Assembly (NCBI GenBank): GCA_964487295.1
Contig: CAZAQL010000001.1
Span: 13,091-77,090, forward strand
Direction of reading: 5' to 3'
From: an uncultured bacterium
Lineage (GTDB): Bacteria > Joyebacterota > Joyebacteria > Joyebacterales > Joyebacteraceae
DNA length: 64,000 bases
In this document: one piece after another, positions 1 to 64,000 of the stretch
How positions within the stretch are numbered: position 1 is the first letter of the stretch
Layout of the letters: every line of letters begins with the position of its first letter
Made by a program: the position numbers and the translations under genes
The notes under the pieces: model-generated
Told to the model about the DNA's origin: nothing
The model's database searches: none
Seen by the model: only the letters and a program-made list of their open reading frames with translations

Positions 1-1202
1 AGAAGTGCCCGGCGAAGACCGACTCGGAGTTCGAGGAGGGGCTGGCGAAGCGCAAGGCCATCTACACGCCGTTCCCGCAGGCCGTGCCGAACAAGCCCGT
101 GCTCGATGCCGAGCACTGCCTCTACATGCAGAGCGGCAAGTGCGGCATCTGCGCGAAGATCTGCCCGGTCGACGCGGTCGACTATGAGCAGAAGGACGAG
201 ATCGTGGAGGAGGAGGTCGGCGCCATCGTCGTCGCGACGGGCTACGACCTCTATCCCGTTGTGAACATCGGCGAGTACGGCGGCGGCAGGCTCAAGGACG
301 TTGTGACGAGCCTCCAGTTCGAGCGGCTGCTCTCCGCGTCCGGTCCGACGAGCGGCGAGGTGCGCAGGCCCTCGGACGGCAAGGTGCCGAAGGAGGTCGT
401 GTTCCTCACCTGCGTCGGCTCGCGCGATCCCGAGAGCCACATGCCCTACTGCTCCAAGATCTGCTGCATGTATCTGACCAAGCACGCGATGCTCTACAAG
501 CACAACGTGCACGACGGTCAGGCCTACCTCTTCTACATGGACGTCCGGACCGGCGGGAAGGGGTACGAGGAGTTCTACCAGCGAGCGACGGAGGAGGACG
601 ACGTTCTCTACATCCGGGGCAAGGTCTCGAAGCTCTTCGAGGAGGACGGCAAGGTCATCGTCTGGGGCGTCGACACGCTGACGGGCCAGAAGGTCGAGGT
701 CGCGGCCGACATGGTCGTGCTCGGCCTCGCGATGGTCCCGAACACAGCCGCCCTCGAGCTCGCGAAGAAGCTCAAGATACAGGTCAACGAGTGGGGCTTC
801 CTTTCGGAGGCTCACCCGAAGCTCAGGCCCGTCGAGAGCCTCGCGCCCGGCTTCTATCTCGCCGGCGCCGCGCAGGGGCCGAAGGACATTCCGGACGCCG
901 TGGCTCAGGCGTCGGGCGCCGCGAGCAAGGTCGCGTCGCTCTTCGCCGAGAAGGAGTACCACCGAGAGCCGATCATCGCGTTCGTCGACGAGGACGATTG
1001 CGCGGGCTGTCGCGTGTGCGTCTCGGTCTGTCCGTACGATGCGGCCCAGTTCGACGAGGAGAAGAAGGTGGCGCACATCCAGGAGGCGATCTGCGAGGGC
1101 TGCGGCGCGTGCATCGCGGCGTGTCCGTCCGGATCCGTGACGCAGAAGAACCTCACCGACGACCAGCTTTTCCACATGGTCACGGCGGCCCTGGAGGACT
1201 GA
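1..1202 (+). CDS. hdrA: heterodisulfide reductase subunit A (HdrA), C-terminal part; 5' end lies upstream of the window
   Basis: Frame 3 is open from the window edge (..CPAKTDSEFEEGLAKRKAIYTPFPQAVPNKP..) to TGA at 1200-1202. Two CxxCxxCxxxCP ferredoxin motifs sit near the C-terminus (CAGCRVCVSVCP, CEGCGACIAACP). The overall layout is typical of HdrA. Confidence 0.85.
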   Translation, partial: KCPAKTDSEFEEGLAKRKAIYTPFPQAVPNKPVLDAEHCLYMQSGKCGICAKICPVDAVDYEQKDEIVEEEVGAIVVATGYDLYPVVNIGEYGGGRLKDVVTSLQFERLLSASGPTSGEVRRPSDGKVPKEVVFLTCVGSRDPESHMPYCSKICCMYLTKHAMLYKHNVHDGQAYLFYMDVRTGGKGYEEFYQRATEEDDVLYIRGKVSKLFEEDGKVIVWGVDTLTGQKVEVAADMVVLGLAMVPNTAALELAKKLKIQVNEWGFLSEAHPKLRPVESLAPGFYLAGAAQGPKDIPDAVAQASGAASKVASLFAEKEYHREPIIAFVDEDDCAGCRVCVSVCPYDAAQFDEEKKVAHIQEAICEGCGACIAACPSGSVTQKNLTDDQLFHMVTAALED

Positions 1203-1203
1203 T

Positions 1204-1776
1204 ATGTTCGAACCGAGAGTCATGTGCTTCTTCTGCAAGTGGTGCACCTATGCCGGCGCCGATCTCGCGGGGACATCACGCAAGCAGTACCCGCCGAACG
1301 GCGTCGCAGTGCGCGTCAACTGCAGCGGGCGCGTGGATCCGCAGCACATTCTGTGGGCGTTCAGGGAGGGGGCGGACGGCGTGCTGCTGGGAGGGTGTCA
1401 TCCTGGTGACTGCCACTACCAGGACGGCAACTACAACACGATGCGGAGACTGTCGCTCCTCAAACCGATGCTCAAGGAGCTCGGGATCAACCCCGACCGG
1501 GTCCGGCTCGAGTGGATCTCGGCGGCCGAGGGCGACAAGCTCGTGCGCGTGATGAATGAGTTCGTCGATCACATCCGCGAGCTCGGCCCGCTCACCGTCG
1601 ATCTGGGCGAGGATCTCGCGGGTGTGGAAGGTCCGCCGGGTGTCGCTGCCGCGACGCCGAAGCGGAAGCCGGTCGCCGGCAAGCCGGCGGCTGCCGCTCG
1701 CGCGGCAGCTAAGCCGAAGCCGAAGGCTTCGGCATCCAAGGGCAAGGGAAAGAGATCCACAGCGAAGACGAAGTAG
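1204..1776 (+). CDS. mvhD: MvhD/FlpD-type hydrogenase iron-sulfur (2Fe-2S) subunit with a K/A/P-rich C-terminal tail
   Basis: The Cys pattern CKWCTYAGADLAG..NCSGRVD..GGCHPGDCHY matches the MvhD family. The ATG lies 2 nt after the hdrA stop, with GGAGG 6 nt upstream. The last ~45 aa are a lysine/alanine/proline-rich low-complexity tail. Confidence 0.85.
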   Translation: MFEPRVMCFFCKWCTYAGADLAGTSRKQYPPNGVAVRVNCSGRVDPQHILWAFREGADGVLLGGCHPGDCHYQDGNYNTMRRLSLLKPMLKELGINPDRVRLEWISAAEGDKLVRVMNEFVDHIRELGPLTVDLGEDLAGVEGPPGVAAATPKRKPVAGKPAAAARAAAKPKPKASASKGKGKRSTAKTK

Positions 1777-1844
1777 CTTGAGGACGGACGGGGAGGGGTG
1801 ACAAGCCCTCACCCCCCGTCGGACGAACAGGAGGAATGCCTGCG

Positions 1845-2528
1845 ATGGCAGAGGACATGGTCACCATCCACGTGATGGGAAAGGCGTACGAGGTCCCCTC
1901 GAACCTCACCATCATGAAGGCGATGGAGTACGCCGGCTACCAGTTCATCAGAGGGTGTGGGTGCCGGGGGGCGTTCTGCGGAGCCTGCGGCACGGTCTAC
2001 CGCACGAAGGACGACTACCGGCTCAAGGTCGGGCTGGCGTGCCAGGAGATGGTGCAGGACGAGATGTACCTCGCGGAGATCCCGTTCTTCCCGGGGAACA
2101 AGGCGACGTACGATGTCGAGAAGCTCAAGCCGACCTCCGAGACGATCCTCAAGCACTACCCGGAGGTCTTCCGCTGTCTCGCCTGCAACGCGTGCACGAA
2201 GGCCTGTCCGCAGGACATCGAGGTGATGGAATACGTGCAGGCGGCGCTTCGCGGCGACATCGCCAAGGCGGCCGACCTGTCGTTCGACTGCCTGCTCTGC
2301 GGGCTCTGCGCGTCGCGCTGTCCGGCGGAGATCGTGCAGTACAACGTGGCCCTTCTGTGCCGCCGGCTCTACTCGAGCAAGGTCGCGCCGCGCGCGGAGC
2401 ATCTCGCAAAGCGCGTGAAGGAAGTGAAGAAGGGCAAGTTCGACAAGGAGATGGCGAAGCTCAAGAAGATGAAGAAGCCCCAGCTCGCGAAGCTGTATGC
2501 GGAGCGCGAGATCGAGCCGGCTGAGTAG
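1845..2528 (+). CDS. succinate dehydrogenase/fumarate reductase iron-sulfur subunit-like protein (2Fe-2S plus two 4Fe-4S motifs)
   Basis: CRGAFCGAC fits the C-x4-C-x2-C 2Fe-2S pattern. CLACNACTKACP and CLLCGLCASRCP are 4Fe-4S motifs. AGGAGG lies about 10 nt upstream of ATG 1845; the ORF is also open from ATG 1836. The C-terminus is K-rich. Confidence 0.75.
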   Translation: MAEDMVTIHVMGKAYEVPSNLTIMKAMEYAGYQFIRGCGCRGAFCGACGTVYRTKDDYRLKVGLACQEMVQDEMYLAEIPFFPGNKATYDVEKLKPTSETILKHYPEVFRCLACNACTKACPQDIEVMEYVQAALRGDIAKAADLSFDCLLCGLCASRCPAEIVQYNVALLCRRLYSSKVAPRAEHLAKRVKEVKKGKFDKEMAKLKKMKKPQLAKLYAEREIEPAE

Positions 2529-2539
2529 GAGGAGGGCGC

Positions 2540-4168
2540 GTGTACACCGGAAAGATGCTTGAATCGATGAAGCGCCTGGAGGCCACCCGCAACGAGCGGT
2601 TGGGTCAGGAGATCCCGCTTCTCTCCCCCGAGGCCAGGCAGGAGCTGCTCGAGGGGTTCCACCCGGATTTCAAGGACGACGTGTTCCGGACCCTCAAGGT
2701 GGGACCGTCGAAGGGCGACCGGGCGCCGAAGGAGCTGGTCGACGCGTTCGAGGCGTACAGCGCGATCGATCCGGCGAAGTTCGATCTGTCGGATGTCGAC
2801 CGTGATGTGGATGTTCTGATCATCGGCGGCGGCGGCGCGGGCGCCGCGGCCGCGCTGGTGGCGGCGGAGCACGGTGCGGACGTGCTGCTCGCCACGAAGC
2901 TCAGGCTCGGCGATTCGAACACCGTGATGGCGCAGGGCGGCATCCAGGGCGCCGACAAGGCGAACGACTCTCCGGCCATCCACTACCTGGACGTGATGGG
3001 CGGCGGGCGCTACTTCAACGACCCTGATCTCGTCGAGGCGCTCGTCACCGACGCGCCTGATGTCCTGGCCTGGCTCGAGAAGCTCGGCGTGATGTTCGAC
3101 AAGGAAGCCGACGGCACGATGATCTCGATCCACGGCGGCGGCACATCGCGCAAGCGCATGCACGCGGCGCGCGACTACACCGGCGCCGAGATCATGAAGA
3201 CTCTGAAGGACGAGGTGCTCAACCGCGAGATCCCCGTCATGGAGTTCGCCGCGGCCTACGAGCTTCTGACCGACGGCAAGAAGGTCACCGGCGCGATCCT
3301 CTACAACATGGAGACCGAGGGGTACCTGGTCGTCCGCGCCAAGACCGTCATCATCGCCACCGGCGGCAGCGGCAGGCTCCACGTCATGGGCTTTCCGACG
3401 AGCAACCACTACGGCGCCACGGCGGACGGCCTCGTGCTCGGTTACCGCGCGGGCGCTCCGCTCACCTTCATGGACACGATCCAGTACCATCCGACGGGCG
3501 CCGCATACCCCGAGCAGATCCTGGGGCTCCTGGTGACCGAGAAGGTCCGCGGCATCGGCGGGCAGATCGTGAACGATGAAGGCAACCGGTTCATCTACGA
3601 GCTCGAGACGCGCGACGTCGAGGCCGCGGCGATCATCCGCGAGTGTCTCGGCCGCAAGAAGGGCGTCACGACGCCGTCCGGTCAGCCCGCGGTCTGGCTC
3701 GACACGCCGATCATCGACGTGATGCACGGCGAGGGCACGATCAGATCGCGCATCCCGGCGATGTACCGGCAGTACGAACGGTTCGGGATCGACATGACGA
3801 AGGTCCCGATCCTCATCTACCCGACGCAGCACTACCAGAACGGCGGACTCACGATCGACGCGACCGGCGAGACGAAGGTGAAGAACCTCTTCGCAGCCGG
3901 CGAGGTCGCGGGTGGCATCCACGGGCGGAATCGCCTGATGGGCAACTCGCTCCTGGACGTCGTCGTCTACGGCCGGCGCGCCGGAGAGGCGGCGGCCGAG
4001 CGGGCCGCGGGGATGAAGAAGGCCGGGAGGATGACGCTTCAGCATCTCGAGAAGTTCCACAAGGATCTCAAGGCGGCGCGCGTCGGCAAGGGGCGGGTGG
4101 CGCCCGTCCTGCTGCCGGAGTACCGCCGCACGGAGACCGTCGATCACCGTATCGGCGCTCTCGACTAG
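2540..4168 (+). CDS. FAD-dependent oxidoreductase of the SdhA/FrdA flavoprotein family (non-covalent-FAD type)
   Basis: GGGGAGAAAA is a dinucleotide-binding fold. HPTG and HYQNGG are catalytic-domain signatures of the SdhA/FrdA/L-aspartate oxidase family. Ser (SNTVMAQGG) occupies the position of the covalent-FAD histidine of SdhA. GTG start with AGGAGGAGGG upstream. There is an unusual ~85-aa N-terminal extension. Confidence 0.8.
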   Translation: MYTGKMLESMKRLEATRNERLGQEIPLLSPEARQELLEGFHPDFKDDVFRTLKVGPSKGDRAPKELVDAFEAYSAIDPAKFDLSDVDRDVDVLIIGGGGAGAAAALVAAEHGADVLLATKLRLGDSNTVMAQGGIQGADKANDSPAIHYLDVMGGGRYFNDPDLVEALVTDAPDVLAWLEKLGVMFDKEADGTMISIHGGGTSRKRMHAARDYTGAEIMKTLKDEVLNREIPVMEFAAAYELLTDGKKVTGAILYNMETEGYLVVRAKTVIIATGGSGRLHVMGFPTSNHYGATADGLVLGYRAGAPLTFMDTIQYHPTGAAYPEQILGLLVTEKVRGIGGQIVNDEGNRFIYELETRDVEAAAIIRECLGRKKGVTTPSGQPAVWLDTPIIDVMHGEGTIRSRIPAMYRQYERFGIDMTKVPILIYPTQHYQNGGLTIDATGETKVKNLFAAGEVAGGIHGRNRLMGNSLLDVVVYGRRAGEAAAERAAGMKKAGRMTLQHLEKFHKDLKAARVGKGRVAPVLLPEYRRTETVDHRIGALD

Positions 4169-4317
4169 CAGAGACGAATCCGGCCGGGTGTGGCGACTGC
4201 GCCGCCCGCCCGAGCCGGGGCTCTGTCTCGGCGCCGGTCCGGCTCCGCCCGCCGTTGAGACGGCAGTGCGGCCTTCGACGAACGCCGGCTCGACGCCGGC
4301 GAGGGGGTGAGGAAGGG

Positions 4318-4800
4318 ATGAGGGCATTGATCCTGGGGCTCGGAGATCCGGGTCTTGCGGGAGAGCGGGTCGGACTCGAGGTGGCGCGGGAGCTCCATTC
4401 CACGCTGGATGATCCCGAGGTCGACATCATCGAGACGAGGGTCTCGGGAATCGACCTGTTCGAGATCGTCGCCGGGTACGACAAGGTCGTCATCGTCGAC
4501 TGCGTCCGAACGGGCGAGGGCGGTTTCGGGGAACTCTGCCGTCTCGGGCTCGACGACCTCGAGCTGGTTCCGAAACGGAAGGCCGATCACGGCGTGGAGT
4601 ACAGAGCCAAGATAGAGATCGACGGCGTCTCCGACCTGGCCATGCCGGGCGAGATCTCCGTCTATGCCATCGAGGTGACCGACGACGTCGCCGATGGCCC
4701 GGATCTGAAACCTGTCGCGCGCGAGGCGGTTCTCAGGCTCGTCGATGAGATCGCACGCGAGGAGTTCGGCGGCAGGATGCGAGAAAGCGGGTGGTACTGA
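4318..4800 (+). CDS. hydrogenase maturation (C-terminal processing) protease, HycI/HyaD family
   Basis: 160 aa. The N-terminus MRALILGLGDPGLAGERVGLEV matches the conserved LvlGiGN..gDdGvG signature of this protease family. GAGG-like RBS upstream. The longer track ORF 3643..4800 is an antisense read-through of the flavoprotein gene. Confidence 0.7.
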   Translation: MRALILGLGDPGLAGERVGLEVARELHSTLDDPEVDIIETRVSGIDLFEIVAGYDKVVIVDCVRTGEGGFGELCRLGLDDLELVPKRKADHGVEYRAKIEIDGVSDLAMPGEISVYAIEVTDDVADGPDLKPVAREAVLRLVDEIAREEFGGRMRESGWY

Positions 4801-4818
4801 GGCAGAACGCAGCTTCAC

Positions 4819-6192
4819 ATGAAGGAGGGCTTTCCCTTGGCAGAGGAGAAGCGGCTCACGAAGGAAGAACTGGTCAAGAAGGCTGAGAAGCCGAGTCACG
4901 ACGCCATGGTGCTGCACCCGTTCTACGGGGGCAAGTACCAGGTCGTCCCGAAGTGCGTCATCCGCAGCCTGGATGACTTCTCCATCTGGTACACCCCGGG
5001 CGTAGCGGCGCCCTGCAAGGACATCCACGCTCACCCCGAGGCCGTCTACGAGCACACGAACAAGAAGAACACCATCGCCGTCGTGACCGACGGCACGCGC
5101 GTGCTGGGGCTCGGAGACATCGGTCCGCACGCCAGCCTCCCGGTCATGGAGGGCAAGGCTCTCCTTTTCAAGTACCTGGGCGGCGTCGACGCCGTGCCCA
5201 TCGCCGTCGACACGAAGGACCCGGACGTCCTGATCGAGACAACGAAGCTCATCAGCCCCGCGTTCGGGGGGATCAACCTCGAGGACATATCGCAGCCGAA
5301 GTGCTTCCGCGTTCTCGAGGAGGTACGCGCCGCGCTCGACATCCCCGTCTGGCACGACGACCAGCAGGGGACGGCGGCCATCACCGTGGCGGGCGCCATC
5401 AACGCCGTCAAGGTCGTCGGCAAGGAGTTCGACAAGGTCAGGATCGCGATGATCGGCGCGGGAGCGTCCAACGTCCGGATCGCGCACCTTCTGATCAGCG
5501 CGGGCGCCGACCCCGGCAAGATCATCATGTGCGACAGCCGCGGCACGCTCCACGAGGGCAGGAAGAACGACTTCCTGCCGGACTACAAGGAGAAGTGGGA
5601 GCTCGCGCAGCTGACGAACGAGGCGAACCTGGACGGTGACCCGGGCGACGCCTGCAAGGGCGCCGACATGCTCATCGCGCTCTCGAAGCCGGGTCCCGAC
5701 ACGGTCAAGAAGGAGTGGATCGAGGCCATGGCGAAGGACGCCATCGTCTTCGTCTGCGCCAATCCCGTTCCGGAGATCTGGCCGTGGGAGGCGAAGGACG
5801 CGGGAGCCCGGATCGTGGCGACGGGCCGCTCCGACTTCCCGAACCAGGTCAACAACTCCCTCGGATTCCCGGCCATCTTCCGGGGCGCGCTCGACGTCAT
5901 GGCGAAGACCATCACGGACGAGATGTGCATCGCGGCCGCCGAGGAGATCGCGCAGTGCGCCGAGGACAAGGGGCTTCGCGAGGACTACATCGTTCCGGCC
6001 ATGACCGAGTGGGAGACCTTCCCGCGGGAGGCCGTGGCCGTCGGAATGAAGGCTATCGAACAGGGCGTCGCGCGTGTTAGCATCTCGCGCGAGGATCTCT
6101 ACAAGATGGCCGAGGCGAAGATCAGGGAGGCGAGAGAGCAGGCCCACGTTCTTATGAGGGAGGGCCTCATACCTCCTGCGCCGGAGCTCTAG
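4819..6192 (+). CDS. NAD(P)-dependent malic enzyme
   Basis: Strong malic-enzyme signatures: GPHASLPVMEGKALLFKYLGGVDAVPI, NLEDISQPKCF, and an NAD-binding GAGASNV segment. 457 aa. Confidence 0.85.
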   Translation: MKEGFPLAEEKRLTKEELVKKAEKPSHDAMVLHPFYGGKYQVVPKCVIRSLDDFSIWYTPGVAAPCKDIHAHPEAVYEHTNKKNTIAVVTDGTRVLGLGDIGPHASLPVMEGKALLFKYLGGVDAVPIAVDTKDPDVLIETTKLISPAFGGINLEDISQPKCFRVLEEVRAALDIPVWHDDQQGTAAITVAGAINAVKVVGKEFDKVRIAMIGAGASNVRIAHLLISAGADPGKIIMCDSRGTLHEGRKNDFLPDYKEKWELAQLTNEANLDGDPGDACKGADMLIALSKPGPDTVKKEWIEAMAKDAIVFVCANPVPEIWPWEAKDAGARIVATGRSDFPNQVNNSLGFPAIFRGALDVMAKTITDEMCIAAAEEIAQCAEDKGLREDYIVPAMTEWETFPREAVAVGMKAIEQGVARVSISREDLYKMAEAKIREAREQAHVLMREGLIPPAPEL

Positions 6193-6215
6193 GAAGCACG
6201 CACACTCCAGAGATC

Positions 6216-6243
6216 GCACGGGCGGCCGCCCGGCCGCCCGTGC
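6216..6243 (+). terminator. GC-rich hairpin downstream of malic enzyme (11-bp stem, no U tract)
   Basis: GCACGGGCGGC / GCCGCCCGTGC perfect inverted repeat with a 6-nt loop, 24 nt after the stop. Confidence 0.4.
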
Positions 6244-6266
6244 GGTCTCGGAATCCCGGGTTCCGC

Positions 6267-6866
6267 ATGACTGAAGAGCTGCATCCTACCGACACCGAGC
6301 TCGTGACCGCCGCGAAGAACGGCGACAATGAGGCCTTCGGCCAACTCGTCGAGCGGCACGAGGCGAACGTCTACGGTCTCTGTCTCAAGATGCTCAAGAA
6401 CCCCGAGGACGCCGAGGACTGCCTCCAGGAGGTCTTCGTCAAGGCGTACAAGGCGCTTCCCGGTTTTCGCGAGGAGGCGCGGTTCTCCACCTGGATCTAC
6501 CGGATCGCGACCAATGCCGCCCTCATGCGCATCCGCAAGAAGAAGCTCGATACGGTGTCCCTCGACCAGCCGGTCGAGCTCGGAGAGACGAAGGTCCCGC
6601 GCGAGGTCGCGGACTGGACCACCGATCCCTCGACCAACGTCATGAACGATGAGCTCTCCGCCGTGCTCACTCAGCACATCAACGACCTTCCGCCCAACAA
6701 CAGGATCGTGTTCGTGCTCCGGGACGTGCACGGTCTCTCGACCGACGAGACGGCCGGCGTGCTCGGGCTGACCGCCCCGGCGGTCAAGTCGAGGCTGCAC
6801 CGGGCCAGGCTGTTTTTGCGCGAGCGCCTGTCGGAGTACTACGCTCGTGGAGGGCCCCCCGCGTGA
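6267..6866 (+). CDS. RNA polymerase ECF sigma factor (sigma-70 family, regions 2 and 4)
   Basis: Region 2 (FGQLVERHEANVYGLCLKML..EDCLQEVFVKAY..FSTWIYRIATN) and region 4 (RIVFVLRDVHGLSTDETAGVLGLTAPAVKSRLHRAR). ORF open from GTG 6240; ATG 6267 chosen as start. Confidence 0.8.
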   Translation: MTEELHPTDTELVTAAKNGDNEAFGQLVERHEANVYGLCLKMLKNPEDAEDCLQEVFVKAYKALPGFREEARFSTWIYRIATNAALMRIRKKKLDTVSLDQPVELGETKVPREVADWTTDPSTNVMNDELSAVLTQHINDLPPNNRIVFVLRDVHGLSTDETAGVLGLTAPAVKSRLHRARLFLRERLSEYYARGGPPA

Positions 6867-6943
6867 CACGTGAATCGTTCTGCGCGGTTCTGAATCGAAA
6901 GTGTGTTGCACAATCACTCAATCGGCAGCAAGGAGGACGCAGA

Positions 6944-8884
<1,941 letters not shown>

Positions 8885-8997
8885 GTCAACGAACCAGACG
8901 CGGAGCTTCCACCGCCAGCGATCTAGGGCGCGGTATGCGGGTCGCACCGGACACCCATGAAGCGGTGAAGCCATGCGTCGCAAGCGGGTGAGACACC

Positions 8998-9249
8998 ATG
9001 GACGAGAAGCACGATTGCGAAGGCTGTCTGGAGTTCCTTGAGGTCCTCTCGGAGTACTACGACGGGGAGCTCGACGAGGCGATCGCCACCAGGCTCGAGC
9101 TGCACATGCGAGAGTGCAAGCGGTGCGAGGCGGTCGTGCGGACGTTCAGGCAGACCATCGTGCACTACACGACGACCCGCTGTCGGAAGGTGCCTTCGAA
9201 CGTGCACCAGGGGCTCATGAACGCCCTCAGGAAGTGCATGGAGGAGTAG
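8998..9249 (+). CDS. ZAS-type (zf-HC2) anti-sigma factor, small cytoplasmic
   Basis: 83 aa with the HMRECKRC (H-x3-C-x2-C) zinc motif plus an upstream CEGC. Lies downstream of the ECF sigma gene, with the S9 peptidase between them. Confidence 0.6.
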   Translation: MDEKHDCEGCLEFLEVLSEYYDGELDEAIATRLELHMRECKRCEAVVRTFRQTIVHYTTTRCRKVPSNVHQGLMNALRKCMEE

Positions 9250-9308
9250 CGGGCTCGGCGGCGGTGAGCCGGGCGCCCCGGCCTCACTCCGGCGAAGCAA
9301 TGCGAGAG

Positions 9309-9350
9309 ACGCCCCGCGGGTCCCCGGACCCGCGGGGCGTTGCTTCTTCC
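9309..9350 (+). terminator. intrinsic terminator after anti-sigma gene
   Basis: ACGCCCCGCGGGTC / GACCCGCGGGGCGT 14-bp perfect stem with CCCG loop, followed by TGCTTCTTCC. Flanking AAGCAA/TTGCTT extends the structure. Confidence 0.5.
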
Positions 9351-9546
9351 CCGGCGCGCTGCGCCGCCCGGAGCGAGCCGCTGCGTCCGCCAGGACCCTC
9401 GCGGCGTCGCGTTTTTCCGCGACCGATCTTCGCGATTCGCATCGAAAGGGATGAGCGGTGGATGTCCGGAAGCGCGGGCTCGGCCGCTCTCTGAGCGTGA
9501 GCAGTTGTTCACATCGACCTCAGGACGGAAGGGAGGTGTTGGTTCA

Positions 9547-10002
9547 ATGGAACTCGTCAAATGGAGGCCGAGAAAGGACGTTCTGAGCGTCCACGATGAG
9601 CTCGATCGTGCTATGGATCGGCTCCTCCGGGGCTGGGTGCCCGCCAACTCCTACGCCGGCCTCGACTGGAGCCCGAGCGTCGACATCGCCGAGAGCGACG
9701 ACCGGTTCGTGGTGAAGGCCGAGGTGCCCGGCGTCGACAAGGACGACATCGAGATCAGTCTCGTCGACGGCAACCTCGTCATTCAGGGAGAGAAGAAGCA
9801 GGAGAGTGAGGAAGAGGGCAGGAACTTCTATCGGGTGGAGCGCAGCTACGGCTCGTTCAAGCGCGTCTTCGCCCTGCCCGCCCGCGTCGACATGGACCAG
9901 GTCAAGGCGTCCTACGAGGACGGCGTGCTCTCCGTCGTCATCCCGAAGTCCGGGGAGGCGAAGAGCAAGAAGATCCGGATCGAGAAGCCGGAGAAGGTCT
10001 AG
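9547..10002 (+). CDS. Hsp20/alpha-crystallin family small heat shock protein
   Basis: 151 aa. Alpha-crystallin domain strings: WSPSVDIAESDDRFVVKAEVPGVDKDDIEIS and GVLSVVIPK. GGGAGG RBS before ATG 9547. Confidence 0.85.
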   Translation: MELVKWRPRKDVLSVHDELDRAMDRLLRGWVPANSYAGLDWSPSVDIAESDDRFVVKAEVPGVDKDDIEISLVDGNLVIQGEKKQESEEEGRNFYRVERSYGSFKRVFALPARVDMDQVKASYEDGVLSVVIPKSGEAKSKKIRIEKPEKV

Positions 10003-10085
10003 GCCGAATCCCGGTCCGAGGGCCGGGTGGCGTCCGGCGGTTCGCGTCGGACGTCGGACCCGCCCGAGGACGGTCGACAACTGAG

Positions 10086-10121
10086 AGGGGCGGCCTCGCG
10101 GCCGCCCCTTCCGCTTGTTTG
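10086..10121 (+). terminator. intrinsic terminator after hsp20
   Basis: AGGGGCGGCC / GGCCGCCCCT 10-bp stem with TCGC loop, followed by TCCGCTTGTTTG. Confidence 0.55.
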
Positions 10122-10194
10122 CGCCGCGCTCCGGGGCTAAGATGGTTTCAAGCAGCAGTGTCCGCGATGCGCCCGTCTCACGCAGGAGGTGATC

Positions 10195-11655
10195 ATGCCG
10201 CCAGAGATGAAGCGAGGAGGCAGGCTCGTCGTGATCGGCGGCGACGCCGCGGGGATGAGCGCCGCGAGCCGGGCCAGGAGGCTTCGCCCGGACGTGGAGA
10301 TCGTCGTGCTTGAGCGAGGAGAGATCGTCTCCTACGGCGCCTGTTCGCTGCCGTACTACGTCGCCGGACTGGTGCCGTCCCGCGACGACCTCATCGTTCA
10401 TGATCCCGACTTCTTCCGTCGCGAACGGCATATCGACGTCCGCACCGGGGCCGATGTCGTGGCCGTGCATCCGCGGGAACGGACCGTCCTGTGCAGTACC
10501 GCTCTCGGCGAGGAGTCGTTGACCTACGACGCTCTCGTCATCGCAACAGGCGCGAAGCCCGTGAGGCCGCGGCTCCCGGGCGTCGACCTGCCGGGCGTCT
10601 TCACGCTCAGGTCCGTTCCCGACGGCGACGCCATTCGAGAGCGGCTGCGCTCTCTCGGGGCCCCCGAGCCCTCAGTCACGGGGAGCATCGACGGCACGCT
10701 CGAGGATCCTCCGGCAACGTCGCCTCCTCACGGGACGATCCGCGCGACGGTCGTCGGCGGCGGGTACATCGGACTGGAGATGGCCGAGGCTCTCGTCGCT
10801 CGGGGCGCGCGCGTGACGGTCATCGAACTCCTTCCGCGCGTTCTGTCGACATACGATCCCGACATGAGCGACCTTGTTCTCCGGGAGCTTCTGGACCGAC
10901 AGGTGATCGTACGGACCGGAACGGGCGTCGAGGCGTTCGAGGCCGGCGAGGACGGGAGCGTCGGCTTCGTGCTCGCCGGCGGTCAGAGGCTCGCCACGGA
11001 CATCGCTGTACTCGCCGTCGGCGTGAGGCCGCGCGTCGAGCTGGCCCGCGACGCCGGGATCGAGCTCGGCCGAACGGGCGCGATCGCCGTCGACCCGCGA
11101 CAGGTCACGAGCGAGCCCGCGGTGCTCGCCGCGGGCGACTGCGCCGAGTCGCCTCACATCGTGACGGGCAGATCGGCGTGGATCCCGCTGGGCACGACGG
11201 CGAACAAGCAGGGGCGGCTCGCGGGTGAGAACGCTGTCGGTGGCGATGCGCGTTTCGGAGGCGTCGCCGGGACCAACGTGACGAAGATCTTCGGCCTCGA
11301 GGCGGCGCAGACAGGGCTCTCGACCGAGGCCGCCGAGAACGAGGGCATGGAGCCCGACTCCGTCCGCATCACGGGGGCGACGCGCTCGCATGCGTATCCC
11401 GGCGGCGGCAGGATCACGGTCAAGCTCATCTTCGAGCGCGGCTCCGGCCGGCTGCTCGGAGCGCAGCTCGTCGGGGCGGAGGGCGTCGCCAAGCGCGTGG
11501 ACATCCTCGCGGCGGCGCTCGCCGCGGGCATGCGCGTCCACGACGTCGCGGCGCTCGATCTGAGCTACGCGCCCCCGTTCGCTCCGGTGTGGGATCCCGT
11601 CCTGATCGCGGCGAACCAGGCAGTGAAGAAACACGCGTCGGGACGCGACGAGTAG
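10195..11655 (+). CDS. CoA-disulfide reductase / NADH oxidase family flavoprotein (single redox-active Cys)
   Basis: VIGGDAAG FAD fold. Active-site SYGACSLPYY. Second dinucleotide fold VVGGGYIGLEMAEAL. AGGAGG lies 5 nt before ATG 10195. There is a ~30-aa insert (APEPSVTGSIDGTLEDPPATSPPHGTI). Confidence 0.8.
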   Translation: MPPEMKRGGRLVVIGGDAAGMSAASRARRLRPDVEIVVLERGEIVSYGACSLPYYVAGLVPSRDDLIVHDPDFFRRERHIDVRTGADVVAVHPRERTVLCSTALGEESLTYDALVIATGAKPVRPRLPGVDLPGVFTLRSVPDGDAIRERLRSLGAPEPSVTGSIDGTLEDPPATSPPHGTIRATVVGGGYIGLEMAEALVARGARVTVIELLPRVLSTYDPDMSDLVLRELLDRQVIVRTGTGVEAFEAGEDGSVGFVLAGGQRLATDIAVLAVGVRPRVELARDAGIELGRTGAIAVDPRQVTSEPAVLAAGDCAESPHIVTGRSAWIPLGTTANKQGRLAGENAVGGDARFGGVAGTNVTKIFGLEAAQTGLSTEAAENEGMEPDSVRITGATRSHAYPGGGRITVKLIFERGSGRLLGAQLVGAEGVAKRVDILAAALAAGMRVHDVAALDLSYAPPFAPVWDPVLIAANQAVKKHASGRDE

Positions 11656-11723
11656 ACAGGCCCGCGCGGTCCGGGTCGTCCGTGCCGCGCGACAACAGGC
11701 CGTTCGGAGGCAGGTGGGTCTTC

Positions 11724-13526
11724 ATGAGCAACGGGTCGGAAGCAGACTCGGGCCGCCCGGCGGGCGACCCCGTGAACAGCGGTCGGGAGGACGGGACCGA
11801 CGCCAGGGAGGCGGGCTCCACCATCCGGGGCATTCCGGTGTCGCCGGGCGTCGTTCATGGCCCGGTGATGCTGTTCGGCGACATTCTCGACGAGGTCGAG
11901 ACTCGCGTCATCCAACCGTCGGAGGTCGACGCTGAGATCGAGCGGCTCCGCGAGGCCATCAGGCTCGTGAAGGAGGAGCTGGCGCGGGACGCCGAACGCA
12001 TCTCCGGTCAGCTCGGCCAGAGCGAGGCCGACATCTTCCTCGTTCACACGATGATCCTTGAGGACAAGAAGCTCGTCGAGGAGATCGAGGAGCGCATTCG
12101 CACCGAGCTCATCAACGCCGATGCCGTCGTCGCCCAGGAGATGAAGCGGGTCAGTGGCGTGCTCCGCGCGTCGGATGATGCCTATCTCATGGACCGTTCG
12201 TACGATGTCACCGACATCGGGAAGCGCGTGATCGAGCGCATGCTCGGGGTCTGGGCGCACTGTCCCCTGACTCACCCGATGATCATCGTCGCGCGCGAGC
12301 TTCGGGCGTCGGACACGGTGTCGATGGACCGCGGGAGAGTCCTCGGCTTCGTCACCGAGATGGGCGGCCGGCAGGCGCACGCGGCGATCCTGGCGCGCTC
12401 GCTGGGCGTGCCGGCGATCGTGGGGGCGCACGGGATCGTGGACCGGGTACGCTCCGGCGACACGCTCGCCGTCGACGGCTCGACGGGCGAGGTCCTGATC
12501 AACCCGTCGACCGACGTCCTCGCCCGGTACATGCAGAAGCAGGAGCAGGAGGCACTCGACTGGGCCGCGCTGGCGCCGTATCGCGAGGCGGTAACGCGGA
12601 CGGCCGATGGGACCCGCATCGAGCTCATGGCCAACATCAGCACGCCGGAGGAGTCGGTGGCGGCCACCGCTCTCGCCGTCGACGGTGTCGGACTGTTCCG
12701 GACCGAGATCCCGTTCATCGAGGCCGGTTTCTATCTGAGTGAGGACGCGCAGTACGCGGTCTACCGGAAGGCCGTCGAGGGCGTGGGCCGGGGCCCCCTG
12801 ACGATCCGGACGCTCGATGTGGGCGGCGACAAGTTCATAGGTCGCGAGAATCCTCTCGCGGAGCACAATCCGCACCTGGGGTACCGGTCGATCCGCGTGT
12901 CGCTCGACCACCCCGACGTCTTCCTCGAGCAGCTGCGCGCGATCCTGCGGGCCGGCGCGCATGGCGAGGTCAGACTGCTTCTTCCCATGGTGTCGGGAAT
13001 GGGGGAACTCCGCGCGGCACGGGATTTGCTCGATCAGGCGCGGGCATCGCTCGCGAAGGACGGAGTGCCGCACGCTCCGAACGTGCCGGTCGGGGTGATG
13101 ATCGAGATCCCCTCGGCCGTGATGGTCGCCGACCGGCTCGCGGCCGAGAGCGACTTCCTGAGCATCGGAACGAACGACCTGGTTCAGTACGCGCTGGCCG
13201 TCGATCGAGGGAACACGTACGTCGACCATCTCTATCGGCCGTACGACCCCGCCGTGCTCGCGCTCATCGACCGGACCGTGCGCGCGGCGCGGGACGCCGG
13301 CAAGCCGGTCGCGGTCTGCGGGGAGATGGCCGGCGTGACCGAGTACATCCCCCTGCTGCTCGGCCTCGGGGTGCGCGAGTTCTCGGTCGCCATGAGCAGG
13401 ATCCTCTTCGCGAGACGCGCGATCGCTCTGACCGACCTTGCCGAGGCTGAAGCCCTCGCCGCCCGGGCGCTCGGCGCCTCGACGGCGGCCGAGGTCGCCC
13501 TGGAACTCGGCATCAAGGGAGCATGA
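11724..13526 (+). CDS. ptsI: phosphoenolpyruvate-protein phosphotransferase (PTS enzyme I)
   Basis: Phosphohistidine region GGRQAHAAILARSLGVPAIVG. PEP-utilizing TIM barrel (IRTLDVGGDKF, SIGTNDLVQYALAVDR, CGEMAG). ~40-aa disordered N-terminal extension. GGAGG upstream of ATG 11724. Confidence 0.8.
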   Translation: MSNGSEADSGRPAGDPVNSGREDGTDAREAGSTIRGIPVSPGVVHGPVMLFGDILDEVETRVIQPSEVDAEIERLREAIRLVKEELARDAERISGQLGQSEADIFLVHTMILEDKKLVEEIEERIRTELINADAVVAQEMKRVSGVLRASDDAYLMDRSYDVTDIGKRVIERMLGVWAHCPLTHPMIIVARELRASDTVSMDRGRVLGFVTEMGGRQAHAAILARSLGVPAIVGAHGIVDRVRSGDTLAVDGSTGEVLINPSTDVLARYMQKQEQEALDWAALAPYREAVTRTADGTRIELMANISTPEESVAATALAVDGVGLFRTEIPFIEAGFYLSEDAQYAVYRKAVEGVGRGPLTIRTLDVGGDKFIGRENPLAEHNPHLGYRSIRVSLDHPDVFLEQLRAILRAGAHGEVRLLLPMVSGMGELRAARDLLDQARASLAKDGVPHAPNVPVGVMIEIPSAVMVADRLAAESDFLSIGTNDLVQYALAVDRGNTYVDHLYRPYDPAVLALIDRTVRAARDAGKPVAVCGEMAGVTEYIPLLLGLGVREFSVAMSRILFARRAIALTDLAEAEALAARALGASTAAEVALELGIKGA

Positions 13527-15921
13527 ACTGAACTACCGGATTCGTACAGACACCCTTCGGACAGCGCTTGTCGCGACCGTCGCGCTGGTCCTGGCGCTCG
13601 GGGCGTCCGAGGCGGACGCACGCTGGCGTGCGACCGCCGACTCCCTCTACGCGGTGGCCGAGCTCCATTACCAGGGGTCTGACTTCGTCACCGCGGCGCG
13701 TCTCTATGGAGACATCACGGTCCTCCTCGACGAGCAGGAGGAGGCCGGGCTCGGATCGTACTTCGAGAAGCTCGGCGCCCGGGCCGCCTTCCTCAAGGCG
13801 CGGGCGTTCGAACGGGCGGGAGACTGGGAGCAGGCGGAGAAGGCATACGCCTCGGCGCTCCCCCTGATGCGGCCCATCGGCGACGCCGTCAACTTCCGCA
13901 TGGCCGTCTGCCGGCTCGAGCAGGACGACCTCGAGGGCGCGACATCGCTCCTGCGCGCGATCGTCGAGGACGGCGAGGAGACCTCGTTCGACGAACGGGC
14001 GGTCGAGGCGCTCGGCGACGCGCACCGCCGCTTCTCGGAGTGGGACCTGGCCATCCAGTGGTATCGCCTGCTGCTGGCAAGGGCGCCATCCTACGACGAG
14101 CAGGCGCGAATCCACACCAGCATCGGGATGACGCACGAGGCTCGCGGCGACCGCGAGACCGCGATGCGCAGCTACGCCAGGGTCGTTGACGAGTTCCCCC
14201 GCTCGCGGCACGCGCACGATGCGATGAAGGAGGCCAGGAAGCTCTCTCGCTCATTCACCGATCGCTACCACCAGGGTCTTGTCCTCTACAACCGGAGGCT
14301 CTACGCCGACGCCGCCGAGTTCTTCGAGCACTACATCAGAAACGACGACGATGCGACATGGCGGCTCGAGGCTACCTACTACCTCGGACGCGCGAACCAG
14401 CGGCTCGGACGATACGATGCCGCCGCGAAGCACTACGCGGCCGCGATCGCTATCGGCGAGGGCGACGGGGGCGGAGACGGTACGGCGACGCCCGACAGCG
14501 AGGAGTACCATCTCGCCTGGCAGCGCCTCGCCTACGCGCGGCGCGTGCTGGGAGACGCCCAGGCCTGCCTGTGCACGTACGACGACTACGTGGCGAGGCA
14601 CCCGTCCGCCGACCACGCCGCAGACGTGCTCTGGGAGAAGGCGCGCTTCCTCGAGGACGAGAAGCGATGGGACGAGGCCGCGGAGGTCTTCGCCCTGCTC
14701 GCGGAGCGCTATCCGCATACGGAGAGGGCCGGTGACGCGCGATTCCGACGTGGGCTCGTGCTCTACAAGAACGGCGACCGCGAGGCCGCCGAGGCGGCGT
14801 TCACGCGCGACGCGTCCGTCGCGCGCGGGGAGGACCTCGCCCGCGCCGCCTACTGGCTCGGGAAGACCCGCGAGGCGCTCGGCCATCGGCGCCAGCCGCT
14901 CGTCGACTACCGGCGGGCCCGCGAGAGCGCGCCGGACTCGTACTACGGAAGACGGGCGTCGGAGAGCCTCGTGCGACTCGGGGTCGTGGATCCGGCGCCG
15001 GAGCGGGACCCTTCCACGGCCGCGCTCCGCAGGGCGCGCGTTCGCCCGGCCTGGGCGAACGGACCGGGCCGTGACTACGGCGCGTGGCTCGCCACGTGGG
15101 CCGAGCGCACCTACGTCCCGATCGAGTACATCGCCGTCCGGGAGCGGCTCATGGCGGACCGGTGGTTCGTCAGGGCCGACCATCTGCGCGCCGTCCACAT
15201 GGACGAGAACGCGGAGGAGGAGTTCTCACGGCTGGAAGAGAGCACGGCGTCGGATCCCACGATGCTCTCCATGCTCGTGGACTACTACGAGCGTTCGGGG
15301 CTCAACCGCCGCGGCATCCGCCTCGCCGAGCGCATCCTGCGCATGTCTCCCGTCGAGAACGCGAGTGAGGCGCCGGTGTATCTCGCCGAGCGCATCTTCC
15401 CACGGCATTTCGAGGACGTCGTCGAGCCCGAGTGCTTCGAGCGCGGGGTCGACGCGAACCTCTACTACGGGCTGATGCGGCAGGAGAGCGTCTTCGAGTC
15501 CGACGCGGTCTCGTGGGTGGGGGCGCGAGGGCTCTCGCAGATCATGCCCGCGACAGGCCGGTGGATCGCACGTCGTATCGATCACGGGCGGTTCCGGCTG
15601 GATCACCTCATGGACCCCTCGACGAACATCCGCTTCGGCGCGTACTACCTCGCCGAGCAGCTCGCTGAGTTCCAGGGCGATCCCCTCAGGGCACTCGCGG
15701 CCTACAACGGGGGACCGCGCAACGTCCCGCGGTGGTGGGGATACGGTGGGTGCGACGACGTTGACGTGTTCGTGGAGGACATCGGATACGCCGAGACCTC
15801 GGACTACGTGCGTCGCGTCTACGCCTACTGGCGTCTGTACGAGGAGATCTACGGGCGTTCTCCGGCGCCGGCGGCCGCAACCCCGTCATTCCGACCGGCG
15901 TCCGCCGCTTCGTCATCCTGA
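13438..15921 (+). CDS. TPR-repeat protein with C-terminal SLT-family lytic transglycosylase domain (secreted)
   Basis: SLT domain GLMRQESVFESDAVSWVGARGLSQIMPATG..IRFGAYYLAEQL..AYNGGP. Signal-like TALVATVALVLALGASEADA. The only ATG/GTG/TTG upstream of the signal peptide is ATG 13438, which overlaps ptsI by 89 nt, so the start is uncertain. Confidence 0.7.
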   Translation: MPRLKPSPPGRSAPRRRPRSPWNSASREHELNYRIRTDTLRTALVATVALVLALGASEADARWRATADSLYAVAELHYQGSDFVTAARLYGDITVLLDEQEEAGLGSYFEKLGARAAFLKARAFERAGDWEQAEKAYASALPLMRPIGDAVNFRMAVCRLEQDDLEGATSLLRAIVEDGEETSFDERAVEALGDAHRRFSEWDLAIQWYRLLLARAPSYDEQARIHTSIGMTHEARGDRETAMRSYARVVDEFPRSRHAHDAMKEARKLSRSFTDRYHQGLVLYNRRLYADAAEFFEHYIRNDDDATWRLEATYYLGRANQRLGRYDAAAKHYAAAIAIGEGDGGGDGTATPDSEEYHLAWQRLAYARRVLGDAQACLCTYDDYVARHPSADHAADVLWEKARFLEDEKRWDEAAEVFALLAERYPHTERAGDARFRRGLVLYKNGDREAAEAAFTRDASVARGEDLARAAYWLGKTREALGHRRQPLVDYRRARESAPDSYYGRRASESLVRLGVVDPAPERDPSTAALRRARVRPAWANGPGRDYGAWLATWAERTYVPIEYIAVRERLMADRWFVRADHLRAVHMDENAEEEFSRLEESTASDPTMLSMLVDYYERSGLNRRGIRLAERILRMSPVENASEAPVYLAERIFPRHFEDVVEPECFERGVDANLYYGLMRQESVFESDAVSWVGARGLSQIMPATGRWIARRIDHGRFRLDHLMDPSTNIRFGAYYLAEQLAEFQGDPLRALAAYNGGPRNVPRWWGYGGCDDVDVFVEDIGYAETSDYVRRVYAYWRLYEEIYGRSPAPAAATPSFRPASAASSS

Positions 15922-16493
15922 CCGGCGTCCGCTACCCTGTCGTCCTGACCGGCGTCCGCCACCCCATCGTCCTGACCGGCGTCCGCCACCCCATCGTCCT
16001 GACCGGCGTCCGCCGGGGATGTGACCGTTCGATCCGCCCAATCCTCCACTTCGAGGATCACGTCAGCGTCGTTTTTCGTCTGCGTCGCCAGCACGTAGGC
16101 CCAGTTCGCGGCCACCGCGACGAGCACGACGGCCCAGGCGACGAGACGCTCCCGTCGCGAGAGCGTCACGCGCAACACGGCGCCGCGGGCGAGCCTGGCG
16201 ACGCCCAGCACAGCGGCCGCGGGGATCACGACGAGGATGATCAGCGCATCGAGCGGGTTGGTCCTCAGAGCGAGCCCTGGGTGGCCCCTCAGTACGGCGC
16301 CGGTGCCTCGCAGAAATCCACACGTGGGACAGGGAAGACCTGTCAGTCTGCGAAAGAGGCAGATGACGGGACCGTCCCAGTGCGCGGTAGAGAGCGCGGC
16401 GAAGAGCCCGAACGCCAGGATGAGCAGGGCCGCCGCGACCGCGAGTCGGGGTGGCCGCGGTGCGCCGTTAATGCGTTCGAGTCGGATCCTCAC
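15849..16493 (-). CDS. DUF2752-like membrane protein (CPTCG motif) with repetitive acidic C-terminal tail
   Basis: GLPCPTCGFLRGTGAVLRG followed by TM helices. GTG start. The tail ADAGQDDGV x4 is encoded by the 27-bp tandem repeat. The 3' end overlaps the convergent SLT gene by ~70 nt. Confidence 0.6.
   Translation of the reverse strand: MRIRLERINGAPRPPRLAVAAALLILAFGLFAALSTAHWDGPVICLFRRLTGLPCPTCGFLRGTGAVLRGHPGLALRTNPLDALIILVVIPAAAVLGVARLARGAVLRVTLSRRERLVAWAVVLVAVAANWAYVLATQTKNDADVILEVEDWADRTVTSPADAGQDDGVADAGQDDGVADAGQDDRVADAGQDDEAADAGRNDGVAAAGAGERP
15917..16018. repeat. 27-bp tandem repeat x ~4 (CCTGACCGGCGTCCGCCACCCCATCGT)
   Basis: Direct tandem copies seen at 15917-15943, 15944-15970, 15971-15997 and a partial copy at 15998-16018. 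The array spans the stop of the SLT gene. On the minus strand it encodes ADAGQDDGV x4. Confidence 0.85.
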
Positions 16494-16524
16494 GACGAAT
16501 CCTGCCGGCTCACACCTCGCATCC

Positions 16525-16896
16525 CTACCAGCCGGAACCGATGGCGGCCATGATGAAGGCGAAGTACGCGGCGTAGATGATGAGCGCGAGCGCCTGCAGC
16601 GCCGTGCCGACGATGCCGCAGATCATGCCGGCGCGCGTCAGGTCGGTGCCGGCGGGGTCACGGAGCCCCTCCCGCATCTCGCGGAGGTCACCGGAGCCCA
16701 TGACCCAGGCCATGATGCCCAGGATCGCGCCGATGCACGGGATGACGAGCGACAGGATGCCGAGAACGAGAATGACGGCCCCGCGCTGAGGATTCATGGG
16801 AGCGGCTGAGGTCGACACGTTCTGTGTGATGGCCGCCTCCGGGAGGTTGGGATCCCGCGGCGACTGCTCCGGAGTGCGCTGCGAAGACTCCTCCAT
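16525..16896 (-). CDS. DUF4190-like small membrane protein (paralog 2)
   Basis: Two TM helices flank the conserved AWVMGSGDLREMREGLRDPAGTDLTRAGMICGI motif. Q/P-rich N-terminus. ATG with AGGAGA RBS. Confidence 0.7.
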   Translation of the reverse strand: MEESSQRTPEQSPRDPNLPEAAITQNVSTSAAPMNPQRGAVILVLGILSLVIPCIGAILGIMAWVMGSGDLREMREGLRDPAGTDLTRAGMICGIVGTALQALALIIYAAYFAFIMAAIGSGW

Positions 16897-16984
16897 GGTG
16901 TCTCCTGGTCGTGCGGGAGACGCCCCCGCCCCCGACGAGGGAGAGGGGGCGTCCCCGCGGTCCGGCCGTCGTCGACGGCGGTCG

Positions 16985-17326
16985 CTACCAGCCGCCGGAA
17001 GCGGCGCCGATGGCGACGGCGAAGATCCAGATGATGAGCACGAGGACGTTGATCGCCACCGAGATGATCCCGCAGATCATGCCGGCGCGCGTCAGACCCT
17101 CGCCCGCGGGATCTCTGAGTCCCTCGCGCATCTCGCGGAGGTCGCTCGACCCCATTACCCAGGCAATGATGCCCGTGATGACACAGACCACGAGGCCGAT
17201 GATGCCCAGCGCCAGGATGACGCCGCCGCGGTGCGGCTGCATCATCCGGGGCGTTCCACCCACCGGCTGCTGCGCCGCAGGCTGCGCCTGCTGTCCCTGC
17301 GACTCGTACTGCGGGGTCTCCTGCAT
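16985..17326 (-). CDS. DUF4190-like small membrane protein (paralog 1)
   Basis: Motif AWVMGSSDLREMREGLRDPAGEGLTRAGMICGI. ATG at 17326, 2 nt after the iscU stop, with GGAGG upstream. The track ORF extends to a TTG at 17413. Confidence 0.7.
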   Translation of the reverse strand: MQETPQYESQGQQAQPAAQQPVGGTPRMMQPHRGGVILALGIIGLVVCVITGIIAWVMGSSDLREMREGLRDPAGEGLTRAGMICGIISVAINVLVLIIWIFAVAIGAASGGW

Positions 17327-17328
17327 GG

Positions 17329-17724
17329 CTACTCCTCGGATGGGGTGGACCGCTGCTTCTCCATGTAGTCCCTGATCGCCTTGTGGAGCGCGTCGGCTGC
17401 GAGGTTGGAGCAATGCATCTTCTGCGGCGGGAGGCCGTCCAGCTCGCTGGCGACGTTCTCGCGCGTGATCTCGAGCGCCTCCTCGAGCGTCTTTCCCTTC
17501 GCCATCTCGGTGACCATGCTGCTGGTGGCGATGGCCGAGCCGCAGCCGAACGTCTTGAACTTGATGTCGGTGATGACGTTGTCCTCGACCTTGATCTGGA
17601 TCTCCATGAGGTCGCCGCAGACGGGGTTTCCCTCGACCCCGACGCCGTCCGGTGATTCGAGCTCACCCACGTTCCGCGGGTTCCTGAAGTGCTCGAGGAC
17701 CTTCTCGCTGTAGATGGGAGTCAC
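17329..17724 (-). CDS. iscU: Fe-S cluster assembly scaffold IscU/NifU
   Basis: YSEKVLEHFRNPRNVG, GNPVCGD, FGCGSAIATSS and HCSNLAADAL are classic IscU strings. GTG at 17724 with AAAGGAG 9 nt upstream gives 131 aa. The track ORF extends to a TTG at 17787. Confidence 0.8.
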   Translation of the reverse strand: MTPIYSEKVLEHFRNPRNVGELESPDGVGVEGNPVCGDLMEIQIKVEDNVITDIKFKTFGCGSAIATSSMVTEMAKGKTLEEALEITRENVASELDGLPPQKMHCSNLAADALHKAIRDYMEKQRSTPSEE

Positions 17725-17908
17725 GGTGTCTCGCTCCTTTCCGAAGTATGCCCCATCAATGATAGACTCAGCGCGGGGGTCCGTCAAGACGGCGCGTGCC
17801 GGGAAAACCGGAAGCGGCGCCTTGCTGAGTTGAGCTCGGTGGTGCTACCATGACGGCTTCGAGCGCGCCTGAGAGCGCGATGGACGCAAACCCAGCCGAG
17901 GGAATCAC

Positions 17909-20185
17909 ATGATGAGCAGTCGGTCATCGATCAGCGTCGCGACAGCCGCCCTCTTCCTGACGCTCGCGCTCCCGCATTCGCTCTGCGCCCGCGGTGTGGG
18001 AGTGCCGCTTCCCGGGCGCGTGTCGGCGGCCGCCTCGGAGGAGGTTCGCAGGCTTCTCGAGCTCGACGCCGCCCGCACGCTCGCACGCGACGGCCGGCTC
18101 GCCCGGCAGGACCTCGAACGGGTCGACCTCGACGTCTGTGTCGACCCGGGTCGGGGGTGGCTCTCCGGTTCGGCGACGCTCCAGTTCGAGGCGACGACGA
18201 CCACCCTCGAGCTCTTCCTGAATGAGTCGCTCACGGTGCTCTCCGTGTCGGGTCCATCCGATCGCCCGCTCGGCTTCGAGCGCGAGGGGCGTCGTATCAC
18301 CGTTCCCATCGGTGCGTCCGTGGACGCCCGGACTCGCGAGATCACGATCGTGTACGAGGGGCTGATGCGACCGACGCACGGTGTGGTCGAGACCGGGCGT
18401 GGCCTGGCGGTTCTCCTCGGCGACGACTGCTGGTATCCCTCCTCCCACGCGACGGACAGGGCTCTCGTCCGTGCCGTCGTCAGGCATCCAGGCCGGTACG
18501 CCAGCGTGCTCAGCGGCTCGCTCGCCGGCATGGCGACGCCGCCCGCGACGCGTCCGGGGCCCTGTGCGTTCGGCGACGTCTGGGAGGCGGGGAACGTCTC
18601 GCCCTGCGCGCTCGTCGTCGGCAGGATCGAGAGCCGGTGGGGCGTTCTCGGTGACGTGTTCACCGGGGCCCATCGGGATACGTCCTCCGGAGAAGCTCGG
18701 GTGTCGCGCGGTGGACGGCGGAGCCCGGTCGACCATCAGGTCAAGCAGCCGCTCAGGTTTCTCGAGTCGTGTTTCGGTCCCTATCCCATGGACTGGCTGC
18801 ACGTGGTGGTTGTGCCTCACGGCCAGCTTGGTCGAGAGGCCGTATCAGGCCCCGGTCTCATCGTCGTGGAGGCCGATGAGGACGACCCGGCTTGCGCGGC
18901 CGATCCGGATCCGGACGCGTACTTCATGGAGCTGGCGCGGATGTGGTGGGACGACGCCTACGACGCCGGTCGCGTCGTCGCGGACGGACTGGCCGCCCAC
19001 ATGGAGCTCGAGTGGCTCGCGAGCGTGCGAGGCGAGGAGATCGCGTCCGAGCGCAAGGACCACCGAAGGCAGCAGTACATGCGCGCGCTGACCGACTCAG
19101 GAGGAGCAGCGCCACTCTCCCTCTGCCTCGGTCCGGACGCGTCGCAGGACGAGAGGATCTCCCTCGGACGGGGCGGCGCGCTCATGGACATCTGCTCCGC
19201 CGTGCTGGGCCGTGACGACTTCTGCCGCGCCGTGCGTCGGGTGGGCGAGGATGCCGGGAGCGGTGACGCGGGTCTCGGCGCGTTCGCGCGTGAGATCGAG
19301 GACGCCCTCGGAGACACCGTCGACTGGCTGCTTTACGAATGGGTGGCGCGGGGCGACCTTCCGGTCTACGCTCTCGAGTACGAGACGCGCCCGGCTCGAG
19401 GCGGAGGATACGTCATCACAGGGACGATCCGACAGCCCACGGAGCCGTTCAGAACGCCGGTGCCGTTGACGATCGACCTCGGTGGGTGGATCTACGACGA
19501 GTGGATCGCCATCGAGTCCGCCGACCAGCAGTTCCGGCTGGAGGCGGAGCTCGAGCCGCAAGCGGTCACGGTCGACGCCGGGAACGTGCTGCTCCGCATC
19601 GATGGCGAGGACCGGGCGCGCGTACATCACGAACTCGGACGTCGCGCGGCCGACGCCAGTCGCTGGACCGAGGCGGTCGACCAGTTCGGCGCGGCGGTCG
19701 CGCTCGACCCGGACCGGTCGGTCTACCGTTCGCGCTACGGCCTCGCCCTCGTGCGCGTCGGGCGCCCCGGCGACGGGCTCCGCGAGCTGCTTCACGCGAT
19801 CGAGCTCAGTCCCTCGAACAGCGACCTTCTGTTCACGACGGGGACGCTCTCGGCCAGGATGGGAGACCACGAGACGGCCGCGGAGGTCCTCGGGCGGTAC
19901 GTCCGGATGCGGCCCGCCGACCCTCGCGGCCACGTAGAGCTCGCCATGTCGCTCATCGAGCTGGGAGACCTCGAGCAGGCCATGGCGAACCTCGACCGGT
20001 GTCCGGTCGGCTCCGACACTACGACCACCGGCCAGTGGCTCGAGCGGTACCACATAGCGGTCGGGCGCTACAGCGAGGCGCGGGGCGAGACCGAGCTCGC
20101 GGTCGCGGCGTACGAGGCGGCGCTCGACGTCAACCCCGTCTCCGACGAGGCGCGCAGGAGGCTGGCCGCCGTTCGTCAGCCGTGA
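17909..20185 (+). CDS. secreted M1-aminopeptidase-like pseudo-peptidase with C-terminal TPR repeats
   Basis: Signal peptide MMSSRSSISVATAALFLTLALP. The segment YFMELARMWWDD aligns with the gluzincin HELAHQWFG motif, but both Zn-ligand His are replaced (M and R). TPR-like C-terminus. Confidence 0.6.
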   Translation: MMSSRSSISVATAALFLTLALPHSLCARGVGVPLPGRVSAAASEEVRRLLELDAARTLARDGRLARQDLERVDLDVCVDPGRGWLSGSATLQFEATTTTLELFLNESLTVLSVSGPSDRPLGFEREGRRITVPIGASVDARTREITIVYEGLMRPTHGVVETGRGLAVLLGDDCWYPSSHATDRALVRAVVRHPGRYASVLSGSLAGMATPPATRPGPCAFGDVWEAGNVSPCALVVGRIESRWGVLGDVFTGAHRDTSSGEARVSRGGRRSPVDHQVKQPLRFLESCFGPYPMDWLHVVVVPHGQLGREAVSGPGLIVVEADEDDPACAADPDPDAYFMELARMWWDDAYDAGRVVADGLAAHMELEWLASVRGEEIASERKDHRRQQYMRALTDSGGAAPLSLCLGPDASQDERISLGRGGALMDICSAVLGRDDFCRAVRRVGEDAGSGDAGLGAFAREIEDALGDTVDWLLYEWVARGDLPVYALEYETRPARGGGYVITGTIRQPTEPFRTPVPLTIDLGGWIYDEWIAIESADQQFRLEAELEPQAVTVDAGNVLLRIDGEDRARVHHELGRRAADASRWTEAVDQFGAAVALDPDRSVYRSRYGLALVRVGRPGDGLRELLHAIELSPSNSDLLFTTGTLSARMGDHETAAEVLGRYVRMRPADPRGHVELAMSLIELGDLEQAMANLDRCPVGSDTTTTGQWLERYHIAVGRYSEARGETELAVAAYEAALDVNPVSDEARRRLAAVRQP

Positions 20186-20289
20186 TGCGGCCGGGGCCCG
20201 CGTTGATGCGCGCGACGGCCGCATGGTAGGATGGAGCGACGGCGCTCAGGCGTCAGAGGAACGACACGGTTCCACACCCGGGAGACACC

Positions 20290-21279
20290 ATGCGGAAGCA
20301 CTTCTTCAGCGGCATTCAGCCGAGCGGACGGCTGCACATCGGGAACTACATCGGCGCCATCAAGCAGTGGATCGGGCTCCAGGACCAGTACGCGCCGATC
20401 TTCGGGATCGTCGACTACCACGCGGTCACCGTTCCCTACGAGGCCTCCGAGATGCCCACGCGCGTGCTGGACGCGGCGGCGGCATACCTCGCCGCCGGGG
20501 TCGACCCGGAGAAGAGCATTCTCATGGTCCAGTCGCACGTGCCCGAGCACACGGAACTCGCGTGGGTCCTCAACTGCCTGACCCCCATGGGAAGGCTCTC
20601 GCGCATCCCGACGTTCAAGGACAAGGTCCGTCAGAGTCCGGGCCAGGTCAGCATGGGGCTGTTCGACTACCCGGTTCTCATGGCCGCTGATATCCTCCTC
20701 TATAAGTCGGAGATCGTGCCCGTCGGCGAGGACCAGGTGCCGCATCTCGAGTTCACGCGCGAGGTCGCGAGGAAGTTCAACGCGACGTTCGGCGAGACGT
20801 TCCCGGAGCCCTCCGAGGTTCTGGGGAAGGGTGCCCGCCTCCTCGGGTTGGACGGTGAGTTCAAGATGAGCAAGAGCCTGGACAACTGCATCTATCTCGA
20901 CGATTCGGACGAGGAGATCGAGAAGAAGATCGCGACGGCGAAGACCGACCCGGCGCGGAAGCGGCGCGACGACCCCGGGAACCCGGACGTCTGCAATATC
21001 TTCAACTACCACAAGGTCTTCTCCACGCCGGAGGAGCAGGCCCACTGCTCCGAGGGCTGCCGCACGGCCGGCATCGGATGCGTCGAGTGTAAGCGCATCC
21101 TCGTCGGGCACATGAAGGAGATGATCGGACCGCTCCGCGAGAGGCGCGAGGAGCTCCTGGCGGAGCCGGACGACATCATGGATGTGCTGGCCGACGGCGC
21201 CGACCGCGCCCGCTCGATCGCGCGGGAGACGATGCGCGAGGTCCGCGAGCGGATGGGACTCGCCGTTCGGGGAGGATAG
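20290..21279 (+). CDS. trpS: tryptophan--tRNA ligase
   Basis: HIGH region FSGIQPSGRLHIGNY and a KMSKS motif. 329 aa. Ends in TAG. Confidence 0.9.
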   Translation: MRKHFFSGIQPSGRLHIGNYIGAIKQWIGLQDQYAPIFGIVDYHAVTVPYEASEMPTRVLDAAAAYLAAGVDPEKSILMVQSHVPEHTELAWVLNCLTPMGRLSRIPTFKDKVRQSPGQVSMGLFDYPVLMAADILLYKSEIVPVGEDQVPHLEFTREVARKFNATFGETFPEPSEVLGKGARLLGLDGEFKMSKSLDNCIYLDDSDEEIEKKIATAKTDPARKRRDDPGNPDVCNIFNYHKVFSTPEEQAHCSEGCRTAGIGCVECKRILVGHMKEMIGPLRERREELLAEPDDIMDVLADGADRARSIARETMREVRERMGLAVRGG

Positions 21280-21280
21280 C

Positions 21281-21898
21281 ATGGCAGAGGAACGCGACGA
21301 GCGATGGGTCTACGTGGCGCTCGCCGCCATCGCCGTGGGATACCTCGTCCACGCGAACTGGGAGACGATCGTCGACCGGGTGAGCCTCAGGGGCATCGGC
21401 AGGTTCACGTCGTCCATCGGGTACCTCGTCGCCCCCCTCGGGGCCGCCGCCCTCGCGCTCTATCGCAGAAAGAAGGCGGAGGGAACGAAGCGCGAGTGGG
21501 AGCAGCAGGCCTTCGCCGAGGGGATCGTTCGCGAGGAGCAGGGCGTCAGTGGCCGAAAGGTCGACACCAAGGGTCGCGGGACCTTCCGCGCGGACCTGCG
21601 GCTGACGCGCATGGCCCTCTACGTGTTCGACAGGAGCGGCCGTGTGGAGCCCATGCGGCTGCTGGTCCACATGGAGGCGGTGACGGATCTCGGGCTCTAC
21701 GACGTGGAGTACGAGCCGGGACGGGCCGGCGGCTCCTTCACCGTCCGCGTCGTCGGGAAGTCGAAGTTCGGGCTCCGTTTCGAGAGCGCGCAGGCGCTGG
21801 GATGGTGGACGGACATCCGGAAGGTGCTGGGTCTCCCGGCGGACCGCCACAGGGCGCCATCCGCCGAGGGCGGGGATGCCGCCACGCCGTCCGATTGA
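21281..21898 (+). CDS. hypothetical membrane protein (two N-terminal TM helices, possible PH-like cytoplasmic domain)
   Basis: ATG 21281 follows GGAGG and abuts the trpS stop. TM segments WVYVALAAIAVGYLV and YLVAPLGAAALALY. No family recognised. Confidence 0.55.
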   Translation: MAEERDERWVYVALAAIAVGYLVHANWETIVDRVSLRGIGRFTSSIGYLVAPLGAAALALYRRKKAEGTKREWEQQAFAEGIVREEQGVSGRKVDTKGRGTFRADLRLTRMALYVFDRSGRVEPMRLLVHMEAVTDLGLYDVEYEPGRAGGSFTVRVVGKSKFGLRFESAQALGWWTDIRKVLGLPADRHRAPSAEGGDAATPSD

Positions 21899-21978
21899 GA
21901 CGGACACGATGATCACAAGCGAGATGCTCCGGCCGTCGCTCCACCATGTGGCGGCCGATTCTGCCTGAGGGGGTGACG

Positions 21979-23334
21979 ATGCACAGCTACATCTTCCGCG
22001 AGTACGACATCCGGGGCGTGGTGGAGCGCGACCTGACCGAGGACGTGGTCAGAAACATAGGGCGCGGGTTCGGGACGTACGTCATCCGCCACGGCGGGTC
22101 GACCGTCTCGCTCGGCGGCGACGTGCGGCTCTCGACGCCGCGTTTCCGCGAGCTCATCACCGAGGGACTCACGTCGGTCGGAGCGAACGTCGTCGACGTC
22201 GGGACCGTCCCGACGCCCGCGCTCTATTTCACGCTCTTCGAGCTGCCGGTGGACGCGTCGCTCATGATCACGGGGAGCCACAATCCGCCCGACATGAACG
22301 GTTTCAAGCTCAATCTCGGGCCGGCCAGCGTCTACGGCGAGGAGATCCAGAGGATCCGCGAGATCATCGAAGCGGGAGATTACGAGGACGGGAGCGGGAC
22401 GACGACGACAGCGGACATCCTGGAGCCGTACAAGAGGGCGATCCGCGAGCGCATCCATCTCGAGCGTCCGCTCAAGGTTGTCGTCGACTGCGGCAACGGT
22501 TGCGGGTCGCTCGTTGCGGAGGATCTATTGTCGAGCATCGGGTGTGAGCTCGTTTCTCTCTACTGCGAGCCGGACGGAACGTTCCCGAACCATCACCCCG
22601 ATCCGACGGTGATGGAGTACATCACCGACCTCATCGCGGCGGTGAAGGAGCACGGCGCCGATATCGGCATCGGCTACGACGGTGACGCCGACCGTGTGGG
22701 CGTGGTGGACGAGAAGGGCGAGGTCGTCTACGCGGACAAGATGCTCGCGCTCCTCGCGCGAGAGGTTCTCGCGAAGGGTCCGGCGAAGATCGTCTTCGAC
22801 GTCAAGTGTTCTCAGGCGCTCGTCGAGGATATCGAAGCCCACGGCGGCACGCCCATCATGTGGAAGACGGGACACTCGCTCCTCAAGGAGAAGATCCGCG
22901 AGACCGGCGCGCCGATCGGGGGCGAGATGAGCGGCCACATGGTGCTCGCGGACGATTTCCACGTCGTGGATGACGCCGTCTACGCGTCGTGCAGGATCCT
23001 CCAAATGCTGTCGCGGACGGACAAGCCGCTCTCGGCGATGGTCTCGACCATCCCGCACTATCACGCGACGCCCGAGATCCGCGGGGAGACCACGGATGAT
23101 GCGACGAAGTTCGCGATGGTCGAGAAGGCCGTCGAGTACTTCAAGGCGAACTACGACGTCATCGATGTCGACGGCGTGAGGATCCTTTTCGGCGACGGCT
23201 GGGGCCTCGTCCGAGCCTCCAACACACAGCCCGTCATCGTCATGCGCTTCGAGGCGAAGACCCGCGAACGGCTGGAGGAGATACAGGCCCTCGTGACCGA
23301 TAAGTTGAGGGAATACGGGGAGATACGGCTGTAG
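21979..23334 (+). CDS. phosphomannomutase/phosphoglucomutase (alpha-D-phosphohexomutase family)
   Basis: Active-site loop TGSHNPPDMNGFK. Metal-binding GYDGDADR. Sugar-binding GGEMSGH. ATG 21979 after GAGGGGG. Confidence 0.85.
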   Translation: MHSYIFREYDIRGVVERDLTEDVVRNIGRGFGTYVIRHGGSTVSLGGDVRLSTPRFRELITEGLTSVGANVVDVGTVPTPALYFTLFELPVDASLMITGSHNPPDMNGFKLNLGPASVYGEEIQRIREIIEAGDYEDGSGTTTTADILEPYKRAIRERIHLERPLKVVVDCGNGCGSLVAEDLLSSIGCELVSLYCEPDGTFPNHHPDPTVMEYITDLIAAVKEHGADIGIGYDGDADRVGVVDEKGEVVYADKMLALLAREVLAKGPAKIVFDVKCSQALVEDIEAHGGTPIMWKTGHSLLKEKIRETGAPIGGEMSGHMVLADDFHVVDDAVYASCRILQMLSRTDKPLSAMVSTIPHYHATPEIRGETTDDATKFAMVEKAVEYFKANYDVIDVDGVRILFGDGWGLVRASNTQPVIVMRFEAKTRERLEEIQALVTDKLREYGEIRL

Positions 23335-23375
23335 AGAGCAGCGTGTGAATACCCCATCGCACGCCCCGTCTAAGG

Positions 23376-24023
23376 ATGCTGCGAGAGACCATGCCTGAGC
23401 GCGATCCCAGGGAGATCGACCTCGAGAAGGTCCGTGCCAGTCAGGCCGGGGACCACGAGGCATTCGATTTCCTCATCGACAAGTACAAGGATGTCGTCTA
23501 CGCGGTCGCGTACCGGTTCGCGCACGACCAGGATCTTGCGATGGACCTGGCGCAGGACACGTTCATCCGCGCGTACAAGGGCATCAAGAGCTTCAAGGGA
23601 AGATCCAGTTTCTCGACGTGGCTCTACCGGATCGCGATGAACACGTGTATCGACTACACGAGGAAGCACTCGCGTTCCGTCGCGTCTCAGGCAGTGCCGG
23701 AGGAGGTCGCGGAGTACGCCGACAGCGAGCCGATCGGCAGGAAGCCCGACAGGGGGCCGGCGAGACGGGTCCTCACGAGGGAGCTCGGCGAGCAGATCCA
23801 GCGGGCGGTCGACGCGCTGCCCGAGTACCACCGGTCGGTGTTCGTGCTCTACGAGATCGAGGGGATGTCATACAAGGAGATCGCGGACGTCGTCGGTTGC
23901 TCGATCGGCACGGTGATGTCGCGACTTCACTACGCAAGGAAGAAGCTGCGCGTGATGCTCGAACCCTATGTGGATGGCGGTATCGACGTCGGCGCGGCGG
24001 ACGGGGAGAGCGGGAAGAACTGA
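23376..24023 (+). CDS. RNA polymerase ECF sigma factor (RpoE-like)
   Basis: Region 2 DLAQDTFIRAYKGIKSF..FSTWLYRIAMN and region 4 SVFVLYEIEGMSYKEIADVVGCSIGTVMSRLHYARKKL. Confidence 0.8.
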   Translation: MLRETMPERDPREIDLEKVRASQAGDHEAFDFLIDKYKDVVYAVAYRFAHDQDLAMDLAQDTFIRAYKGIKSFKGRSSFSTWLYRIAMNTCIDYTRKHSRSVASQAVPEEVAEYADSEPIGRKPDRGPARRVLTRELGEQIQRAVDALPEYHRSVFVLYEIEGMSYKEIADVVGCSIGTVMSRLHYARKKLRVMLEPYVDGGIDVGAADGESGKN

Positions 24024-24028
24024 CAGCT

Positions 24029-24577
24029 ATGAGCAAGCCCTGCAGACTGGAGAAGCACCTGACGGCCTACGCGGACGGCGAGCTCTCGCCGCGCCGGCGG
24101 AGACAGGTCGAGCGTCATCTCGAGTCGTGCGCCGCGTGTTCGCGCGAACTTGACTCGATCCTCGCCTTTGATAGAATCCTCACTGAGGCTCCGTCCGTTC
24201 CCGACGTCACGCCGGAGAAGTGGGAACGGTTCGGAAGGCTCCTTTCGCAGGAGATGGACCGGATCGACAGGGCGGCGGCCCGGACCCCGCGGGTGCGTGA
24301 GGCCCGTCCGGTCTTCGCGGACCTCAGGCGCCGCGCGATCGCCTTCGCGGGAGTCGCCGTGGCCGCTGCGATCGCGGTCTTCGCGTTCTGGCCGACGGCC
24401 GTCGCGCCGATAGGCCTCTCCGCGAACAACGCGTGCAGCGTCGAGAGCCTCGAGACCTACGGAAGCGGCTATACCCCCATGGCATTCACCTCGAACGACC
24501 CTGAGATGACCGTCATCTGGGTGTTCTCCGAGGACGCTGAGGCGGGGGGAAGGGGCGAGACGCCGGGATCGATCTAG
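24029..24577 (+). CDS. membrane-anchored zf-HC2 anti-sigma factor
   Basis: Begins 5 nt after the sigma stop. HLESCAACSREL zinc-finger motif followed by a TM helix IAFAGVAVAAAIAVFAFW. Confidence 0.65.
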   Translation: MSKPCRLEKHLTAYADGELSPRRRRQVERHLESCAACSRELDSILAFDRILTEAPSVPDVTPEKWERFGRLLSQEMDRIDRAAARTPRVREARPVFADLRRRAIAFAGVAVAAAIAVFAFWPTAVAPIGLSANNACSVESLETYGSGYTPMAFTSNDPEMTVIWVFSEDAEAGGRGETPGSI

Positions 24578-24647
24578 GCGAGGGGTTCCGCTCCGGGTGT
24601 GGTATCATCGAGAGTGGAATGGGTTTCGTGACGCGGGTCGGAGACGT

Positions 24648-25169
24648 ATGAGACGAACTGTCATCACGTGCGTTGTCGTGCTTGCCGTGGCGCTTCTGTT
24701 CGCGCCGGGCCGCGCGGCCGCGGAAGAGGTGACGATCCAGGTGACCTCGATCGCGGCCGCGTCCCTTTCCGGGGCGCAGCTCGGCGACGCTGAGGCCCGG
24801 ATCGACGAGGAACTCTCCGCCTACGCGCAGAAGCTCCAGGCGCTCTTCGCCTACAACAGCTACACATTCCTCGGTGACGTCAGGACGCGGATGGACTTCG
24901 GTTCGGCAGAGCGCCTCCAGTTGCCGGAGCACTTCGCCATGGAGGTCGAGCCGACGCGGTTCGACCGCGAAGGCGCAGGGCGGATCGAGATGATGGTGAC
25001 CCTGCTCCGCGACGTCAGGACGGAGGGCGCGAGTGGCCAGCGCGGTCACCCCCGGGACGAGATCGTCCTGCGAACGCGGATCCGCCTGGAGAACGGCGGG
25101 ACCGTGCTGCTCGGAGGTCCTCCGATCGGCGGAGGCGTGCTGATCCTGGCGCTCTCCGCGAGACGGTAG
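24648..25169 (+). CDS. hypothetical secreted protein
   Basis: Signal peptide MRRTVITCVVVLAVALLFAPGRAAA. GGAG upstream. No recognised domain. Confidence 0.5.
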   Translation: MRRTVITCVVVLAVALLFAPGRAAAEEVTIQVTSIAAASLSGAQLGDAEARIDEELSAYAQKLQALFAYNSYTFLGDVRTRMDFGSAERLQLPEHFAMEVEPTRFDREGAGRIEMMVTLLRDVRTEGASGQRGHPRDEIVLRTRIRLENGGTVLLGGPPIGGGVLILALSARR

Positions 25170-25219
25170 TTCCCGACCCGCGATGATGCGAGAACCCGGA
25201 GGCTCTCCGGTGCAGTTGT

Positions 25220-25249
25220 GAGGAGGCTGTCGCGCGCGGCAGCCTCCTC
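25220..25249 (+). terminator. hairpin (10-bp perfect stem GAGGAGGCTG/CAGCCTCCTC, 10-nt loop) after 24648..25169
   Basis: Seen directly in the sequence. No U tract follows; it is immediately followed by the 53-bp tandem repeats. Confidence 0.4.
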
Positions 25250-25375
25250 GCTTATCCGGGCTCCGTCCGGCGGGGTTGCCGGGGAAAGGCGGAGCCGCCG
25301 TCGCTTATCCGGGTTCAGTCCGGCGAGGTTGCCGGGCAGAGGCGGAGCCGCCCCCGCTTATCCGGGCTCAGTTCA
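25250..25375. repeat. 53-bp tandem repeat x 2.4
   Basis: GCTTATCCGGGCTCCGTCCGGCGGGGTTGCCGGGGAAAGGCGGAGCCGCCGTC at 25250-25302. A near-identical copy at 25303-25355. A partial third copy from 25356. Confidence 0.85.
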
Positions 25376-25443
25376 CCCGTTCGTGAATAGCCATTCTTCC
25401 CCTCCCGTCATATCACTCGCAGACCCGACGGACCGGTCCCTGG

Positions 25444-26973
25444 ATGACGCAGGGAGGCCGTCACGAAAGGGGAGGTGAGATCCCTATGATGCGAATGATC
25501 AGTCGGAGACGGTTCCTGGCCGCGTGCAGCGCGCGGCGGCCGGCTCACGGCCGGCGAGCACGCGTCGCCAGCCGCCGTGAAGTCCTCGGTCTCGGGCGGC
25601 TGATGCACTGGGCCGCGGCCGTGGCCGTTCTTCTCACGCTCCTCGTCCTCGCGGCGACCTCGCAGGCGGCGACCGTCGCGAAGGAGGAGGCCGTCCCGGA
25701 CGACGGCTCCGCGGAGCCGCGTCCCGTTCCGGACTCGGAGATCACGGAGCGGGTCATCGTCGACCCGGAGCCGAACTGGGGCGACTGGGGTGACATCGAC
25801 GACTCGTTCTACCACTACCACCCGGGTGGCCTCAGGATCGACACGTGGGTCGACCGCGGCGAGTGGGCGACGTACGAGCCCGGCGACAGGCTCTGGGTGT
25901 ACTTCCGGGTCAACAAGCCGTGCTATGTGACGATCCTCGACTACACGACCGACGGCCGCGTCGAGACCATCTACCCGAACCGCTGGTCCGGGGCGAGGAT
26001 GGCATACCCGGGTCGCGTCTACCGCGTCCCCGACGACGGTCGCTTCTCGCTTCGAATCGCTGGGCCGGAGGGCATCGAAACGCTCGTAGCCTGCGCTCAC
26101 GAGCTCCCCTGGCCCAGCGGGCACACCGGTTCATGGACGCCACGGTACCATCGCTGGATCGAGCCCCGATCGAGGACCTACGTCGCCCCGTGGGGCGTCC
26201 CGCCGGGCCGCGTGATACGCGGCAGTGATCGATCAACCCCGGCGCCGCGCTCGGCGCCCGAAGGACGTGTCGTGCCCGGGGAAGGCGGACGGGTCGCGCC
26301 CCAGAGCGATCAAGAGGGTCGCGTGATAGTGGGCGGAGACTCCCGTCGTGACGGCCGCGTCATCGTCGGAGGAGACTCCCGCGGGGGCCGCCGGGTCGTC
26401 TGGGGCCCGCCGCGAGGCCGCGTGGTCGTCGGACCGGACTGGTGGCCCGTCCCGGAACCATGGCACACCTCGCCGGGGCGCTGGGCCTGCGACTCCGTGA
26501 CCTTCCGGGTCGCGAGCAGGTACGGTGACGACTGGGGCGGCGACTGGTGGTACGGCGGGGACTCTCAGGACGACTGGGGAGATGACGACTGGTACGGCGA
26601 CGGCTACGGTCGTCCGCTCATGCACGAGCGCTTCCGGATGAGCACTCCGCGGGATTCCATGCACGAGACCTTCCGCTTCGACGACGAGCGCGTGCACGTC
26701 AGGATCGACTGCGTGGCGGACCGCAAGAACGACCCGACGGAGATCGTCGGACGGATCGGGTGGTTCGGAGGCTGGGGAGACGAGACGATCTTCCGCATCG
26801 ATGTGAGTGGAAGAAACGGCATCGTCCCGCGTGAGGGAGACGTCTACACGGCCTTCACCGGACCCATCCGTGTTGATGTCGAGGTCGTCGACCTCCGTCT
26901 TGCCCGGGTGAGGCCGTGGCAGCTTCCGAGGATCGAGTGGATCAAGTTCGAGGTGAAGGCATACGCACGTTAG
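25444..26973 (+). CDS. secreted DUF4384-like domain protein with GRV(I/V)VGGDSR repeats and a Trp/Asp-rich segment
   Basis: DRLWVYFRVNKPCYVTILDYTTDGRVETIYPN resembles DUF4384. Tandem peptide repeats GRVVPGEGGRVAPQ/GRVIVGGDSRRDGRVIVGGDSRGGRRVV. Segment DWGGDWWYGGDSQDDWGDDDWYGDGYG. Start uncertain: a TAT-like RRRFLAA and a later hydrophobic signal are both present. Confidence 0.55.
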   Translation: MTQGGRHERGGEIPMMRMISRRRFLAACSARRPAHGRRARVASRREVLGLGRLMHWAAAVAVLLTLLVLAATSQAATVAKEEAVPDDGSAEPRPVPDSEITERVIVDPEPNWGDWGDIDDSFYHYHPGGLRIDTWVDRGEWATYEPGDRLWVYFRVNKPCYVTILDYTTDGRVETIYPNRWSGARMAYPGRVYRVPDDGRFSLRIAGPEGIETLVACAHELPWPSGHTGSWTPRYHRWIEPRSRTYVAPWGVPPGRVIRGSDRSTPAPRSAPEGRVVPGEGGRVAPQSDQEGRVIVGGDSRRDGRVIVGGDSRGGRRVVWGPPRGRVVVGPDWWPVPEPWHTSPGRWACDSVTFRVASRYGDDWGGDWWYGGDSQDDWGDDDWYGDGYGRPLMHERFRMSTPRDSMHETFRFDDERVHVRIDCVADRKNDPTEIVGRIGWFGGWGDETIFRIDVSGRNGIVPREGDVYTAFTGPIRVDVEVVDLRLARVRPWQLPRIEWIKFEVKAYAR

Positions 26974-27049
26974 CTGCACCCCGCCTTGCGCGGCGGGAGG
27001 GGACCACGAGCGACCCGCGCTCAAGCGGGTCCGGGAAGGAGGTCCTGTG

Positions 27050-27601
27050 ATGCGACGGAGAGAGCCTGTGGTGATGTCATCGATCGTGCGTCGGGCGGCG
27101 CTGGTGGCGACGCTTGCCGTCGCGGTCTCGCTGTCCGGTTGTATCGTCTGTCCGTGGTGCTGGGAGTGCGATGACCGTCCACCCCGGATGGCGATGATCT
27201 ACGTGCACGTGAGCGACTACTACACGGGAGCGCCGATCAGCTGGGCTGCGGCCGACCTCTACGAGTCCGACTGGTGGGAGTGGGACTTCATCGGGACGTG
27301 GGAGGTGAACGGCTCCGGTCGGGCGACACTCTACGGCGGGTACCTCTACGACGAAGGTGACGGTCCCGAGGAGGAGGACTTCAAGGTCGTCGTGTATGCG
27401 TCGGGATACGAGACGCTCGACTACACGCTCGAGCTCGATTTCTGGCATCCCACCGAGACGCTCCACTTCTACCTCTTGCCCTACTACGCAAGGGAGGGCG
27501 AGGAGCCTGATGTGAGCGGCGAGAATGAACCCGGGGAGGACGGTCCGGACGGGCCGCGGGTTCTCGTTGGTGAACCGCGGGAGGGCCTTCCAACGCGATA
27601 G
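27050..27601 (+). CDS. small lipoprotein with CxxCxxCxxC motif immediately after the lipobox
   Basis: AAGGAGG lies 7 nt before ATG 27050. Signal peptide ..LAVAVSLSGC, then CIVCPWCWEC. W/Y/E-rich mature part. Confidence 0.55.
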   Translation: MRRREPVVMSSIVRRAALVATLAVAVSLSGCIVCPWCWECDDRPPRMAMIYVHVSDYYTGAPISWAAADLYESDWWEWDFIGTWEVNGSGRATLYGGYLYDEGDGPEEEDFKVVVYASGYETLDYTLELDFWHPTETLHFYLLPYYAREGEEPDVSGENEPGEDGPDGPRVLVGEPREGLPTR

Positions 27602-27602
27602 G

Positions 27603-28745
27603 CTAATCCCCCTGCGCAAGTTCGGACAGGAGACGGGCAAACTCCTCCGCCCGCTCAGCCCAACTGTTCGGCAGCGCTATCCTCTCGCGGAGCGATCGGC
27701 GGCGTTCATCGTCGCCGATCGCGCTTTGTACGGCCGCCGCGAACTCCGCGGGCGTCGTCGCGATCCGGATGAGATCCTCGTGGCGCCGGATCTCGTCTGA
27801 GAACGGCGTCGATACGATGTTCATCTCCATCGCCGCGTACATGTAGAGCTTGTTCGGGTTGATCGCCTCGGTCTTGGGAGTCAGGGCGAAAGGCGCGATG
27901 CCCACGTCGGCGTGGGACATCAGCTCGGGGAGCCGCTCGTACGGGACGCGCTCCGTGAGGAAGAGCCGGTCCGGGAACGCCTCACGGACGGTCGAGATCG
28001 CGCTCCGGGTCTTCTCGAAGATCCGGCCGACAAGCACGACGCCCACGTCCTCGCCGCCTTCCTCGATCAGCTCAAGTGTCCTTCTCAGGATCCCGATGTC
28101 GAGCCGGTCATCGACGGAGCCGACGTACATGACGAGCCTGCCGCACCGGTCGATGGCCCCGCCGGTGAGCTCGGGCGGCCGCCCGCCTTCGACCCTGCCT
28201 CCGAACGTATCGAGATCCACCCCGTTGCCGATGATCACGCCCCGGCCCGCCGCGTCGTGAAGCGCCTCGGAGGACGCGACGACCTCGGATGCGTGCTCGA
28301 CGAGGGTGCGGAAGAGTTCCTCGGCCCGATCGCGCGCGTGGTGGTAGAACTGAGGGTGGAGGTCGTTGAGGTCGTAGACGACCGGGACGCCGAGATTCCT
28401 GATCCTCTCGACGAGCGGGGCCGCCCAGAGATACGAGCAGACCACGACGTCGGGGTCGAACCGCCGGAGCTCGCGCATGACGGCTTCCCCGCCAAGCGTC
28501 TGGAGAACGGGGGTCATCGCCCGAAGCGGCGCCAGGGCGGCATCGGGCTTGGGCAGGAGGATCGAGCGATACTCGACGCGAGACTGCACGCGGTCCCGGC
28601 GGGTCACGAAGCTGTTCTCTCCGCGCGCGAGATTCGCGGGCGAGAGGAACAGGACCTTCCAGTCCGGAGGGAAGCGCCGGACCATCTGGTGCTTCCTGGA
28701 CACCTGAGACTGCCACTGGACCTCGGCGATGTAGAGAACTCTCAT
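27603..28745 (-). CDS. glycosyltransferase, GT-B fold (GT1/GT4-like)
   Basis: 380 aa from ATG 28745. The C-terminal half carries a GT-B donor-binding region (VGRIFEK..ERVPYERLPELMSHADVGIAPF..EAINPNKLYMYAAMEMNIV). The track ORF extends through the upstream repeat array to 29252. Confidence 0.75.
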   Translation of the reverse strand: MRVLYIAEVQWQSQVSRKHQMVRRFPPDWKVLFLSPANLARGENSFVTRRDRVQSRVEYRSILLPKPDAALAPLRAMTPVLQTLGGEAVMRELRRFDPDVVVCSYLWAAPLVERIRNLGVPVVYDLNDLHPQFYHHARDRAEELFRTLVEHASEVVASSEALHDAAGRGVIIGNGVDLDTFGGRVEGGRPPELTGGAIDRCGRLVMYVGSVDDRLDIGILRRTLELIEEGGEDVGVVLVGRIFEKTRSAISTVREAFPDRLFLTERVPYERLPELMSHADVGIAPFALTPKTEAINPNKLYMYAAMEMNIVSTPFSDEIRRHEDLIRIATTPAEFAAAVQSAIGDDERRRSLRERIALPNSWAERAEEFARLLSELAQGD

Positions 28746-28759
28746 GAGCCGCAGTCTAC

Positions 28760-28920
28760 CGCCGGTGACGCCGCCGGTGCAAGTGCGGTGACGCCGCCGG
28801 TGCGAGTGCGTTGAGACCGGCTGTGGGAGTACGGTGAAACCGCCGGTGCAAGTGCGGTGACGCCGCCGGCGCGAGTGCGGTGAGACCGGCTGTGGCAGTG
28901 CGGTGACGCCGCCGGCGCGA
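28760..28920. repeat. ~23-bp tandem array x 7 with two alternating unit types (GTGCGGTGACGCCGCCGGYGCRA / GTGCGKTGAGACCGGCTGTGGSA)
   Basis: Units at 28783, 28806, 28829, 28852, 28875, 28898 plus a partial at 28760. Lies between the divergent GT-B gene and the 29013 gene. Confidence 0.85.
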
Positions 28921-29012
28921 GGACGTTGGTGCGGGCCCGCTGTTGAGTCGGGCGCAGCGTAGGTGTAGACTGCGTGTGTCCTTCCACGGAAACGCGAGCG
29001 ACGGAGGTGCGC

Positions 29013-29495
29013 ATGGAACTCAGGGCGGTTCGGATCGAGTTCCCCAAGGACTCCAACATCATCGTGGGGCAGAGCCACTTCATCAAGACGGTCGAGGATC
29101 TCTATGAGGTGATGGTCGGTTCGTCTCCGGCGTGCCGGTTCGGCGTGGCTTTCTCCGAGGCGTCGGGGCCGCGCCTGATTCGTCACGACGGCAACGACGA
29201 GGAACTGACCCGCGCGGCGGTCACCATCATGGAGACGCTCGGCGCCGGGCACACGTTCGCGATCGTGATGCGCGGGTGTTTCCCGATCAACGTCCTCAAC
29301 GCGGTCAAGGCGTGCCCGGAGGTCTGTCGGGTCTACTGCGCCACGGCCAACCCGGTGGAGGTCGTGCTGGCGGAAACGCCACAGGGCCGGGGAGTTATGG
29401 GGGTCATCGACGGATCGGGGCCGGCCGGTGTGGAGACCGATGACGACCGGTCCGCGCGAGAGGCGTTCCTTCAGAAGATCGGGTACAAGCGCTGA
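29013..29495 (+). CDS. conserved ~160-aa protein resembling the archaeal/bacterial adenosine-specific-kinase-like (former DUF355) family
   Basis: MELRAVRIEFPKDSNIIVGQSHFIKTVEDL N-terminus. GGAGG 5 nt upstream of ATG 29013. Assignment from memory of the family signature, so tentative. Confidence 0.5.
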   Translation: MELRAVRIEFPKDSNIIVGQSHFIKTVEDLYEVMVGSSPACRFGVAFSEASGPRLIRHDGNDEELTRAAVTIMETLGAGHTFAIVMRGCFPINVLNAVKACPEVCRVYCATANPVEVVLAETPQGRGVMGVIDGSGPAGVETDDDRSAREAFLQKIGYKR

Positions 29496-29621
29496 CGGGA
29501 AGTCGCGGGCGCGGACTCACGTGACCCGGAACGCGAGCAGTACACGACGACGGCGGCGCCCCGAGTGGGCGCCGCCGCGTGTTACGTATCGCGCGATCTC
29601 GTCGAGCGCTTGTCGAACCGG

Positions 29622-29996
29622 CTACCGGAGGAAGTCACGGATGAGCCGCTTCGCGTCGCCCACCATCTCGCGCGGGATCATGACCATCGTGTCAGCGTCG
29701 GGAGCCGTGTCGGTGAACAGCTCGTCGCTCAGGAAGCAGGGGATGCCGCTGTCCTCGAGGAGCTCACGCAACTGGACGACGCGAACGTCGTCCGGTGTTG
29801 TCTCGATGACGACGAGTCCGTCCGACGGGAGGTTGCCGTCGTCGACATCTGGTCCCGCGACCTCGCCCGCTTCCTTCTCCATGAGCGGGACGTCGCAGTT
29901 GGGACAGAGCTCGAGGCTCTCGTTCTCAAACTCCGTTTCGCATTCCGGACAGACGCGCAACTCTCTGTTCCTCCACGATGTGTTGCCCGGTGACAT
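29622..29996 (-). CDS. zinc-ribbon (CPEC..CPNC) protein with DUF2007-like C-terminal domain
   Basis: ATG at 29996. Cys4 ribbon VCPECETEFENESLELCPNC. C-terminal LVVIETTPDDVRVVQLRELLEDSGIPCFL..MVMIPREMVGDAKRLIRDFL. Confidence 0.5.
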   Translation of the reverse strand: MSPGNTSWRNRELRVCPECETEFENESLELCPNCDVPLMEKEAGEVAGPDVDDGNLPSDGLVVIETTPDDVRVVQLRELLEDSGIPCFLSDELFTDTAPDADTMVMIPREMVGDAKRLIRDFLR

Positions 29997-30339
29997 CTGC
30001 TTGACGAGTACCGATAGTAGCAACGCCTTCGAGGGAGTCAAACACAAACTTGCCGCCGGTGTCCACGCTGTTCGCTAGCATGAATCGGTCCGGCTTCGCG
30101 CGGTGTGCGAAACCGCGGCGGACATCTCTCACGAGGAGAGTGTCGAGGTGGTGTCGCGCCAGGTCGGAGCGGAGGCGCGGTCTCGGGCGTTGCGCGCCGC
30201 GTGGTCGTCGGGGCGCGGTCGTGGCGCCGTGCGTCGAGCGGTCGCGGGGACACGGACCGGCGTCGCACGGCGCGCCGCTGTCGGGGCATGCGGATGCGCG
30301 CGGACCGCGTCGCCGCCGGACGGCGGCGGAGCCCCGTTG

Positions 30340-30368
30340 TTGACACGCCTTCGGGCCAGGGCTAGCAT
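30340..30368 (+). promoter_or_regulatory. candidate sigma-70 promoter (TTGACA-N17-TAGCAT) for metallophosphoesterase gene
   Basis: Consensus -35, 17-nt spacer, 4/6 -10. About 70 nt upstream of ATG 30440. Confidence 0.35.
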
Positions 30369-30439
30369 TCCTGGAGGATCGGGACCGAGCGCCAACAGGT
30401 TGCGCTGCGGGAGACGGCGCGCAGCCAGGAGGATACGGC

Positions 30440-32203
30440 ATGAAGCGCGTAAGTACTGGACAGGTTGCAGTTTGGCTTCTCCTACTGCTCATCCTCGCCA
30501 CGCCGCAGGGAACGGCTCATGCGGCGTACCGGCTGGCGATCCTCGGCGACCGCACGGGAGGACACGAGCCCGGCGTCTACCCGTCCATCATCGAGGAGAT
30601 CGAGCTGCTCAAGCCGGACATCGTCGTGACCGTCGGCGATCAGATAGAGGGCTACGGGGACGACATGGAGGCCATGTCGGCCGAGTGGGACACGCTGCTC
30701 GGGATGCTCGACGCCATCGAGGCGCCCGTATACCTGACGGCGGGGAACCACGACATCTGGTGTGACGACAGCGAGGCCCTCTACCGGAATCGCACCGGGT
30801 TCGACCCGTACTACTCCTTCGACTTCGAACAGACCCACTTCGTGATCCTCGACAACAGCCGGTACGAGTCCTGGAACGAGATCGACGACGCGCAGCTCGA
30901 CTGGCTCCGTGAGGACCTTGGGCGTCACGGCCCTGACGGACAGGTCTTCGTCTTCTATCACAAGCCGCTCTGGCTTCTGACGACGGCTGCCGGCGTGAGC
31001 GACCCGGTGCACGAGCTCCTGGTGGAGCATGGTGTGGACGCCGTCTTCACGGGTCACTTCCACCACTACTTCCACGGAACGTACGACGGGATCCGGTACA
31101 CGAGCGTCGGAAGCTCGGGCGGGTATATGGAGCGCATGGAGACCGAGCCCGTCGCGCGAGGCGAGTTCTTCCAGTTCGCCTGGGTCACAGTGCGCGAGGA
31201 CGGGCTGGACCTCGCGGTGATCGACGCGGGGAACGTCTACCCTCTCGACTTCCACACCGTCGACAATCAGAGAGAGATCACCGCGATCGAGTCCGAGTAC
31301 GTCGCCGTCACGCCGCTCCGTCTGGACGAGGGAGCGACCGACACGCTCGATGTCGTCGTCAGGATCGAGAACGGCGCTTCGGTCCCGCTCGAGGATGTCG
31401 TCCGCTGGAGCGCGCCCGGGCTCTGGGCCGTCGAACCGGCCTCCCGCCCGGTCTCGCTCGAGCCGGGTGAGGCTCGGGAGTTCGAGTTCAGGATGTGCCC
31501 TCCCGAGTCCATCTTCCCAGCGCCCTCTCTCTCAGTGAACTACCCGCTGTCGAACGGCATGGAGGTGCTGGCCGAGGTTCCACTCCGCGTCATGCGGAGA
31601 GCCGAGGCGGCGCTCTTCGGCTCCGCGCCCGCGATCGACGGTGCGCTCACCGAGCCGTGCTGGCTCGCCGCGCAGCCCGTGACTCGACTCTACCCCGCGT
31701 ATGACGAGGACGAGTGCGACATCGACGGAGACACGGAGTTCCGGTTCGGACACGACGATGAGAACCTCTATCTGTCTGCCGTGTGCCACGAGCCGGCCAT
31801 CGACGCGATCGTCGCAGAGAGCGTGGAGCGGGACGGGCCCGTCTACCGCGACGACTGCGTCGGGTTCTTCATCCAGCCGGACACTGACGAGATGACCGTC
31901 TACCAGGTCTACGCCAGCCCGGAAGGAACGGTGTTCGACCAGCGCATCACGTACGATGAGTCCATGATCTACACGGCCGACGTGTCGTGGGACGGCGACT
32001 TCGAGGCGGCGTCCCGGATCGGCGAGGACCGCTGGGTCTTCGAGGCGGCGATCCCGCTCTCCGAGCTCGGCGTGGCCCTCGGCGAGAGCGATGTCTGGCG
32101 GATCAACTTCCGGCGCAAGCAACAGAGGACGTTCGGCGTCGAGGATTGGCAGGTGCCTCTCGACTACCATCCGAACACGCTCGGAGAGCTGGTCCTCAGG
32201 TAG
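30440..32203 (+). CDS. secreted calcineurin-like metallophosphoesterase with C-terminal CBM9-like/carbohydrate-binding-type domain
   Basis: Signal peptide. Metallophosphoesterase motifs GDRTGG, VTVGDQIE, GNHD, GHFHHY. C-terminal domain with CWLAAQPV..ENLYLSAVCHEP..DDCVGFFIQPD..WRINFRR. Confidence 0.75.
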   Translation: MKRVSTGQVAVWLLLLLILATPQGTAHAAYRLAILGDRTGGHEPGVYPSIIEEIELLKPDIVVTVGDQIEGYGDDMEAMSAEWDTLLGMLDAIEAPVYLTAGNHDIWCDDSEALYRNRTGFDPYYSFDFEQTHFVILDNSRYESWNEIDDAQLDWLREDLGRHGPDGQVFVFYHKPLWLLTTAAGVSDPVHELLVEHGVDAVFTGHFHHYFHGTYDGIRYTSVGSSGGYMERMETEPVARGEFFQFAWVTVREDGLDLAVIDAGNVYPLDFHTVDNQREITAIESEYVAVTPLRLDEGATDTLDVVVRIENGASVPLEDVVRWSAPGLWAVEPASRPVSLEPGEAREFEFRMCPPESIFPAPSLSVNYPLSNGMEVLAEVPLRVMRRAEAALFGSAPAIDGALTEPCWLAAQPVTRLYPAYDEDECDIDGDTEFRFGHDDENLYLSAVCHEPAIDAIVAESVERDGPVYRDDCVGFFIQPDTDEMTVYQVYASPEGTVFDQRITYDESMIYTADVSWDGDFEAASRIGEDRWVFEAAIPLSELGVALGESDVWRINFRRKQQRTFGVEDWQVPLDYHPNTLGELVLR

Positions 32204-32220
32204 CCGGCCCGCGGCGTGGG

Positions 32221-33390
32221 ATGCCCGCCGCGCCCGCGACGGATAGAGGCAGACGACTCGTGCCCGAACGGTGTGATCTTCTCGTTATCGGCGCCGGCCC
32301 TGCGGGAAGCGCGTGCGCCGCCGAGGCGGCGGCGCGCGGTCTCGACGTGCGCCTGCTCGACCGAGCCGACTTCCCGCGCGGTAAGCCGTGCGCCGCCGGG
32401 CTCACTTCGCACGCACTCGCGTTGTTCGACGGCGTCGCCGACAGGGTCATCCACCGTTCGGTCAACGTCGTCGAGATTCGTCTGACCGATCGTGTCCGGG
32501 CGACGTGGCGTGCGCCGAGAACAGTCGTGGCCACCACGACGCGCCGCGAGCTGGACAGTAGGCTGCTCGAACTGGCCGGCGCCGGGGGTGCGCGGGTTGA
32601 GACGGGGCGAGGCGTAACGCGGATCGAGCAGGACGAGCGCGGGGTTACGGTCGTGCGGGGGACCGACCGGATCCGGGCGGCGTACGCGGTGGTCGCCGAG
32701 GGCGCGGCGGGGAGGCTCCGGGAGCAGCTCGGCATGCCGCCACTCGCGCGCGCGGGCGGTGCCTACGTCCGGGTCGTGCCGCGTTCACAGGCCGCGTTCG
32801 ACGAGTTGGCGAAGAGCGTCCTTCTCGACATGCGGCGGCGTCGCCGCGGGTACGGCTGGGTCTTCCCGAAGCGCGACCACCTCAACGTCGGCGTGTTCGG
32901 ACCCGAACCGCTCGATGCGAGCTACCTCTCGGATCTCCGCCTCTTCGTCGAGTCGCTCCGGCTCGACCCACGCAGGGTCGAGGGTCCCTTCGCGGGGTTC
33001 GTTCCGCGAGCGTCTCGCGCCCGCGACCTGGGGAGCGGTCGCGTGCTCTCGGCGGGCGACGCGGCGGGGTTCGCGTCGGCCATCAGCGGTGAGGGGATCT
33101 CACACGCGGTCCTGGGTGGCCGGATCGCGGCACGCGTCATCTCCGACGGGTTCGTGGACGACGCAGAGAGAACGACGGTGCTGGGGCGCTATCGGGCCCT
33201 GGTCGCCCGCGATGTCCTTCCTCACACGAGGCTCTTCGGGATCCCGGGCCGCTGCCTCTACGCTCTCGGCCCCGGGTTCATCGGGGCGGTTCTGTCGTGT
33301 CGTCCGCTGGCGGCATCGGCCGAACGGTGGCTGCCGACGAGCTGGTACGGCTTGGGCGGCAGTCTCGACGTGCGCGTCGAGCGCGGCTAA
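32221..33390 (+). CDS. FAD-dependent oxidoreductase, geranylgeranyl reductase family
   Basis: DLLVIGAGPAGSACAAEAAARGLDVRLLDR Rossmann fold. GKPCAAGL. C-terminal GDAAGFASAISGEGI. ATG 32221; an in-frame GTG at 32260 is also possible. Confidence 0.7.
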   Translation: MPAAPATDRGRRLVPERCDLLVIGAGPAGSACAAEAAARGLDVRLLDRADFPRGKPCAAGLTSHALALFDGVADRVIHRSVNVVEIRLTDRVRATWRAPRTVVATTTRRELDSRLLELAGAGGARVETGRGVTRIEQDERGVTVVRGTDRIRAAYAVVAEGAAGRLREQLGMPPLARAGGAYVRVVPRSQAAFDELAKSVLLDMRRRRRGYGWVFPKRDHLNVGVFGPEPLDASYLSDLRLFVESLRLDPRRVEGPFAGFVPRASRARDLGSGRVLSAGDAAGFASAISGEGISHAVLGGRIAARVISDGFVDDAERTTVLGRYRALVARDVLPHTRLFGIPGRCLYALGPGFIGAVLSCRPLAASAERWLPTSWYGLGGSLDVRVERG

Positions 33391-33459
33391 CCTGCCTCCT
33401 GGCGGCCATATCGGCTGCAAAGCCTGCCCACCAGCGCATCGCCGCCGGGGCGGCGCCGG

Positions 33460-33514
33460 ACCATCGCCGGGCCATCGCCGGGCCATCGTCGGGCCATCGC
33501 CGGGCCATCGTCGG
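33460..33514. repeat. 11-bp tandem repeat x 5 (GCCATCGYCGG)
   Basis: Five contiguous copies immediately upstream of the M14 gene promoter. Confidence 0.85.
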
Positions 33515-33535
33515 GCCGCGCTGAGGGGTCCCTCA

Positions 33536-33564
33536 TTGCTTTGCTCCGTAATCTGTGTTATCAT
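33536..33564 (+). promoter_or_regulatory. candidate sigma-70 promoter TTGCTT-N17-TATCAT in AT-rich island
   Basis: A local AT-rich stretch (cattgctttgctccgtaatctgtgttatcatttgaagttagg) in otherwise GC-rich DNA. AAGGAG 9 nt before ATG 33628. Confidence 0.4.
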
Positions 33565-33627
33565 TTGAAGTTAGGAGCAATCAAAGACGAGACGCCCGAT
33601 TTCCTCCTCGACAAGGAGATGGAGAGC

Positions 33628-36255
33628 ATGGTGCGTGTCCTGACAATCAGCCTTGCCGCGGCGCTGCTGGTCGCGGCCGCGGTCCCTGCGGCGGCCGGTC
33701 CCGAGGGGCCGTACGTGCAGGCCCGGGTCCAGTTCCGCGACGCCGCCGAGGCGGAGCGGTTCATGAGCCTGGACGAGCTCGACGTGATGAAGTACAAGCC
33801 CGGCGTCGGCGTTCAGCTCGTCACGAGCCACGAGCAGATCGAGGAGTTCCGGTCGCTCGGCTACGACGTCGTCATCGAGATCGATGACATGTCGAGCTTC
33901 TACGCCGCCCGGAACACGGCTCGCGGTTACGGTGACTTCTACACGTTCGACGAGACCGTGACCTTCATCAACTCGCTTCACGCGTCCTATCCGAACATCG
34001 TGAGCGAGCCCATCAGCATCGCGACGACGGAGCAGGGGAGGACGCTGTGGGCGCTCAAGATCTCCGACAACCCGGAGGTCGACGAGCTTGAGCCCGAGAT
34101 CCTTCTCGACGCGGTTCATCACGCGCGCGAGCCGATCACGATCAACGCCGTCCTCAACTACATGGACTGGCTGACGTCAAACTACGGGACGGACCCCGAG
34201 GCGACGTTCCTCGTAGACAACCGGGAGATCTGGTTCCTCCCGTGCGTCAACCCGGACGGCTATGTCTACAACGAGCAGACCGACCCCAACGGCGGCGGCA
34301 TGTGGCGCAAGAACCGCCGGGACAATGCCGGCAGCTCGTGTTACGGCGTCGACCCGAACCGCAACTACAGCTACCAGTGGGGCACGTCCGGCATCTCGTT
34401 CGACCCGTGCAGCGACATCTACTGCGGGACCCAGGCGTTCTCCGAGCCGGAGATCGCCGGCTACCGTGACTTCGTCGAGTCGCACGACTTCGTGACGAAC
34501 ATCACGTTCCACTCGGTCGCCGGAGCGATCCTGGTTCCGTGGAGCTACACGACCACATCCCCACCCGAGCCGGATAACACGATCTTCCGCGACATCGGCG
34601 ACATGATGGCGATGTCGAACGGCTACGAGGTCGGGACCGCGTACGAGACGATCAACTACACCTGCTCCGGCACCACCTGCGACTGGATGTACGGCGTGCA
34701 CGGGATCTGGTCGCTCTGCATCGAGGTGAGCGGCAGCGGCTTCTGGCCGCAGCAGAGCGAGATCGCCGGGCTCACGGCCGAGAACCTCTGGCCGCAGCAG
34801 TACATCAGCCGCATCGCGGGGGCCTACCTCGCGCTCAGCTCGACGCACTTCACCGGCGGAAACGGCGACCAGGAGCCGGACGCCGGCGAGACGCTCGACC
34901 TGACGATCACGGTCGAGAATCAGGGCGTCGTCGCGGACGCGTCGAACGTCCAGGTCACCCTGGTGACGGACGATCCGTACGTCGCGCTGCACGATGCGCA
35001 CACGACGCTCGGTTCGATCGCGGCGGGGTCCTCCACGCAGAACACGTTCGACCCGTTCTCCCTCTCGGTCGACGCGGGAACCCCGGACGGTCACGGTCTC
35101 GCCGTGACGCTCATCATCGAGGGCGACGGGCTGTACATGGAGGAGGAGCTGTCCTGGATGGTCGGCGAGCCGACGGTCGTGTTCTTCGACGACATGGAGA
35201 GCGGCACCGGCAACTGGGTCGAGAATGACGGCTACTGGGGTCTGACGACCTCGTCGTACCACTCGGCATCGAACAGCTACACGGACAGTCCGAACGGCAG
35301 CTACAGCAACTACCGGAACACGTGGATCGAGCTGGCGTCCCCGATCGACTTCTCCGCCGCGTCGGCTGCGGACCTCTCCTTCTGGCACCGCGTCTCCACG
35401 GAGGAGGACTACGACTTCTGCTACGTCGAGGTCTCGGACGACAACGGAGCGACGTGGAACCAGGTTGGCCCGAAGTACCACGGCAACAGCTACGGCTGGG
35501 ATCAGGTGGAGCTGTCGCTGAACGATTACGTCGGAACGGCGGGCTTCAAGCTCCGCTTCCGCTTCACGTCGGATACCTACGTGACCGCCGACGGATGGTA
35601 CGTGGACGACGTGACGATCAGCGGGCCGCCGACCGGCAACACGAAGCCGACCGCGCCGGTGCTGAACGACCCGCCCGATGGCGGCACGGTGTCGGTCTCC
35701 ACGCCGGAGCTCACGGTCACAAACGCCGTGGACAGCGATCCCGGCGACGTGCTCACGTACGGTTTCCGCGTCTACGACGACGAGTTCTGCACGAGCCTCG
35801 CCGCGTCGATCTCCGGCGTGGCCGAGGGCAGCGGAACGACGTCGTGGACCGTCGACTCCGGTCTCGCTGACGGCACGTACTACTGGCGGGCCTACGCGGA
35901 CGACGGGACCGAGCGAAGCCAGCTCATGGAGACCGCGTCCTTCACGGTGGAGAGCACGGGCGTCGACGAGGCCGTCGGCCGCCTCGCGCTCCATGCCGCG
36001 AGCCCGAACCCGTTTGCCGGTTCTGCGAGACTCTCGTTCTCGCTTCCCGAGCGAGCGGACGTCGAGCTCTCCGTCTACAGCGTTGACGGCAGACTGGTGC
36101 GAACGCTCGTATCCGGCGAGGCCGGTCCCGGCGTCATCGAGCTCACATGGGACGGTCGTGACAACGGCGGCCGCCGCGTGGGCAACGGCCTGTACTTCAT
36201 GCGCCTGACCGCGGCCGACGAGACGAGGCACGGCAAGCTCGTCATGCTCCGCTAG
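33628..36255 (+). CDS. secreted M14 zinc carboxypeptidase with MAM/jelly-roll-like and Fn3-like domains and Por/T9SS C-terminal sorting domain
   Basis: M14 zinc site HHAREP. Signal peptide. C-terminus ..SPNPFAGSARLSFSLPERADVELSVYSVDGRLVRTLVSGEAGPGVIELTWDGRDNGGRRVGNGLYFMRLTAADETRHGKLVMLR matches the T9SS CTD pattern. Confidence 0.85.
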   Translation: MVRVLTISLAAALLVAAAVPAAAGPEGPYVQARVQFRDAAEAERFMSLDELDVMKYKPGVGVQLVTSHEQIEEFRSLGYDVVIEIDDMSSFYAARNTARGYGDFYTFDETVTFINSLHASYPNIVSEPISIATTEQGRTLWALKISDNPEVDELEPEILLDAVHHAREPITINAVLNYMDWLTSNYGTDPEATFLVDNREIWFLPCVNPDGYVYNEQTDPNGGGMWRKNRRDNAGSSCYGVDPNRNYSYQWGTSGISFDPCSDIYCGTQAFSEPEIAGYRDFVESHDFVTNITFHSVAGAILVPWSYTTTSPPEPDNTIFRDIGDMMAMSNGYEVGTAYETINYTCSGTTCDWMYGVHGIWSLCIEVSGSGFWPQQSEIAGLTAENLWPQQYISRIAGAYLALSSTHFTGGNGDQEPDAGETLDLTITVENQGVVADASNVQVTLVTDDPYVALHDAHTTLGSIAAGSSTQNTFDPFSLSVDAGTPDGHGLAVTLIIEGDGLYMEEELSWMVGEPTVVFFDDMESGTGNWVENDGYWGLTTSSYHSASNSYTDSPNGSYSNYRNTWIELASPIDFSAASAADLSFWHRVSTEEDYDFCYVEVSDDNGATWNQVGPKYHGNSYGWDQVELSLNDYVGTAGFKLRFRFTSDTYVTADGWYVDDVTISGPPTGNTKPTAPVLNDPPDGGTVSVSTPELTVTNAVDSDPGDVLTYGFRVYDDEFCTSLAASISGVAEGSGTTSWTVDSGLADGTYYWRAYADDGTERSQLMETASFTVESTGVDEAVGRLALHAASPNPFAGSARLSFSLPERADVELSVYSVDGRLVRTLVSGEAGPGVIELTWDGRDNGGRRVGNGLYFMRLTAADETRHGKLVMLR

Positions 36256-36331
36256 CAACGACGCTCATCCCGCGCGGACAGTCTCGGTGGGCTGTCGGCC
36301 TCAGGGGAGCAAGCTGAATACGAACGATCGA

Positions 36332-36360
36332 CGAGGGGCGGCCGGCGTGGCCGCCCCTCG
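36332..36360 (+). terminator. GC hairpin (12-bp perfect stem CGAGGGGCGGCC/GGCCGCCCCTCG) after M14 gene
   Basis: Seen in the sequence ~75 nt after the stop. Confidence 0.5.
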
Positions 36361-36574
36361 GCACGTGATATGGTCAATGTGATCCGGATGTCAAGAGCGT
36401 GCAGGCCGCAACGCGCGCCCGGAGGCTGGGACGAGGAGCCGTCCCCGGCCCCGTTCGACTCCCGACATGCCCGCGCCGTGGGCCTTCCCGGAGCAGTTGC
36501 TGGAACACCCCTTGCATCACCATGTCCCTGGATGCTGTGTCCACAACCGGGGACCGAGTGACGGAGGGGAGTCG

Positions 36575-38902
36575 ATGCCGACTGCGATGATCTCAGGACC
36601 GAGGACCGCGTACCTCGTCGCGCTCGTCGCGCTCGTGTGCGTGTCCTGTTCGAGCACGACCGGGCCATCCGAGGTGGATCCGCCCGAGGGGGCGATCCCA
36701 ACGAGGACCGTCGCCGGGGAGATCGCGCTTCCCGAGGGCGCGACCCTCGATCCGGCTGCGCTCTCCGTCGTGTCGCTCGCAGATGCGGCGGCCGTCGGAG
36801 GCGATGGGTCGTTCTCCCTGTCCATCCCCGACACGGATGTCTCGCAGACGCTCGCGGTCGTCGACGCAGGGGGCGAGATGGTCCTCATGGGCGTCGTATC
36901 ACGCTCGGCGTCCTCCGGCATCGTCGTCGACGCCGGGTCGACGGCGACCGCGCTGCTTCGCATGAACCCTTTCATGACGATGTTCTCGGAGTCGAACCGG
37001 GCCGTGATGGTCGAGCGGGCCGAGATCAAACCGGGCTGGACGACGCTCGTGAGGATGGTCGAGGATGCGCTCTGCGGACCCGACGGGCGTCTGCGCGGCC
37101 CGGCTCTCTCGGACGCCTCGCAGCAGTCGTCCGAGCTCGTCATCGATGCGTTGAACGACGAGCCGCCGCAGCCCTCGACGCTCACGGACCCATGGCTCGA
37201 GGACGTCGAGGGGGACAGCGTCTCCTGGGTGAACCCGGACCCGGTCTGCTACGCGGCCGTCTTCCGCTCGCTGACCTCGGCCGACTCGCTTGTCGTGCCG
37301 GTCTCGGTGGAGCGGACGAGGATCCGCGTGACGCCGGGCTGGCCTCCGTCCGTTCACGTCAGCGGAAGCACACGCACGCACGTCGACATTGGTGACGGCA
37401 CGTATCGCACCCGTCTTGTCGATGCCTCCTTCCGCACGTTCGACTCGTCGAGTCCGGACGGCGTCGCCACGGCGCGCAATGCCGGGCGCGCGGTGACGGA
37501 GCTCATTGCGCTCGTCTCGGGCGCCGTCGTCGAGCGCGAGACGTTCGATCTGGACATGGCCCGCCGGGGCGCGTCGGAGCTCGGCGGCGCCGTGAGCGCC
37601 CGCGACCCGTATCGCCTGATCCGTTCGCTCGCATCGCTGATGGCGGACGGAAGCGATGAGGTGGCGCAGTGGATCTGGGACGGCCCGAATCCCTCGTGCT
37701 CCGACTTCGTGAGCGCACTCTGCCCCGTGCTCGCTGAGGTCACGTTCGCCACCGGCATCATGGCGGGCGGGGAGTCGCGTGTTCCGTTCTTCGACCGGCT
37801 CGTCACGTCCGACCCACGCGTTGAGCTCACCATCAGCCAGCTCGATGGGGTCATGACCGAGACCGGCTCCAGCGAGCCGCCCTCGGCCGCCTTCACCGTC
37901 AGTCACTCCTACGCGGCGCCGGGGCAGAGCGTGACGTTCGACGCCTCGGCCGTTGCCGACCCCGACGATCCCACCGAGACGCTGGCGGTCCGCTGGGACT
38001 GGGAGAACGATGGGGAGTGGGACACGGGTTGGTCGACCACGAAGACCGCGACGCACGCGTACTCCACCGCCGGAGCGCGTGAGGTCGCCATGCAGGTCAG
38101 GGACCCCCGCCTGCTCAACGACAGCGCCGTGCACACGGTCAACGTCGGCGGGAGCGAGGAGACGGCGATCCACGTTGTGATCCTCAGGGACGTGGTCCCG
38201 TGGGCGGACGAGATCCCCGCCGTGCTCGACCAGATGCTCGAGGTGATGGGGTTCGAGGCGGGAAGCGGACCCGGGGAGTACGAGGTCGCGTCCGCGGCTT
38301 CGCTTCCGGACATCGCGCTCGTTCCCGGTGAGGACCTTCTGATCGTCCAGAACGATCAGCCGCAGTCGTTCTACAACGACTACGCCGCGAGCCAGGTTCG
38401 GGTCCAGCGGTTCGTCGAGGAAGGCGGCACCGTGTTCTGGGAAGCGTGCGACCGCGGCTGGCAGGGCGGATCGATCGAGTCCGCGGGGATCGTGCTGCCG
38501 GGCAACGTGACGCTCTCGGAGTACGAGACCTGGTACAACTACGTCGCGCTGCCGGGCGCTCCGCTCGTCGAGGGGCTCCCCGATCTGCTCTACGGGCAGT
38601 ACGCGAGCCACGAGGCTCTTGAGTCGCTTCCGGACGGGGCCGTCGTCTACGTGACGGACGACGCCGGCGGGGCGACGCTCGCCGAGTACGGCGTGGGAGA
38701 CGGGTGGGTGCTCATCAGCACGCAGCCGCTCGAATGGAACTTCTATCACAACTGGTCCGGTGGTCACGTCATGCCTCACGTCGTGTGCCACGTTCTCGGG
38801 CTGCCGCTGACGCACGACTTCGGCGACATCGTCAAGCCGGAGCGCCGCGGCGCCCCTTCGGATTCCGGCGGAGGTCTGGGTCTGACCAGCGGGATGCACT
38901 AG
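36575..38902 (+). CDS. large secreted lipoprotein-like protein with a PKD domain
   Basis: GGAGGGGAG RBS before ATG 36575. Signal peptide TAYLVALVALVCVSCSS. PKD-like segment FTVSHSYAAPGQSVTFDASAVADPDDPTETLAVRWDWENDGEWD..HAYSTAGAREVAMQVRD. Confidence 0.6.
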   Translation: MPTAMISGPRTAYLVALVALVCVSCSSTTGPSEVDPPEGAIPTRTVAGEIALPEGATLDPAALSVVSLADAAAVGGDGSFSLSIPDTDVSQTLAVVDAGGEMVLMGVVSRSASSGIVVDAGSTATALLRMNPFMTMFSESNRAVMVERAEIKPGWTTLVRMVEDALCGPDGRLRGPALSDASQQSSELVIDALNDEPPQPSTLTDPWLEDVEGDSVSWVNPDPVCYAAVFRSLTSADSLVVPVSVERTRIRVTPGWPPSVHVSGSTRTHVDIGDGTYRTRLVDASFRTFDSSSPDGVATARNAGRAVTELIALVSGAVVERETFDLDMARRGASELGGAVSARDPYRLIRSLASLMADGSDEVAQWIWDGPNPSCSDFVSALCPVLAEVTFATGIMAGGESRVPFFDRLVTSDPRVELTISQLDGVMTETGSSEPPSAAFTVSHSYAAPGQSVTFDASAVADPDDPTETLAVRWDWENDGEWDTGWSTTKTATHAYSTAGAREVAMQVRDPRLLNDSAVHTVNVGGSEETAIHVVILRDVVPWADEIPAVLDQMLEVMGFEAGSGPGEYEVASAASLPDIALVPGEDLLIVQNDQPQSFYNDYAASQVRVQRFVEEGGTVFWEACDRGWQGGSIESAGIVLPGNVTLSEYETWYNYVALPGAPLVEGLPDLLYGQYASHEALESLPDGAVVYVTDDAGGATLAEYGVGDGWVLISTQPLEWNFYHNWSGGHVMPHVVCHVLGLPLTHDFGDIVKPERRGAPSDSGGGLGLTSGMH

Positions 38903-38985
38903 CCTGGACGGCGATTCCACTCCTTTGGCACGCCGCGCTGTGTCCCCTGGTTGGCCCGCTCCGCCGCTTCTCAGGCGCCGCTCCT

Positions 38986-39119
38986 CCGGAGCCATCCGGG
39001 GCGGGCGGCGTCTTGTCGCATTCGCGGCGAGCCCGTCAGAGCGGTCGGTGCCTCGTCGCATTCCCGGCGAACCCGTCTGGGCGGCTGGCACCTCGATGTG
39101 CCCACCCGGAGCCATCCGG
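38986..39119. repeat. composite repeat: two identical 14-bp palindromes (CCGGAGCCATCCGG) flanking a 40-bp direct repeat pair
   Basis: Palindromes at 38986-38999 and 39106-39119. Direct repeats GTCGCATTCGCGGCGAGCCCGTCAGAGCGGTCGGTGCCTC (39014-39053) and GTCGCATTCCCGGCGAACCCGTCTGGGCGGCTGGCACCTC (39055-39094). Confidence 0.8.
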
Positions 39120-39368
39120 ATCGAGCGTCGTTCCGTCTCTTCCCGCGGAATGACTGTCCCTCGGAAAGTTCTTGCGTCACCATTCAATTTTCGTTAGGAT
39201 ACTCATGAAGGCCCAAGCCGTGGTCGATTGTGGCTGAATCGAGTGTCAGTCGGGTACGATCACACGCGTCCTCACGGAGGATTCGAGAGCCCCCCCCGGT
39301 AGCGAACGCCGGAGGTCGGGGGCTGCCCCCCTCAGGATTCCGCGGCTTGCCGCTCCGTGAGGGTCGCA

Positions 39369-39386
39369 GGCTCCGATGCGGGAGCC
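39369..39386 (+). promoter_or_regulatory. palindrome GGCTCC-N6-GGAGCC immediately upstream of the TetR gene RBS (candidate operator)
   Basis: Perfect 6-bp inverted repeat, 17 nt before ATG 39403. TetR repressors typically bind palindromes overlapping their own promoter. Confidence 0.35.
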
Positions 39387-39402
39387 GGAGAAGGAGTCAT
39401 CC

Positions 39403-40008
39403 ATGGCACGGAAGAGAGTCGGGAACAAGCGCGAGAAGATCATCAACGCGGCGGCGAAGTTCTTCGGCGAGAAGGGCTACCACAACACGACGACCTCCGA
39501 GATCGCGGAGGCCGCCGGCGTGGCCGCCGGGACCATCTACATCTACTTCAACAGCAAGGAAGAGCTCATCGTCGCTGTCTTCGAGGAGTTCCTCGGGCGC
39601 CACATGGAGCGTCTCAGGGTGGGCGTCGAGTCCGTCGATGGTCCGATCGCGAGGATCCGCCGGCTCATGACGCTCGGACTCGAGCTCATGGAGAGCAACC
39701 CCGAGAGCGCGAGGATCTTCCTCTCGCAGCTCCGTCAGAGTACGACGATGATCAAGACGGTCGCCAAGCGCAGCAGCAGAGCCTACAAGGACATCATCGA
39801 GGCGGTGCTGACCGAGGGGATGACGAAGGGTGTCTTCCGTCCGATGGACACGGAGCACGTCGCCAGCATGCTCTTCGGCGCATACCAGATGACCGTGCTG
39901 GACTGGGTGGCGCGCGACTGCTCGTACTCACTCACGGCCAAATCGAAGGAGCTCGCTGATTTCGTGCTCATCGGTCTGGCCTGCGAGCTGCCGAAGGAGG
40001 ATTCGTAG
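39403..40008 (+). CDS. TetR/AcrR family transcriptional regulator
   Basis: HTH KREKIINAAAKFFGEKGYHNTTTSEIAEAAGVAAGTIYIYFNSKEEL. AAGGAG 7 nt upstream. Confidence 0.85.
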   Translation: MARKRVGNKREKIINAAAKFFGEKGYHNTTTSEIAEAAGVAAGTIYIYFNSKEELIVAVFEEFLGRHMERLRVGVESVDGPIARIRRLMTLGLELMESNPESARIFLSQLRQSTTMIKTVAKRSSRAYKDIIEAVLTEGMTKGVFRPMDTEHVASMLFGAYQMTVLDWVARDCSYSLTAKSKELADFVLIGLACELPKEDS

Positions 40009-40158
40009 GAACGAAGGCTCCCGGATGACGGGAGTCGCGGTGGTAACTGAAGTACTTCGGTTCGCCGTCCTGGGGAGTTGTCCGGATGGCGGATGGGCGG
40101 ATGCGGAGAAAGGCGCGGACATTCTCCGAACGGACGGCGACGCATGTGAGGTGATACC

Positions 40159-41670
40159 ATGCAGCCGTCACAGAGTCATCAGGACACGATCAAGGGGCAC
40201 CTGCTCCGCAAGCTGGGCGCCTGGGGAAGCAGGCGATCCGCGGACGACGTCAGGAAGCTCGTAAGCTGGTCGGCGAAGGGGCTTCCCGAAGGCGTCATAC
40301 GCGACCGGGTCGAGAGCTTCCGCAGGGCCCTGGACTCCTCGGCGGCGGCGAGCGAGCTCGTCGACGCGTTCTTCAACCTCGCACCGACCTGCCGCAGGCG
40401 CATCATCGAGAACCTGCTTGTCAACTGGGGCATTCTCGGCGGCCAGACCCGGTATCACATCATGGAGTCCGAGGGGTGGATGCCGCCGAACTTCGCGGTC
40501 ATAAGCCCCACCATGCGATGCAACCTCCGCTGCAGGGGGTGCTACGCCTTCGAGTACACGCGGGACGGAGAGCTCACGACCGAGGAGTTCGACGACGTCA
40601 TATCGCAGTGCAAGGCGCTCGGCATCCACTTCTTCACGATCTCCGGCGGCGAGCCGTTCGTCCGTGAGGACCTCCTCGATCTCATCGACCGTCACAGCGA
40701 CTCCCTCTTCCAGATATACACGAACGGCACGCTCATCGACGATGCTGTGGCGGACCGCCTCCTCGAGCTCGGCAACGCGATGCCGGCCATCAGCGTCGAG
40801 GGGTACGAGGAGGAGACCGACGCCCGGCGCGGCCCCGGCACGCACGCCCGCCTGACGGCCGCGATGGAACGGCTCAGAGAGCGCGATCTGCTGTTCGGGA
40901 TCTCCGTCACGGCGACGCGTCACAATCAGGAGATCCTGACGAGTGAGTCGTTCTACGATTCGTACATCGAGCGCGGCGCGCTCTTCGCCTGGATCTTCCA
41001 GTACATCCCGATCGGCCGCGAGCCGGATGTCGATCTCATGCCGACGCCGAGTCAGAGGACGGAGCTCAGGAGGTTCGTCCACGGCCTGCACCGGACGAAG
41101 CCGATCTTCATCGGGGACTTCTGGAACGACGGCGCCTACACGGGCGGCTGCATGGCCGGCGGCCGGATCTACTTCCACGTCACGTCGAGCGGCGGAGTGG
41201 AGCCCTGCGTCTTCGCCCACTTCTCCGTCGGCAACGTGCGCGAGCGTCCGCTGCGCGAGATCCTTCAGTGCGATTTCTTCAAGGCGATTCGCTACGCGCA
41301 GCCTTACCGTGAGAACAGGAACCTCTACACGCCCTGTATGATCATCGACAACCCCGAGGTGCTCCGCGATCTCGTCGCGGAGTTCCGCGTCCCGCCAAGT
41401 CACGCCGGCGCGGAGACCATCGTGGCCGATCCCCGGATCGTCGCGCACCTGGACGAATACTCCCGGGGGATCAGACGACTGGCCGACCCCGACTGGGAGC
41501 GTGATCATTGGGATGATCCGGACTCCGAGTGGTACCGCGATGGCGGCTATCGCCTCGAACGCCAGTGGGCGGACGAGCGCGAGGCGCTTGTTCGATGGAA
41601 CGAGGAGCGGGGAAGGAAGAGGAGCCGACGGTCCGGTGTGGAGGCCGCAGCGGGGCACGTGATCCGGTAG
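40159..41670 (+). CDS. radical SAM enzyme with SPASM/twitch-like auxiliary Cys cluster, ~110-aa N-terminal extension
   Basis: CNLRCRGCY (CxxxCxxC) and GGEPF motifs. Downstream GGCMAGGRIYFHVTSSGGVEPC..C SPASM-like pattern. GAGGTGA RBS. Confidence 0.75.
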   Translation: MQPSQSHQDTIKGHLLRKLGAWGSRRSADDVRKLVSWSAKGLPEGVIRDRVESFRRALDSSAAASELVDAFFNLAPTCRRRIIENLLVNWGILGGQTRYHIMESEGWMPPNFAVISPTMRCNLRCRGCYAFEYTRDGELTTEEFDDVISQCKALGIHFFTISGGEPFVREDLLDLIDRHSDSLFQIYTNGTLIDDAVADRLLELGNAMPAISVEGYEEETDARRGPGTHARLTAAMERLRERDLLFGISVTATRHNQEILTSESFYDSYIERGALFAWIFQYIPIGREPDVDLMPTPSQRTELRRFVHGLHRTKPIFIGDFWNDGAYTGGCMAGGRIYFHVTSSGGVEPCVFAHFSVGNVRERPLREILQCDFFKAIRYAQPYRENRNLYTPCMIIDNPEVLRDLVAEFRVPPSHAGAETIVADPRIVAHLDEYSRGIRRLADPDWERDHWDDPDSEWYRDGGYRLERQWADEREALVRWNEERGRKRSRRSGVEAAAGHVIR

Positions 41671-41699
41671 CGGCGGACCCGTGCGGCCGTAGACCAGCC

Positions 41700-42881
41700 C
41701 TACCGTGAGAGGTCCGAGCGGATCTCGAGATTCCTCATGATGTCGCCGCGCGTCACGATCCCGACGAGCCGGCCGTTCTCCACGACCGGCAGCCTTCCCG
41801 AGCCTTCGGCCGCGAGCTTGCGCATCGCCGCGGGAATGGGATCGCCCGGGCGGAGCGTGTTCTCGTCGGTGATGGTCGTCATGACATCGCCCACGTGTGT
41901 CTCCGACCAGCGGTCGCGTGGCGTGTGCTTCACGTCCTTGATCGTGACGAAGCCGAGCGCGCGATCTCCCTCCGCCACGGGATAGCAGACGAAGTGATGG
42001 TGGAGGAAGTGCTCGTTCACGAGCGCGTCGAGGGTGATCGCGGGGGAGACGGTCACGACCTCCCGCGTCATCGCGTCGCCGACGCTCGCACCCGCGATCG
42101 CGCGCTTGAGCGCTATCTGGCGGTAGCTTGCCTCCGCACCCTGCCTGAGGAAGAGGGCGATGAAGATGAGCCAGAGCCCCGGAGCGATGCCCCCGATGAA
42201 CAGGATCACGACCAGGCCGATGACGATCATCAGACCGGCGATGACCTGACCGGTCACGCTCGCGACGAGCGTCGCGCGCCTGAGGCTCCCGGTCACGCGC
42301 CAGACGACCGCGCGCAACACGCGGCCGCCGTCCAGCGGCAGACCGGGGAGCAGGTTGAAGAGGAGCAGGAAGGTGTTCGCCACGGCGAGATAGAGCAGAG
42401 CGCGGTGAGCAGCGGGCCGGCCGGTCACCCTTCCCAGAATGATGACGCCCGCCCAGAACGCGACGGCGAGCACGGCGCTGACGGCCGGGCCGGCCAGCGC
42501 GACCTTGAGCTCGGTGGACGGGTCCTCGGGCTCCTTGTGGATCTCCGCGATGCCCCCGAAGAGGAAGAGTGTGATCCGCCTGACGGGAATGCCGTGCAGG
42601 ACGGCGACCATGCTGTGAGCGAGCTCATGGACGACGACAGACGCGAAGAAGAAGAAGGCCGTGATGAGACCCAGCGTGACGTAGTGTGCGAGCGACAGGT
42701 TGGGTATGGCGCTCGGGAACCAGCCGATACTGAGCGTCCCGACGAAGAGCGCCACGATGAGGAACCAGCTGTAGTGGGCCACGACACGGATACCCATGAC
42801 CGAGAAGAGCGGGATCCCGCTGTGGCTGGCCACCCAGGAGAGGCCGCGAGGGCTTCGGCGTGCGTTCATGAGCTCCAGCAT
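41700..42881 (-). CDS. M50 family site-2 protease with tandem CBS domains
   Basis: HELAHSMV zinc motif within TM helices. LPGLPLDGG (LDG motif). C-terminal CBS pair. Start ATG 42881; an alternative ATG at 42869. Confidence 0.8.
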   Translation of the reverse strand: MLELMNARRSPRGLSWVASHSGIPLFSVMGIRVVAHYSWFLIVALFVGTLSIGWFPSAIPNLSLAHYVTLGLITAFFFFASVVVHELAHSMVAVLHGIPVRRITLFLFGGIAEIHKEPEDPSTELKVALAGPAVSAVLAVAFWAGVIILGRVTGRPAAHRALLYLAVANTFLLLFNLLPGLPLDGGRVLRAVVWRVTGSLRRATLVASVTGQVIAGLMIVIGLVVILFIGGIAPGLWLIFIALFLRQGAEASYRQIALKRAIAGASVGDAMTREVVTVSPAITLDALVNEHFLHHHFVCYPVAEGDRALGFVTIKDVKHTPRDRWSETHVGDVMTTITDENTLRPGDPIPAAMRKLAAEGSGRLPVVENGRLVGIVTRGDIMRNLEIRSDLSR

Positions 42882-43012
42882 AGACCAGCCGTCGGGGTGG
42901 GGCAAGGATGGGGCCCTCGGGCCGGAGGTCCCGGGCGCGGGCAACCCCGGGTCTTTCCGCGCGTCAGAAGGTCTGTGGGGTCGTTTTCCCGGGGGCGGAA
43001 CCCGGAGCCACC

Positions 43013-43041
43013 TTGACCGGGGCCATATGTTGTGATAATAT
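43013..43041 (+). promoter_or_regulatory. near-consensus sigma-70 promoter TTGACC-N17-TAATAT with overlapping palindrome CCATAT-N9-ATATGG
   Basis: Sharp AT-rich island (ttgaccggggccatatgttgtgataatatggataattgg) 50 nt upstream of ATG 43090. GGAGG RBS. Confidence 0.55.
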
Positions 43042-43089
43042 GGATAATTGGAAGCGAATGAGTGGGTCATGGCATCCGAACGGAGGAAC

Positions 43090-44868
43090 ATGATGCGCAG
43101 ACTGACCGCTTTGCTCGTCCTCGTGCTTGTTCTCGTCTCGGCGCTCTCAGCCGCGGCGAAGCTTGAGCTGGCCGAGATGACGACGCGCGGCGCGATCCAG
43201 GACGCCACGGCGCGCGGCGACCTGGAGGAGGCACAGAAGTACCTCTACATGGCGTATTCGATCTATGCGCCCGAGAAGCTGCCGGCGGAGTATCGCGGCG
43301 GCCGGATCGACAAGTGCGGCGTCCCGACCATCGAGGCGATCGACGACGCGCTCCCCACGTTGCCCGAGGCTGTGGCGAACGAGATCCGCGGCCTGCGGGT
43401 TCGCCCGTCGTGTCAGACCTACATGGACACCGAGCATTTCCGCATCCACTACGATACGAGCGGCACGCACGCGATCCTCTCGACCGACTACCTCAACGCC
43501 ATCGCAACGGCTCTGGAGAACTGCTGGGACGAGGAGATCGACGTGCTCGGGTTCCGTCAGCCGCCGAGCGACGGCAGCGACGCGGACGGCGGAGGCGGCA
43601 GCGCGCACTACGACTTCTACGTCCAGAGCCTCTCGGGCGTTTACGGCTACTGCCAGCCGACGTTCTACGCCCCGGGCGGACCCGCGAACGACGCGACGAG
43701 CTTCTGCGTCATCGACAACGACTACGCGGGGTTCGGATACGTCGACCCGACAGACCCGATGAAGGTCACGGTCGCCCACGAGTTCTGTCACGGCCTTCAG
43801 GCCGCGCACGACGTGAACGAGGAGCTGTGGTACAAGGAGTGCACGTCGGTGTGGGTCGAGGAGATGGTCTACGACGAGATCAACGACTACACGCAGTACT
43901 GCAGCTCGTTCTTCTCGAGCCTCTGGCGCCCGCTGGAGTACGACGACAGCAACGTCCGCATCTACGGGTCGTTCGTCTGGAACATGTTCCTCACGGAGAA
44001 CATCAGCCCCAGCGTGGTCGTGGACAACTGGTGGCAGATGGAGGTCTCGGGAGAGTACACGGCCATGAACGCCGTGTTGACCACATACGGGACGTCGCTC
44101 GAGGAGCAGTTCCACGAGTTCAGCATCTGGAACTTCTTCACGAACGCGAGGAACGACGGCGCCCACTACGAGGAAGCCGCTTACCTGCCGCTCGCCTCGT
44201 TCCAGCGGACCTTCGGCATGTATCCGCTGACCGACGTGGGTCCGTACACGGCGACGCGTCCGGACCACATGGGTTCCAACTACATCAAGTTCTCGAACCC
44301 CGGGAACACGTGGACCGGTCTCCACCTCTCGTTCGACGGTCCTGCGCTCTACGAGCTGCCCTACTGGGCCGACGTCTGCGTCCGCGAGGACCAGGTCGGC
44401 GTGGGGCACACGAGCCATCTCGGCGAGATCACGCTGAACCCGTGGGGCAACGGCGACATGACGGTCGCTGACTGGGATCTCATGGACTACGCGTGCCTGA
44501 TCGTCACGAACGGCTGCACGACGACCGATGACATGGACTACCTCTTCAGCGCCGAGCAGGTCGACACCGGCGTCGAGGTCGGCTCTCACATCTTCGCGAT
44601 GAAGCCGGCCAGCCCGAATCCGTTCACGGCGCAGACCTCGATCGCGTACACCGTCCCCAACGGCGGAGGCGCCGTCGAGATGACGATCTACGACGTCAAC
44701 GGCAGAGCCGTCCGCACGCTCGTCGACGAGCAGATGATGCCCGGCGACCGTCTGGCGTACTGGGACGGCCTGGACAACAACGGCGAGAAGGTCGCGTCCG
44801 GCGTCTACTTCGCGCGCCTCAACGTCGACGGCCTGACGGCCTGCGGCAAGCTCGTCGTTCTGAAGTAA
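43090..44868 (+). CDS. secreted HEXXH zinc metallopeptidase-like protein with Por/T9SS C-terminal sorting domain
   Basis: Signal peptide MMRRLTALLVLVLVLVSALSAAA. HEFCH motif (TVAHEFCHGLQAAHD). C-terminus ..ASPNPFTAQTSIAYTVPNGGGAVEMTIYDVNGRAVRTLV..GVYFARLNVDGLTACGKLVVLK. Confidence 0.7.
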   Translation: MMRRLTALLVLVLVLVSALSAAAKLELAEMTTRGAIQDATARGDLEEAQKYLYMAYSIYAPEKLPAEYRGGRIDKCGVPTIEAIDDALPTLPEAVANEIRGLRVRPSCQTYMDTEHFRIHYDTSGTHAILSTDYLNAIATALENCWDEEIDVLGFRQPPSDGSDADGGGGSAHYDFYVQSLSGVYGYCQPTFYAPGGPANDATSFCVIDNDYAGFGYVDPTDPMKVTVAHEFCHGLQAAHDVNEELWYKECTSVWVEEMVYDEINDYTQYCSSFFSSLWRPLEYDDSNVRIYGSFVWNMFLTENISPSVVVDNWWQMEVSGEYTAMNAVLTTYGTSLEEQFHEFSIWNFFTNARNDGAHYEEAAYLPLASFQRTFGMYPLTDVGPYTATRPDHMGSNYIKFSNPGNTWTGLHLSFDGPALYELPYWADVCVREDQVGVGHTSHLGEITLNPWGNGDMTVADWDLMDYACLIVTNGCTTTDDMDYLFSAEQVDTGVEVGSHIFAMKPASPNPFTAQTSIAYTVPNGGGAVEMTIYDVNGRAVRTLVDEQMMPGDRLAYWDGLDNNGEKVASGVYFARLNVDGLTACGKLVVLK

Positions 44869-44895
44869 CGACAGCGGATGTTACGGATGCCAGAT

Positions 44896-44927
44896 GAAGG
44901 GGCGGCCTCGTGCCGCCCCTTCTTTGG
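44896..44927 (+). terminator. intrinsic terminator (GAAGGGGCGGC/GCCGCCCCTTC stem, CTCGT loop, TTTGG tail)
   Basis: 27 nt after the stop of 43090..44868. Confidence 0.6.
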
Positions 44928-44988
44928 TGGTAGGCTCCTGAGGTGGTAACACGGGATCGCGGGGAGTCATGGATCGTGGAGGCGCACG

Positions 44989-45474
44989 ATGAGCGAGAAG
45001 CTCGAGCGAGAGGTCGAGTGGCTGAGGCGGGTCCGGTCCGGCTTCCGATACATGGCGACGGTCCACAGCCAGGTCGGCACCCTCGTTTACCGCGCCCTGC
45101 GCGTGCGCGACAGCTACTCCTCGCGCTCGCTCCGGCTCCGCCACTGGGACACCACCGGCGGGCAGGTCACTCTGACCGATGACGAGCACAAGGCGGTCGT
45201 GCCTGTCTACGACTTCGGCTTCATCCACAACCTCTATCACATGGCGGACGAAGACGCTGAGACCGTCGTGCTGGCGGCCTGGTACCTCGTGGCCCACGAG
45301 TGGGGACACTACTATCTGGCGAAGGCGGGGAAGCGGAACCAGGAGCGGGACGCGGACGCGTTCGCGGAGCGCGTGATGGTCCGGGTCGGGTTTGATGAGG
45401 AGGAGGCCGCCGGGGCGGAGGACCAGTACTGGATCGTCTTCAACGACGACAAGAAGCCCGCTCACGCCCGCTAG
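44989..45474 (+). CDS. hypothetical small protein with HEWGH (HExxH) motif
   Basis: GTGGAGG RBS 6 nt before ATG. AAWYLVAHEWGHYYL. 161 aa. Confidence 0.5.
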   Translation: MSEKLEREVEWLRRVRSGFRYMATVHSQVGTLVYRALRVRDSYSSRSLRLRHWDTTGGQVTLTDDEHKAVVPVYDFGFIHNLYHMADEDAETVVLAAWYLVAHEWGHYYLAKAGKRNQERDADAFAERVMVRVGFDEEEAAGAEDQYWIVFNDDKKPAHAR

Positions 45475-45488
45475 TTTGACCCCCCATC

Positions 45489-47021
45489 CTAGCGTTCCCA
45501 CAGAAACGCGGTTGATGTCACATAGACCGCGCCGCGGCGCGACTTGGACTCACCCGGTGATGACGCCTCATGCGCGCCGACGACGAGCTCAAGCCAGCGA
45601 TCGCCGTCCGTGTCGATCGCGGCGACCGAACTCGCGACCGCGTCGCCGGGCGCGCCCACCAGAACGCCGTCGGCGTCCTCGGCGGTTCCGCGCTTCGCGC
45701 GCATCACGGACCGCAGGCTCCCCTTGTAGAGATACACCTCGCCCGACCGCTTTCGTTCGCCACCCATCCCGTTGACGAACTGTCCCGCCACGGCGATGTC
45801 GTCGAAGCCGTCCCCGTTGAGATCGACGATCATCGGGGCGAGTCCGAAGATGTCCCACTGGGAGCGCCCGACGAACGTGACGATGCGGTCGCTCGGCTCC
45901 TCCGGGTCCAGGGCGGTCCCGAGAGTGCCGGACAGAGCATCGATGCCGCTTCCCGGGTCGCCGAAGACGAGATGCGCTGATCCGCGGGAGACGTGCCTGT
46001 CGCCCTCCATCCCGGAGGTGTGAGATGAGATGACAGCGTCCGTCGCTCCGTCGCCGTCGACATCGCCGACGGCGATCGCGTAGCCGAGGAGACCGCGCTC
46101 GTCGGCGCCGGTGAGGCGCGCGATCGCGACGTCGGCGATCGTGGACGGACCGTTCGCGAGCGCCGACGCGGGAACGACGTAGACGGCGCCCACGTCCTCG
46201 ACCAGGCCGCCGTCCGCTCGCTCGGCGTCGAACTGGTGCGCGCCGATGAGAAGCTCAGGGAAACCGTCACCATCAACGTCTCCCGTGCGGACCGTTCTGA
46301 TCGATTCGCCCGACACCGACCCGACGATACGCGTCCGCATCGAGATGTGCGTCGCGTCGTGGTCCACGCCCGGCTCGAGCAGGCCGGTGTCGACGGCGTA
46401 GACGGCGCCGACGTCCGGCAGGGCGCCGCTGTCGTGTCCGGGTGCCGAGACGATGAGCTCGTCCCGGCCGTCACCGTCGATATCACAGGATGCGAGCGAG
46501 GCTCCGAAGGAGTCGCCGTTGCCCGCTCCGGTCATCGTCGCCACCACCGAGCACGACGCGTCGGTCGAGTCGCGTGGCTCCAGGATGAACACGCGGCCGT
46601 TGCGGATGCCGCCTGGAGAGCCGAACTCGGGAGCGCCGACGACGATCTCGTCGTCGCCGTCCGCGTCGATGTCCAGAAAGAGGATCGAGGATCCGAAGCG
46701 CGAGGTCGGGTCGCCCTCCCGGACGAGGAAGGCGGCGTCGGACGCGGCATCATCCGTGGTTCGACCGATGGCGTCGGCGGCGAGCACGTAGACGGCGCCC
46801 GCGTGGCCGGCGGCGCCCGGTGCTCCGACGGCGAGCTCGGGCGAGCCGTCCCCGTCGGTGTCGCCGACGGCGAGGCTCCATCCGAACTCGTCTCCGGGCG
46901 CGTCACCGCGGATGACGACGCCCGGCGGCAACGCCAGATCGACGGGCTCCGCGCCGCGGAGGCCGCCCGCGGCCGGCAGAGAGAGCGCGACGAGGGCGGC
47001 GAGGAGGATCCGTGCGGGCAT
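45489..47021 (-). CDS. secreted FG-GAP repeat (integrin-alpha-like beta-propeller) protein
   Basis: Signal peptide MPARILLAALVALSLPAAG. At least 7 repeats of the D-x-D/N-G-D-G..(A/G)AP.. type (DTDGDGSPELAVGAP, DIDADGDDEIVVGAP, CDIDGDGRDELIVSAP, GDVDGDGFPELLIGA, GDVDGDGATDAVIS, VDLNGDGFDDIAVAG, IDTDGDRWLELVVGA). Confidence 0.75.
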   Translation of the reverse strand: MPARILLAALVALSLPAAGGLRGAEPVDLALPPGVVIRGDAPGDEFGWSLAVGDTDGDGSPELAVGAPGAAGHAGAVYVLAADAIGRTTDDAASDAAFLVREGDPTSRFGSSILFLDIDADGDDEIVVGAPEFGSPGGIRNGRVFILEPRDSTDASCSVVATMTGAGNGDSFGASLASCDIDGDGRDELIVSAPGHDSGALPDVGAVYAVDTGLLEPGVDHDATHISMRTRIVGSVSGESIRTVRTGDVDGDGFPELLIGAHQFDAERADGGLVEDVGAVYVVPASALANGPSTIADVAIARLTGADERGLLGYAIAVGDVDGDGATDAVISSHTSGMEGDRHVSRGSAHLVFGDPGSGIDALSGTLGTALDPEEPSDRIVTFVGRSQWDIFGLAPMIVDLNGDGFDDIAVAGQFVNGMGGERKRSGEVYLYKGSLRSVMRAKRGTAEDADGVLVGAPGDAVASSVAAIDTDGDRWLELVVGAHEASSPGESKSRRGAVYVTSTAFLWER

Positions 47022-47283
47022 CGCGGACTCCTGGTCAGAAGTGTCTGCTCCGAACGAAGTTTCTGATCGGACCGCGCGCGTGCGATCCGGGGGAGCGTCG
47101 GGGCCTGGCGCGAGTATGCGCGCGGCGCGTCCGCCCCGTCAAGCGTCAGGCCCTCCGCCGTCCGGTCTCGGAGCGGCGACTGCCGTCAGACCACGGTGGG
47201 CACATGCCGTCAGGCCAAGGGGACGGCCTGCTGTACGGCCCGCGAGGCTGCCAAGACCCGCAGGGTGAAGCCCGGCCGTTCGC

Positions 47284-47312
47284 TTGACACCCTGGCTGCG
47301 GTGGCGATAGAG
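47284..47312 (+). promoter_or_regulatory. candidate promoter TTGACA-N17-ATAGAG
   Basis: Consensus -35. Weak -10. About 30 nt upstream of GTG 47340. Confidence 0.3.
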
Positions 47313-47339
47313 TCCGCGCACACCAGGGAGGTGCGGAGC

Positions 47340-48239
47340 GTGACGATGACCGTGACAGGCTATTCAAGGACGCGCCCGGCGCGCGCGGGAGAGGGTGCTG
47401 CCCGGAGCGGCCCGGCGCGCGAGGGAGACGGCGATACCCGGACCGGCCCGGCTCGCGCGGAAGCGAGCCGCACGGCGCCCCGGCGCCGGCGCCGCGCAGT
47501 GGGTGCGGCGGCGACTTGCGTCGGGCTCGCGGCGCTCGGTCTTGCGCTCCTCGGTCCGTTGCCGGTTCGAGCGGCGGAGCCTCTGTCGAGTGCGGAGCTC
47601 GCCGAGCTTCTGGAGCGCTACAATTCGTTCGTCAGACACGAGCGCTGTCTGATCGAGACGCTTCGCGTGGTCCAGACCATGGTGGATCCGCAGGAGGACG
47701 GCTCGGAGCGGACCGCGGTCGCCGAACTCACGTACATCGCCGGCAGCGGTATGGTCCGCGACGTACTCTCCTCGGACCTGGCCCATCCTGAGGGTGACTA
47801 CACGCTGGACAGCGTGATCGGACCCGAGCTTCCAGGCGGGGAGTACGACATCGAGCCCGTCGGCCGCGACACGGTGGACGGCGAGTCCGCGTTCCACCTG
47901 CGTGTGACCGCGCTCGACCGAGACAGGGATCACTTCGACGGCGAGATCTGGATATCCGAGATGGACGCCTCGCCCGTCCGCGTCCGGGGACGCGTCGCCG
48001 ACCCGCCCTTTCCCGTGGTCCTCATCACCTTCGACAAGCGGTTCGAGCGGCTCGCGCCGCAAGACGTTCGTGGCGAGGAGTGCCCGACCGCTCTCCGACT
48101 GCTCCGGCGTCACTCCGGCGAGGCCGAGGTGAACCTGCTGCTCGGGAGGAAGCGCGGGCAGCGTCACATCTTCTACGACGACTACGTCGTGAGGGTTCGA
48201 CCTCCGGACGGCGGGCCGACCGGAAGCACAGCCGATTGA
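47340..48239 (+). CDS. hypothetical secreted protein (Arg-rich TAT-like leader)
   Basis: GTG 47340 lies 8 nt after GGAGG; ATG 47346 is also in frame. Leader ..RRRRRAVGAAATCVGLAALGLALLGPLPVRAA. The mature part has ordinary globular composition. The antisense ORF 47364..48626 is R-rich junk. Confidence 0.5.
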   Translation: MTMTVTGYSRTRPARAGEGAARSGPAREGDGDTRTGPARAEASRTAPRRRRRAVGAAATCVGLAALGLALLGPLPVRAAEPLSSAELAELLERYNSFVRHERCLIETLRVVQTMVDPQEDGSERTAVAELTYIAGSGMVRDVLSSDLAHPEGDYTLDSVIGPELPGGEYDIEPVGRDTVDGESAFHLRVTALDRDRDHFDGEIWISEMDASPVRVRGRVADPPFPVVLITFDKRFERLAPQDVRGEECPTALRLLRRHSGEAEVNLLLGRKRGQRHIFYDDYVVRVRPPDGGPTGSTAD

Positions 48240-48263
48240 GGGATGTCCGCCGCCGGCGGGCAG

Positions 48264-48360
48264 GCATGGGGAGTCCGTCGCCGGCGGGTACGCATGGGGA
48301 GTCCGCCGCCGGCGGGTGCGCATGGCGAGTCCGCTGCCGGCGAGTTCGCATGCGGTCGGG
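48264..48360. repeat. 28-bp tandem repeat x ~3.5 (GCATGGGGAGTCCGCCGCCGGCGGGTGC)
   Basis: Units at 48264-48291, 48292-48319 and 48320-48347, a degenerate fourth copy, and a partial copy starting at the stop codon (48237) of the upstream gene. Confidence 0.85.
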
Positions 48361-48692
48361 CGGCCTCCGATGGCCGAACGCTGCCGAATTCGATTGACAG
48401 AATTGCGCGAGTTCTGTATGTGTCCATTATGACACAGCTCAGGGGCTGCGGCTGACCGTTCCTGGGCGCCCCGACAGGGGTGAGGAGCCGCTCTTGGGCG
48501 GCTCCTGTCTGAGATTGGGAGGAGCGCGGCGCTTACCGTGTTCCTCCCGATTCGTCTGAGTGCGGCGCGGACCCTTCTCCTCCCGATTCGTCTGAGTGAG
48601 CGGCGGCGGCATGAGAAACGCCCCACCCGAGGGTGGGGCGTCTCCGTGGTGATCGGTCGTCCCTGGGCGGGTCATCCCGCCCGGAGCCGCTG

Positions 48693-49262
48693 TCAGCGAT
48701 ACAGCGCCTTGATCGCCGACCAGGATCTCTCCTCGACCGGCTGGCCCTCGCAGTCGCCGTCGTCGGCGAACTTGCCGACCCCGCCGTGCCAGAGAACGCA
48801 GTAGATGTGGACCTGATCGTCGCAGTCGACCACCCAGCGCGGGTAGTCGGGATGGTCACCGATGATGATGTCGCCTGGCGCTCCCAGGTAGAACAGGTGC
48901 ACCACGGCGATCGGGTACGGGTGCTGCCCGAGATCGATGCACTCGGTGGACGAGAGCGTGATGCCCTCCTCCCAGTTGCCGATGGAGAGGCCGCCGGGGA
49001 GGAGGCTCTCGTAGCTCGGCGGCGAGGACGTCCCGGGTGTCACGTCGAGCTGGAACGAGATGGTCGTGAAGCCCACGCCGCTGCCGAACATCTCGAGCAT
49101 GACGTAGGCATCCACGGACGTGTAGGCGTCGGGATAGGCCTGGGGCTGGTAGTTCCCCGGGTCGAAATCGATGTACATCGCGTCGAAGCCGACCGGGTTG
49201 CCCGCGGCCACGGCGGCGCCCAGCGACAGGAGCAGCACGACAGCCATAGCAGTACGCAGCAT
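48693..49262 (-). CDS. hypothetical secreted protein
   Basis: ATG 49262 with GGGAGGTGA RBS. Signal peptide MLRTAMAVVLLLSLGAAVAAG. 189 aa. No recognised domain. Confidence 0.55.
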   Translation of the reverse strand: MLRTAMAVVLLLSLGAAVAAGNPVGFDAMYIDFDPGNYQPQAYPDAYTSVDAYVMLEMFGSGVGFTTISFQLDVTPGTSSPPSYESLLPGGLSIGNWEEGITLSSTECIDLGQHPYPIAVVHLFYLGAPGDIIIGDHPDYPRWVVDCDDQVHIYCVLWHGGVGKFADDGDCEGQPVEERSWSAIKALYR

Positions 49263-49398
49263 GGTCACCTCCCTCGTTGAGGACGAGCACCGACCACCAG
49301 TCATCATTATACCACGCCCTGCCGGTCGATGCACGAGCCGCGCAGCGCCGGACCGGGTTCACCGGAAGAAGCCCCGCGGTCCCGCGATGCGGGGCGCG

Positions 49399-49428
49399 TT
49401 GACAGGCGGTCCGTTTCGCCGATAGAAT
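49399..49428 (+). promoter_or_regulatory. candidate sigma-70 promoter TTGACA-N18-TAGAAT upstream of ABC exporter operon
   Basis: About 70 nt upstream of ATG 49498. Confidence 0.4.
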
Positions 49429-49497
49429 CCACATGCGCCACACGCCCGGCACCACCCGCAGTCCCGCCATGAGATTCTTCCGGCATCAGGGGAACGC

Positions 49498-51267
49498 ATG
49501 AGCAGCTTCAGGGGCTTCCTGACACACCTCGCCCGATATCGATGGAAGGTGCTGCTGGGCCTTGCGAGCCTGATCGTTGTCGACGCGATGCAGCTCGTCA
49601 TCCCGCGGATCATCAAGAGCGCCGTCGATGATCTCACGGCCGGCGCGGCCGGCGGGAACGACCTCGTCCGGTACGGGCTCGTCATCGCCGGACTCGCCGC
49701 CGGCATCGCGGTCTTCCGGTTCGCCTGGCGCTTCTTCATCATCGGGACCTCCCGCCGGATCGAGGAGGACATCCGCAACAGGATCTTCCGCCACCTCCAT
49801 CTGCTCTCCGCCCGGTACTACTCCGCAAACAAGACCGGTGACCTGATGGCGCGCGCGACGAACGACCTGAACGCGGTCCGGATGGCGTGCGGCATCGGCA
49901 TCGTCGCGATGACCGACGCCGTCCTGCTGGGGCTTGCGACCATCGTGTTCATGCTGGCGCTCAACGTGCGACTGACGCTGCTCGCTCTCATTCCGATGCC
50001 CATCATCGCGCTCTTCGCGCTCCGGGCGGGGCGGATGCTCCACCAGCGGTTCGAGAGAGTGCAGGCGACCTTCTCGGACCTCACCGAGCGCGTGCGGGAG
50101 AGCATCGCCGGGATCCGCGTGGTCAAGGCGTACGTGCAGGAGGACTACGAGTTCGAGCGCCTCGCCGACGTCGGTCGGGACTACATCCGGAGGAACATCC
50201 GGCTCGTCAGGGTCTGGGGGGCGTTCTTCCCGTTCATCATGCTCCTCTCCAGCATGAGCATCGTCATCGTGATCTTCGTGGGCGGCCGGCAGGTGATGAC
50301 GGGAGACATCTCGACCGGCGACCTCGTGGCCTTCACGAGCTACCTCGGGATCCTGACCTGGCCGATGATGGCCATGGGGTGGGTCGTCAATGTCATGCAG
50401 CGCGGCGCGGCGTCTATGGAGCGCATCCAGGGTATCCTCGACGCGGACGTGGAGATCGCCGACGCCGACGGGGCCGTGGAACTCGACGAGGTCCGCGGTG
50501 AGATCGAGTTCGATCACGTGACCTTCCGCTATGAGAAGGACCTCGAGCCCGCTCTCGACGACGTGAGCTTCCACGTGCCCTCGGGCTCGTGGCTCGGCGT
50601 CCTGGGGCGGACCGGGTCCGGCAAGAGCACCGTGTGCAATCTCCTCCTCCGGCTGTTCGAGACGGACGAGGGCACCGTGATGCTCGACGGGCACGACGTG
50701 AGATGTCTAACGCTCGCGTCGCTCAGGCGGGCCTACGGATACGTTCCGCAGGACACGTTCCTCTTCTCCGATACCGTGCTTGAGAACGTCCGGTTCGGAC
50801 ACCCCGGCGCGACCGAGGACGACGTGCGGAGGGCGCTCGACGTGGCCGGCATCGCCGAGGAGATCGAGGAGTTCCCGAAGGGGCTCGAGACGCTCGTCGG
50901 CGAGCGCGGCGTGACGCTGTCGGGCGGGCAGAAGCAGCGGATCGCCATCGCGCGCGCCATCCTCGGTGCGCCGGCGGTCATCATCCTCGACGACTCGCTG
51001 TCGTCGGTCGACACCGCGACCGAGGAGCGCATCCAGGAGCACCTGCGCGATGAACTGGCGGGTCGCACGAGCATCATCGTGTCGCACCGCATCTCGTCGA
51101 TCAAGGACTGCGACCAGATCATCGTTCTCGACGAGGGCCGCGTCATCGAGCGTGGTCGGCACGAGCAGCTCGTCGAGCACGGGGGCCTCTACGCGGACAT
51201 CTACCGCCGGCAGCTGCTGGAGGAGGAGATGGAGGAGAGCGACGAGGCGGAGGAGGAGACCGCGTGA
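49498..51267 (+). CDS. ABC transporter permease/ATP-binding protein (type I exporter half-transporter, subunit 1)
   Basis: Six-TM domain followed by Walker A GRTGSGKST, signature LSGGQKQR, Walker B IILDDSLSS. Confidence 0.85.
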   Translation: MSSFRGFLTHLARYRWKVLLGLASLIVVDAMQLVIPRIIKSAVDDLTAGAAGGNDLVRYGLVIAGLAAGIAVFRFAWRFFIIGTSRRIEEDIRNRIFRHLHLLSARYYSANKTGDLMARATNDLNAVRMACGIGIVAMTDAVLLGLATIVFMLALNVRLTLLALIPMPIIALFALRAGRMLHQRFERVQATFSDLTERVRESIAGIRVVKAYVQEDYEFERLADVGRDYIRRNIRLVRVWGAFFPFIMLLSSMSIVIVIFVGGRQVMTGDISTGDLVAFTSYLGILTWPMMAMGWVVNVMQRGAASMERIQGILDADVEIADADGAVELDEVRGEIEFDHVTFRYEKDLEPALDDVSFHVPSGSWLGVLGRTGSGKSTVCNLLLRLFETDEGTVMLDGHDVRCLTLASLRRAYGYVPQDTFLFSDTVLENVRFGHPGATEDDVRRALDVAGIAEEIEEFPKGLETLVGERGVTLSGGQKQRIAIARAILGAPAVIILDDSLSSVDTATEERIQEHLRDELAGRTSIIVSHRISSIKDCDQIIVLDEGRVIERGRHEQLVEHGGLYADIYRRQLLEEEMEESDEAEEETA

Positions 51268-53351
51268 CGCACGGGTATCACGAAGATGACATCATGGGGA
51301 AGGCGTACGACGCGCGGCTTGTGCGGCGCCTCCTCACGTTCGTGCGGCCCTACGCGCGCCTCATCGTGCTGGCCGTCCTCATGCTCGTCGCCGTCGCCGC
51401 GTTCGAGATCGCGTTACCGTATCTCACCCGTTCGGCCATCGACGATTACATCGTCGCGACGTCCCGGCTCATCGTCTCGGACGGGGAGGGAGCGGCGTTC
51501 GTCGAGCGGCATCCCGACGGGCTCATGCCGGTCGACGGAGAGCCGGGTTCGTACTTCGCCCGGACGAAGACGCTCTCAGGATACGATCCGCGCGAGGTCG
51601 CGCGCGCTTCGGATCAGGGCGTCATCCGCGACGGGTTCTACTACCTGGCCGACCGCGAGCGGGCCGTCCGGGCGGGACTCGACCTCGACGACCTCAGGAC
51701 CGCCGGATCGGTCGTCGCGATCCCGATCGACTCTCTCTCCGGGCTCTCTCCGGAGCAGGTGCGCATCCTGCGCGCCGAGGACTTCGAGGGAATCTCGCGC
51801 ATCGCGCTCACGATCGTGGCGATGCTTGTCCTCTCGTTCACGTTCACGCTGCTTCAGATCAACATGATGGAACTGACGTCCCAGCGAGTCATGTACGACA
51901 TCCGGATGCGCGTGCTCGGACACCTGCAGAGACTGTCGCTCTCCTTCTTCGACAAGAATCCCGTGGGCCGCCTCGTCACGCGCACGACGAACGACGTGCA
52001 GGTCCTTCACGAGATGTTCACGTCGATCGTCATCACGCTCTTGCGGGACGTGTTCGTTCTGCTCGGCGTCGTGATCGTGCTCCTCCGGCTCAACTGGCGA
52101 CTCGCGCTCGTGAGCTTCGCGGTGCTGCCGTTCATGGCGTGGGTGACCGTCCGGTTCAGCGTTCTCATCCGAGATGCGTTCCGCGAGGTTCGCATCAAGG
52201 TCGCGCGCATCAACGCGTCGCTTCAGGAGAACATCAGCGGCATGCGGGTCACTCAGATCTTCCGGCGTGAGGAGGAGAGCTGCCGGCGGTTCGCGATGAT
52301 CAACCACGAGAACTACCTGGCGGCGATGCGGCAGGTGAAGACGTTCGCGATGTTCATGCCCGTCATGGAACTCGCGAGCGCCATCGCGATCGCGCTCGTC
52401 ATCTGGTACGGCGGCGGCAAGGTCGTTCAGAGCACTCTCTCGCTCGGCACGCTCGTGGCGTTCCTGTCGTACGTCCAGATGTTCTTCCGTCCACTCAGGA
52501 ACCTCGCGCAACAGTACGGGACGATGCAGCAGGCCATGGCGTCGTCGGAGCGGATCTTCCAGTTGCTCGACAACGACCGGATCATCCCTGATCCAGAGGA
52601 GCCTGTCACGCTCGAGCACGTCGAGGGGCGTATCGCGTTCGAGGACGTCTGCTTCGCGTACGTCGAGGGAGAGCCGGTCCTCCGGAACGTCTCCTTCACG
52701 GTCGAGCCAGGCGAGACGGTTGCGATAGTCGGCGCGACGGGCGCCGGTAAGACCTCGATCATCAGCCTCATCGAGCGGTTCTACGACATCCAGGAGGGCC
52801 GCATCACGCTCGACGGCGTGGATATCCGGAAGCTCAGCAAGTCGGATCTCAGGCGCCACATCGGGCTGGTGATGCAGGACGTGTTCGTCTTCGCCGGCGA
52901 CATCAAGGGGAACATCCGCCTGGGGAACGAGGAGATCGGGGATGAGGAGCTTCAGCGCGTCTCCAGACACGTCAACGCCGACCGCTTCATCCGCAGGCTG
53001 CCTGGCGGGTACGAAGAGGAGGTCCGGGAGCGCGGCTCCACGCTCTCGACCGGGCAGCGCCAGCTCCTCGCGTTCGCGCGCGCGCTCGCGTTCGATCCGC
53101 GCATCCTCATCCTCGACGAGGCTACCTCGAACATCGACACGGAGACGGAGGCGCTCATCCAGGACGCGCTCGTCCGTCTCATGGAGGGGCGCACCTCGAT
53201 CGTCATCGCGCATCGGCTCTCCACGATCCAGCACGCGGACAAGATCCTCGTAATGCACAGGGGCCGCATCCGCGAGGTCGGGACACACCAGGAGCTCCTC
53301 GCGAAGCGGGGGTACTACCACACGCTCTACCAGCTGCAGTACGCGCAGTAG
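51264..53351 (+). CDS. ABC transporter permease/ATP-binding protein (subunit 2) with ~110-aa extracytoplasmic insert between TM1 and TM2
   Basis: GTG overlapping the upstream stop (GTGA); ATG 51294 is an alternative. Walker A GATGAGKTS, signature LSTGQRQL, Walker B LILDEATS. Long loop VATSRLIVSDGEGAAF..EDFEGISRI after the first TM. Confidence 0.85.
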   Translation: MTHGYHEDDIMGKAYDARLVRRLLTFVRPYARLIVLAVLMLVAVAAFEIALPYLTRSAIDDYIVATSRLIVSDGEGAAFVERHPDGLMPVDGEPGSYFARTKTLSGYDPREVARASDQGVIRDGFYYLADRERAVRAGLDLDDLRTAGSVVAIPIDSLSGLSPEQVRILRAEDFEGISRIALTIVAMLVLSFTFTLLQINMMELTSQRVMYDIRMRVLGHLQRLSLSFFDKNPVGRLVTRTTNDVQVLHEMFTSIVITLLRDVFVLLGVVIVLLRLNWRLALVSFAVLPFMAWVTVRFSVLIRDAFREVRIKVARINASLQENISGMRVTQIFRREEESCRRFAMINHENYLAAMRQVKTFAMFMPVMELASAIAIALVIWYGGGKVVQSTLSLGTLVAFLSYVQMFFRPLRNLAQQYGTMQQAMASSERIFQLLDNDRIIPDPEEPVTLEHVEGRIAFEDVCFAYVEGEPVLRNVSFTVEPGETVAIVGATGAGKTSIISLIERFYDIQEGRITLDGVDIRKLSKSDLRRHIGLVMQDVFVFAGDIKGNIRLGNEEIGDEELQRVSRHVNADRFIRRLPGGYEEEVRERGSTLSTGQRQLLAFARALAFDPRILILDEATSNIDTETEALIQDALVRLMEGRTSIVIAHRLSTIQHADKILVMHRGRIREVGTHQELLAKRGYYHTLYQLQYAQ

Positions 53352-53430
53352 CCGGGGGGCGGCGTCCTCGCGTCGGGCGCCACAGCAGTGGCCGGGCATC
53401 GATCGGTGCCGGGCAGCGACGGAGGAACAG

Positions 53431-55071
53431 ATGGCATACGCACTCATCGAGCGGTCCGGAGGCGAGCGCGTCGTCCACGTGCTCCGAGAGGGAGAGCAGA
53501 CCGTCGGGCGCTCGTCCGATTGCGACATCCGGCTCGGGCACTCCTCGGTATCGCGGAGCCACGCGAGCATCACAGTCGACGGCGGCCACGTGACCGTTCG
53601 CGATCTCGGCAGCCGCAACGGCACGTTCGTCGGCGGCGAGGCCACGAGCGGGGCCGTCGAGGTCTCGCCGGGGCAGGAGATCGAGTTCGCCGGGGTCGGG
53701 ATGGAACTCGTCGACCGTGACGCGTCGAGGAACGGCAGTGCGTCGCTCGACGCGTCCGCCGTCGTGAGCTCGGTGATGGCCGCGTCGGAACTGAAGACGC
53801 CCGGGAAGGGACGCGAGAGCGGGTCCGGACTCTTCCGGGTCCTGGCCGACGCCGGCGCGTTCCTCGTCTCGGAGCGTCCGCTCGACACCATCTACGAGGA
53901 CGTGCTCGACCTGGTGGAGCGCGCGGTCTCGTGCGAGCGGGCCGTCATCCTCGTCCGCGAGGACGGAGGCGAGCCCGTCGTCAGGGCTTCGAGGGTTCGC
54001 GGACAGGGGGCCGGTTCCGACCGGCTGGTTCTGAGCCACACGATGGTCCAGCGCGTGCTCGATGAGGGTGTCGCGCTCCTGACGACCGACGCGCAGTGCG
54101 ACCCGCGCTTCGAGGGGCGGGAGAGCGTCGTCGCGCAGGGCATCCGGGCGGCGATGGCGGCGCCGCTGCACGACAACGAACGGGTCATCGGCCTGCTCTA
54201 CGCGGACACGACCGACCCGGCGTCCTGGTACAACGACGATGAGCTTCGAGCCTTCACCTCGCTCGCCAATCTGGTCGCCGTGAAGATCACGCAGGCCCGG
54301 CTCGCCGCGGCAGAGGAGGAGCGGAAGCGACTCGAGCGGGAGCTCTCGACGGCGCGCGAGATCCTCTCGAACATCCTCCCCGCAGAACTGCCGGACGCCG
54401 AGGGCTACGAGGTGTGCGCGTTTCACGAGTCCTGCTTCGAGGTCGGTGGAGACCTCTACGACGTCAGGCACTTCGACGACGGACGCTCGCTCGTGCTCGT
54501 CGGCGACGTGGCCGGCAAGGGGCTCGGAGCGGCGCTCCTCGTGTCGAGCATCGTGCCGATGGCGCACGCGCTGCTGGAAGGCGAGACGGAGCTCGTCGAC
54601 GCGGTGACGAGACTCAACAGACAGGTGTTCAGAGCGACGGACGCCGTCCGGTACGCGACGCTCTTCGTGGGGATGCTCGACCGGCCGACCGGTCGGCTGG
54701 TGTACGTCAACGCGGGACACAACCCGCCCTATCTCGTGGAGCCTGACGGGAGCGTCCGGGAGGTCAAGGCGACGGGGACGCCGGTGGGCATGCTCGAGGC
54801 CGTACCCTTCTCCGCGAGCGAGGTGACGCTCGCGCCCGGGGCCGTTCTCGCGGCGTTCAGCGACGGTGTGACCGAGGCGGAGCGCGCGGACGGGGCCTTC
54901 TACGACGAGGAGCGCCTCCTCAAGGCCCTGGACCGGGTCCGGACGGACTGCGCCGGGGCGATCGTGTCGGGGGTTCTCGATGACGTTCGCGAGTTCGTCG
55001 GGGACTGCGCTCAATCGGACGATGTGACGCTGCTCGTCATCCGGAGGCTCCCCGGGGCAGGGTCCGACTGA
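53431..55071 (+). CDS. FHA - GAF - PP2C (SpoIIE/RsbU-like) serine/threonine phosphatase
   Basis: FHA QTVGRSSDCDIRLGHSSVSRSHASITVDGGHVTVRDLGSRNGTFV. Central GAF-like region. PP2C motifs GDVAGKGLGAALLVS and AFSDGVTEA. Confidence 0.8.
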   Translation: MAYALIERSGGERVVHVLREGEQTVGRSSDCDIRLGHSSVSRSHASITVDGGHVTVRDLGSRNGTFVGGEATSGAVEVSPGQEIEFAGVGMELVDRDASRNGSASLDASAVVSSVMAASELKTPGKGRESGSGLFRVLADAGAFLVSERPLDTIYEDVLDLVERAVSCERAVILVREDGGEPVVRASRVRGQGAGSDRLVLSHTMVQRVLDEGVALLTTDAQCDPRFEGRESVVAQGIRAAMAAPLHDNERVIGLLYADTTDPASWYNDDELRAFTSLANLVAVKITQARLAAAEEERKRLERELSTAREILSNILPAELPDAEGYEVCAFHESCFEVGGDLYDVRHFDDGRSLVLVGDVAGKGLGAALLVSSIVPMAHALLEGETELVDAVTRLNRQVFRATDAVRYATLFVGMLDRPTGRLVYVNAGHNPPYLVEPDGSVREVKATGTPVGMLEAVPFSASEVTLAPGAVLAAFSDGVTEAERADGAFYDEERLLKALDRVRTDCAGAIVSGVLDDVREFVGDCAQSDDVTLLVIRRLPGAGSD

Positions 55072-55116
55072 GCGAGCCGGGGACGCGCCAGACGCGCGGT
55101 TCACGTGGCGTGGGCG

Positions 55117-55994
55117 TCAGCCCGCCTTCTCCGCCGCCCGCATCTCCGTCGCCATGTGCCTGTGGTTCCACACAGCGGCCGCGATGATGAGCGCGATCCC
55201 CGCGAGGCTCAAGCGGTCGGGCACCTCTCCCCAGAGCACGAGCGCTATCACCCCGGCGAAGACGACGTGCGCGTAGTTGTAGATCGAGAGCTGCGACGCC
55301 TGGGCCTGATGGTAGCCGTACGTCAGCGCGAACTGGCCACTCGTGGCGAACACACCCGCCCCGAGCAGAGCCAGCCACTGCCGGGGATCGGGGTGGACGT
55401 ATGTGGCGATCGTCGGCCCGATGACCGCGACCACCGAGACGAGTGAGAACCAGAACACCACGGTGTAGGGCGGCAGCTTGCCCCTGAGCGAGCGGACGAC
55501 GGTGTACGCGCCGCCCGAGCACATCGCCGAGACCAGCCCGGCGACGGCCGGCATCGCCCGGTAATCGAGCTGTGGCTTGAGCACGAGCGCGGCGCCCAGA
55601 AAGGCAACGAGGAGCGCGGGAACGACGTGTCTTGAGAGTCGCTCGCCGAGAAACGCCACGGCGAAGATGGTGACGAAGAACGGCGAGAGCTTGTTGAGGA
55701 TCGTCGCGTCCGCGAGGTTCAGACGCCCGATGGCGTAGAAGTAGAGCAGCATCGCGGCGGTCCCGAACGCACCCCGAAGCAGCAGCACGGGCGCGAGGCG
55801 CCCCTGCGCGAACGGGTTCTCGCCGTACCTTGCCCCGACGGCCGCCATCGCCACGAGCGAGACGACGCTCCGGTAGAACACCTTCTCAACGACCGGGATG
55901 TCTCCGGCGAGCCTCACCATCACCCCGACGAGCGAGAACGAGACGGATGCCACGAGGATCGCCACCACGGCGCGCCCCGCGTTGTCGCGCGTCA
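55117..55994 (-). CDS. DMT superfamily (EamA-like) transporter
   Basis: 10-TM hydrophobic profile with two EamA-type halves. The start is placed at in-frame GTG 55994. The track ORF extends to 56079, overlapping the upstream gene by 55 nt with atypical N-terminal composition. Confidence 0.6.
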
Positions 55995-56024
55995 CGGGGT
56001 CGTGACCGATGCGCAAAGGGTGGC

Positions 56025-57371
56025 TCAACGTCGGCCCCTGTCCGAAGGGGAGAAGAGCCGGTCGGCGGCCCGCGCCCACGCCTCCAGGCGGTCGGGTGTC
56101 TTCGGGTAGCGCCGGTAGTGGCGGTGCGCGGCGGCCGCCTGTCGCGACGCCGCCAGAAGACCGGCGGCGAGAACCGGCCTGCGGGCGGCGCGTCCCACCA
56201 TCGACATCAGGTGACGCGTGAACCGCCCGGGCGAGTTCCCGTAGAGCTCGCGGTAGACGCCGGCGGCGCGGCCCAGTTCCTCGACGAGGAAGGCCAGGTC
56301 TTCATGAGAGAGGGAGGCGACGAGACGACGGAGCACGTCCTGCGCGGCGTGGGGCGCGCCGATGAGACGCATCGTCTCGACCGCGTACGGCCAGAGCTCC
56401 GCGAGGCTCGCGTCTCGGCTGAGCGCGGCGCGCCCGCCGATCCTCCCGGCGAGCGCACCGGCGATGATCGACGGCGCGATGCCGCCGCCGTGAAGAGGGT
56501 TGGTGTGGCACGCGGCGTCGCCGACCGAGATGAAGCCGGGTCCGACGACACTCGCGAGAGGACGCCGAAGCGGGAGCATGCCGGCACCCGACCGCACGGC
56601 CGGCAGGGCCGTGACGTCGTTCCAACGTTCGAGCAGCTCCGGGAGGCGCGAGTGGAGCGGCCGGTCGATCCTCGGGAGCGTCCCGCCGATTCCGACGTTC
56701 GCCATGCGGGCGCCGACGGGGAACAGCCAGCCGTACCCGTCGCCGGCGCCGTCCGGTGACGGCAGGATGCGGATGCGGTCGGGCCGGTCGAGCTCGTTCG
56801 TGAGCGGCACGAGCGCGTAGTACCCGATCCCGACCTCGGCGCGACGCGGCGCCTCGGGACGAACCGGACCGTCGTGACGCGTCAGCACCGACCGGAAGCC
56901 CGACGCGTCGATCACCACGCGGCCCGAGACATCTCGCTCGCGGCTCTCGAGGTCGCGCAGTCTGATGCGGCCGCGTCCGCGGTCCGACCAGCCGACGCAC
57001 GACGTCCCGTCGAGAAGCTCGGCGCCCGCCTCGATGGCGTCGGCGACGAGTCGCTGGCCGAAGAGGGGGCGGTTGATGACGATGCCCGGCTCGTCGACCT
57101 CGACAACGCTGCCCGGGAGTTCGAGCCTGCCGCCCGTGACCTCGGTCGCGATCTCCGCTCCACGCGGCGGATCGACGTACTCAGCGATCGTGGTTGCCCC
57201 GTCGGTGGAGAGCGCGCCGCCGCAGGCCTTGGCTCCGATCTCGCGCGCGGAACGGCTCTCGACGAGGAGCGTGGAGACGCCCGCTCTGGCCGACCAGAGC
57301 GCGGCGGCAGCCCCGGCGGTCCCGGCGCCGACGACGATCACGTCGTGTATGTCCCCGTGTGACGATGACAT
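56025..57371 (-). CDS. FAD-dependent oxidoreductase, geranylgeranyl reductase family (second copy)
   Basis: DVIVVGAGTAGAAAALWSARAGVSTLLVE Rossmann fold. GAKACGGAL. GDAACHTNPLHGGGI. Confidence 0.7.
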   Translation of the reverse strand: MSSSHGDIHDVIVVGAGTAGAAAALWSARAGVSTLLVESRSAREIGAKACGGALSTDGATTIAEYVDPPRGAEIATEVTGGRLELPGSVVEVDEPGIVINRPLFGQRLVADAIEAGAELLDGTSCVGWSDRGRGRIRLRDLESRERDVSGRVVIDASGFRSVLTRHDGPVRPEAPRRAEVGIGYYALVPLTNELDRPDRIRILPSPDGAGDGYGWLFPVGARMANVGIGGTLPRIDRPLHSRLPELLERWNDVTALPAVRSGAGMLPLRRPLASVVGPGFISVGDAACHTNPLHGGGIAPSIIAGALAGRIGGRAALSRDASLAELWPYAVETMRLIGAPHAAQDVLRRLVASLSHEDLAFLVEELGRAAGVYRELYGNSPGRFTRHLMSMVGRAARRPVLAAGLLAASRQAAAAHRHYRRYPKTPDRLEAWARAADRLFSPSDRGRR

Positions 57372-57528
57372 AGAGGACCGGAGCTTACCAGCGGGCCGGT
57401 CGCCGGGTCAATGCCGCCCGGTGCCGTGGGGAACCGCGCTTCGTGGAGCGCATCTAAATGGATGGTGAATAGCGCCGTGTCGCGGTCGCGTGGCGTCCTC
57501 GCGACGCGTTTCCCTCGCACTGCGCCTG

Positions 57529-57557
57529 TTGAAACGGGGCACAAATCATGCTATACT
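57529..57557 (+). promoter_or_regulatory. near-consensus sigma-70 promoter TTGAAA-N17-TATACT in AT-rich island
   Basis: ttgaaacggggcacaaatcatgctatactacagtctgtcaagaatttag. Leaves a ~120-nt leader before ATG 57682. Confidence 0.5.
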
Positions 57558-57681
57558 ACAGTCTGTCAAGAATTTAGCGACCGGTTGCCCCCGCGAACGG
57601 TAGACGGGGGCGTATACCCGTGACGCGGGTGCGCGTCGTGCGGACGACGCGCGCGTCCCGTCGGTGAGGAGTGTGACTCGA

Positions 57682-58728
57682 ATGCGAGGAACGAACAGGC
57701 CAACAAGCGTTCTCATCACGGCGCTTCTCGTACTCGTCGCCATGGCGCTTCCGCTCATCTCCTTCGCGGAGGTGAACCGGGAGGTCTCCCCGGAGGAGCA
57801 GGCGAGGATCGACGCGATCAACGACCGGATCACGGAGATGGGGTACGACTGGGTGGCGGGACCGACGAACGTCTCGCACCTGTCGCCCGAGCAGAAGCGA
57901 AACCGGCTCGGCGGCGAGATCCCGCCGGACATCCTCGCGGAGTTCGAGGCCCTCGAGCCCGATCCTGAGATCCTCCGCATGACGTTCCGCTCGAGTTTCG
58001 ACTGGCGTGACTTCGGCGGCGTCACCCCGGCCAAGGACCAGGCGGACTGCGGCTCATGCTGGGCGTTCGGCGCGGCCGGCGCCACGGAGGCGCACATCCG
58101 GATCGCCGAGGGCGTCATCCTCGACGTCTCCGAGCAGCAGATCATTGACTGCAACGGACAGGGCTCCGACTGCGACGGCGGCTGGGCCGGCGATGCCTAC
58201 GCCGTTCACTACAGCCCCGGCGCCGTGAGCGAGGACGACATCCCCTACGTTGCGGACGACAACCAGAGCTGCCGTGAGCGGCGGTACGACAAGATCGCCA
58301 TCATCGACGGCAGCGCGAACATCTCGAACAACGTCTCCACGCTCAAGTACAACCTCGAGACGTACGGTCCGCTCTCGGTCGGCATGTGCGTCTACGACGA
58401 CTTCTACAACTACACGGGCGGGTGCTACGAGAATCCGGGCACCGACTGGACGAACCACGTGGTTCTGCTCGTCGGCTGGGACGACGCGATGTGCGGGGGC
58501 GAGGGCGCGTGGCTCTGCAAGAACAGCTGGGGGCAGGACTTCGGCGACAACGGCTTCTTCTGGATCAAGTACGGGACCTGTCGCATCGGCACCGGCGCGA
58601 TGCGCCCGGTCAACGCTCACACTCCGAAGACCGTCCTGGTGCCAGACGAGTACGCGTCGATCCAGACCGCGATCGACAACTCGGAGCGCGGCGATGTCAT
58701 CAGGATCGCGGAGGGAACCTACAACTAG
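57682..58728 (+). CDS. secreted papain-like (C1A) cysteine peptidase; N-terminal segment of a gene interrupted by in-frame TAG at 58726-58728
   Basis: GAGGAG RBS 10 nt before ATG 57682. Signal peptide. QADCGSCWAFG active-site Cys. Oxyanion Q upstream. NSWG and WIKYG near the His/Asn region. The reading frame continues beyond the TAG. Confidence 0.75.
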   Translation: MRGTNRPTSVLITALLVLVAMALPLISFAEVNREVSPEEQARIDAINDRITEMGYDWVAGPTNVSHLSPEQKRNRLGGEIPPDILAEFEALEPDPEILRMTFRSSFDWRDFGGVTPAKDQADCGSCWAFGAAGATEAHIRIAEGVILDVSEQQIIDCNGQGSDCDGGWAGDAYAVHYSPGAVSEDDIPYVADDNQSCRERRYDKIAIIDGSANISNNVSTLKYNLETYGPLSVGMCVYDDFYNYTGGCYENPGTDWTNHVVLLVGWDDAMCGGEGAWLCKNSWGQDFGDNGFFWIKYGTCRIGTGAMRPVNAHTPKTVLVPDEYASIQTAIDNSERGDVIRIAEGTYN

Positions 58729-58809
58729 ACGGTCGTTCTCGACGACTACCGGTCGCTGATCGGCGGGTACGACCCGACCTTCACCTACCGGGACCCCGAG
58801 GCCTACCCG

Positions 58810-61323
58810 GTGGTGATCGACGCCGGTGGCGCAGGTCACGGCATCTACGTCGAGGAGAGCGAGAACATCCTGATCGACGGTGTGAAGGTGACCGGAGCGA
58901 CGGGTGTCTCGTCCGGCATCTACGTGAAGGCGACGACGGCGACCATCCAGAACGTCGAGGTCTACGGCTGCTGGCGCGGTCTCACCGCGACGTACGGCAG
59001 TTCGGGTCCCGAGGGTGGGCTCATCATCGAGCTGTCGAACTTCCACGACAACGACGTGGCCGGCGTTTTCCTGAACGACGTGCCGAACGCAGACGTCAGC
59101 CTCTACTACGTCGCCTCGTACGACAACGGCGGACCGGGCATCTACTCCTACTCGTCGGCGACGGACATCGAGAACTGCACGATCGCCGGGAACGGGCTCG
59201 ACGGCGGCATCGACATGCGCTCCTCGACCGGCAACGTCATCATGAACAACATCATCGCGTCGAACACGGGCCACGGCATCGTCTGCACGAGCGCCACGCC
59301 CGACATCTCATACAACGACGTCTGGGACAATTCACTGGGCGGATACAGCGGCTGCTCGGCCGGCACGGGCGACATCTCCGTCGACCCGGTCTTCTGTGAC
59401 GCCGCCGGCGGCGTCTACTCGGTCCACGCCACTTCGCCGACCCTGACCCAGGGCGATGGCGGAGGCCCGATGGGGGCGCTCGGCATCGGCTGTCCCGTGG
59501 GTCCGCAGAACCTCGAGATCGCGCAGAGCGGCGCGTCGCTGGAACTCACGTGGGACGAGCCGCCGGCCTCCCGCGCGACCGTCGACTACTACATCGTCTA
59601 CCGCGACACGGTCGCCGTCCCGGCGCAGCAGATCGCGACGGTGGACGCGCCGGCGACCTCCTTCACCGACATCACCATCCCGGCCTGTCAGCTCAGCTAC
59701 TACCGGGTCTCCGCCGTCGATGACGGCGGCCTCGAGGGCGCGCCCTCGAACAAGGTGTTCGGCGAGCTGTGCTACGATGGTCCGACGGCGCTCACGGCGG
59801 GCTTCACCGAGGGCGCGAACGAGCTCAGCTGGTCGGCCGGAGCGGGACCGATCGACGAGTACGTCGTGATGCGGGGCAACGTCCTCGCGGAGCCCGAGTC
59901 GCTCGCGAGCGTCTCGAGCGCGGAGACTGAGTTCGTCGACGTCTGGACGACCGACTGCCCGCGCGACAACTACCGCTACGAGATCGTGCCCGTCTACGAC
60001 ACGGGCTGGTACGGGCAGCCGTCGGCGCAGGTCTCCGTCGATCCGGCTCCGTCGCCGCCCGAGGGCATATCCATCGGGTGGGACATCGACGACATCGTGC
60101 TGAGCTGGGACTGGAACTGCGAGAGCGACTTCCGTCGCTACTGGGTCTACCGCGACACGATCCCGTTCTCCGATCCGATCGACTCTGACCGGCTCGTGGG
60201 CTTCACGCCCGACACGACGCACGTCGACGAGGGTATGAACCCGAACAAGACCTGGTTCTACCGGATCGCGGCGAGCGACGCATCCTCGCAGAAGAGCGTC
60301 TACTCCGAGCTCGTCTGGCTGGGCACAGGCGTGACGATCGACGTGCCGTCGACCTACTCGACCATCCAGTCGGCCATCAACGCGGCGAGCCCCATCGACA
60401 CGGTGCTCGTGGCGGCCGGCACCTACAACGAGAACATCACGCTGAAGGACGGCGTGCTCGTCATGAGCGCGGACGGACCGGCGACCACGGTCATCCAGTC
60501 CTCGACCGGCAACGTCGTCTCCGCGACCGGCCTCGGCGACCTGACGCTTCTGCGGGGGTTCACGATCGACGGACAAGGCTCGGCGTCGAACGGGCTGCAG
60601 ATCCTGGACTCGGTGCTTCGCATCGACGACTGCTTGGTGACGGGCTGCAACAACGGCATGAACTTCACGTTCGGAGCGAAGCCCACCGTCACCGCGTCGA
60701 CGCTGACGTCCTGTCAGTACGGAGCCGCGGTCGGCGACTCGTCGGTACCGTTCTTCTCGGGCTGCACGTTCAGCGACAACTCGTTCGCGGGCGTCTACAA
60801 TCAGGGCGTTCCCGGACCGCAGATCGGCCGGACGCTCGGGGACGCCTGTGACTTCGGGAACAACGCGTACTTCCACGTGTTCAACCTCGCCGCGTCGGAG
60901 CTCGACGCCGAGTACAACTACTGGGGAGACATCTGCGTCGAGGAGGCCTGGTTCTACGGACTCGTCGACTACATCCCGTGGACGGATTCCGGACACACGG
61001 AGGTCTACACGGAGTGTCCCAACAGCGTGCCCGACGGGGACGGGGGGAAGGCGTTCGTGACACACAACTTCCCGAACCCGTTCAACCCGTCGACAGCGAT
61101 CCAGTACGCGCTCGGCCGGTCGGGTCCGGTCTCGCTCTCCATCTACGACCTGCGCGGACGGCTCGTCCGCACGCTCGTCAACGAGGAGCAGGCGGCCGGG
61201 GACTACACGGTCGTGTGGCAGGGGAGGGACGACGAGGGTCGGCAGCTCGGCTCCGGCGTCTACTTCTACCGCATCGACGCTCCGGGCATCTCTGAGCGCC
61301 GGAAGATGGTCATGTTGAAGTAG
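58810..61323 (+). CDS. right-handed beta-helix / Fn3-like repeats / Por-T9SS C-terminal sorting domain; downstream segment of the interrupted C1 peptidase gene
   Basis: Same frame as 57682..58728, with no stop between 58729 and 61323. The track start is an internal GTG. C-terminus HNFPNPFNPSTAIQYALGRSGPVSLSIYDLRGRLVRTLV..GVYFYRIDAPGISERRKMVMLK. Confidence 0.65.
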   Translation: MVIDAGGAGHGIYVEESENILIDGVKVTGATGVSSGIYVKATTATIQNVEVYGCWRGLTATYGSSGPEGGLIIELSNFHDNDVAGVFLNDVPNADVSLYYVASYDNGGPGIYSYSSATDIENCTIAGNGLDGGIDMRSSTGNVIMNNIIASNTGHGIVCTSATPDISYNDVWDNSLGGYSGCSAGTGDISVDPVFCDAAGGVYSVHATSPTLTQGDGGGPMGALGIGCPVGPQNLEIAQSGASLELTWDEPPASRATVDYYIVYRDTVAVPAQQIATVDAPATSFTDITIPACQLSYYRVSAVDDGGLEGAPSNKVFGELCYDGPTALTAGFTEGANELSWSAGAGPIDEYVVMRGNVLAEPESLASVSSAETEFVDVWTTDCPRDNYRYEIVPVYDTGWYGQPSAQVSVDPAPSPPEGISIGWDIDDIVLSWDWNCESDFRRYWVYRDTIPFSDPIDSDRLVGFTPDTTHVDEGMNPNKTWFYRIAASDASSQKSVYSELVWLGTGVTIDVPSTYSTIQSAINAASPIDTVLVAAGTYNENITLKDGVLVMSADGPATTVIQSSTGNVVSATGLGDLTLLRGFTIDGQGSASNGLQILDSVLRIDDCLVTGCNNGMNFTFGAKPTVTASTLTSCQYGAAVGDSSVPFFSGCTFSDNSFAGVYNQGVPGPQIGRTLGDACDFGNNAYFHVFNLAASELDAEYNYWGDICVEEAWFYGLVDYIPWTDSGHTEVYTECPNSVPDGDGGKAFVTHNFPNPFNPSTAIQYALGRSGPVSLSIYDLRGRLVRTLVNEEQAAGDYTVVWQGRDDEGRQLGSGVYFYRIDAPGISERRKMVMLK

Positions 61324-61377
61324 AGACCGCCAGGTCGCCTGCGACGCGGCGCGGCCGAGCGCGGCACGAGGATCTTC

Positions 61378-61410
61378 GAAGGGGACCGGTTTCCACCGGT
61401 CCCCTTCTGC
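61378..61410 (+). terminator. intrinsic terminator (13-bp perfect stem GAAGGGGACCGGT/ACCGGTCCCCTTC, TTCC loop)
   Basis: 55 nt after the stop at 61323. Followed by TGCGTTCAAT. Confidence 0.6.
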
Positions 61411-61479
61411 GTTCAATAGAGCGGAGAGGTCCGCGCGGCCGGCATGACGGCGCGTTCACAGCATACTGATTGAAAGTCA

Positions 61480-61508
61480 TTGACGACCTGCCGTCATTTG
61501 GGTATTAT
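61480..61508 (+). promoter_or_regulatory. near-consensus sigma-70 promoter TTGACG-N17-TATTAT with TGACG-N6-CGTCA palindrome over the -35
   Basis: AT-rich island (tgattgaaagtcattgacgacctgccgtcatttgggtattatcgtattgttg). ~125-nt leader before ATG 61633. Confidence 0.5.
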
Positions 61509-61632
61509 CGTATTGTTGTCGGACTACCAATCATCAACGAACAGAGTTGCTGCCAGCGGAAGGGTCGGCGGCCAGGTCGCGTTGTCGCGCCTGTCCGTGT
61601 CGCTCGTCCGCGCCATCACGGAGGAGCCGACG

Positions 61633-63543
61633 ATGCGCACACGTTACCGCTTCGCGCTGCTTGCGGTTCTCGCCCTTCTGGTCCCGGCGAGCGCCCTCGC
61701 GCAGACCCCGCCCCCGAACTACGACCTCTACTGGGTCGACACGAACAGCGACCAGGTGTGGGCGTACGTCGATACGGCCGGCACGATCGTGAATCCCACG
61801 CCCATGTTCAGCGGCGTCACTTCGATGGCCGTCGCTCAGGACGGCGGCGTACTCATCGGCAAGCAGCTCGGCATCGACCGTCTGGATCCCGTCACGGGGA
61901 CCACGACGACGCTCGACCCGTACTCGTACAACATCGGTGAGCTCTGCGAGGACGGCGAGAGCGGCGACATATTCTGGATCTCGGGCACCGGGTACTCGGA
62001 GCTCTGGGTGTTGCCCTCCGGCACCAGCACGAGCCTCATGGCGACCACTTTCACAGACCAGCCGCTCGACATCGACGTCATACCGAACGGTGAGCGCGCC
62101 GGGAACCTCCTCATACTCCTCGACTCGTACGGAGTCGACCCGAGGCTCGTCGAGCTTGAGCGCGACGGCCTGAACGAGTTCACGATCGTCGACACGGTCG
62201 CGACGTTCTACGAGCAGTGCCCGCTCGCCTTCTCGTTCCTCCCGAACGGGCACATCATCGTCCTCGATTGCGTCGACGGGATGTGGGAGGTCGAGTACGA
62301 CGGGTCCATGACGCAGTTCGGGACCTTCTCGGACGACGGCGTCACCGACATCTCCGTCGGGGCCGACGGAACCGTCTACGTCATGGGAGAGGCCTACGCA
62401 TCAGTCTTCCGCTTCAACTCCTTCGGCCAGCAGCTGTTCCCGTCGATCTTCGGTCCGCTCCTCGGAGGCCCCATCGAGGCCGTCGGGTTCGTCCCGACGC
62501 CGCCGGGGTCGAACGTCGTCGTGAACCCGTTGCTCGGGGTCGACGTGCTCTTCGAGGAGATCACCGACGGCGGGTACACGTCGGCCGAGACCACCGAGAG
62601 CGACAGCCGCACGAGTCCCGGAGGCAACGACCTGCCGGCGTACGCCCAGCCGCCGGGTTCTCGGAGCGATTTCACCTACATCGCGGCGACGACGAGCGCC
62701 GTCTACGAGAACCTTATCCAGGTGGACGTCTACCTGCCGGGAAGCCGCTTCTTCGTCGCGCAGGGGACGGGGGGCGAGTTCCACGACGTGACGGTCGTCG
62801 GGAGCATCGAGGACGCGCGCGGGGTCATCTCGCGGTTCAACTCGCCCGTGCAGATCCCGACGGGCGACGGCACACGCATCGACGGCCCGACCGAGTTCGT
62901 CCTCGTTGAGGACACGAGGGCCCTCCCGGATGTCGTGGACGCGAAATTTGACAGACTCATCGATCTGCTGAACGACGGCGAGCACTCGCCGTCGGCGACG
63001 ATGGACCTCGTGTACGCGAGCCGGTATCTCCTGAGGCGCGCCATGACGGCCGAGCGCATCTACGACGGGGGCAGCGTGCTCGGCGCCATCGCCGAACTGG
63101 CCATGATGAACGATGATATCCGTTCGTTCGCGGGCAAGGGGGTCCCCAATTCGTCAGAGGATCCGCTCGGGAACGTCGCCGGTGAGATGCTGTCGCGCTC
63201 GAAGACGCTGATGTTCAGTCTCGGCCTCATGGTCACGCCGCTCCGCGGAGCGGGCGTCGAAGCGGACGGGGCGACGCTCGCCCTGGCGACGCCGAACCCC
63301 GTGCGCGGCGAGTGTCGGATGCAGCTCACGGGACCGGCCGGGACTCGCGCGCTGGCGGCCATCTACACCGTGGGCGGCCGGCTCGTGCGGACGCTCTACG
63401 AGGGCGAACTGGCGACGGGCTCGCAGGAGCTCGTGTGGAACGGCACGGACGACGCGGGCCGCCGCGTCGCTTCGGGCGTGTACCTTACCAGGGCAATCGC
63501 CGGTTCGAGGGTCTCGACCGGGAAGCTCGTATACGTCAGGTAG
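61633..63543 (+). CDS. secreted beta-propeller-like protein with Por/T9SS C-terminal sorting domain
   Basis: GGAGGAG RBS. Signal peptide MRTRYRFALLAVLALLVPASALA. C-terminus ..PNPVRGECRMQLTGPAGTRALAAIYTVGGRLVRTLYEGELATGSQELVWNGTDDAGRRVASGVYLTRAIAGSRVSTGKLVYVR. Confidence 0.65.
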   Translation: MRTRYRFALLAVLALLVPASALAQTPPPNYDLYWVDTNSDQVWAYVDTAGTIVNPTPMFSGVTSMAVAQDGGVLIGKQLGIDRLDPVTGTTTTLDPYSYNIGELCEDGESGDIFWISGTGYSELWVLPSGTSTSLMATTFTDQPLDIDVIPNGERAGNLLILLDSYGVDPRLVELERDGLNEFTIVDTVATFYEQCPLAFSFLPNGHIIVLDCVDGMWEVEYDGSMTQFGTFSDDGVTDISVGADGTVYVMGEAYASVFRFNSFGQQLFPSIFGPLLGGPIEAVGFVPTPPGSNVVVNPLLGVDVLFEEITDGGYTSAETTESDSRTSPGGNDLPAYAQPPGSRSDFTYIAATTSAVYENLIQVDVYLPGSRFFVAQGTGGEFHDVTVVGSIEDARGVISRFNSPVQIPTGDGTRIDGPTEFVLVEDTRALPDVVDAKFDRLIDLLNDGEHSPSATMDLVYASRYLLRRAMTAERIYDGGSVLGAIAELAMMNDDIRSFAGKGVPNSSEDPLGNVAGEMLSRSKTLMFSLGLMVTPLRGAGVEADGATLALATPNPVRGECRMQLTGPAGTRALAAIYTVGGRLVRTLYEGELATGSQELVWNGTDDAGRRVASGVYLTRAIAGSRVSTGKLVYVR

Positions 63544-63624
63544 CAGCCGGCGCAAAGCGGCTGTCTTCGGAGGTGGCGCGGGTGGCGGCTGGCCGCCCGC
63601 GCCGCTTCGTGGTAGGCTACCCGC

Positions 63625-64000
63625 ATGATCGGCAGGACGATCACACACTATCGCATCGTCGACGAGCTCGGCCACGGAGGCATGGGCGTCGTCTACGTAG
63701 GCGAGGACACGAAGCTCGGCCGCAGGGTCGCCATCAAGATGCTGGCGCGCGACGTCACGGGCGACCGCGAGCGCGTCGAACGCTTCGTGCGCGAGGCCCA
63801 GGCGGCGTCCGCCGTCAACCACCCGAACATCGCGACGATCTACGAGATCGACGAGGCCGATGGCGCGACGTTCATCGCCATGGAACTCGTGGAGGGGCGC
63901 ACGCTCAGAGCCCGCATGGACGCGGGGCTCGACCCCGCGACGGTCCTCGAGATCGCTCGCCAGGTCTGCTCCGGATTGGCGAAGGCGCACGAGCTCGGCA
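63625..64000 (+). CDS. serine/threonine protein kinase (N-terminal kinase domain; 3' end beyond the window)
   Basis: YRIVDELGHGGMGVVYVGEDTKLGRRVAIKML (glycine loop plus VAIK lysine). The ORF is open to the window edge. Not in the ORF track because no stop is reached. Confidence 0.8.
   Translation, partial: MIGRTITHYRIVDELGHGGMGVVYVGEDTKLGRRVAIKMLARDVTGDRERVERFVREAQAASAVNHPNIATIYEIDEADGATFIAMELVEGRTLRARMDAGLDPATVLEIARQVCSGLAKAHELG

Follow-up and report, generated by a model that had tools for sequence, protein, structure and literature searches.

A 27-bp minisatellite between convergent DUF2752 and lytic transglycosylase genes, probably captured as a protein tail by stop-codon loss

The convergent 3' ends of a DUF2752 gene and a lytic transglycosylase gene in an uncultured bacterium meet in a 27-bp tandem array. 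This array is probably a spacer minisatellite specific to the lineage, captured when a stop codon was lost and read as a young, unconserved read-through extension. Provided the sequence is accurate, DUF2752 bears a predicted 75-aa acidic extension that is very young and displays no sign of conserved function. The window analysed here is a whole stretch of 64,000 nucleotides of a genome with a GC content of 67%, and all positions given are those of the window.

The tandem repeat that the earlier note had placed at this junction is real, being reported by Tandem Repeats Finder at 15868-16014 and recovered by a repeat search and by a pattern search against shuffled sequences. The array has a period of 27 bp, 5.4 copies, 86% matches, 0% indels and a score of 203. 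Its unit, CCTGACCGGCGTCCGCCACCCCATCGT, gives 3 matches with at most 3 mismatches versus 0.00 expected from 100 shuffles. Its head-to-tail units exceed the 10 bp or so expected of a minisatellite, and their identity is high and beyond chance (0 in 100 shuffles), so the array qualifies as one. The four copies initially counted are nonetheless not four identical ones: the exact unit occurs only twice, at 15944-15970 and 15971-15997, while 15917-15943 is a copy with 3 mismatches, 15998-16014 is a truncated copy of 17 nt, and two further, more diverged copies lie beyond 15917-15943 towards the lytic transglycosylase (SLT) gene. From perfect copies next to 16014, the array decays towards 15868 and the SLT gene; identical copies amount to about 2.6 only, and the perfectly periodic stretch covers about 71 bp.

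Read on the minus strand in the DUF2752 frame, the peptide begins with two identical units, ADAGQDDGV at 15987-16013 and again at 15960-15986 (together 15960-16013), both with the codons GCG GAC GCC GGT CAG GAC GAT GGG GTG. They are followed, in peptide order, by four units of increasing divergence within 15852-15959, namely ADAGQDDRV (3 nucleotide differences), ADAGQDDEA (5), ADAGRNDGV (5) and AAAGAGERP (12/27). The segment ADAGQDD is intact in 4 units, and replacements that alter the charge are seen in the older copies (G to R, Q to R, D to N, GV to EA). The tail had been described as perfectly repetitive, which does not match this drift from ADAGQDDGV to AAAGAGERP.

The DUF2752 ORF is open over 214 aa on the minus strand (15849-16493), from a GTG start to a TAG stop at 15849-15851; both this stop and the in-frame position of the repeat had been correctly described. 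An NCBI-sourced protein, P0001, is 100% identical to the ORF over its full length. Pfam assigns aa 45-90 to DUF2752 (PF10825; E=2.8e-12, 47 bits versus a cut-off of 27) and detects no other domain in the ORF at E<=0.01. Based on Pfam, an alignment with 9 homologues (A1) and AlphaFold2, the conserved core comprises aa 1-139 (16077-16493, minus strand), with three predicted long helices and a CPxCG motif. Residues C45, T51-G52-L53-P54-C55, C58 and G59 are invariant in A1, which defines a TGLPCPxCG motif. This core, with its CPxCG motif and helical layout, resembles the small membrane proteins of the DUF2752 family; unlike them, the protein reaches 214 aa, versus 130-140 aa with a C-terminus directly after the last hydrophobic helix. 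A search of one literature library found no paper naming DUF2752.

The 75-aa C-terminal extension contains 22 D+E and 5 K+R residues, and TVTSPADAGQDDGVADAGQDDR is an example peptide of the predicted tail. In the AlphaFold2 model the last helix runs on through the linker that precedes the repeats (aa 113-158, pLDDT about 72), and the repeat part (aa 161-214) is modelled with a pLDDT of 47-55 and with neither secondary structure nor strands. Known repeat motifs were considered as well. The RTX nonapeptide (GGxGxDxUx) was rejected: no rotation of ADAGQDDGV fits it, Pfam returns no HemolysinCabind match and AlphaFold2 predicts no strands. A thrombospondin-type Ca-binding motif was rejected by eye, with no Pfam support.

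The likely origin of the tail becomes apparent when the end of both genes is compared with relatives. The order NifU, DUF2752, convergent TPR-SLT and PtsI is conserved in these, and synteny with a neighbouring DUF4190-like gene is also common to the window and its relatives. In a syntenic set of 13 loci, the DUF2752 proteins reach 0-7 aa beyond the counterpart of window aa 139, and the SLT proteins 3-9 aa beyond the residues EIYG. The gap from stop to stop ranges from -28 to +173 nt in relatives, the closest of which have spacers of -4 to +30 nt; in the window, the two ORFs continue for +75 aa and +18 aa and overlap by 73 nt. A wide HMMER search gave 1942 matches among 1.84 billion representative proteins. 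The nearest homologues of DUF2752 are 128-139 aa long, and the best 150 of the 1942 matches are nearly all of 130-140 aa (mostly about 136) and end at query residues 135-139; about 130 of these 150 stop within a few residues of the position of aa 139. About a dozen of the best 150 bear C-terminal tails of 18-76 aa. The 8 such tails that were inspected are mutually unrelated and unlike that of the window; one tailed DUF2752 protein (P0048) has a short VDSAP repeat. The check suggested by the earlier note, whether DUF2752 homologues have tails of this kind, thus came back negative: the window tail has no counterpart in the 13 syntenic loci, the 9 aligned homologues or the best 150 of the 1942 matches.

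Closer relatives, or a second copy of this organism, in which copy number could be compared were also sought. Besides the identical protein, the nearest DUF2752 relative is 52% identical. A scan of metagenomes gave relatives 59-77% identical in the SLT C-terminus and none closer, and a scan of genome contigs with the SLT protein gave distant loci only. A second contig of the same organism was not found, and searching for exact matches to P0001, to NifU and to the DUF4190-like protein next to it gave no record. No homology is detectable between the spacer sequences of the window and of the relatives' loci.

At the position where the family stops, the window has a sense codon, AAA (Lys), at 16074-16076 on the minus strand. 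Syntenic homologues have TAG or TGA at the same position, or a stop within 1-7 codons. Since the homologues examined end before the repeat and the window has a sense codon there, the tail occupies what is intergenic spacer in relatives; by position it sits in their 3' spacer, and it is without homologues among the 1.84 billion representatives. The earlier note had named homologues ending before the repeat, at a conserved stop lost here, as the mark of read-through, and this is essentially what is observed. Between the core and the array lies a linker of 63 nt, KNDADVILEVEDWADRTVTSP (16014-16076, minus strand; GC 0.57, GC3 0.67), without a counterpart in any homologue compared. According to the sequence and its six-frame translation, the AAA codon belongs to a T5/A5 homopolymer (16072-16076) directly after the codons for ATQT. 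Loss of 1 nt from A5 would give ATQT-KTTLT-stop and gain of 1 nt ATQT-KKRR-stop, i.e., a stop within 4-5 codons. Either change leads to an immediate stop, so the whole tail depends on the run being exactly 5 nt.

The facing gene has also moved past its usual end. The plus-strand ORF (13438-15921, 827 aa) encodes a TPR and SLT lytic transglycosylase (SLT, E=2.3e-24) and extends at its C-terminus into the degenerate copies by some 17-18 codons plus TGA (15868-15921). This terminating TGA (15919-15921) lies inside a degenerate copy, and every intact unit has a TGA in that frame. The two ORFs overlap by their coordinates over 73 nt (15849-15921). It had been claimed that the repeat lies at the overlapping 3' ends; the array does overlap the SLT stop, although the 73-nt overlap itself holds only degenerate copies. 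The DUF2752 stop TAG is antisense to the SLT codons Ile-Tyr (ATC TAC) within the conserved EIY, and in the overlap the third codon positions of both ORFs coincide.

In GC3 the tail lies below the genes around it. GC3 is 0.67 in the linker and 0.72 in the tail, versus 0.82-0.93 (about 0.87) in the genes of the window. Codon log-odds are 0.20 for the tail, 0.34 for its antisense frame and 0.56 on average for coding sequence (sd 0.24), a six-frame measure that does not separate the DUF2752 frame from its antisense; as the DUF2752 core itself scores only 0.06, the low score of the tail is weak evidence. Long open frames are common in this DNA: taking any frame of the window, 41% of 75-codon stretches and 53-65% of 30-48-codon stretches are free of stops. 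Between copies 3-5, 8 of 13 differences fall at third codon positions (nominal p=0.035, from counts that are not independent), and a recount as events gives about 5-6 of 10-11, which would not be significant. The excess could reflect protein-level constraint but was rejected as evidence for it, given that the differences are shared between copies and that the positions are also SLT third positions.

Based on these comparisons, the following course of events can be proposed. A 27-bp unit would have been tandemly duplicated in the short piece of DNA that separates the converging ends of DUF2752 and TPR-SLT, likely by replication slippage or unequal recombination, the newest copies being those on the DUF2752 side. 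In this genome both genes are without their family-typical stop. With AAA in place of the stop, the DUF2752 ORF reads through 63 nt of former spacer, now the linker, and on through every copy of the repeat, since a unit of 3n length that is free of stops in the DUF2752 frame keeps that frame open. It ends only where a TAG happens to lie antisense to the codons for the conserved SLT residues EIY, while the SLT ORF enters the decayed copies for about 18 codons and stops at the first TGA. With each copy gained or lost the tail would grow or shrink by 9 aa, leaving the frame and the SLT stop unmoved. The tail is predicted to be translated, and it would be neutral or nearly neutral. Where the unit came from is a matter of speculation: it could derive from the SLT 3' end and its stop, the TGA phase being in register with a would-be GRSP-stop. 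Such an origin would require 3 substitutions in the oldest copy. No source of the unit or the linker was found elsewhere in the window or in the relatives' loci beyond chance 10-13-mers.

The dependence of the tail on a single homopolymer calls for weighing an error of sequence or assembly, in which A5 is really A4 or A6, or the copy number is mis-assembled, and the array is purely intergenic. Both alternative frames would stop at once and give proteins of 143-144 aa, inside the range of the family, in which as many as 7 aa follow the aligned end; the source of the window seems to be an uncultured organism represented by a single contig; and tandem arrays of about 150 bp are difficult for short-read assemblers. 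Yet A5 is a short homopolymer, and large assembly k-mers would typically span the perfectly periodic stretch. Furthermore, 8 syntenic neighbour genes have intact ORFs, long enough when compared to their counterparts in relatives, so the assembly is not rich in indel errors, and we consider an artefact unlikely. A role at the DNA or RNA level, as a substitute for a bidirectional terminator, a set of binding sites for proteins or a structured 3' UTR, would suit a location where convergent genes need termination, and the array has a marked strand asymmetry (GC skew -0.19). A scan for terminators and promoters over 15500-16600 found nothing, so something other than a canonical terminator would have to end transcription. 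However, the unit contains no inverted repeat, RNA folding across the array is like that of shuffled sequences on both strands (z = -0.52 and -1.53), Rfam has no match in the whole window (in which no tRNA genes were found either), and the unit does not recur in the window or the relatives' loci. The closest relatives also manage with their very short spacers. Taken together, such an element is very improbable.

The tail could conversely be a functional module, i.e., an acidic C-terminus under selection, with slippage of the 27-bp unit adjusting its length in the manner of an adaptive VNTR or contingency locus; it might then be disordered, perhaps facing the periplasm, and cation-binding or spacer-like. 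In its favour, the repeat lies in phase within an open frame, an identical 214-aa protein is known from NCBI, the units show the third-position excess (8/13), the two perfect units point to recent duplication activity, other DUF2752 proteins tolerate tails (P0048 even with its VDSAP repeat), and the modelled last helix carries on across the linker. These observations are outweighed by the absence of the tail from all homologues examined, including the nearest syntenic relatives, and by the small number of identical copies, the charge-changing replacements in the older ones indicating decay rather than conservation. The linker is also intergenic-like in composition, open frames are expected by chance, Pfam gives DUF2752 only and the unit misfits the RTX nonapeptide; and a unit of 3n length cannot switch expression. 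We therefore find a selected module rather improbable. A bolder version, in which a newborn acidic nonapeptide domain has arisen from the spacer minisatellite and is translated, periplasm-facing (as the positive-inside rule suggests), coded on both strands in its distal units, variable in length by slippage and already selected, is more doubtful still. Capture of a spacer minisatellite by stop loss remains our preferred reading.

Minisatellites of this kind are familiar in bacteria, examples being MIRU-VNTR and other tandem repeats of Mycobacterium tuberculosis. Like VNTR loci, the array consists of head-to-tail units of tens of bp at gene borders in a high-GC genome, its adjacent copies are identical and its edge copies decayed, and gain or loss of whole units is the expected change; length variation of the VNTR type is possible. 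Tandem repeats in promoters have been found to vary in copy number within isogenic populations (PMC12817950); unlike these, the array is found where two convergent genes end, forms part of both ORFs and is known from one sequence. The earlier note had called the array contingency-locus-like. Simple-sequence contingency loci drive phase variation in Neisseria, Haemophilus and Helicobacter (PMC5084427, PMC4081817), and the array resembles them as a gene-associated repeat tract that could change length by slipped-strand mispairing. Classical contingency loci however have 1-7-nt units in many copies and switch by frameshift or promoter spacing, none of which applies here. As 27 nt is a multiple of 3, gaining or losing copies leaves the reading frame intact and cannot silence the gene, and the comparison fails as regards a switch.

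De novo C-terminal extensions through stop-codon loss have been described in yeast and Drosophila (PMC4494051). As in those cases, the stop position of the homologues is a sense codon here, followed by former 3' non-coding DNA up to a chance stop, and the added segment is without homologues and predicted to be disordered. Unlike typical extensions, two thirds of the captured DNA is a tandem repeat, and it overlaps the coding sequence of a convergent neighbour that is itself without its usual stop. Stop-codon shifts are also described for prokaryotic genes.

Spacer repeats are not restricted to this junction, and tandem duplications are frequent in the window, in this spacer as well. The window contains 7 arrays scoring at least 100, this one included, and 5 of the other 6 appear intergenic; 4 of these 5 have periods that are not multiples of 3 (53, 11, 40 and 28 bp), and the fifth is reported at both 23 and 69 bp. 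One relative (L013) has its own repeat of 30 bp x 2.8 in the same spacer, outside both ORFs and missing from L011. The unusual density of intergenic minisatellites in the window may be the more interesting lead for work on repeat dynamics in uncultured bacteria of high GC content.

The finding is an ordinary one and adds no new mechanism and no new family. It serves as a cautionary and illustrative case: where genomic GC is 67%, a tandem repeat in frame with the last codons of an ORF resembles a designed repetitive tail, and the syntenic relatives reveal former spacer DNA between two ORFs without their usual stops. If translated, the tail would be a clean bacterial case of a minisatellite giving rise to a C-terminus, a short part of which is read from both strands.

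The convergent junction of the TPR-SLT gene (TPR repeats and a lytic transglycosylase SLT domain; 827 aa, plus strand, 13438-15921) and the DUF2752 gene (214 aa, minus strand, 15849-16493) carries a real tandem repeat with an ordinary explanation. In the window, of 67% GC, TRF places the array at 15868-16014 (period 27, 5.4 copies, 86% matches, no indels, score 203), and a separate repeat search also recovered it. The 27-bp unit first described occurs exactly at 15944-15970 and 15971-15997 and with 3 mismatches at 15917-15943; these are flanked by a truncated 17-nt copy (15998-16014) and, on the 15868 side, by two further diverged copies. None of 100 dinucleotide-preserving shuffles yielded a match to the unit, further occurrences in the window and the relatives' loci do not exceed chance, and no inverted repeat lies within it. 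In the DUF2752 frame the units read ADAGQDDGV, ADAGQDDGV, ADAGQDDRV, ADAGQDDEA, ADAGRNDGV and AAAGAGERP, i.e., two perfect units followed by decay. The earlier note, which had described four copies and a perfectly repetitive tail, is consequently confirmed in part: the position at the junction, the DUF2752 frame and the two stops (TGA 15919-15921 for SLT, plus strand; TAG 15849-15851 for DUF2752, minus strand) stand, while only two copies are perfect and the rest have decayed. The 73-nt overlap of both ORFs spans decayed units only.

Pfam detected DUF2752 alone in the minus-strand ORF, whose core (aa 1-139) belongs to this family; no publications on DUF2752 were found in the literature searched. 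Among 5.8 billion proteins, a word-indexed search returned one identical 214-aa protein, NCBI-sourced; all other matches are DUF2752 proteins of 128-144 aa with at most 65% identity (52% among those spanning over half of the query). The aligned homologues all stop at NWAYVLATHT or 1-2 residues from it, corresponding to window residues 131-139 (NWAYVLATQT), after which 75 more residues follow. When 1.84 billion representatives were searched exhaustively with HMMER, 1942 matches resulted; nearly all of the best 150 measure ~136 aa, and their alignment to the query stops at residues 135-139 of the latter. Roughly a dozen of these 150 extend further at the C-terminus, by tails of 18-76 aa, and the 8 tails compared show no kinship to one another or to the window tail. 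To the window tail itself the same representatives gave a single match, of low complexity, in an unrelated protein of 560 aa. The question raised initially, whether DUF2752 homologues have such tails, is thus answered in the negative.

The gene order NifU, small ORF, DUF2752, convergent TPR-SLT, PtsI and pyridine-nucleotide oxidoreductase is kept in the contigs of the nearest homologues. Alignment of the SLT C-terminus drew in 16 more metagenome loci, and the junction was compared in 13 loci holding both genes (11 distinct junction sequences). In these, the DUF2752 stop lies 0-7 codons past the residue that pairs with aa 139 of the window protein, the SLT stop lies 3-9 codons beyond the conserved EIYG (22 residues in the window), and the two stops are -28 to +173 nt apart. 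Compared with these 13 loci, only the window has DUF2752 running far past its usual end (+75 aa), SLT extended as well and the two ORFs overlapping by 73 nt, and it reads AAA (16074-16076) where the family has its stop. Judged from the relatives' stop positions, the ~209 nt between the family-typical gene ends, made up of a 63-nt linker (16014-16076, minus strand), the 147-nt array and ~12 further bases, are spacer by position. One relative (L013) has its own 30-bp repeat of 2.8 copies (3086-3170) inside the same spacer and outside both ORFs, while the closely related L011 is without it (spacers of 173 and 142 nt, respectively). The junction spacer is therefore a recurrent site of tandem duplication, and repeats arise there without any tie to coding. 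At the SLT end of another locus, L009 (~800-830), GRASPLDVASP-stop replaces the GRASP-stop of L007 and L015; the difference resembles a duplication-like insertion of 18 nt at the extreme 3' end of the gene.

Tandem repeats are not confined to this junction. Seven TRF arrays scoring at least 100 were found in the 64-kb window (1.1 per 10 kb) versus two in ~75 kb of relatives' loci, an unusually high minisatellite density. Judged from an ORF/GC3 map and Pfam, five of the other six arrays are apparently intergenic: those of 53 bp (25236-25372), 11 bp (33443-33517), 40 bp (39001-39095) and 28 bp (4.0 copies, 48240-48352), none with a period that is a multiple of 3, and one for which periods of 23 and 69 bp are both reported (28763-28921). 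The sixth, of 36 bp (47374-47460), lies within an ORF without Pfam match (47196-48239). The 28-bp array occupies a second convergent junction and begins right after the stop at 48239. The 27-bp array differs from the other spacer repeats only by its 3n period and the missing upstream stop. After the 28-bp array, ~340 nt (region 48240-48690) lack a called gene. Within them lie a segment richer in AT that includes TTGACA, two copies of the 20-nt direct repeat CCTCCCGATTCGTCTGAGTG (~48545, ~48582) and, at 48612-48640, a GC hairpin. Rfam gave no match there at gathering score, and a laxer scan one weak sub-threshold match (b55, E=0.49); the stretch could encode an undescribed small RNA.

The 27-bp array is probably a spacer minisatellite that grew by duplicating whole units, the latest of them on the DUF2752 side, where copies are identical. 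With the DUF2752 stop lost, translation would pass through the linker and the array until it meets a chance TAG, antisense to the EIY codons of SLT. SLT also lacks its usual stop and ends where its frame first meets a TGA in the array, because every intact unit has a TGA in the SLT frame; unit 5 has CGA at this position and SLT reads one unit further.

Two other explanations of the tail were weighed. The codons past ATQT fall in an A5 run (16072-16076; T5 on the plus strand), and both other frames stop at once (KTTLT-stop with one A less, KKRR-stop with one more), so that the tail exists only if the run is exactly 5. Eight syntenic neighbour genes are intact, with lengths sufficient for their counterparts, which indicates that indel errors are uncommon in this assembly, and we consider an assembly or homopolymer artefact unlikely. 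A reading of the tail as a functional module under selection and of variable length is likewise unlikely. Differences among units 3-5 do fall at third positions in 8 of 13 cases (p=0.035), several of them common to units; with about 5-6 independent third-position events of 10-11 the excess would not be significant, and the overlapping SLT frame has its own third positions at these sites. As to whether the tail is coding, GC3 is 0.67 in the linker (57% GC) and 0.72 in the whole tail versus 0.82-0.93 in the genes of the window. A codon-usage log-odds score derived from 13,238 window codons is 0.20 per codon for the tail, 0.34 for its antisense frame and only 0.06 for the DUF2752 core, versus a mean of 0.56 (sd 0.24) for in-frame coding windows of that size, and so does not tell the frame of the tail from its antisense. 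That the frame is open counts for very little, since 41% of 75-codon windows in any of the six frames of this sequence are stop-free, as are 53-65% at 30-48 codons, a length nearer the independent codon number of a repeat. AlphaFold2 (10-sequence alignment) models the core at pLDDT 70-90, its last helix running on through the linker (aa 113-158), and the repeat part at pLDDT 47-55 with no secondary structure.

The distribution of arginines (5 in the 16-residue N-terminus, 6 in the loop aa 100-116) suggests, by the positive-inside rule, an N-in protein with three helices whose tail (22 acidic versus 5 basic residues) would lie outside the cytoplasm. The RTX nonapeptide was also considered; its consensus does not fit the ADAGQDDGV unit. 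Between NifU and DUF2752, the minus strand has a tandem pair of paralogous small-membrane-protein genes (16525-16896, 16985-17413) that match DUF4190 weakly, below the Pfam cut-off. In one database protein, P0016 (163 aa), a single ORF combines DUF2752 with the C-terminal half of such a DUF4190-like protein, hinting that the two families are functionally linked.

A scan of the junction for terminator-like and promoter-like sites was negative, neither strand folds with an unusual energy (z = -0.5 and -1.5), and the window has no Rfam matches or tRNA genes. The linker contains a hairpin (AUCCUC ... GAGGAU, 6-7 bp, 16038-16060), with a T5 run 12 nt further on the plus strand; below the terminator-scan criteria, it may be the remnant of a former terminator.

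The array behaves like a bacterial minisatellite/VNTR, a kind of repeat whose variation in M. tuberculosis is hidden by short reads (PMC12817950), and the tail is comparable to C-termini extended de novo through stop loss, as documented in eukaryotes (PMC4494051). The frameshift or promoter-spacing switch that defines a classical contingency locus (compare PMC5084427, PMC4081817) is absent; the contingency-locus-like interpretation proposed earlier is only partly supported, its geometry being right. Each perfect copy gained or lost would make the DUF2752 tail 9 aa longer or shorter, in frame and with SLT unaffected; rather than on/off phase variation, the array would allow VNTR-type length variation at most.

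Follow-up and report, generated by a model that had tools for sequence, protein, structure and literature searches.

The window analysed here, a stretch of 64,000 nucleotides from an uncultured bacterium, contains on its plus strand a complete gene of 758 codons plus stop. The bounds of this open reading frame are exactly 17909 and 20185, in agreement with a first-pass annotation of the same DNA, and a Shine-Dalgarno-like GAGGGA lies at 17898-17903, 5 nt ahead of the ATG. The product is identical to protein P0001 in a public collection. The identifiable neighbours encode IscU, TrpRS, a phosphomannomutase, and an ECF sigma factor, and 2 kb upstream lies the gene for a lytic transglycosylase. 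Within the region of the gene and trpS, a single promoter-like site was detected, on the opposite strand within iscU, and no terminator-like site was seen between the gene and trpS. The neighbourhood shows nothing that ties the gene functionally to envelope biogenesis. Gene context says little about function, as collinearity extends over the entire region and those neighbours that could be identified have housekeeping roles. The features of the gene are as follows:

17909 to 20185, plus strand: complete coding sequence, 758 amino acids and stop
17909 to 17989, plus strand: putative signal peptide, residues 1-27, reading MMSSRSS, then ISVATAALFLTLAL, then PHSLCA-RG, with no lipobox; inferred from sequence
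18026 to 18106, plus strand: family-specific N-terminal helix, residues 40-66 (pLDDT 94-98), with invariant Asp53 and Arg56
18107 to 18679, plus strand: M1 domain I, the N-terminal beta domain, residues 67-257, with Cys77, Cys219, and an invariant GDVW (222-225)
18728 to 19348, plus strand: M1 domain II, thermolysin-like and formerly catalytic, residues 274-480, with Cys288, Cys406, and Cys439 (profile alignment, model, and fold search)
18836 to 18856, plus strand: edge-strand segment EAVSGPG, residues 310-316, corresponding to GxMEN and the two positions after it, with Glu replaced by Ser313 and Asn by Gly314
18926 to 18940, plus strand: MELAR at the HExxH position, residues 340-344, with the first His replaced by Met340, Glu341 kept, and the second His replaced by Arg344, followed by the conserved Trp346-Trp347
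18983 to 19006, plus strand: DGLAAHME, equivalent to EGFAtYxE, residues 359-366, with the third zinc ligand changed from Glu to Asp359
19157 to 19174, plus strand: ISLGRG, equivalent to the M1 Y-x-K-G, residues 417-422, with the catalytic Tyr replaced by Leu419
19349 to 19573, plus strand: M1 domain III, a beta sandwich, residues 481-555 (hhalign and AlphaFold model)
19604 to 20182, plus strand: TPR array of about 11 helices, residues 566-758 (Pfam, consensus-TPR structures, model helices, and conservation)
20132 to 20164, plus strand: NPVSDEARRRL, a nearly invariant C-terminal motif, residues 742-752 (family conservation)

The window protein belongs to the M1 peptidase family as a homologous fold, and its three M1 domains (beta, thermolysin-like, and beta-sandwich) are present in canonical order across residues 67-560. 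Alignment by hhalign against 20 HExxH-intact M1 proteins, 17 of which had been chosen from matches of the same family profile, gave a probability of 100% and an E-value of 5.3e-54 over 476 columns, upholding both the M1 fold and the residue mapping that the first-pass annotation had proposed. When searched against the PDB, the family profile matched M1 peptidases exclusively, e.g., the Deinococcus radiodurans M1 metallopeptidase (6a8z, E 2.2e-4) and F3 (1z1w, E 1.1e-3). An exhaustive HMM search recovered the family at E<1e-36 and thousands of linked proteins at E 1e-31 to 1e-18, and all 8 non-family relatives that were scanned exceeded the PF01433 cutoff. An AlphaFold model built from 52 sequences reached a pLDDT of 91.5 and a pTM of 0.90, and its best 50 Foldseek matches were all M1 structures (E 5e-27, TM 0.62-0.69). 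This model supersedes an earlier run on 11 close sequences (pLDDT 64, below 50 for residues 154-335), which still retrieved M1 structures. Standard models do not recognize the domain: PF01433 and PF17900 were unmatched even at E<10 in the window protein and in family member P0015, Pfam and NCBIfam scans of the window protein returned TPR families only, even at E<10, and a single-sequence phmmer search of the PDB gave marginal M1 matches (E 0.13), so that the family profile was needed for significance.

The former active site was mapped residue by residue. The motif MELAR lies within YFMELARMWWDDAYD (residues 338-352), and three independent alignments, namely, the HMM profile against the PDB, a 52-sequence MAFFT alignment, and hhalign, set it on HExxH; in the first of these, 'lleLaraWW' pairs with the 'HELAHQWF' of 6a8z and F3. 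Because the three alignments agree on this placement, the likeness is homology and not chance. The substitutions of His by Met and of His by Arg at the zinc ligands, already pointed out in the first-pass annotation, were confirmed, neither histidine is present in any of the 25 diverse family members compared, and the changes at Asp359 and Leu419 are further losses that the first-pass annotation does not list. Asp359 follows the motif with a spacing of X14, compared with X18 in M1 (HExxH-X18-E), which brings the two former zinc helices 4 residues closer. In active M1 enzymes, the N-terminus of the substrate is bound by the exopeptidase motif GxMEN, and the Tyr of Y-x-K-G stabilises the transition state. 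The equivalent of GAMEN is EAVSG (residues 310-314), which does not fit the GxMEN exopeptidase motif, and the Pro315-Gly316 that follows on the edge strand is invariant (25/25).

Family-wide column counts extend this picture. Neither zinc-ligand histidine nor the catalytic Tyr occurs in any member (0/25 each), whereas the HExxH-intact relatives hold the first His, the Glu, the second His, and the third-ligand Glu in 20/20 sequences each and the Tyr in 14/20. The third-ligand column of the family contains D in 10, E in 10, and other residues in 5 of the 25 members. Judging from these alignments, Glu341 is no conserved remnant of the active site, because it is kept in the window's subclade only (11/25), with G, A, D, C, or P elsewhere. 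The patterns HExxH, HDxxH, HxxxH, and HxxEH have zero occurrences anywhere in the 758 residues, a search of the family for an alternative motif of any of these four kinds found none, and an intact HExxH/E triad, which the first-pass annotation had named as evidence against its reading, is absent from all 25 members. Across the family, the only conserved His column is H255 (21/25), which lies outside the site; E366 is kept in 20/25 members and His364 in 12/25. In aminopeptidase B, an M1 enzyme, 18 of 18 tested mutations of HEXXHX18E destroyed activity (PMC2241622).

The gene is kept under purifying selection across the uncultured Eisenbacteria lineage. Against orthologs, dN/dS is about 0.125-0.18 in unsaturated pairs, for the M1-like and TPR parts alike, and 84 columns are at least 92% identical over 25 sequences that share 35-58% identity. 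In 9 Eisenbacteria-type MAGs, the gene is single-copy and strictly syntenic. The protein thus combines the three marks of a pseudo-peptidase, namely, a homologous fold, missing catalytic residues, and purifying selection. The earlier suggestion of a catalytically dead M1 fold is supported by hhalign, by structure prediction and fold search, and by the ortholog columns.

Three groups of proteins were compared with the family. The first comprises active M1 zinc peptidases, i.e., F3, the D. radiodurans enzyme, PepN, ERAP1/IRAP, and LTA4 hydrolase. In contrast to these, the family lacks the zinc-ligand histidines, the catalytic Tyr, and GxMEN, and in most members the general-base Glu; the link between the zinc helices is 4 residues shorter, an N-terminal helix and five cysteines are added, a putative signal peptide is present, and TPR repeats stand where M1 enzymes have the ARM/HEAT-like domain IV. 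The second group consists of HExxH-intact metagenomic M1-like relatives, which are nearest by profile (E 1e-27 to 1e-21) and in the tree and score above the PF01433 cutoff. Three of these (P0035, P0091, and P0112) carry C-terminal TPRs and share the M1-then-TPR order with the family; P0036, annotated 'aminopeptidase N', and P0144 are also M1-like. Common to the family and the intact relatives are the 'WW' after the motif and an 'xPG + hydrophobic' edge strand that replaces GAMEN. The relatives retain both histidines, the Glu, the Glu of the third ligand, and in most cases the Tyr, and have neither the five cysteines nor the N-terminal helix. As they lack GAMEN as well, the degenerate GAMEN-like motif described in the first-pass annotation is real but does not serve as a mark of inactivation.

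The third group is formed by Acidobacteriota-type proteins (P0033 = HEY3128925.1, P0040, P0045, P0048, P0050, P0073, and P0146), which are annotated just as 'tetratricopeptide repeat protein'. Like the family, they have an M1 body with C-terminal TPRs and replaced motif histidines (e.g., ARRLALQWW); unlike the family, they have other replacement residues, another TPR sequence, and none of the family's cysteines. Since the Acidobacteriota-type clade groups with the intact P0091 and P0112 in an NJ tree, the tree is indicative of a zinc-site loss in Acidobacteriota independent of that in the Eisenbacteria family.

The C-terminal TPR array itself is well supported. Over residues 570-757, the best Pfam match is TPR_2 (48.5 bits against a cutoff of 27, E 4.9e-13), with TPR_14, TPR_16, TPR_19, and TPR_11 all above cutoff; consensus-TPR structures were matched at E 7.7e-20, and 11 TPR helices were modelled at a pLDDT of about 90 in the 11-sequence AlphaFold run. 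The array takes the chain position of helical domain IV in M1 peptidases. The fusion to TPRs reported in the first-pass annotation therefore stands as an arrangement, as Pfam and the model helices agree on the array, but the tail is no novel fusion, because the HExxH-intact relatives P0035, P0091, and P0112 also carry C-terminal TPRs.

The N-terminus reads as a signal peptide and would direct export across the inner membrane. It contains one basic residue and a 14-residue hydrophobic core, the sole hydrophobic stretch in the 758 residues, followed by 'LCA-RG'; a basic n-region with a single hydrophobic core is present in all 25 family members, and orthologs have clearer AxA sites, e.g., 'VQA-EP' and 'ALA-EP'. 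The protein had been described as secreted. Because the FlgD_ig-type C-terminal domain of the window's other exported proteins is missing here, this is probably better taken as export to the periplasm. A lipoprotein was considered and rejected, as the H-S-L before Cys26 forms no lipobox and Cys26 is not conserved in orthologs.

On this evidence, the protein would be the catalytically dead descendant of an M1 zinc peptidase that, after export across the inner membrane, acts by binding instead of hydrolysis, a reading to which a probability of about 0.65 is assigned. Its most likely role, by analogy, would be non-catalytic, as a binding protein or scaffold in the periplasm. Without the His-His-Glu site, no catalytic zinc would be held and no water activated. 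The old substrate groove may still hold an extended polypeptide via beta-strand pairing along its edge, which would be formed by the former GAMEN strand with its invariant Pro-Gly and hydrophobic strand, and the TPR superhelix, at the position of lid domain IV, would serve to bring in a periplasmic partner, either a protein or a complex. A holdase or scaffold role for envelope proteins could be envisaged along the lines of the BepA mode, or of degenerate peptidase domains that regulate envelope enzymes. [quoted passage not shown] Unlike the family, BepA belongs to M48 and not M1 and has an active HExxH; the window protein has no M48 Pfam match, its fold is M1, and no sequence or fold relation to BepA was found. 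In the window's subclade, Glu341, Asp359, and His364 still lie close to the former zinc site, which could give the window protein specifically a metal site that is weak or of another kind.

Degenerate LytM (M23) factors regulate amidases, and by this parallel the protein might instead be a dedicated regulator, in which the dead M1 body docks on an active peptidase or cell-wall hydrolase to activate, inhibit, or target it. A review describes the regulation of active relatives and the scaffolding of complexes as common roles of pseudo-metallopeptidases (PMC11266112), and the TPR lipoprotein NlpI is described as an adaptor for the protease Prc in the control of peptidoglycan hydrolases (PMC5686067). 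The upstream lytic transglycosylase is itself a TPR-containing, Slt-type enzyme that lies at 2 kb in every orthologous locus, and domain III and the C-terminal NPVSDEARRRL are unusually conserved, as would be expected of a fixed partner interface. However, four genes intervene between the Slt gene and the gene studied here, three of which are encoded on the other strand, and in a region that is syntenic throughout, with housekeeping genes as its other identifiable members, such proximity is weak evidence. A dedicated regulator is thus regarded as unlikely.

The family has also made gains of its own. Five cysteines (Cys77, Cys219, Cys288, Cys406, and Cys439) are kept in 23-25 of the 25 family members and in 0 of 27 relatives, and they are probably periplasmic disulfides; Cys77 and Cys219 are both missing together in P0024, which fits a pair. 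The helix at residues 40-66, upstream of the M1-aligned region that begins at residue 67 in hhalign, scores 0.51 for conservation among family members and 0.08 among the relatives. Domain III is very conserved (0.68 against 0.37) and contains the most conserved family motif, RTPvPLTiDLGGWiYDEW (515-532). The invariant acidic residues include Asp79, Asp183, and Asp223.

These gains raise the question of whether the protein is still an enzyme, with a new catalytic or metal site on the M1 scaffold made of non-canonical residues, either Glu341/Asp359/His364 in the window's subclade or the five cysteines with Asp79, Asp183, Asp223, and His255, and with a hydrolase or redox activity of different chemistry. 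The family-restricted cysteines, the several invariant acidic residues, and the conservation of H255 and E366 are in line with such a site, and catalytic residues have migrated in some 'pseudoenzymes' according to reviews (PMC10211241). Yet Glu341 and His364, at 11/25 and 12/25, cannot be part of an active site shared by the family, the cysteines are spread across three sub-domains (residues 77, 219, 288, 406, and 439), and a comparable site is found in no known M1 relative. Disulfides are the simpler account of cysteines in an exported protein, and the paired loss in P0024 fits them, which leaves retained enzymatic activity improbable.

A related and similarly doubtful idea is that the five cysteines, the N-terminal helix, and the domain III motif RTPxPLTxxLGGWxYxEW together build a new functional centre gained on the M1 scaffold, as a redox-switched or metal-dependent site. 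If so, this would be an envelope protein with binding or chemistry under periplasmic redox control, and an M1 derivative of an undescribed type. Finally, two readings for which the TPR-only Pfam and NCBIfam scans and the marginal phmmer matches might speak, a TPR protein with a chance likeness to the M1 motif and an M1 pseudogene in decay, are hardly credible, the former being ruled out by profile and fold homology and the latter rejected by dN/dS and the intact orthologs.

Pseudo-enzymes occur in most peptidase families. A literature search for a bacterial M1 pseudo-peptidase or M1-TPR protein did not find one, and a keyword search of a 2024 review of inactive metallopeptidase homologs returned Tma108 alone as an M1 case, and no bacterial one. 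The M1 pseudo-enzymes that the literature did yield are intracellular proteins of eukaryotes, namely, the TFIID subunit TAF2, with an inactive aminopeptidase-like M1 fold (PMC4309443), and the yeast Tma108, an inactive M1-fold protein (PMC11266112). The family described here is set apart as bacterial, probably exported, and single-copy and syntenic across an uncultured phylum-level lineage. Its members escape the Pfam and NCBIfam M1 models and are annotated 'tetratricopeptide repeat protein' or 'hypothetical', which calls for caution in automated annotation, where members of this clade should be named neither aminopeptidases nor plain TPR proteins. Better annotation is one gain from the present analysis, and a residue map for 'resurrection' mutagenesis is another.

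The M1-like gene occupies exactly 17909-20185 (+) and encodes a protein of 758 aa. It has GAGGGA five bases 5' of its ATG and a third-position G+C of 0.85, as high as in real genes of the window, where G+C is 64-71%. An identical protein (P0001) is present in a public collection on an 83.7-kb contig. TPR families, at residues about 570-757, are its sole Pfam and NCBIfam matches, in agreement with the C-terminal TPR array proposed by the first-pass annotation, and Peptidase_M1 is absent from both scans even at E<10.

With residues 1-565, a single-sequence PDB search gave marginal matches to tricorn-interacting factor F3 (E 0.13), in which ISLGRG was already aligned with ISYGKG of F3, and a word-indexed search gave ten close relatives (38-58% identity, nearly all 750-770 aa, C-terminal TPRs in the full-length ones) and one canonical 'aminopeptidase N' (E 5e-5). 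A profile built from N-terminal parts of homologues matched only M1 peptidases in the PDB (6a8z, E 2.2e-4; F3, 1.1e-3; Legionella PepN, 0.01), placing 'lleLaraWW' on HELAHQWF, 'adGlaahme' on sEGFAtYaE, and 'GvpavsgPGL' on GAGAMENWGA. When 1.84 billion representatives were searched exhaustively with an HMM, 4875 matches were obtained at E<=1e-3; about 20 clusters make up the family proper (E<1e-36), and below it lies a continuum at E 1e-31 to 1e-18 covering query positions about 70-560. All eight non-family relatives scanned score 29-82 bits against Peptidase_M1 of Pfam, above its gathering cutoff of 27.7. The family profile was aligned by hhalign to 20 HExxH-intact M1 sequences with a probability of 100% (E 5.3e-54, 476 columns, query 67-562); these templates were mostly retrieved with the family profile itself, yet are independently Pfam M1 members and include canonical GxMEN/HELAHQWFG enzymes. 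AlphaFold gave a poor model with 11 sequences (pLDDT 64) and, with a 52-sequence alignment of the N-terminal 565 residues, a mean pLDDT of 91.5 and a pTM of 0.90; the top 50 Foldseek matches of this model in the PDB are M1 aminopeptidases only (best E 4.7e-27, query TM-score 0.62-0.69, about 555 columns). On the strength of the model and these matches, residues 67-560 correspond to domains I-III of an M1 peptidase. M1 enzymes are described as following a four-domain plan with a helical fourth domain (10.1101/2023.05.30.542994), and by domain order in the chain the TPR array would be equivalent to domain IV. The M1 relationship assumed in the first reading was thus recovered both by profile-profile alignment and by structure prediction, and the protein is an M1-family homologue by fold and profile, below the Pfam threshold. 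Chance resemblance to M1 was excluded.

The zinc-site region of the target, residues 338-352, reads YFMELARMWWDDAYD. Residues were counted in the 52-sequence alignment for the 25 diverse family members and the 20 HExxH-intact relatives.

Active-site columns (target numbering)
340, first histidine: family H 0/25 (L 10, S 5, G 3, A 2, M 1, I 1, others); intact H 20/20
341, general-base Glu: family E 11/25 (also G, A, D, C, P); intact E 20/20
344, second histidine: family H 0/25 (R 13, others); intact H 20/20
359, third zinc ligand Glu: family D 10, E 10, other 5; intact E 20/20
419, catalytic Tyr: family Y 0/25 (R 9, L 8, others); intact Y 14/20

The replacement of both histidines (MELAR), originally read from the target alone, therefore holds and is common to its orthologues. 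HExxH and HDxxH were sought across the whole length of the family members and found in none, and HxxxH and HxxEH are also absent from the target. From the motif to the third-ligand position there are 14 residues in 25/25 members vs 18 in M1, and the sole family-wide conserved His column, H255 (21/25), lies outside the old zinc site. The degenerate GAMEN noted earlier is present as EAVSG, but is not specific, since GxMEN is missing from the closest intact relatives too; an 'xPG + hydrophobic strand' is common to them and the family, in which Pro315-Gly316 is invariant (25/25). In aminopeptidase B, another M1 member, all 18 tested HEXXHX18E mutations abolished activity (PMC2241622), and from such established knowledge of the family, loss of canonical catalysis in the target would follow. 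Of the features that define active M1 enzymes, the target fails all those that could be tested.

In a neighbour-joining tree on M1-aligned columns, only indicative at such divergence, the family forms a single clade with a long stem; it falls within the HExxH-intact M1-like proteins, of which P0036 and P0144 are the nearest, and the xELAR form is restricted to the subclade containing the window protein. A second HExxH-less M1+TPR group (P0033, P0040, P0045, P0048, P0050, P0073, and P0146), with replacements such as ARRLALQWW and at least one member from Acidobacteriota (P0033, 'tetratricopeptide repeat protein [Acidobacteriota bacterium]'), groups with the intact P0091 and P0112, and independent zinc-site loss in two M1-TPR lineages therefore seems indicated.

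Among 185,579 species genomes scanned, nine loci carry the target, one copy each; all belong to MAGs assigned to 'Candidatus Eisenbacteria' or, where unclassified, entered as 'uncultured bacterium'. Between loci, the target is 42-58% identical vs 76-90% for TrpRS, phosphomannomutase (PMM), and IscU; it evolves faster than these, yet is always present. Nei-Gojobori dN/dS, taken from the least saturated locus pairs, is 0.125 (L006-L007), 0.16 (L001-L004), and 0.18 (L005-L006). Constraint extends over the whole protein, with values of 0.14-0.19 in the M1-like part and 0.08-0.17 in the TPR part. Pseudogene decay was excluded.

The family has also gained features, and among its 25 sequences 84 columns reach an identity of 92% or more. 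Five cysteines occur in 23-25 of the 25 members and in 0/27 M1 relatives.

Codons of the family cysteines (all +)
18137-18139, Cys77
18563-18565, Cys219
18770-18772, Cys288
19124-19126, Cys406
19223-19225, Cys439

Cys77 and Cys219 are both missing from P0024, which hints that they may form a pair; P0014 has lost only Cys77. The five may form either disulfides or a metal/redox site. Ahead of the M1-aligned region lies a helix (40-66) that relatives lack and in which Asp53 and Arg56 are invariant. Domain III, with the motif RTPxPLTxxLGGWxYxEW, is the most conserved part (0.68 in the family vs 0.37 in relatives). Together with the almost invariant C-terminus NPVSDEARRRL, these features are signs of a new function under selection and not of drift.

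At its N-terminus every family member carries a basic segment followed by a single hydrophobic core, the orthologues have AxA-type sites, and no lipobox or second hydrophobic stretch was found in the target sequence, all of which suggests a protein that is exported and probably retained in the periplasm. The target lacks the FlgD_ig-type C-terminal domain (Pfam) of four other large window ORFs, which may be a shared sorting/secretion domain of the organism.

ORFs with a FlgD_ig-like C-terminus
33541-36255 (+), M14 carboxypeptidase with MAM-like domain
43048-44868 (+), no other Pfam match
58810-61323 (+), beta-helix/NosD-like
61480-63543 (+), DUF6689 protein

The target thus has an M1 fold. No family member retains the zinc histidines or the catalytic Tyr, and in most the general-base Glu is gone too; the target is under purifying selection and carries a TPR domain and conserved features specific to the family. 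We infer that its peptide hydrolysis has been lost and that it works through binding. In the most economical model, drawn by analogy, an extended polypeptide would be gripped by the old M1 groove and its conserved edge strand, and a partner would be engaged by the TPR superhelix. E. coli BepA, a periplasmic peptidase-TPR protein, touches an unfolded outer-membrane protein through its edge strand and TPR domain, and its chaperone-like function is separable from proteolysis (PMC8423444). A narrower alternative is that the target serves as regulator or adaptor of a single envelope enzyme, a role described as frequent among pseudo-metallopeptidases (PMC11266112) and also that of the TPR adaptor NlpI (PMC5686067). 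New chemistry built on the family cysteines is less likely than either. Known inactive M1-fold proteins are eukaryotic, whereas the target is bacterial: for TAF2, an aminopeptidase-like fold is predicted (PMC4309443), and Tma108 is described as keeping nearly all active-site residues (PMC11266112). A keyword search of that 2024 review of inactive metallopeptidases gave no bacterial M1 case, and a literature search found no description of an M1-TPR pseudo-peptidase. The pseudo-enzyme family is well supported, with some unexplained gains, and is in principle no surprise.

The locus order is Slt-TPR lytic transglycosylase, DUF2752, one or two DUF4190, IscU (opposite strand), target, TrpRS, a 238-aa ORF, phosphomannomutase, and an ECF sigma factor. 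It is the same across loci except for the small membrane genes, with three of the nine loci ending at a contig edge; the complete locus L007 lacks DUF2752 and DUF4190.

Neighbouring features
6240-8884 (+), ECF sigma factor gene, then S9 prolyl-oligopeptidase-family gene, 4-nt overlap
13438-15921 (+), Slt-TPR ORF
15849-16493 (-), DUF2752 membrane protein
16525-16896 (-) and 16985-17413 (-), tandem DUF4190 small membrane proteins, between DUF2752 and IscU
21182-21898 (+), 238-aa ORF, no Pfam match
23376-24023, second ECF sigma factor, downstream of the target region, apparently followed by an anti-sigma-like ORF

The C-terminal end of the DUF2752 protein consists of about five tandem 9-residue units (ADAGQDDGV), and this repeat part lies opposite the 3' end of the Slt-TPR ORF, the two genes overlapping there on different strands. 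DUF4190 copy number appears variable: the window has two separate copies, most loci show a single matching region, and nothing matches in L007. The 238-aa ORF, which as listed overlaps the trpS 3' end by about 100 nt, is kept at the same position with 44-55% identity in 7/7 orthologous loci reaching that far.

Follow-up and report, generated by a model that had tools for sequence, protein, structure and literature searches.

A lineage-specific 53-bp tandem array beside a conserved ECF-type promoter in a putative envelope-signalling module of Eisenbacteria

When a long tandem repeat lies directly in front of a gene, it is natural to ask whether it takes part in regulating that gene. The window (the whole 64-kb stretch of DNA that we analysed) raises this question in a region where genes for an ECF sigma factor, an anti-sigma factor and a small secreted protein are followed by a hairpin, a 53-bp tandem array and a gene coding for a DUF4384 protein. 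Our comparison with related genomes indicates that the region is likely to be a conserved Eisenbacteria envelope-signalling module made up of two transcription units, in which the array would be a neutral, lineage-specific duplication.

The array is located by TRF at 25236..25372 on the forward strand (period 53, 2.6 copies, 86% matches, score 198), and it is not a chance match, because 50 dinucleotide shuffles of the window scored no higher than 84. The first-pass annotation was right in placing a tandem array of a 53-bp unit 3' of the hairpin and next to it, but it let the array start after the hairpin and counted 2.4 copies, whereas the repeat has its first, partial copy (25236-25249) within the hairpin's 3' arm, continues with two full units (25250-25302 and 25303-25355) and ends with a partial unit of 17 nt (25356-25372). 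The two full units are 87-89% identical, that is 11-13% diverged with 6-7 mismatches, and each unit ends with a small GGCG-GAGC-CGCC hairpin and then the same GCUUAUCC tail as is found after the main hairpin. The distance to the DUF4384 gene, first given as about 70 nt, is in reality 113 nt, since the gene starts at 25486 and not at 25444. The placing of the array in a promoter region holds good, as it ends 11 nt before the -35 of a conserved promoter, here called P2, and 4 nt before the CGTTCG flank of that promoter.

To put the array in its context we compared 30 distinct orthologous loci, all of them from Eisenbacteria-type MAGs (L029-L031 are one species sampled three times). No close strain was found in the collections searched, and the best relative has a protein identity of 77%. 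The genes form a conserved block of six, in the order PMM, ECF sigma, zf-HC2 anti-sigma, secreted 173-aa protein, DUF4384 protein and lipoprotein, and this order is kept in 27 of 27 genome loci, over whatever part of the block each of them covers, and in L028-L033 as well. The window is devoid of tRNA genes in a scan of its 64 kb.

The sigma factor (23391..24023, +, 210 aa) is RpoE/AlgU/SigW-like. Its open reading frame, 23376-24023, matches Sigma70_r2 (E 7e-23), Sigma70_r4_2 (E 7e-18) and Sigma70_ECF in Pfam, and the protein has the sigma-2 and sigma-4 domains only, in about 200 aa, as is typical of ECF (group 4) sigma factors. The NCBIfam model for these, TIGR02937 (sigma70-ECF), gives 129.7 bits at a cut-off of 42.9, and matches among PDB proteins are AlgU, sigma-E and SigW. 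With the RpoE equivalog TIGR02939 it reaches 165.5 bits (cut-off 236) and with the SigW equivalog TIGR02948 128.7 bits (cut-off 243), and the anti-sigma equivalog models likewise stay under their cut-offs for the proteins of the module; judged by these scores the sigma factor is related to RpoE and SigW and belongs to neither equivalog. Its true start is almost certainly the ATG at 23391 rather than the beginning of the longest frame at 23376, because the -10 of the upstream promoter P1 ends at 23373 and an ATG at 23376 would not lie downstream of the predicted transcription start. The stretch ...GCGAGGGnnnATGCC is common to all orthologues, the ATGCC start is conserved, and public gene calls also give 210 aa.

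The gene of the anti-sigma factor (24029..24577, +) follows after a gap of 5 nt between stop and start, so the two genes are adjacent without overlap. The protein carries an N-terminal zf-HC2 domain (PF13490, E 1.8e-11, residues 8-37) with the HxxxCxxC pattern, which reads H-LES-C-AA-C in the translation, and one hydrophobic helix, AIAFAGVAVAAAIAVFAFW, by which it would span the membrane once. Pfam finds the domains of both proteins, which agrees with the sigma and membrane zf-HC2 anti-sigma pair of the first reading, and the anti-sigma gene stands directly 3' of the sigma gene in all orthologous loci, as a cognate partner should. According to Pfam and the synteny comparison, the sigma factor is the only DNA-binding regulator coded in the module.

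The first-pass annotation advised a comparison with ECF promoter consensus sequences, and this turned out to be fruitful, as a conserved ECF-type promoter directly adjoins the array and a second one precedes the sigma gene. P1 (23346..23373, +) consists of the -35 TGAATA (23346-23351), a 15-nt spacer and the -10 CGTCTAA (23367-23373); of the loci that reach that far, 23 of 23 have the motif in front of the sigma gene, as do four more (L028, L029, L032 and L033). It lies at a fixed distance from the sigma start codon, and P1 is a probable autoregulatory promoter. Its PWM score is 33.8, compared with a maximum of 15.8 in shuffles. P2 (25377..25412, +), the predicted promoter of the DUF4384-lipoprotein operon, has the flank CGTTCG, the -35 TGAATA (25384-25389), a 16-nt spacer and the -10 CGTCATA (25406-25412), with a PWM score of 15.5 in this genome. 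The P2 motif is found between the secreted-protein gene and the DUF4384 gene in 27 of 27 loci, and in L028, L029, L032 and L033 too. Both sites have two invariant blocks and between them a non-conserved spacer of fixed length, and the motif of the module can be written TGAATA-N15/16-CGTC(T/A/G)(A/G)A. The motif is matched three times in the window, where 0.16 matches are expected, and a scan of the (+) strand of unrelated metagenome loci, 325 kb in all, gave no match.

This architecture fits the ECF promoter class with a tgaAAC -35, a CGTC or CGTA -10 and a spacer of 14-17 (PMC5758882). The promoters of sigma-W, -X, -M and -V in Bacillus subtilis (tgaAAC-N16/17-CGT(A/C); PMC5758882) share with P1 and P2 the two blocks, the CGTC -10, the A-rich -35, the fixed spacer within 14-17 and the autoregulatory copy before the sigma gene, but the -35 core is here GAATA instead of AAC, the -10 has the longer form CGTCTAA(G), and the host belongs to a different, uncultured phylum; recognition of P1 and P2 by the sigma factor is a prediction. 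It is usual for ECF sigma factors to control their own expression and to be encoded together with the genes that they target (PMC7826278). The sigma factor would thus most likely recognise its own P1, giving a positive autoregulation, and since P2 repeats this promoter type, the DUF4384 protein and the lipoprotein, whose genes would form a second unit driven by P2, can be predicted to be the local regulon of the sigma factor.

The first unit would be driven by P1, comprise the sigma factor, the anti-sigma factor and the secreted secretin-fold protein, and end at a strong GC-rich hairpin. There are two hairpins 3' of the secreted-protein gene. The small one (CCGGAG-GCT-CTCCGG, 25196..25210, +) does not vary when the five closest loci are aligned, and its sequence is kept in close and mid-distance relatives (also L005-L009, L018 and L028-L033). 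The second, terminator-like hairpin (25218..25251, +) was first seen as a perfect 10-bp core (25220-25229/25240-25249), which we confirm, and which is part of a longer stem of 15 bp (25218-25232/25237-25251) with the loop CGCG and two G-U pairs. It has a fold z of -3.6, and 0 of 200 shuffles were as stable. The orthologous hairpin keeps its pairing in spite of base changes (z -4.7 in L001 and -6.0 in L004) and is also found in L002, L003 and L028-L033, and more distant loci have different hairpins that are followed by T-runs. The stable GC-rich stem is what is expected of an intrinsic terminator, but the U-rich tract is not there: the stem is followed by GCUUAUCC, a weak U tail, and the consensus scan did not call the site. 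A scan of 25170-25485 for sigma-70 promoters and terminators found nothing. Because the hairpin lacks a proper U-tract, we infer, rather than read directly, that transcription of the sigma operon stops there.

The weak tail makes some read-through from the sigma operon plausible, and it could be imagined that the transcripts of that operon run on at their 3' end through the array, with units that serve as mini-terminators or as an insulator against read-through into P2, or with a structured 3' UTR as the result. The small hairpin and GCUUAUCC tail of each unit would suit such a function, and the region 25170-25383 does fold somewhat better than shuffles (z -2.5). It is however the main hairpin that carries this z-score. 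Single units are no more stable than their shuffles (z -0.09 and -0.69), Rfam has no match to the array at E<=10 and no hit in the window at the gathering threshold, and the relatives manage without an array. We find this function improbable.

The reading of the array as a neutral duplication is founded on the comparison with the relatives. It is absent from 30 of 30 orthologous loci, and both promoters and the terminator-like hairpin are kept there. It fills the one intergenic stretch that is hypervariable, bounded by the hairpin on one side and by the -35 of P2 on the other, where the orthologues have 22-135 nt of unrelated sequence. From the stop codon of the secreted-protein gene to the -35 there are 70-243 nt in the orthologous loci (median 127.5), with 13 loci clustered at 106-119; in the window the distance is 214, which equals 108 + 2x53, and taking out two extra units restores the modal ancestral spacing. 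In the closest relative, L028, the hairpin is continued by TTTGGGATCCGGGTGGTTCGTGAATAGCC, and ATCCGGG is common to this spacer and the start of the unit, a likeness that suggests a single-copy ancestor of the unit. The species sampled three times has an identical spacer in L029-L031 and no array.

The array most likely originated in this lineage, when replication slippage or template switching at the hairpin added two extra 53-bp units to a spacer that had been about 110 nt long in the ancestor. The hairpin is the likely seed of this event, because it is in its 3' arm that the register of the repeat begins. A neutral duplication by replication slippage is in our opinion the most likely origin given these sequences, and the array has probably no sequence-specific function; at most, it shifts the terminator further away from the promoter. 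We also looked by eye for a degenerate -35 in the unit and saw no convincing similarity, although a local duplication in L003 resembles the -35 flank.

The window contains seven intergenic arrays with scores of at least 108, all above the shuffle maximum of 84, and unrelated intergenic arrays occur in the related genomes too, so that the array looks like a habit of the genome. Like other bacterial intergenic minisatellite or VNTR duplications it has few and imperfect copies of some tens of bp, and it is lineage-specific and not conserved in relatives. What sets it apart from the usual ones is that it is rooted at one end in the 3' arm of the terminator-like hairpin and stops at the other end 11 nt from a -35, and the genome differs from the usual hosts in its unusually dense arrays, seven in 64 kb. 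We found no paper that covers tandem repeats in Eisenbacteria.

A different explanation, named in the first-pass annotation as the one that would speak against a function at the promoter, is that the unit is a dispersed REP-like repeat, or a MITE-like one, that has landed here. The unit is GC-rich and contains hairpins, which would suit such an element. The advice to search for other copies was followed, with both halves of the unit and up to 3 mismatches, and no further copy was found in the 64-kb window; an exact search with the 21-base degenerate core of the unit also gave 0 matches in the metagenome collection. Together with the register that starts in the local hairpin and the likeness to the L028 spacer, which point to a local origin, this leaves next to no probability for a dispersed element. 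Repeats are also known to cause misassembly when MAGs are built from short reads, which could make the array an artefact of the metagenome assembly. We hardly believe this, because the copies differ at 6-7 positions and are thus not collapsed or duplicated identical reads, and because six other arrays with different units are found on the same contig, and similar ones in the independently assembled genomes of relatives.

There is more to be said for a cis-regulatory array, whose units would be repeated sites for a regulator, or would form an upstream element, and would thereby modulate P2. The position just upstream of a -35 is where activator sites and UP elements are found, and the array lies immediately there. 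All 50 promoter instances from L001-L027 fit CGTC[TAG][AG]A, and the CGTCATA of P2 in this genome is the only non-consensus -10 extension that we have seen, and it goes together with a 16-nt spacer; such a promoter might need help, and it could have coevolved with the array. Submotifs containing CCGG can be read off the unit about 11-12 nt apart. The third match to the motif, at 47342-47366 on the minus strand and upstream of an FG-GAP gene, has the form TGAATAGCC-N15-CGTC and adjoins a second array (36 bp x 2.4, 47374-47460), which may be a sign that arrays and the motif are associated by more than chance. This third site has, on the other hand, a poor -10 extension and a PWM score below the threshold. 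An iteron-like unit would be kept at orthologous promoters or recur at others, but ours is missing from every orthologous locus and was not found elsewhere in the window or the metagenome collection. The units are moreover GC-rich and thus unlike UP elements, the module codes for no DNA-binding regulator besides the sigma factor, and no sigma-70-like or ECF-like promoter could be found inside the units. We consider a cis-regulatory function to be unlikely.

Even less likely is a contingency repeat, in which slippage would alter the copy number and switch the expression of the DUF4384 operon. Contingency repeats, with examples between or upstream of promoter elements in Neisseria and Haemophilus, are built of units that are short and almost perfect, and a spacing or a reading frame shifts when the number of these units changes. 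The array resembles them in being a tandem repeat close to a promoter, but its units are neither short nor near-identical, and frequent slippage is strongly disfavoured by 53-bp units with that many mismatches. The array is also outside both the -35/-10 spacer and the open reading frames, and a change in copy number would therefore leave the promoter geometry and the reading frame unaltered. Neither of the functions first suggested for it, the iterated binding site or the slippage-prone switch, is thus supported, in view of its absence from the relatives, its long and diverged units and the lack of a fold or motif signal. The array is in itself ordinary, and showing this removes a false lead. 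With regard to the third site, the metagenome scan for orthologues of the FG-GAP protein gave only proteins of <=33% identity, and the match upstream of its gene is a weak lead.

The secreted protein (24648..25169, +), the third gene product of the module, is beta-rich and has 173 aa. The expectation of a small secreted protein at this place was correct, as a signal peptide was found, and the mature form has about 145 residues. Pfam and NCBIfam give no hit to it, and neither does the secretin signature PF00263, which has weak hits in 15 of 29 family members (best E 0.0035, below the Pfam threshold). Its fold is that of a secretin C domain, but it has none of the secretin N domains (N0-N3), and thus not the ring domains of a multimeric channel; a search of the family profile against the sequences of PDB chains had no hit. 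The family comprises 347 representatives, nearly all of 140-220 aa. Two distant members overlap a zf-HC2 gene by 4 nt, and in two independent proteins an ECF sigma factor is fused via a hydrophobic helix to a secretin-fold domain. Secretins such as GspD, PilQ, InvG and pIV have the N0-N3 domains that are missing here, and they are coded with a secretion system and not with an ECF sigma/anti-sigma pair. One could place this protein rather than the array at the centre, and regard it as a minimal stand-alone secretin-fold domain that is an obligate third component of widespread ECF sigma/zf-HC2 modules, with the DUF4384 protein and the lipoprotein as the output from P2 and the array as incidental. 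The size of the family with its narrow range of lengths, the fusions and the overlaps speak for this; we put it forward tentatively, and are inclined to doubt it. By analogy, the protein could be a sensor partner in the periplasm or outer membrane, like RseB or MucB, or a small pore whose state of assembly is monitored. We found no paper that links secretin-like proteins or DUF4384 to ECF systems. The comparison brings out a family of small secretin-fold proteins, hitherto without annotation, whose genes accompany ECF sigma/anti-sigma pairs, and if the link is true it adds a type of component to ECF envelope signalling.

The closest known counterparts of the module are RpoE-RseA-RseB in E. coli and AlgU-MucA-MucB in Pseudomonas, where an ECF sigma factor, a single-pass membrane anti-sigma factor and a secreted protein are likewise coded in one operon, and where the promoter of the sigma factor is upstream of its own gene, as autoregulation predicts. 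The differences are that the anti-sigma factor is here of the zf-HC2 type (ZAS-like) and not RseA_N, that the third protein has a secretin fold instead of the LolA-like one of RseB and MucB, that the predicted target operon is adjacent, and that the -35 is TGAATA and not GGAACTT. For an uncultured phylum, this gives annotation that is useful and open to testing, in the form of a promoter consensus (TGAATA-N15-CGTCTAA), a corrected sigma start and a two-operon ECF module.

The predicted second operon begins with the DUF4384-domain envelope protein (25486..26973, +; PF14326, E 1e-17), whose start is set by the conserved SD GGAGGTG and ATG; GGAGGTGAnnCCnATG is conserved. Its gene is syntenic by tblastn in all loci that extend that far, and the comparison would give DUF4384 its first regulatory context. 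In its predicted 5' UTR, the MFE fold has a stem-loop at 25427..25462 (+; GACGGACC ... GGCCGUC) with a z of -2.2, and other clades have analogous stems of different sequence. The stem-loop is tentative, because MAFFT and RNAalifold on 22 DUF4384 5' UTRs gave no consensus structure; the single-sequence z-scores had a mean of -0.6, with several of the UTRs incompletely extracted. The last gene of the block (27047..27601, +) codes for a predicted lipoprotein of 184 aa with the lipobox LSGC, which has no hit in Pfam or NCBIfam and is matched by tblastn downstream of the DUF4384 gene in 25 of 25 loci that reach that far.

The array and the genes around it are confirmed as observed, and while the array is probably an ordinary tandem duplication specific to this lineage, the surrounding genes add a well-conserved new member to the ECF sigma / anti-sigma modules, with a defined promoter consensus and a small predicted secretin-fold partner. 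An ECF sigma gene (longest ORF 23376-24023; Pfam Sigma70_r2 and r4_2) is followed by a zf-HC2 anti-sigma gene (24029-24577), a gene for a secreted 173-aa protein without Pfam match (24648-25169) and, as the next ORF, a gene for a protein with Pfam DUF4384; the sequence, the ORF list and the Pfam domains agree with the genes of the first-pass annotation. The sigma and anti-sigma genes had also been called translationally coupled, and the pair is there, but with a 5-nt gap and no overlap. The sigma factor is RpoE/AlgU/SigW-like, yet falls under every equivalog cut-off. We collected 27 orthologous loci by genome scan (L001-L027) and L028-L033 by protein look-ups, and tblastn with the window proteins as queries gave the same order in every locus, within its extent: phosphomannomutase-like, sigma, anti-sigma, 173-aa protein, DUF4384 protein, 184-aa lipoprotein. 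We found 166 homologues of the secreted protein, the nearest non-self one at 77% identity; every taxonomically labelled one is from Candidatus Eisenbacteria, and the others are named only "bacterium" or not at all.

The motif TGAATA-N14-18-CGTC has three matches in the window against 0.16 expected, and none in 325 kb of unrelated metagenome loci scanned on the forward strand. It lies, as GTGAATA...CGTC, immediately before the sigma gene and again just downstream of the array. All 27 loci of the genome scan have it in the interval from the 173-aa gene to the DUF4384 gene, and the 23 that reach far enough all have it directly in front of the sigma gene; both sites are present in L028, L029, L032 and L033 too. 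TGAATA and CGTC are invariant in the 50 promoter instances from L001-L027, with CGTCTAA(G) preferred and a spacer of 15 nt, rarely 16, that shows no conservation within it. A CGTC -10 and an A-rich -35 in two blocks are the hallmark of ECF-class promoters (PMC5758882), and ECF sigma factors usually autoregulate and adjoin their targets (PMC7826278). Because the conserved motif has this architecture next to an RpoE/AlgU/SigW-like sigma gene, and because the ECF sigma encoded elsewhere in the window, at 6240-6866, shares only 34% identity with it and had no such motif upstream, we assign P1 (23346-23373) as the predicted autoregulatory promoter of this sigma gene and P2 (25384-25412) as that of the DUF4384-lipoprotein operon. 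The promoter-region context first proposed for the array was thus right, and P2 makes it precise. The P2 -10 (25406-25412) reads CGTCATA after a 16-nt spacer, and P2 has a PWM score of 15.5 versus 33.8 for P1; the 50 instances all read CGTC[TAG][AG]A, most with a 15-nt spacer. CGTCATA is the sole outlier among the promoters collected, and is in the same genome as the array.

We place the sigma start at 23391, since GCGAGGG-N3/4-ATGCC is kept there in all orthologues; this agrees with public gene calls of 210 aa and gives a protein beginning MPERDP. The P1 -10 ends 3 nt before ATG 23376, and this longest-ORF start (215-aa product) falls at the predicted P1 transcription start. The conserved GGAGGTGAnnCCnATG downstream of P2 likewise puts the DUF4384 start at 25486. 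The N-terminus of that protein (25486-25600) has a twin-arginine-like SRRRFLAA about 40 residues before a hydrophobic segment; the N-terminal extension varies among relatives.

Tandem Repeats Finder gives the array as 25236-25372 (period 53, 2.6 copies, 86% matches) with a score of 198, against a maximum of 84 in 50 dinucleotide-preserving shuffles of the window, and it is therefore real. A repeat search found two full units (about 25250-25302 and 25303-25355) that are 89% identical, and a 21-nt unit head three times at 53-nt spacing. The hairpin beside it is stronger than the 10-bp stem first described: in RNAfold, 25218-25232 pairs with 25237-25251 (15 bp, loop CGCG; z -3.6, none of 200 shuffles equally stable). 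The array does adjoin this hairpin, but the repeat register starts inside the 3' arm, where GCGGCAGCCTCCTC aligns with the GCGGAGCCGCCGTC that ends each unit.

The five closest intergenic regions, when aligned, show three conserved blocks (a small hairpin, the large hairpin and the promoter with a CGTTCG flank) and a single hypervariable segment between large hairpin and promoter, which the array fills exactly. In 30 distinct orthologues the distance from stop codon to -35 ranges from 70 to 243 nt (median 127.5, 13 loci at 106-119); that of the window, 214, equals 108 plus two 53-bp units. The closest orthologue, L028, has only TTTGGGATCCGGGTGGTTCG between hairpin and -35; ATCCGGG is common to it and the beginning of the unit, as expected of a single-copy ancestor. 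In other lineages the gap holds unrelated sequence or small duplications of its own (16 bp x 2.1 in L002, 15 bp x 2.3 in L024, and in L003 a local duplication similar to the -35 flank). The simplest account, which we think is probably correct, is that slippage or template switching seeded at the hairpin duplicated the unit in this lineage, in a spacer that would tolerate any length. Of the fairly close relatives L007 and L008, one has an insertion of about 105 nt relative to the other (near positions 4620-4730 in both loci). Flanked by GTTTGTG/GTTCGTG, it sits precisely at the junction of terminator T-run and P2 -35, a further sign of an insertion/duplication hotspot there.

The earlier reading of the array as an iterated binding site or switch found no support, as the unit occurs in none of the 30 distinct orthologous loci and no promoter-like site was found in it. 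Nor is it a REP-like dispersed repeat, with no further copies in the 64-kb window or the metagenome collection. Between units there are 6-7 mismatches in 53 positions; their folds are no more stable than those of shuffles (z -0.09 and -0.69), and they matched no Rfam family; that they act in the RNA as tandem mini-terminators is unlikely, and a slippage switch is more improbable still. A role as regulatory element is also doubtful, but we keep it alive because the array ends only 11 nt from the P2 -35, because P2 here is unique in its -10 and has a 16-nt spacer and a low score, and because a second array (47374-47460, 36 bp x 2.4) runs straight into the -35 of the third motif match. This match, TGAATAGCC-N15-CGTC at 47342-47366 on the minus strand, lies upstream of a gene with FG-GAP repeats on that strand (45489-47021), but its -10 extension is poor (CGTCACG) and the leader would be 320 nt long; no orthologues were found for a conservation test.

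Including the 53-bp array there are seven in the window, with unrelated units and scores of 108-264, all above the shuffle maximum. A 27-bp array (15868-16014) overlaps the final 54 nt of ORF 13438-15921 and extends beyond its end; intergenic ones have units of 23/69 bp (28763-28921), 11 bp (33443-33517), 40 bp (39001-39095), 36 bp (that at the third match) and 28 bp (48240-48352). Related Eisenbacteria loci have other, unrelated arrays at different intergenic positions, and the genome may be unusual in its abundance of arrays. The 40-bp array has a 14-bp direct repeat, CCGGAGCCATCCGG, on either side (38985-39120), which points to a duplication of larger extent.

Among 1.84 billion representatives, a profile search found 347 relatives of the 173-aa protein, nearly all of 140-220 aa. 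In two longer ones a hydrophobic helix joins this domain to an ECF sigma factor, and the genes of two distant members that stand alone have a 4-nt overlap with a zf-HC2 gene upstream. The protein therefore appears to be a third component that recurs in ECF / zf-HC2 modules, where it would be comparable to RseB/MucB in function but different in structure; we found no literature on such a role. The small hairpin (25196-25210; CCGGAG-GCU-CUCCGG, CCGGAGGCTCTCCGG) lies after its stop codon and before the main hairpin. Its sequence, loop included, is conserved even in relatives with only about 56% protein identity, beyond what a simple stem would require.
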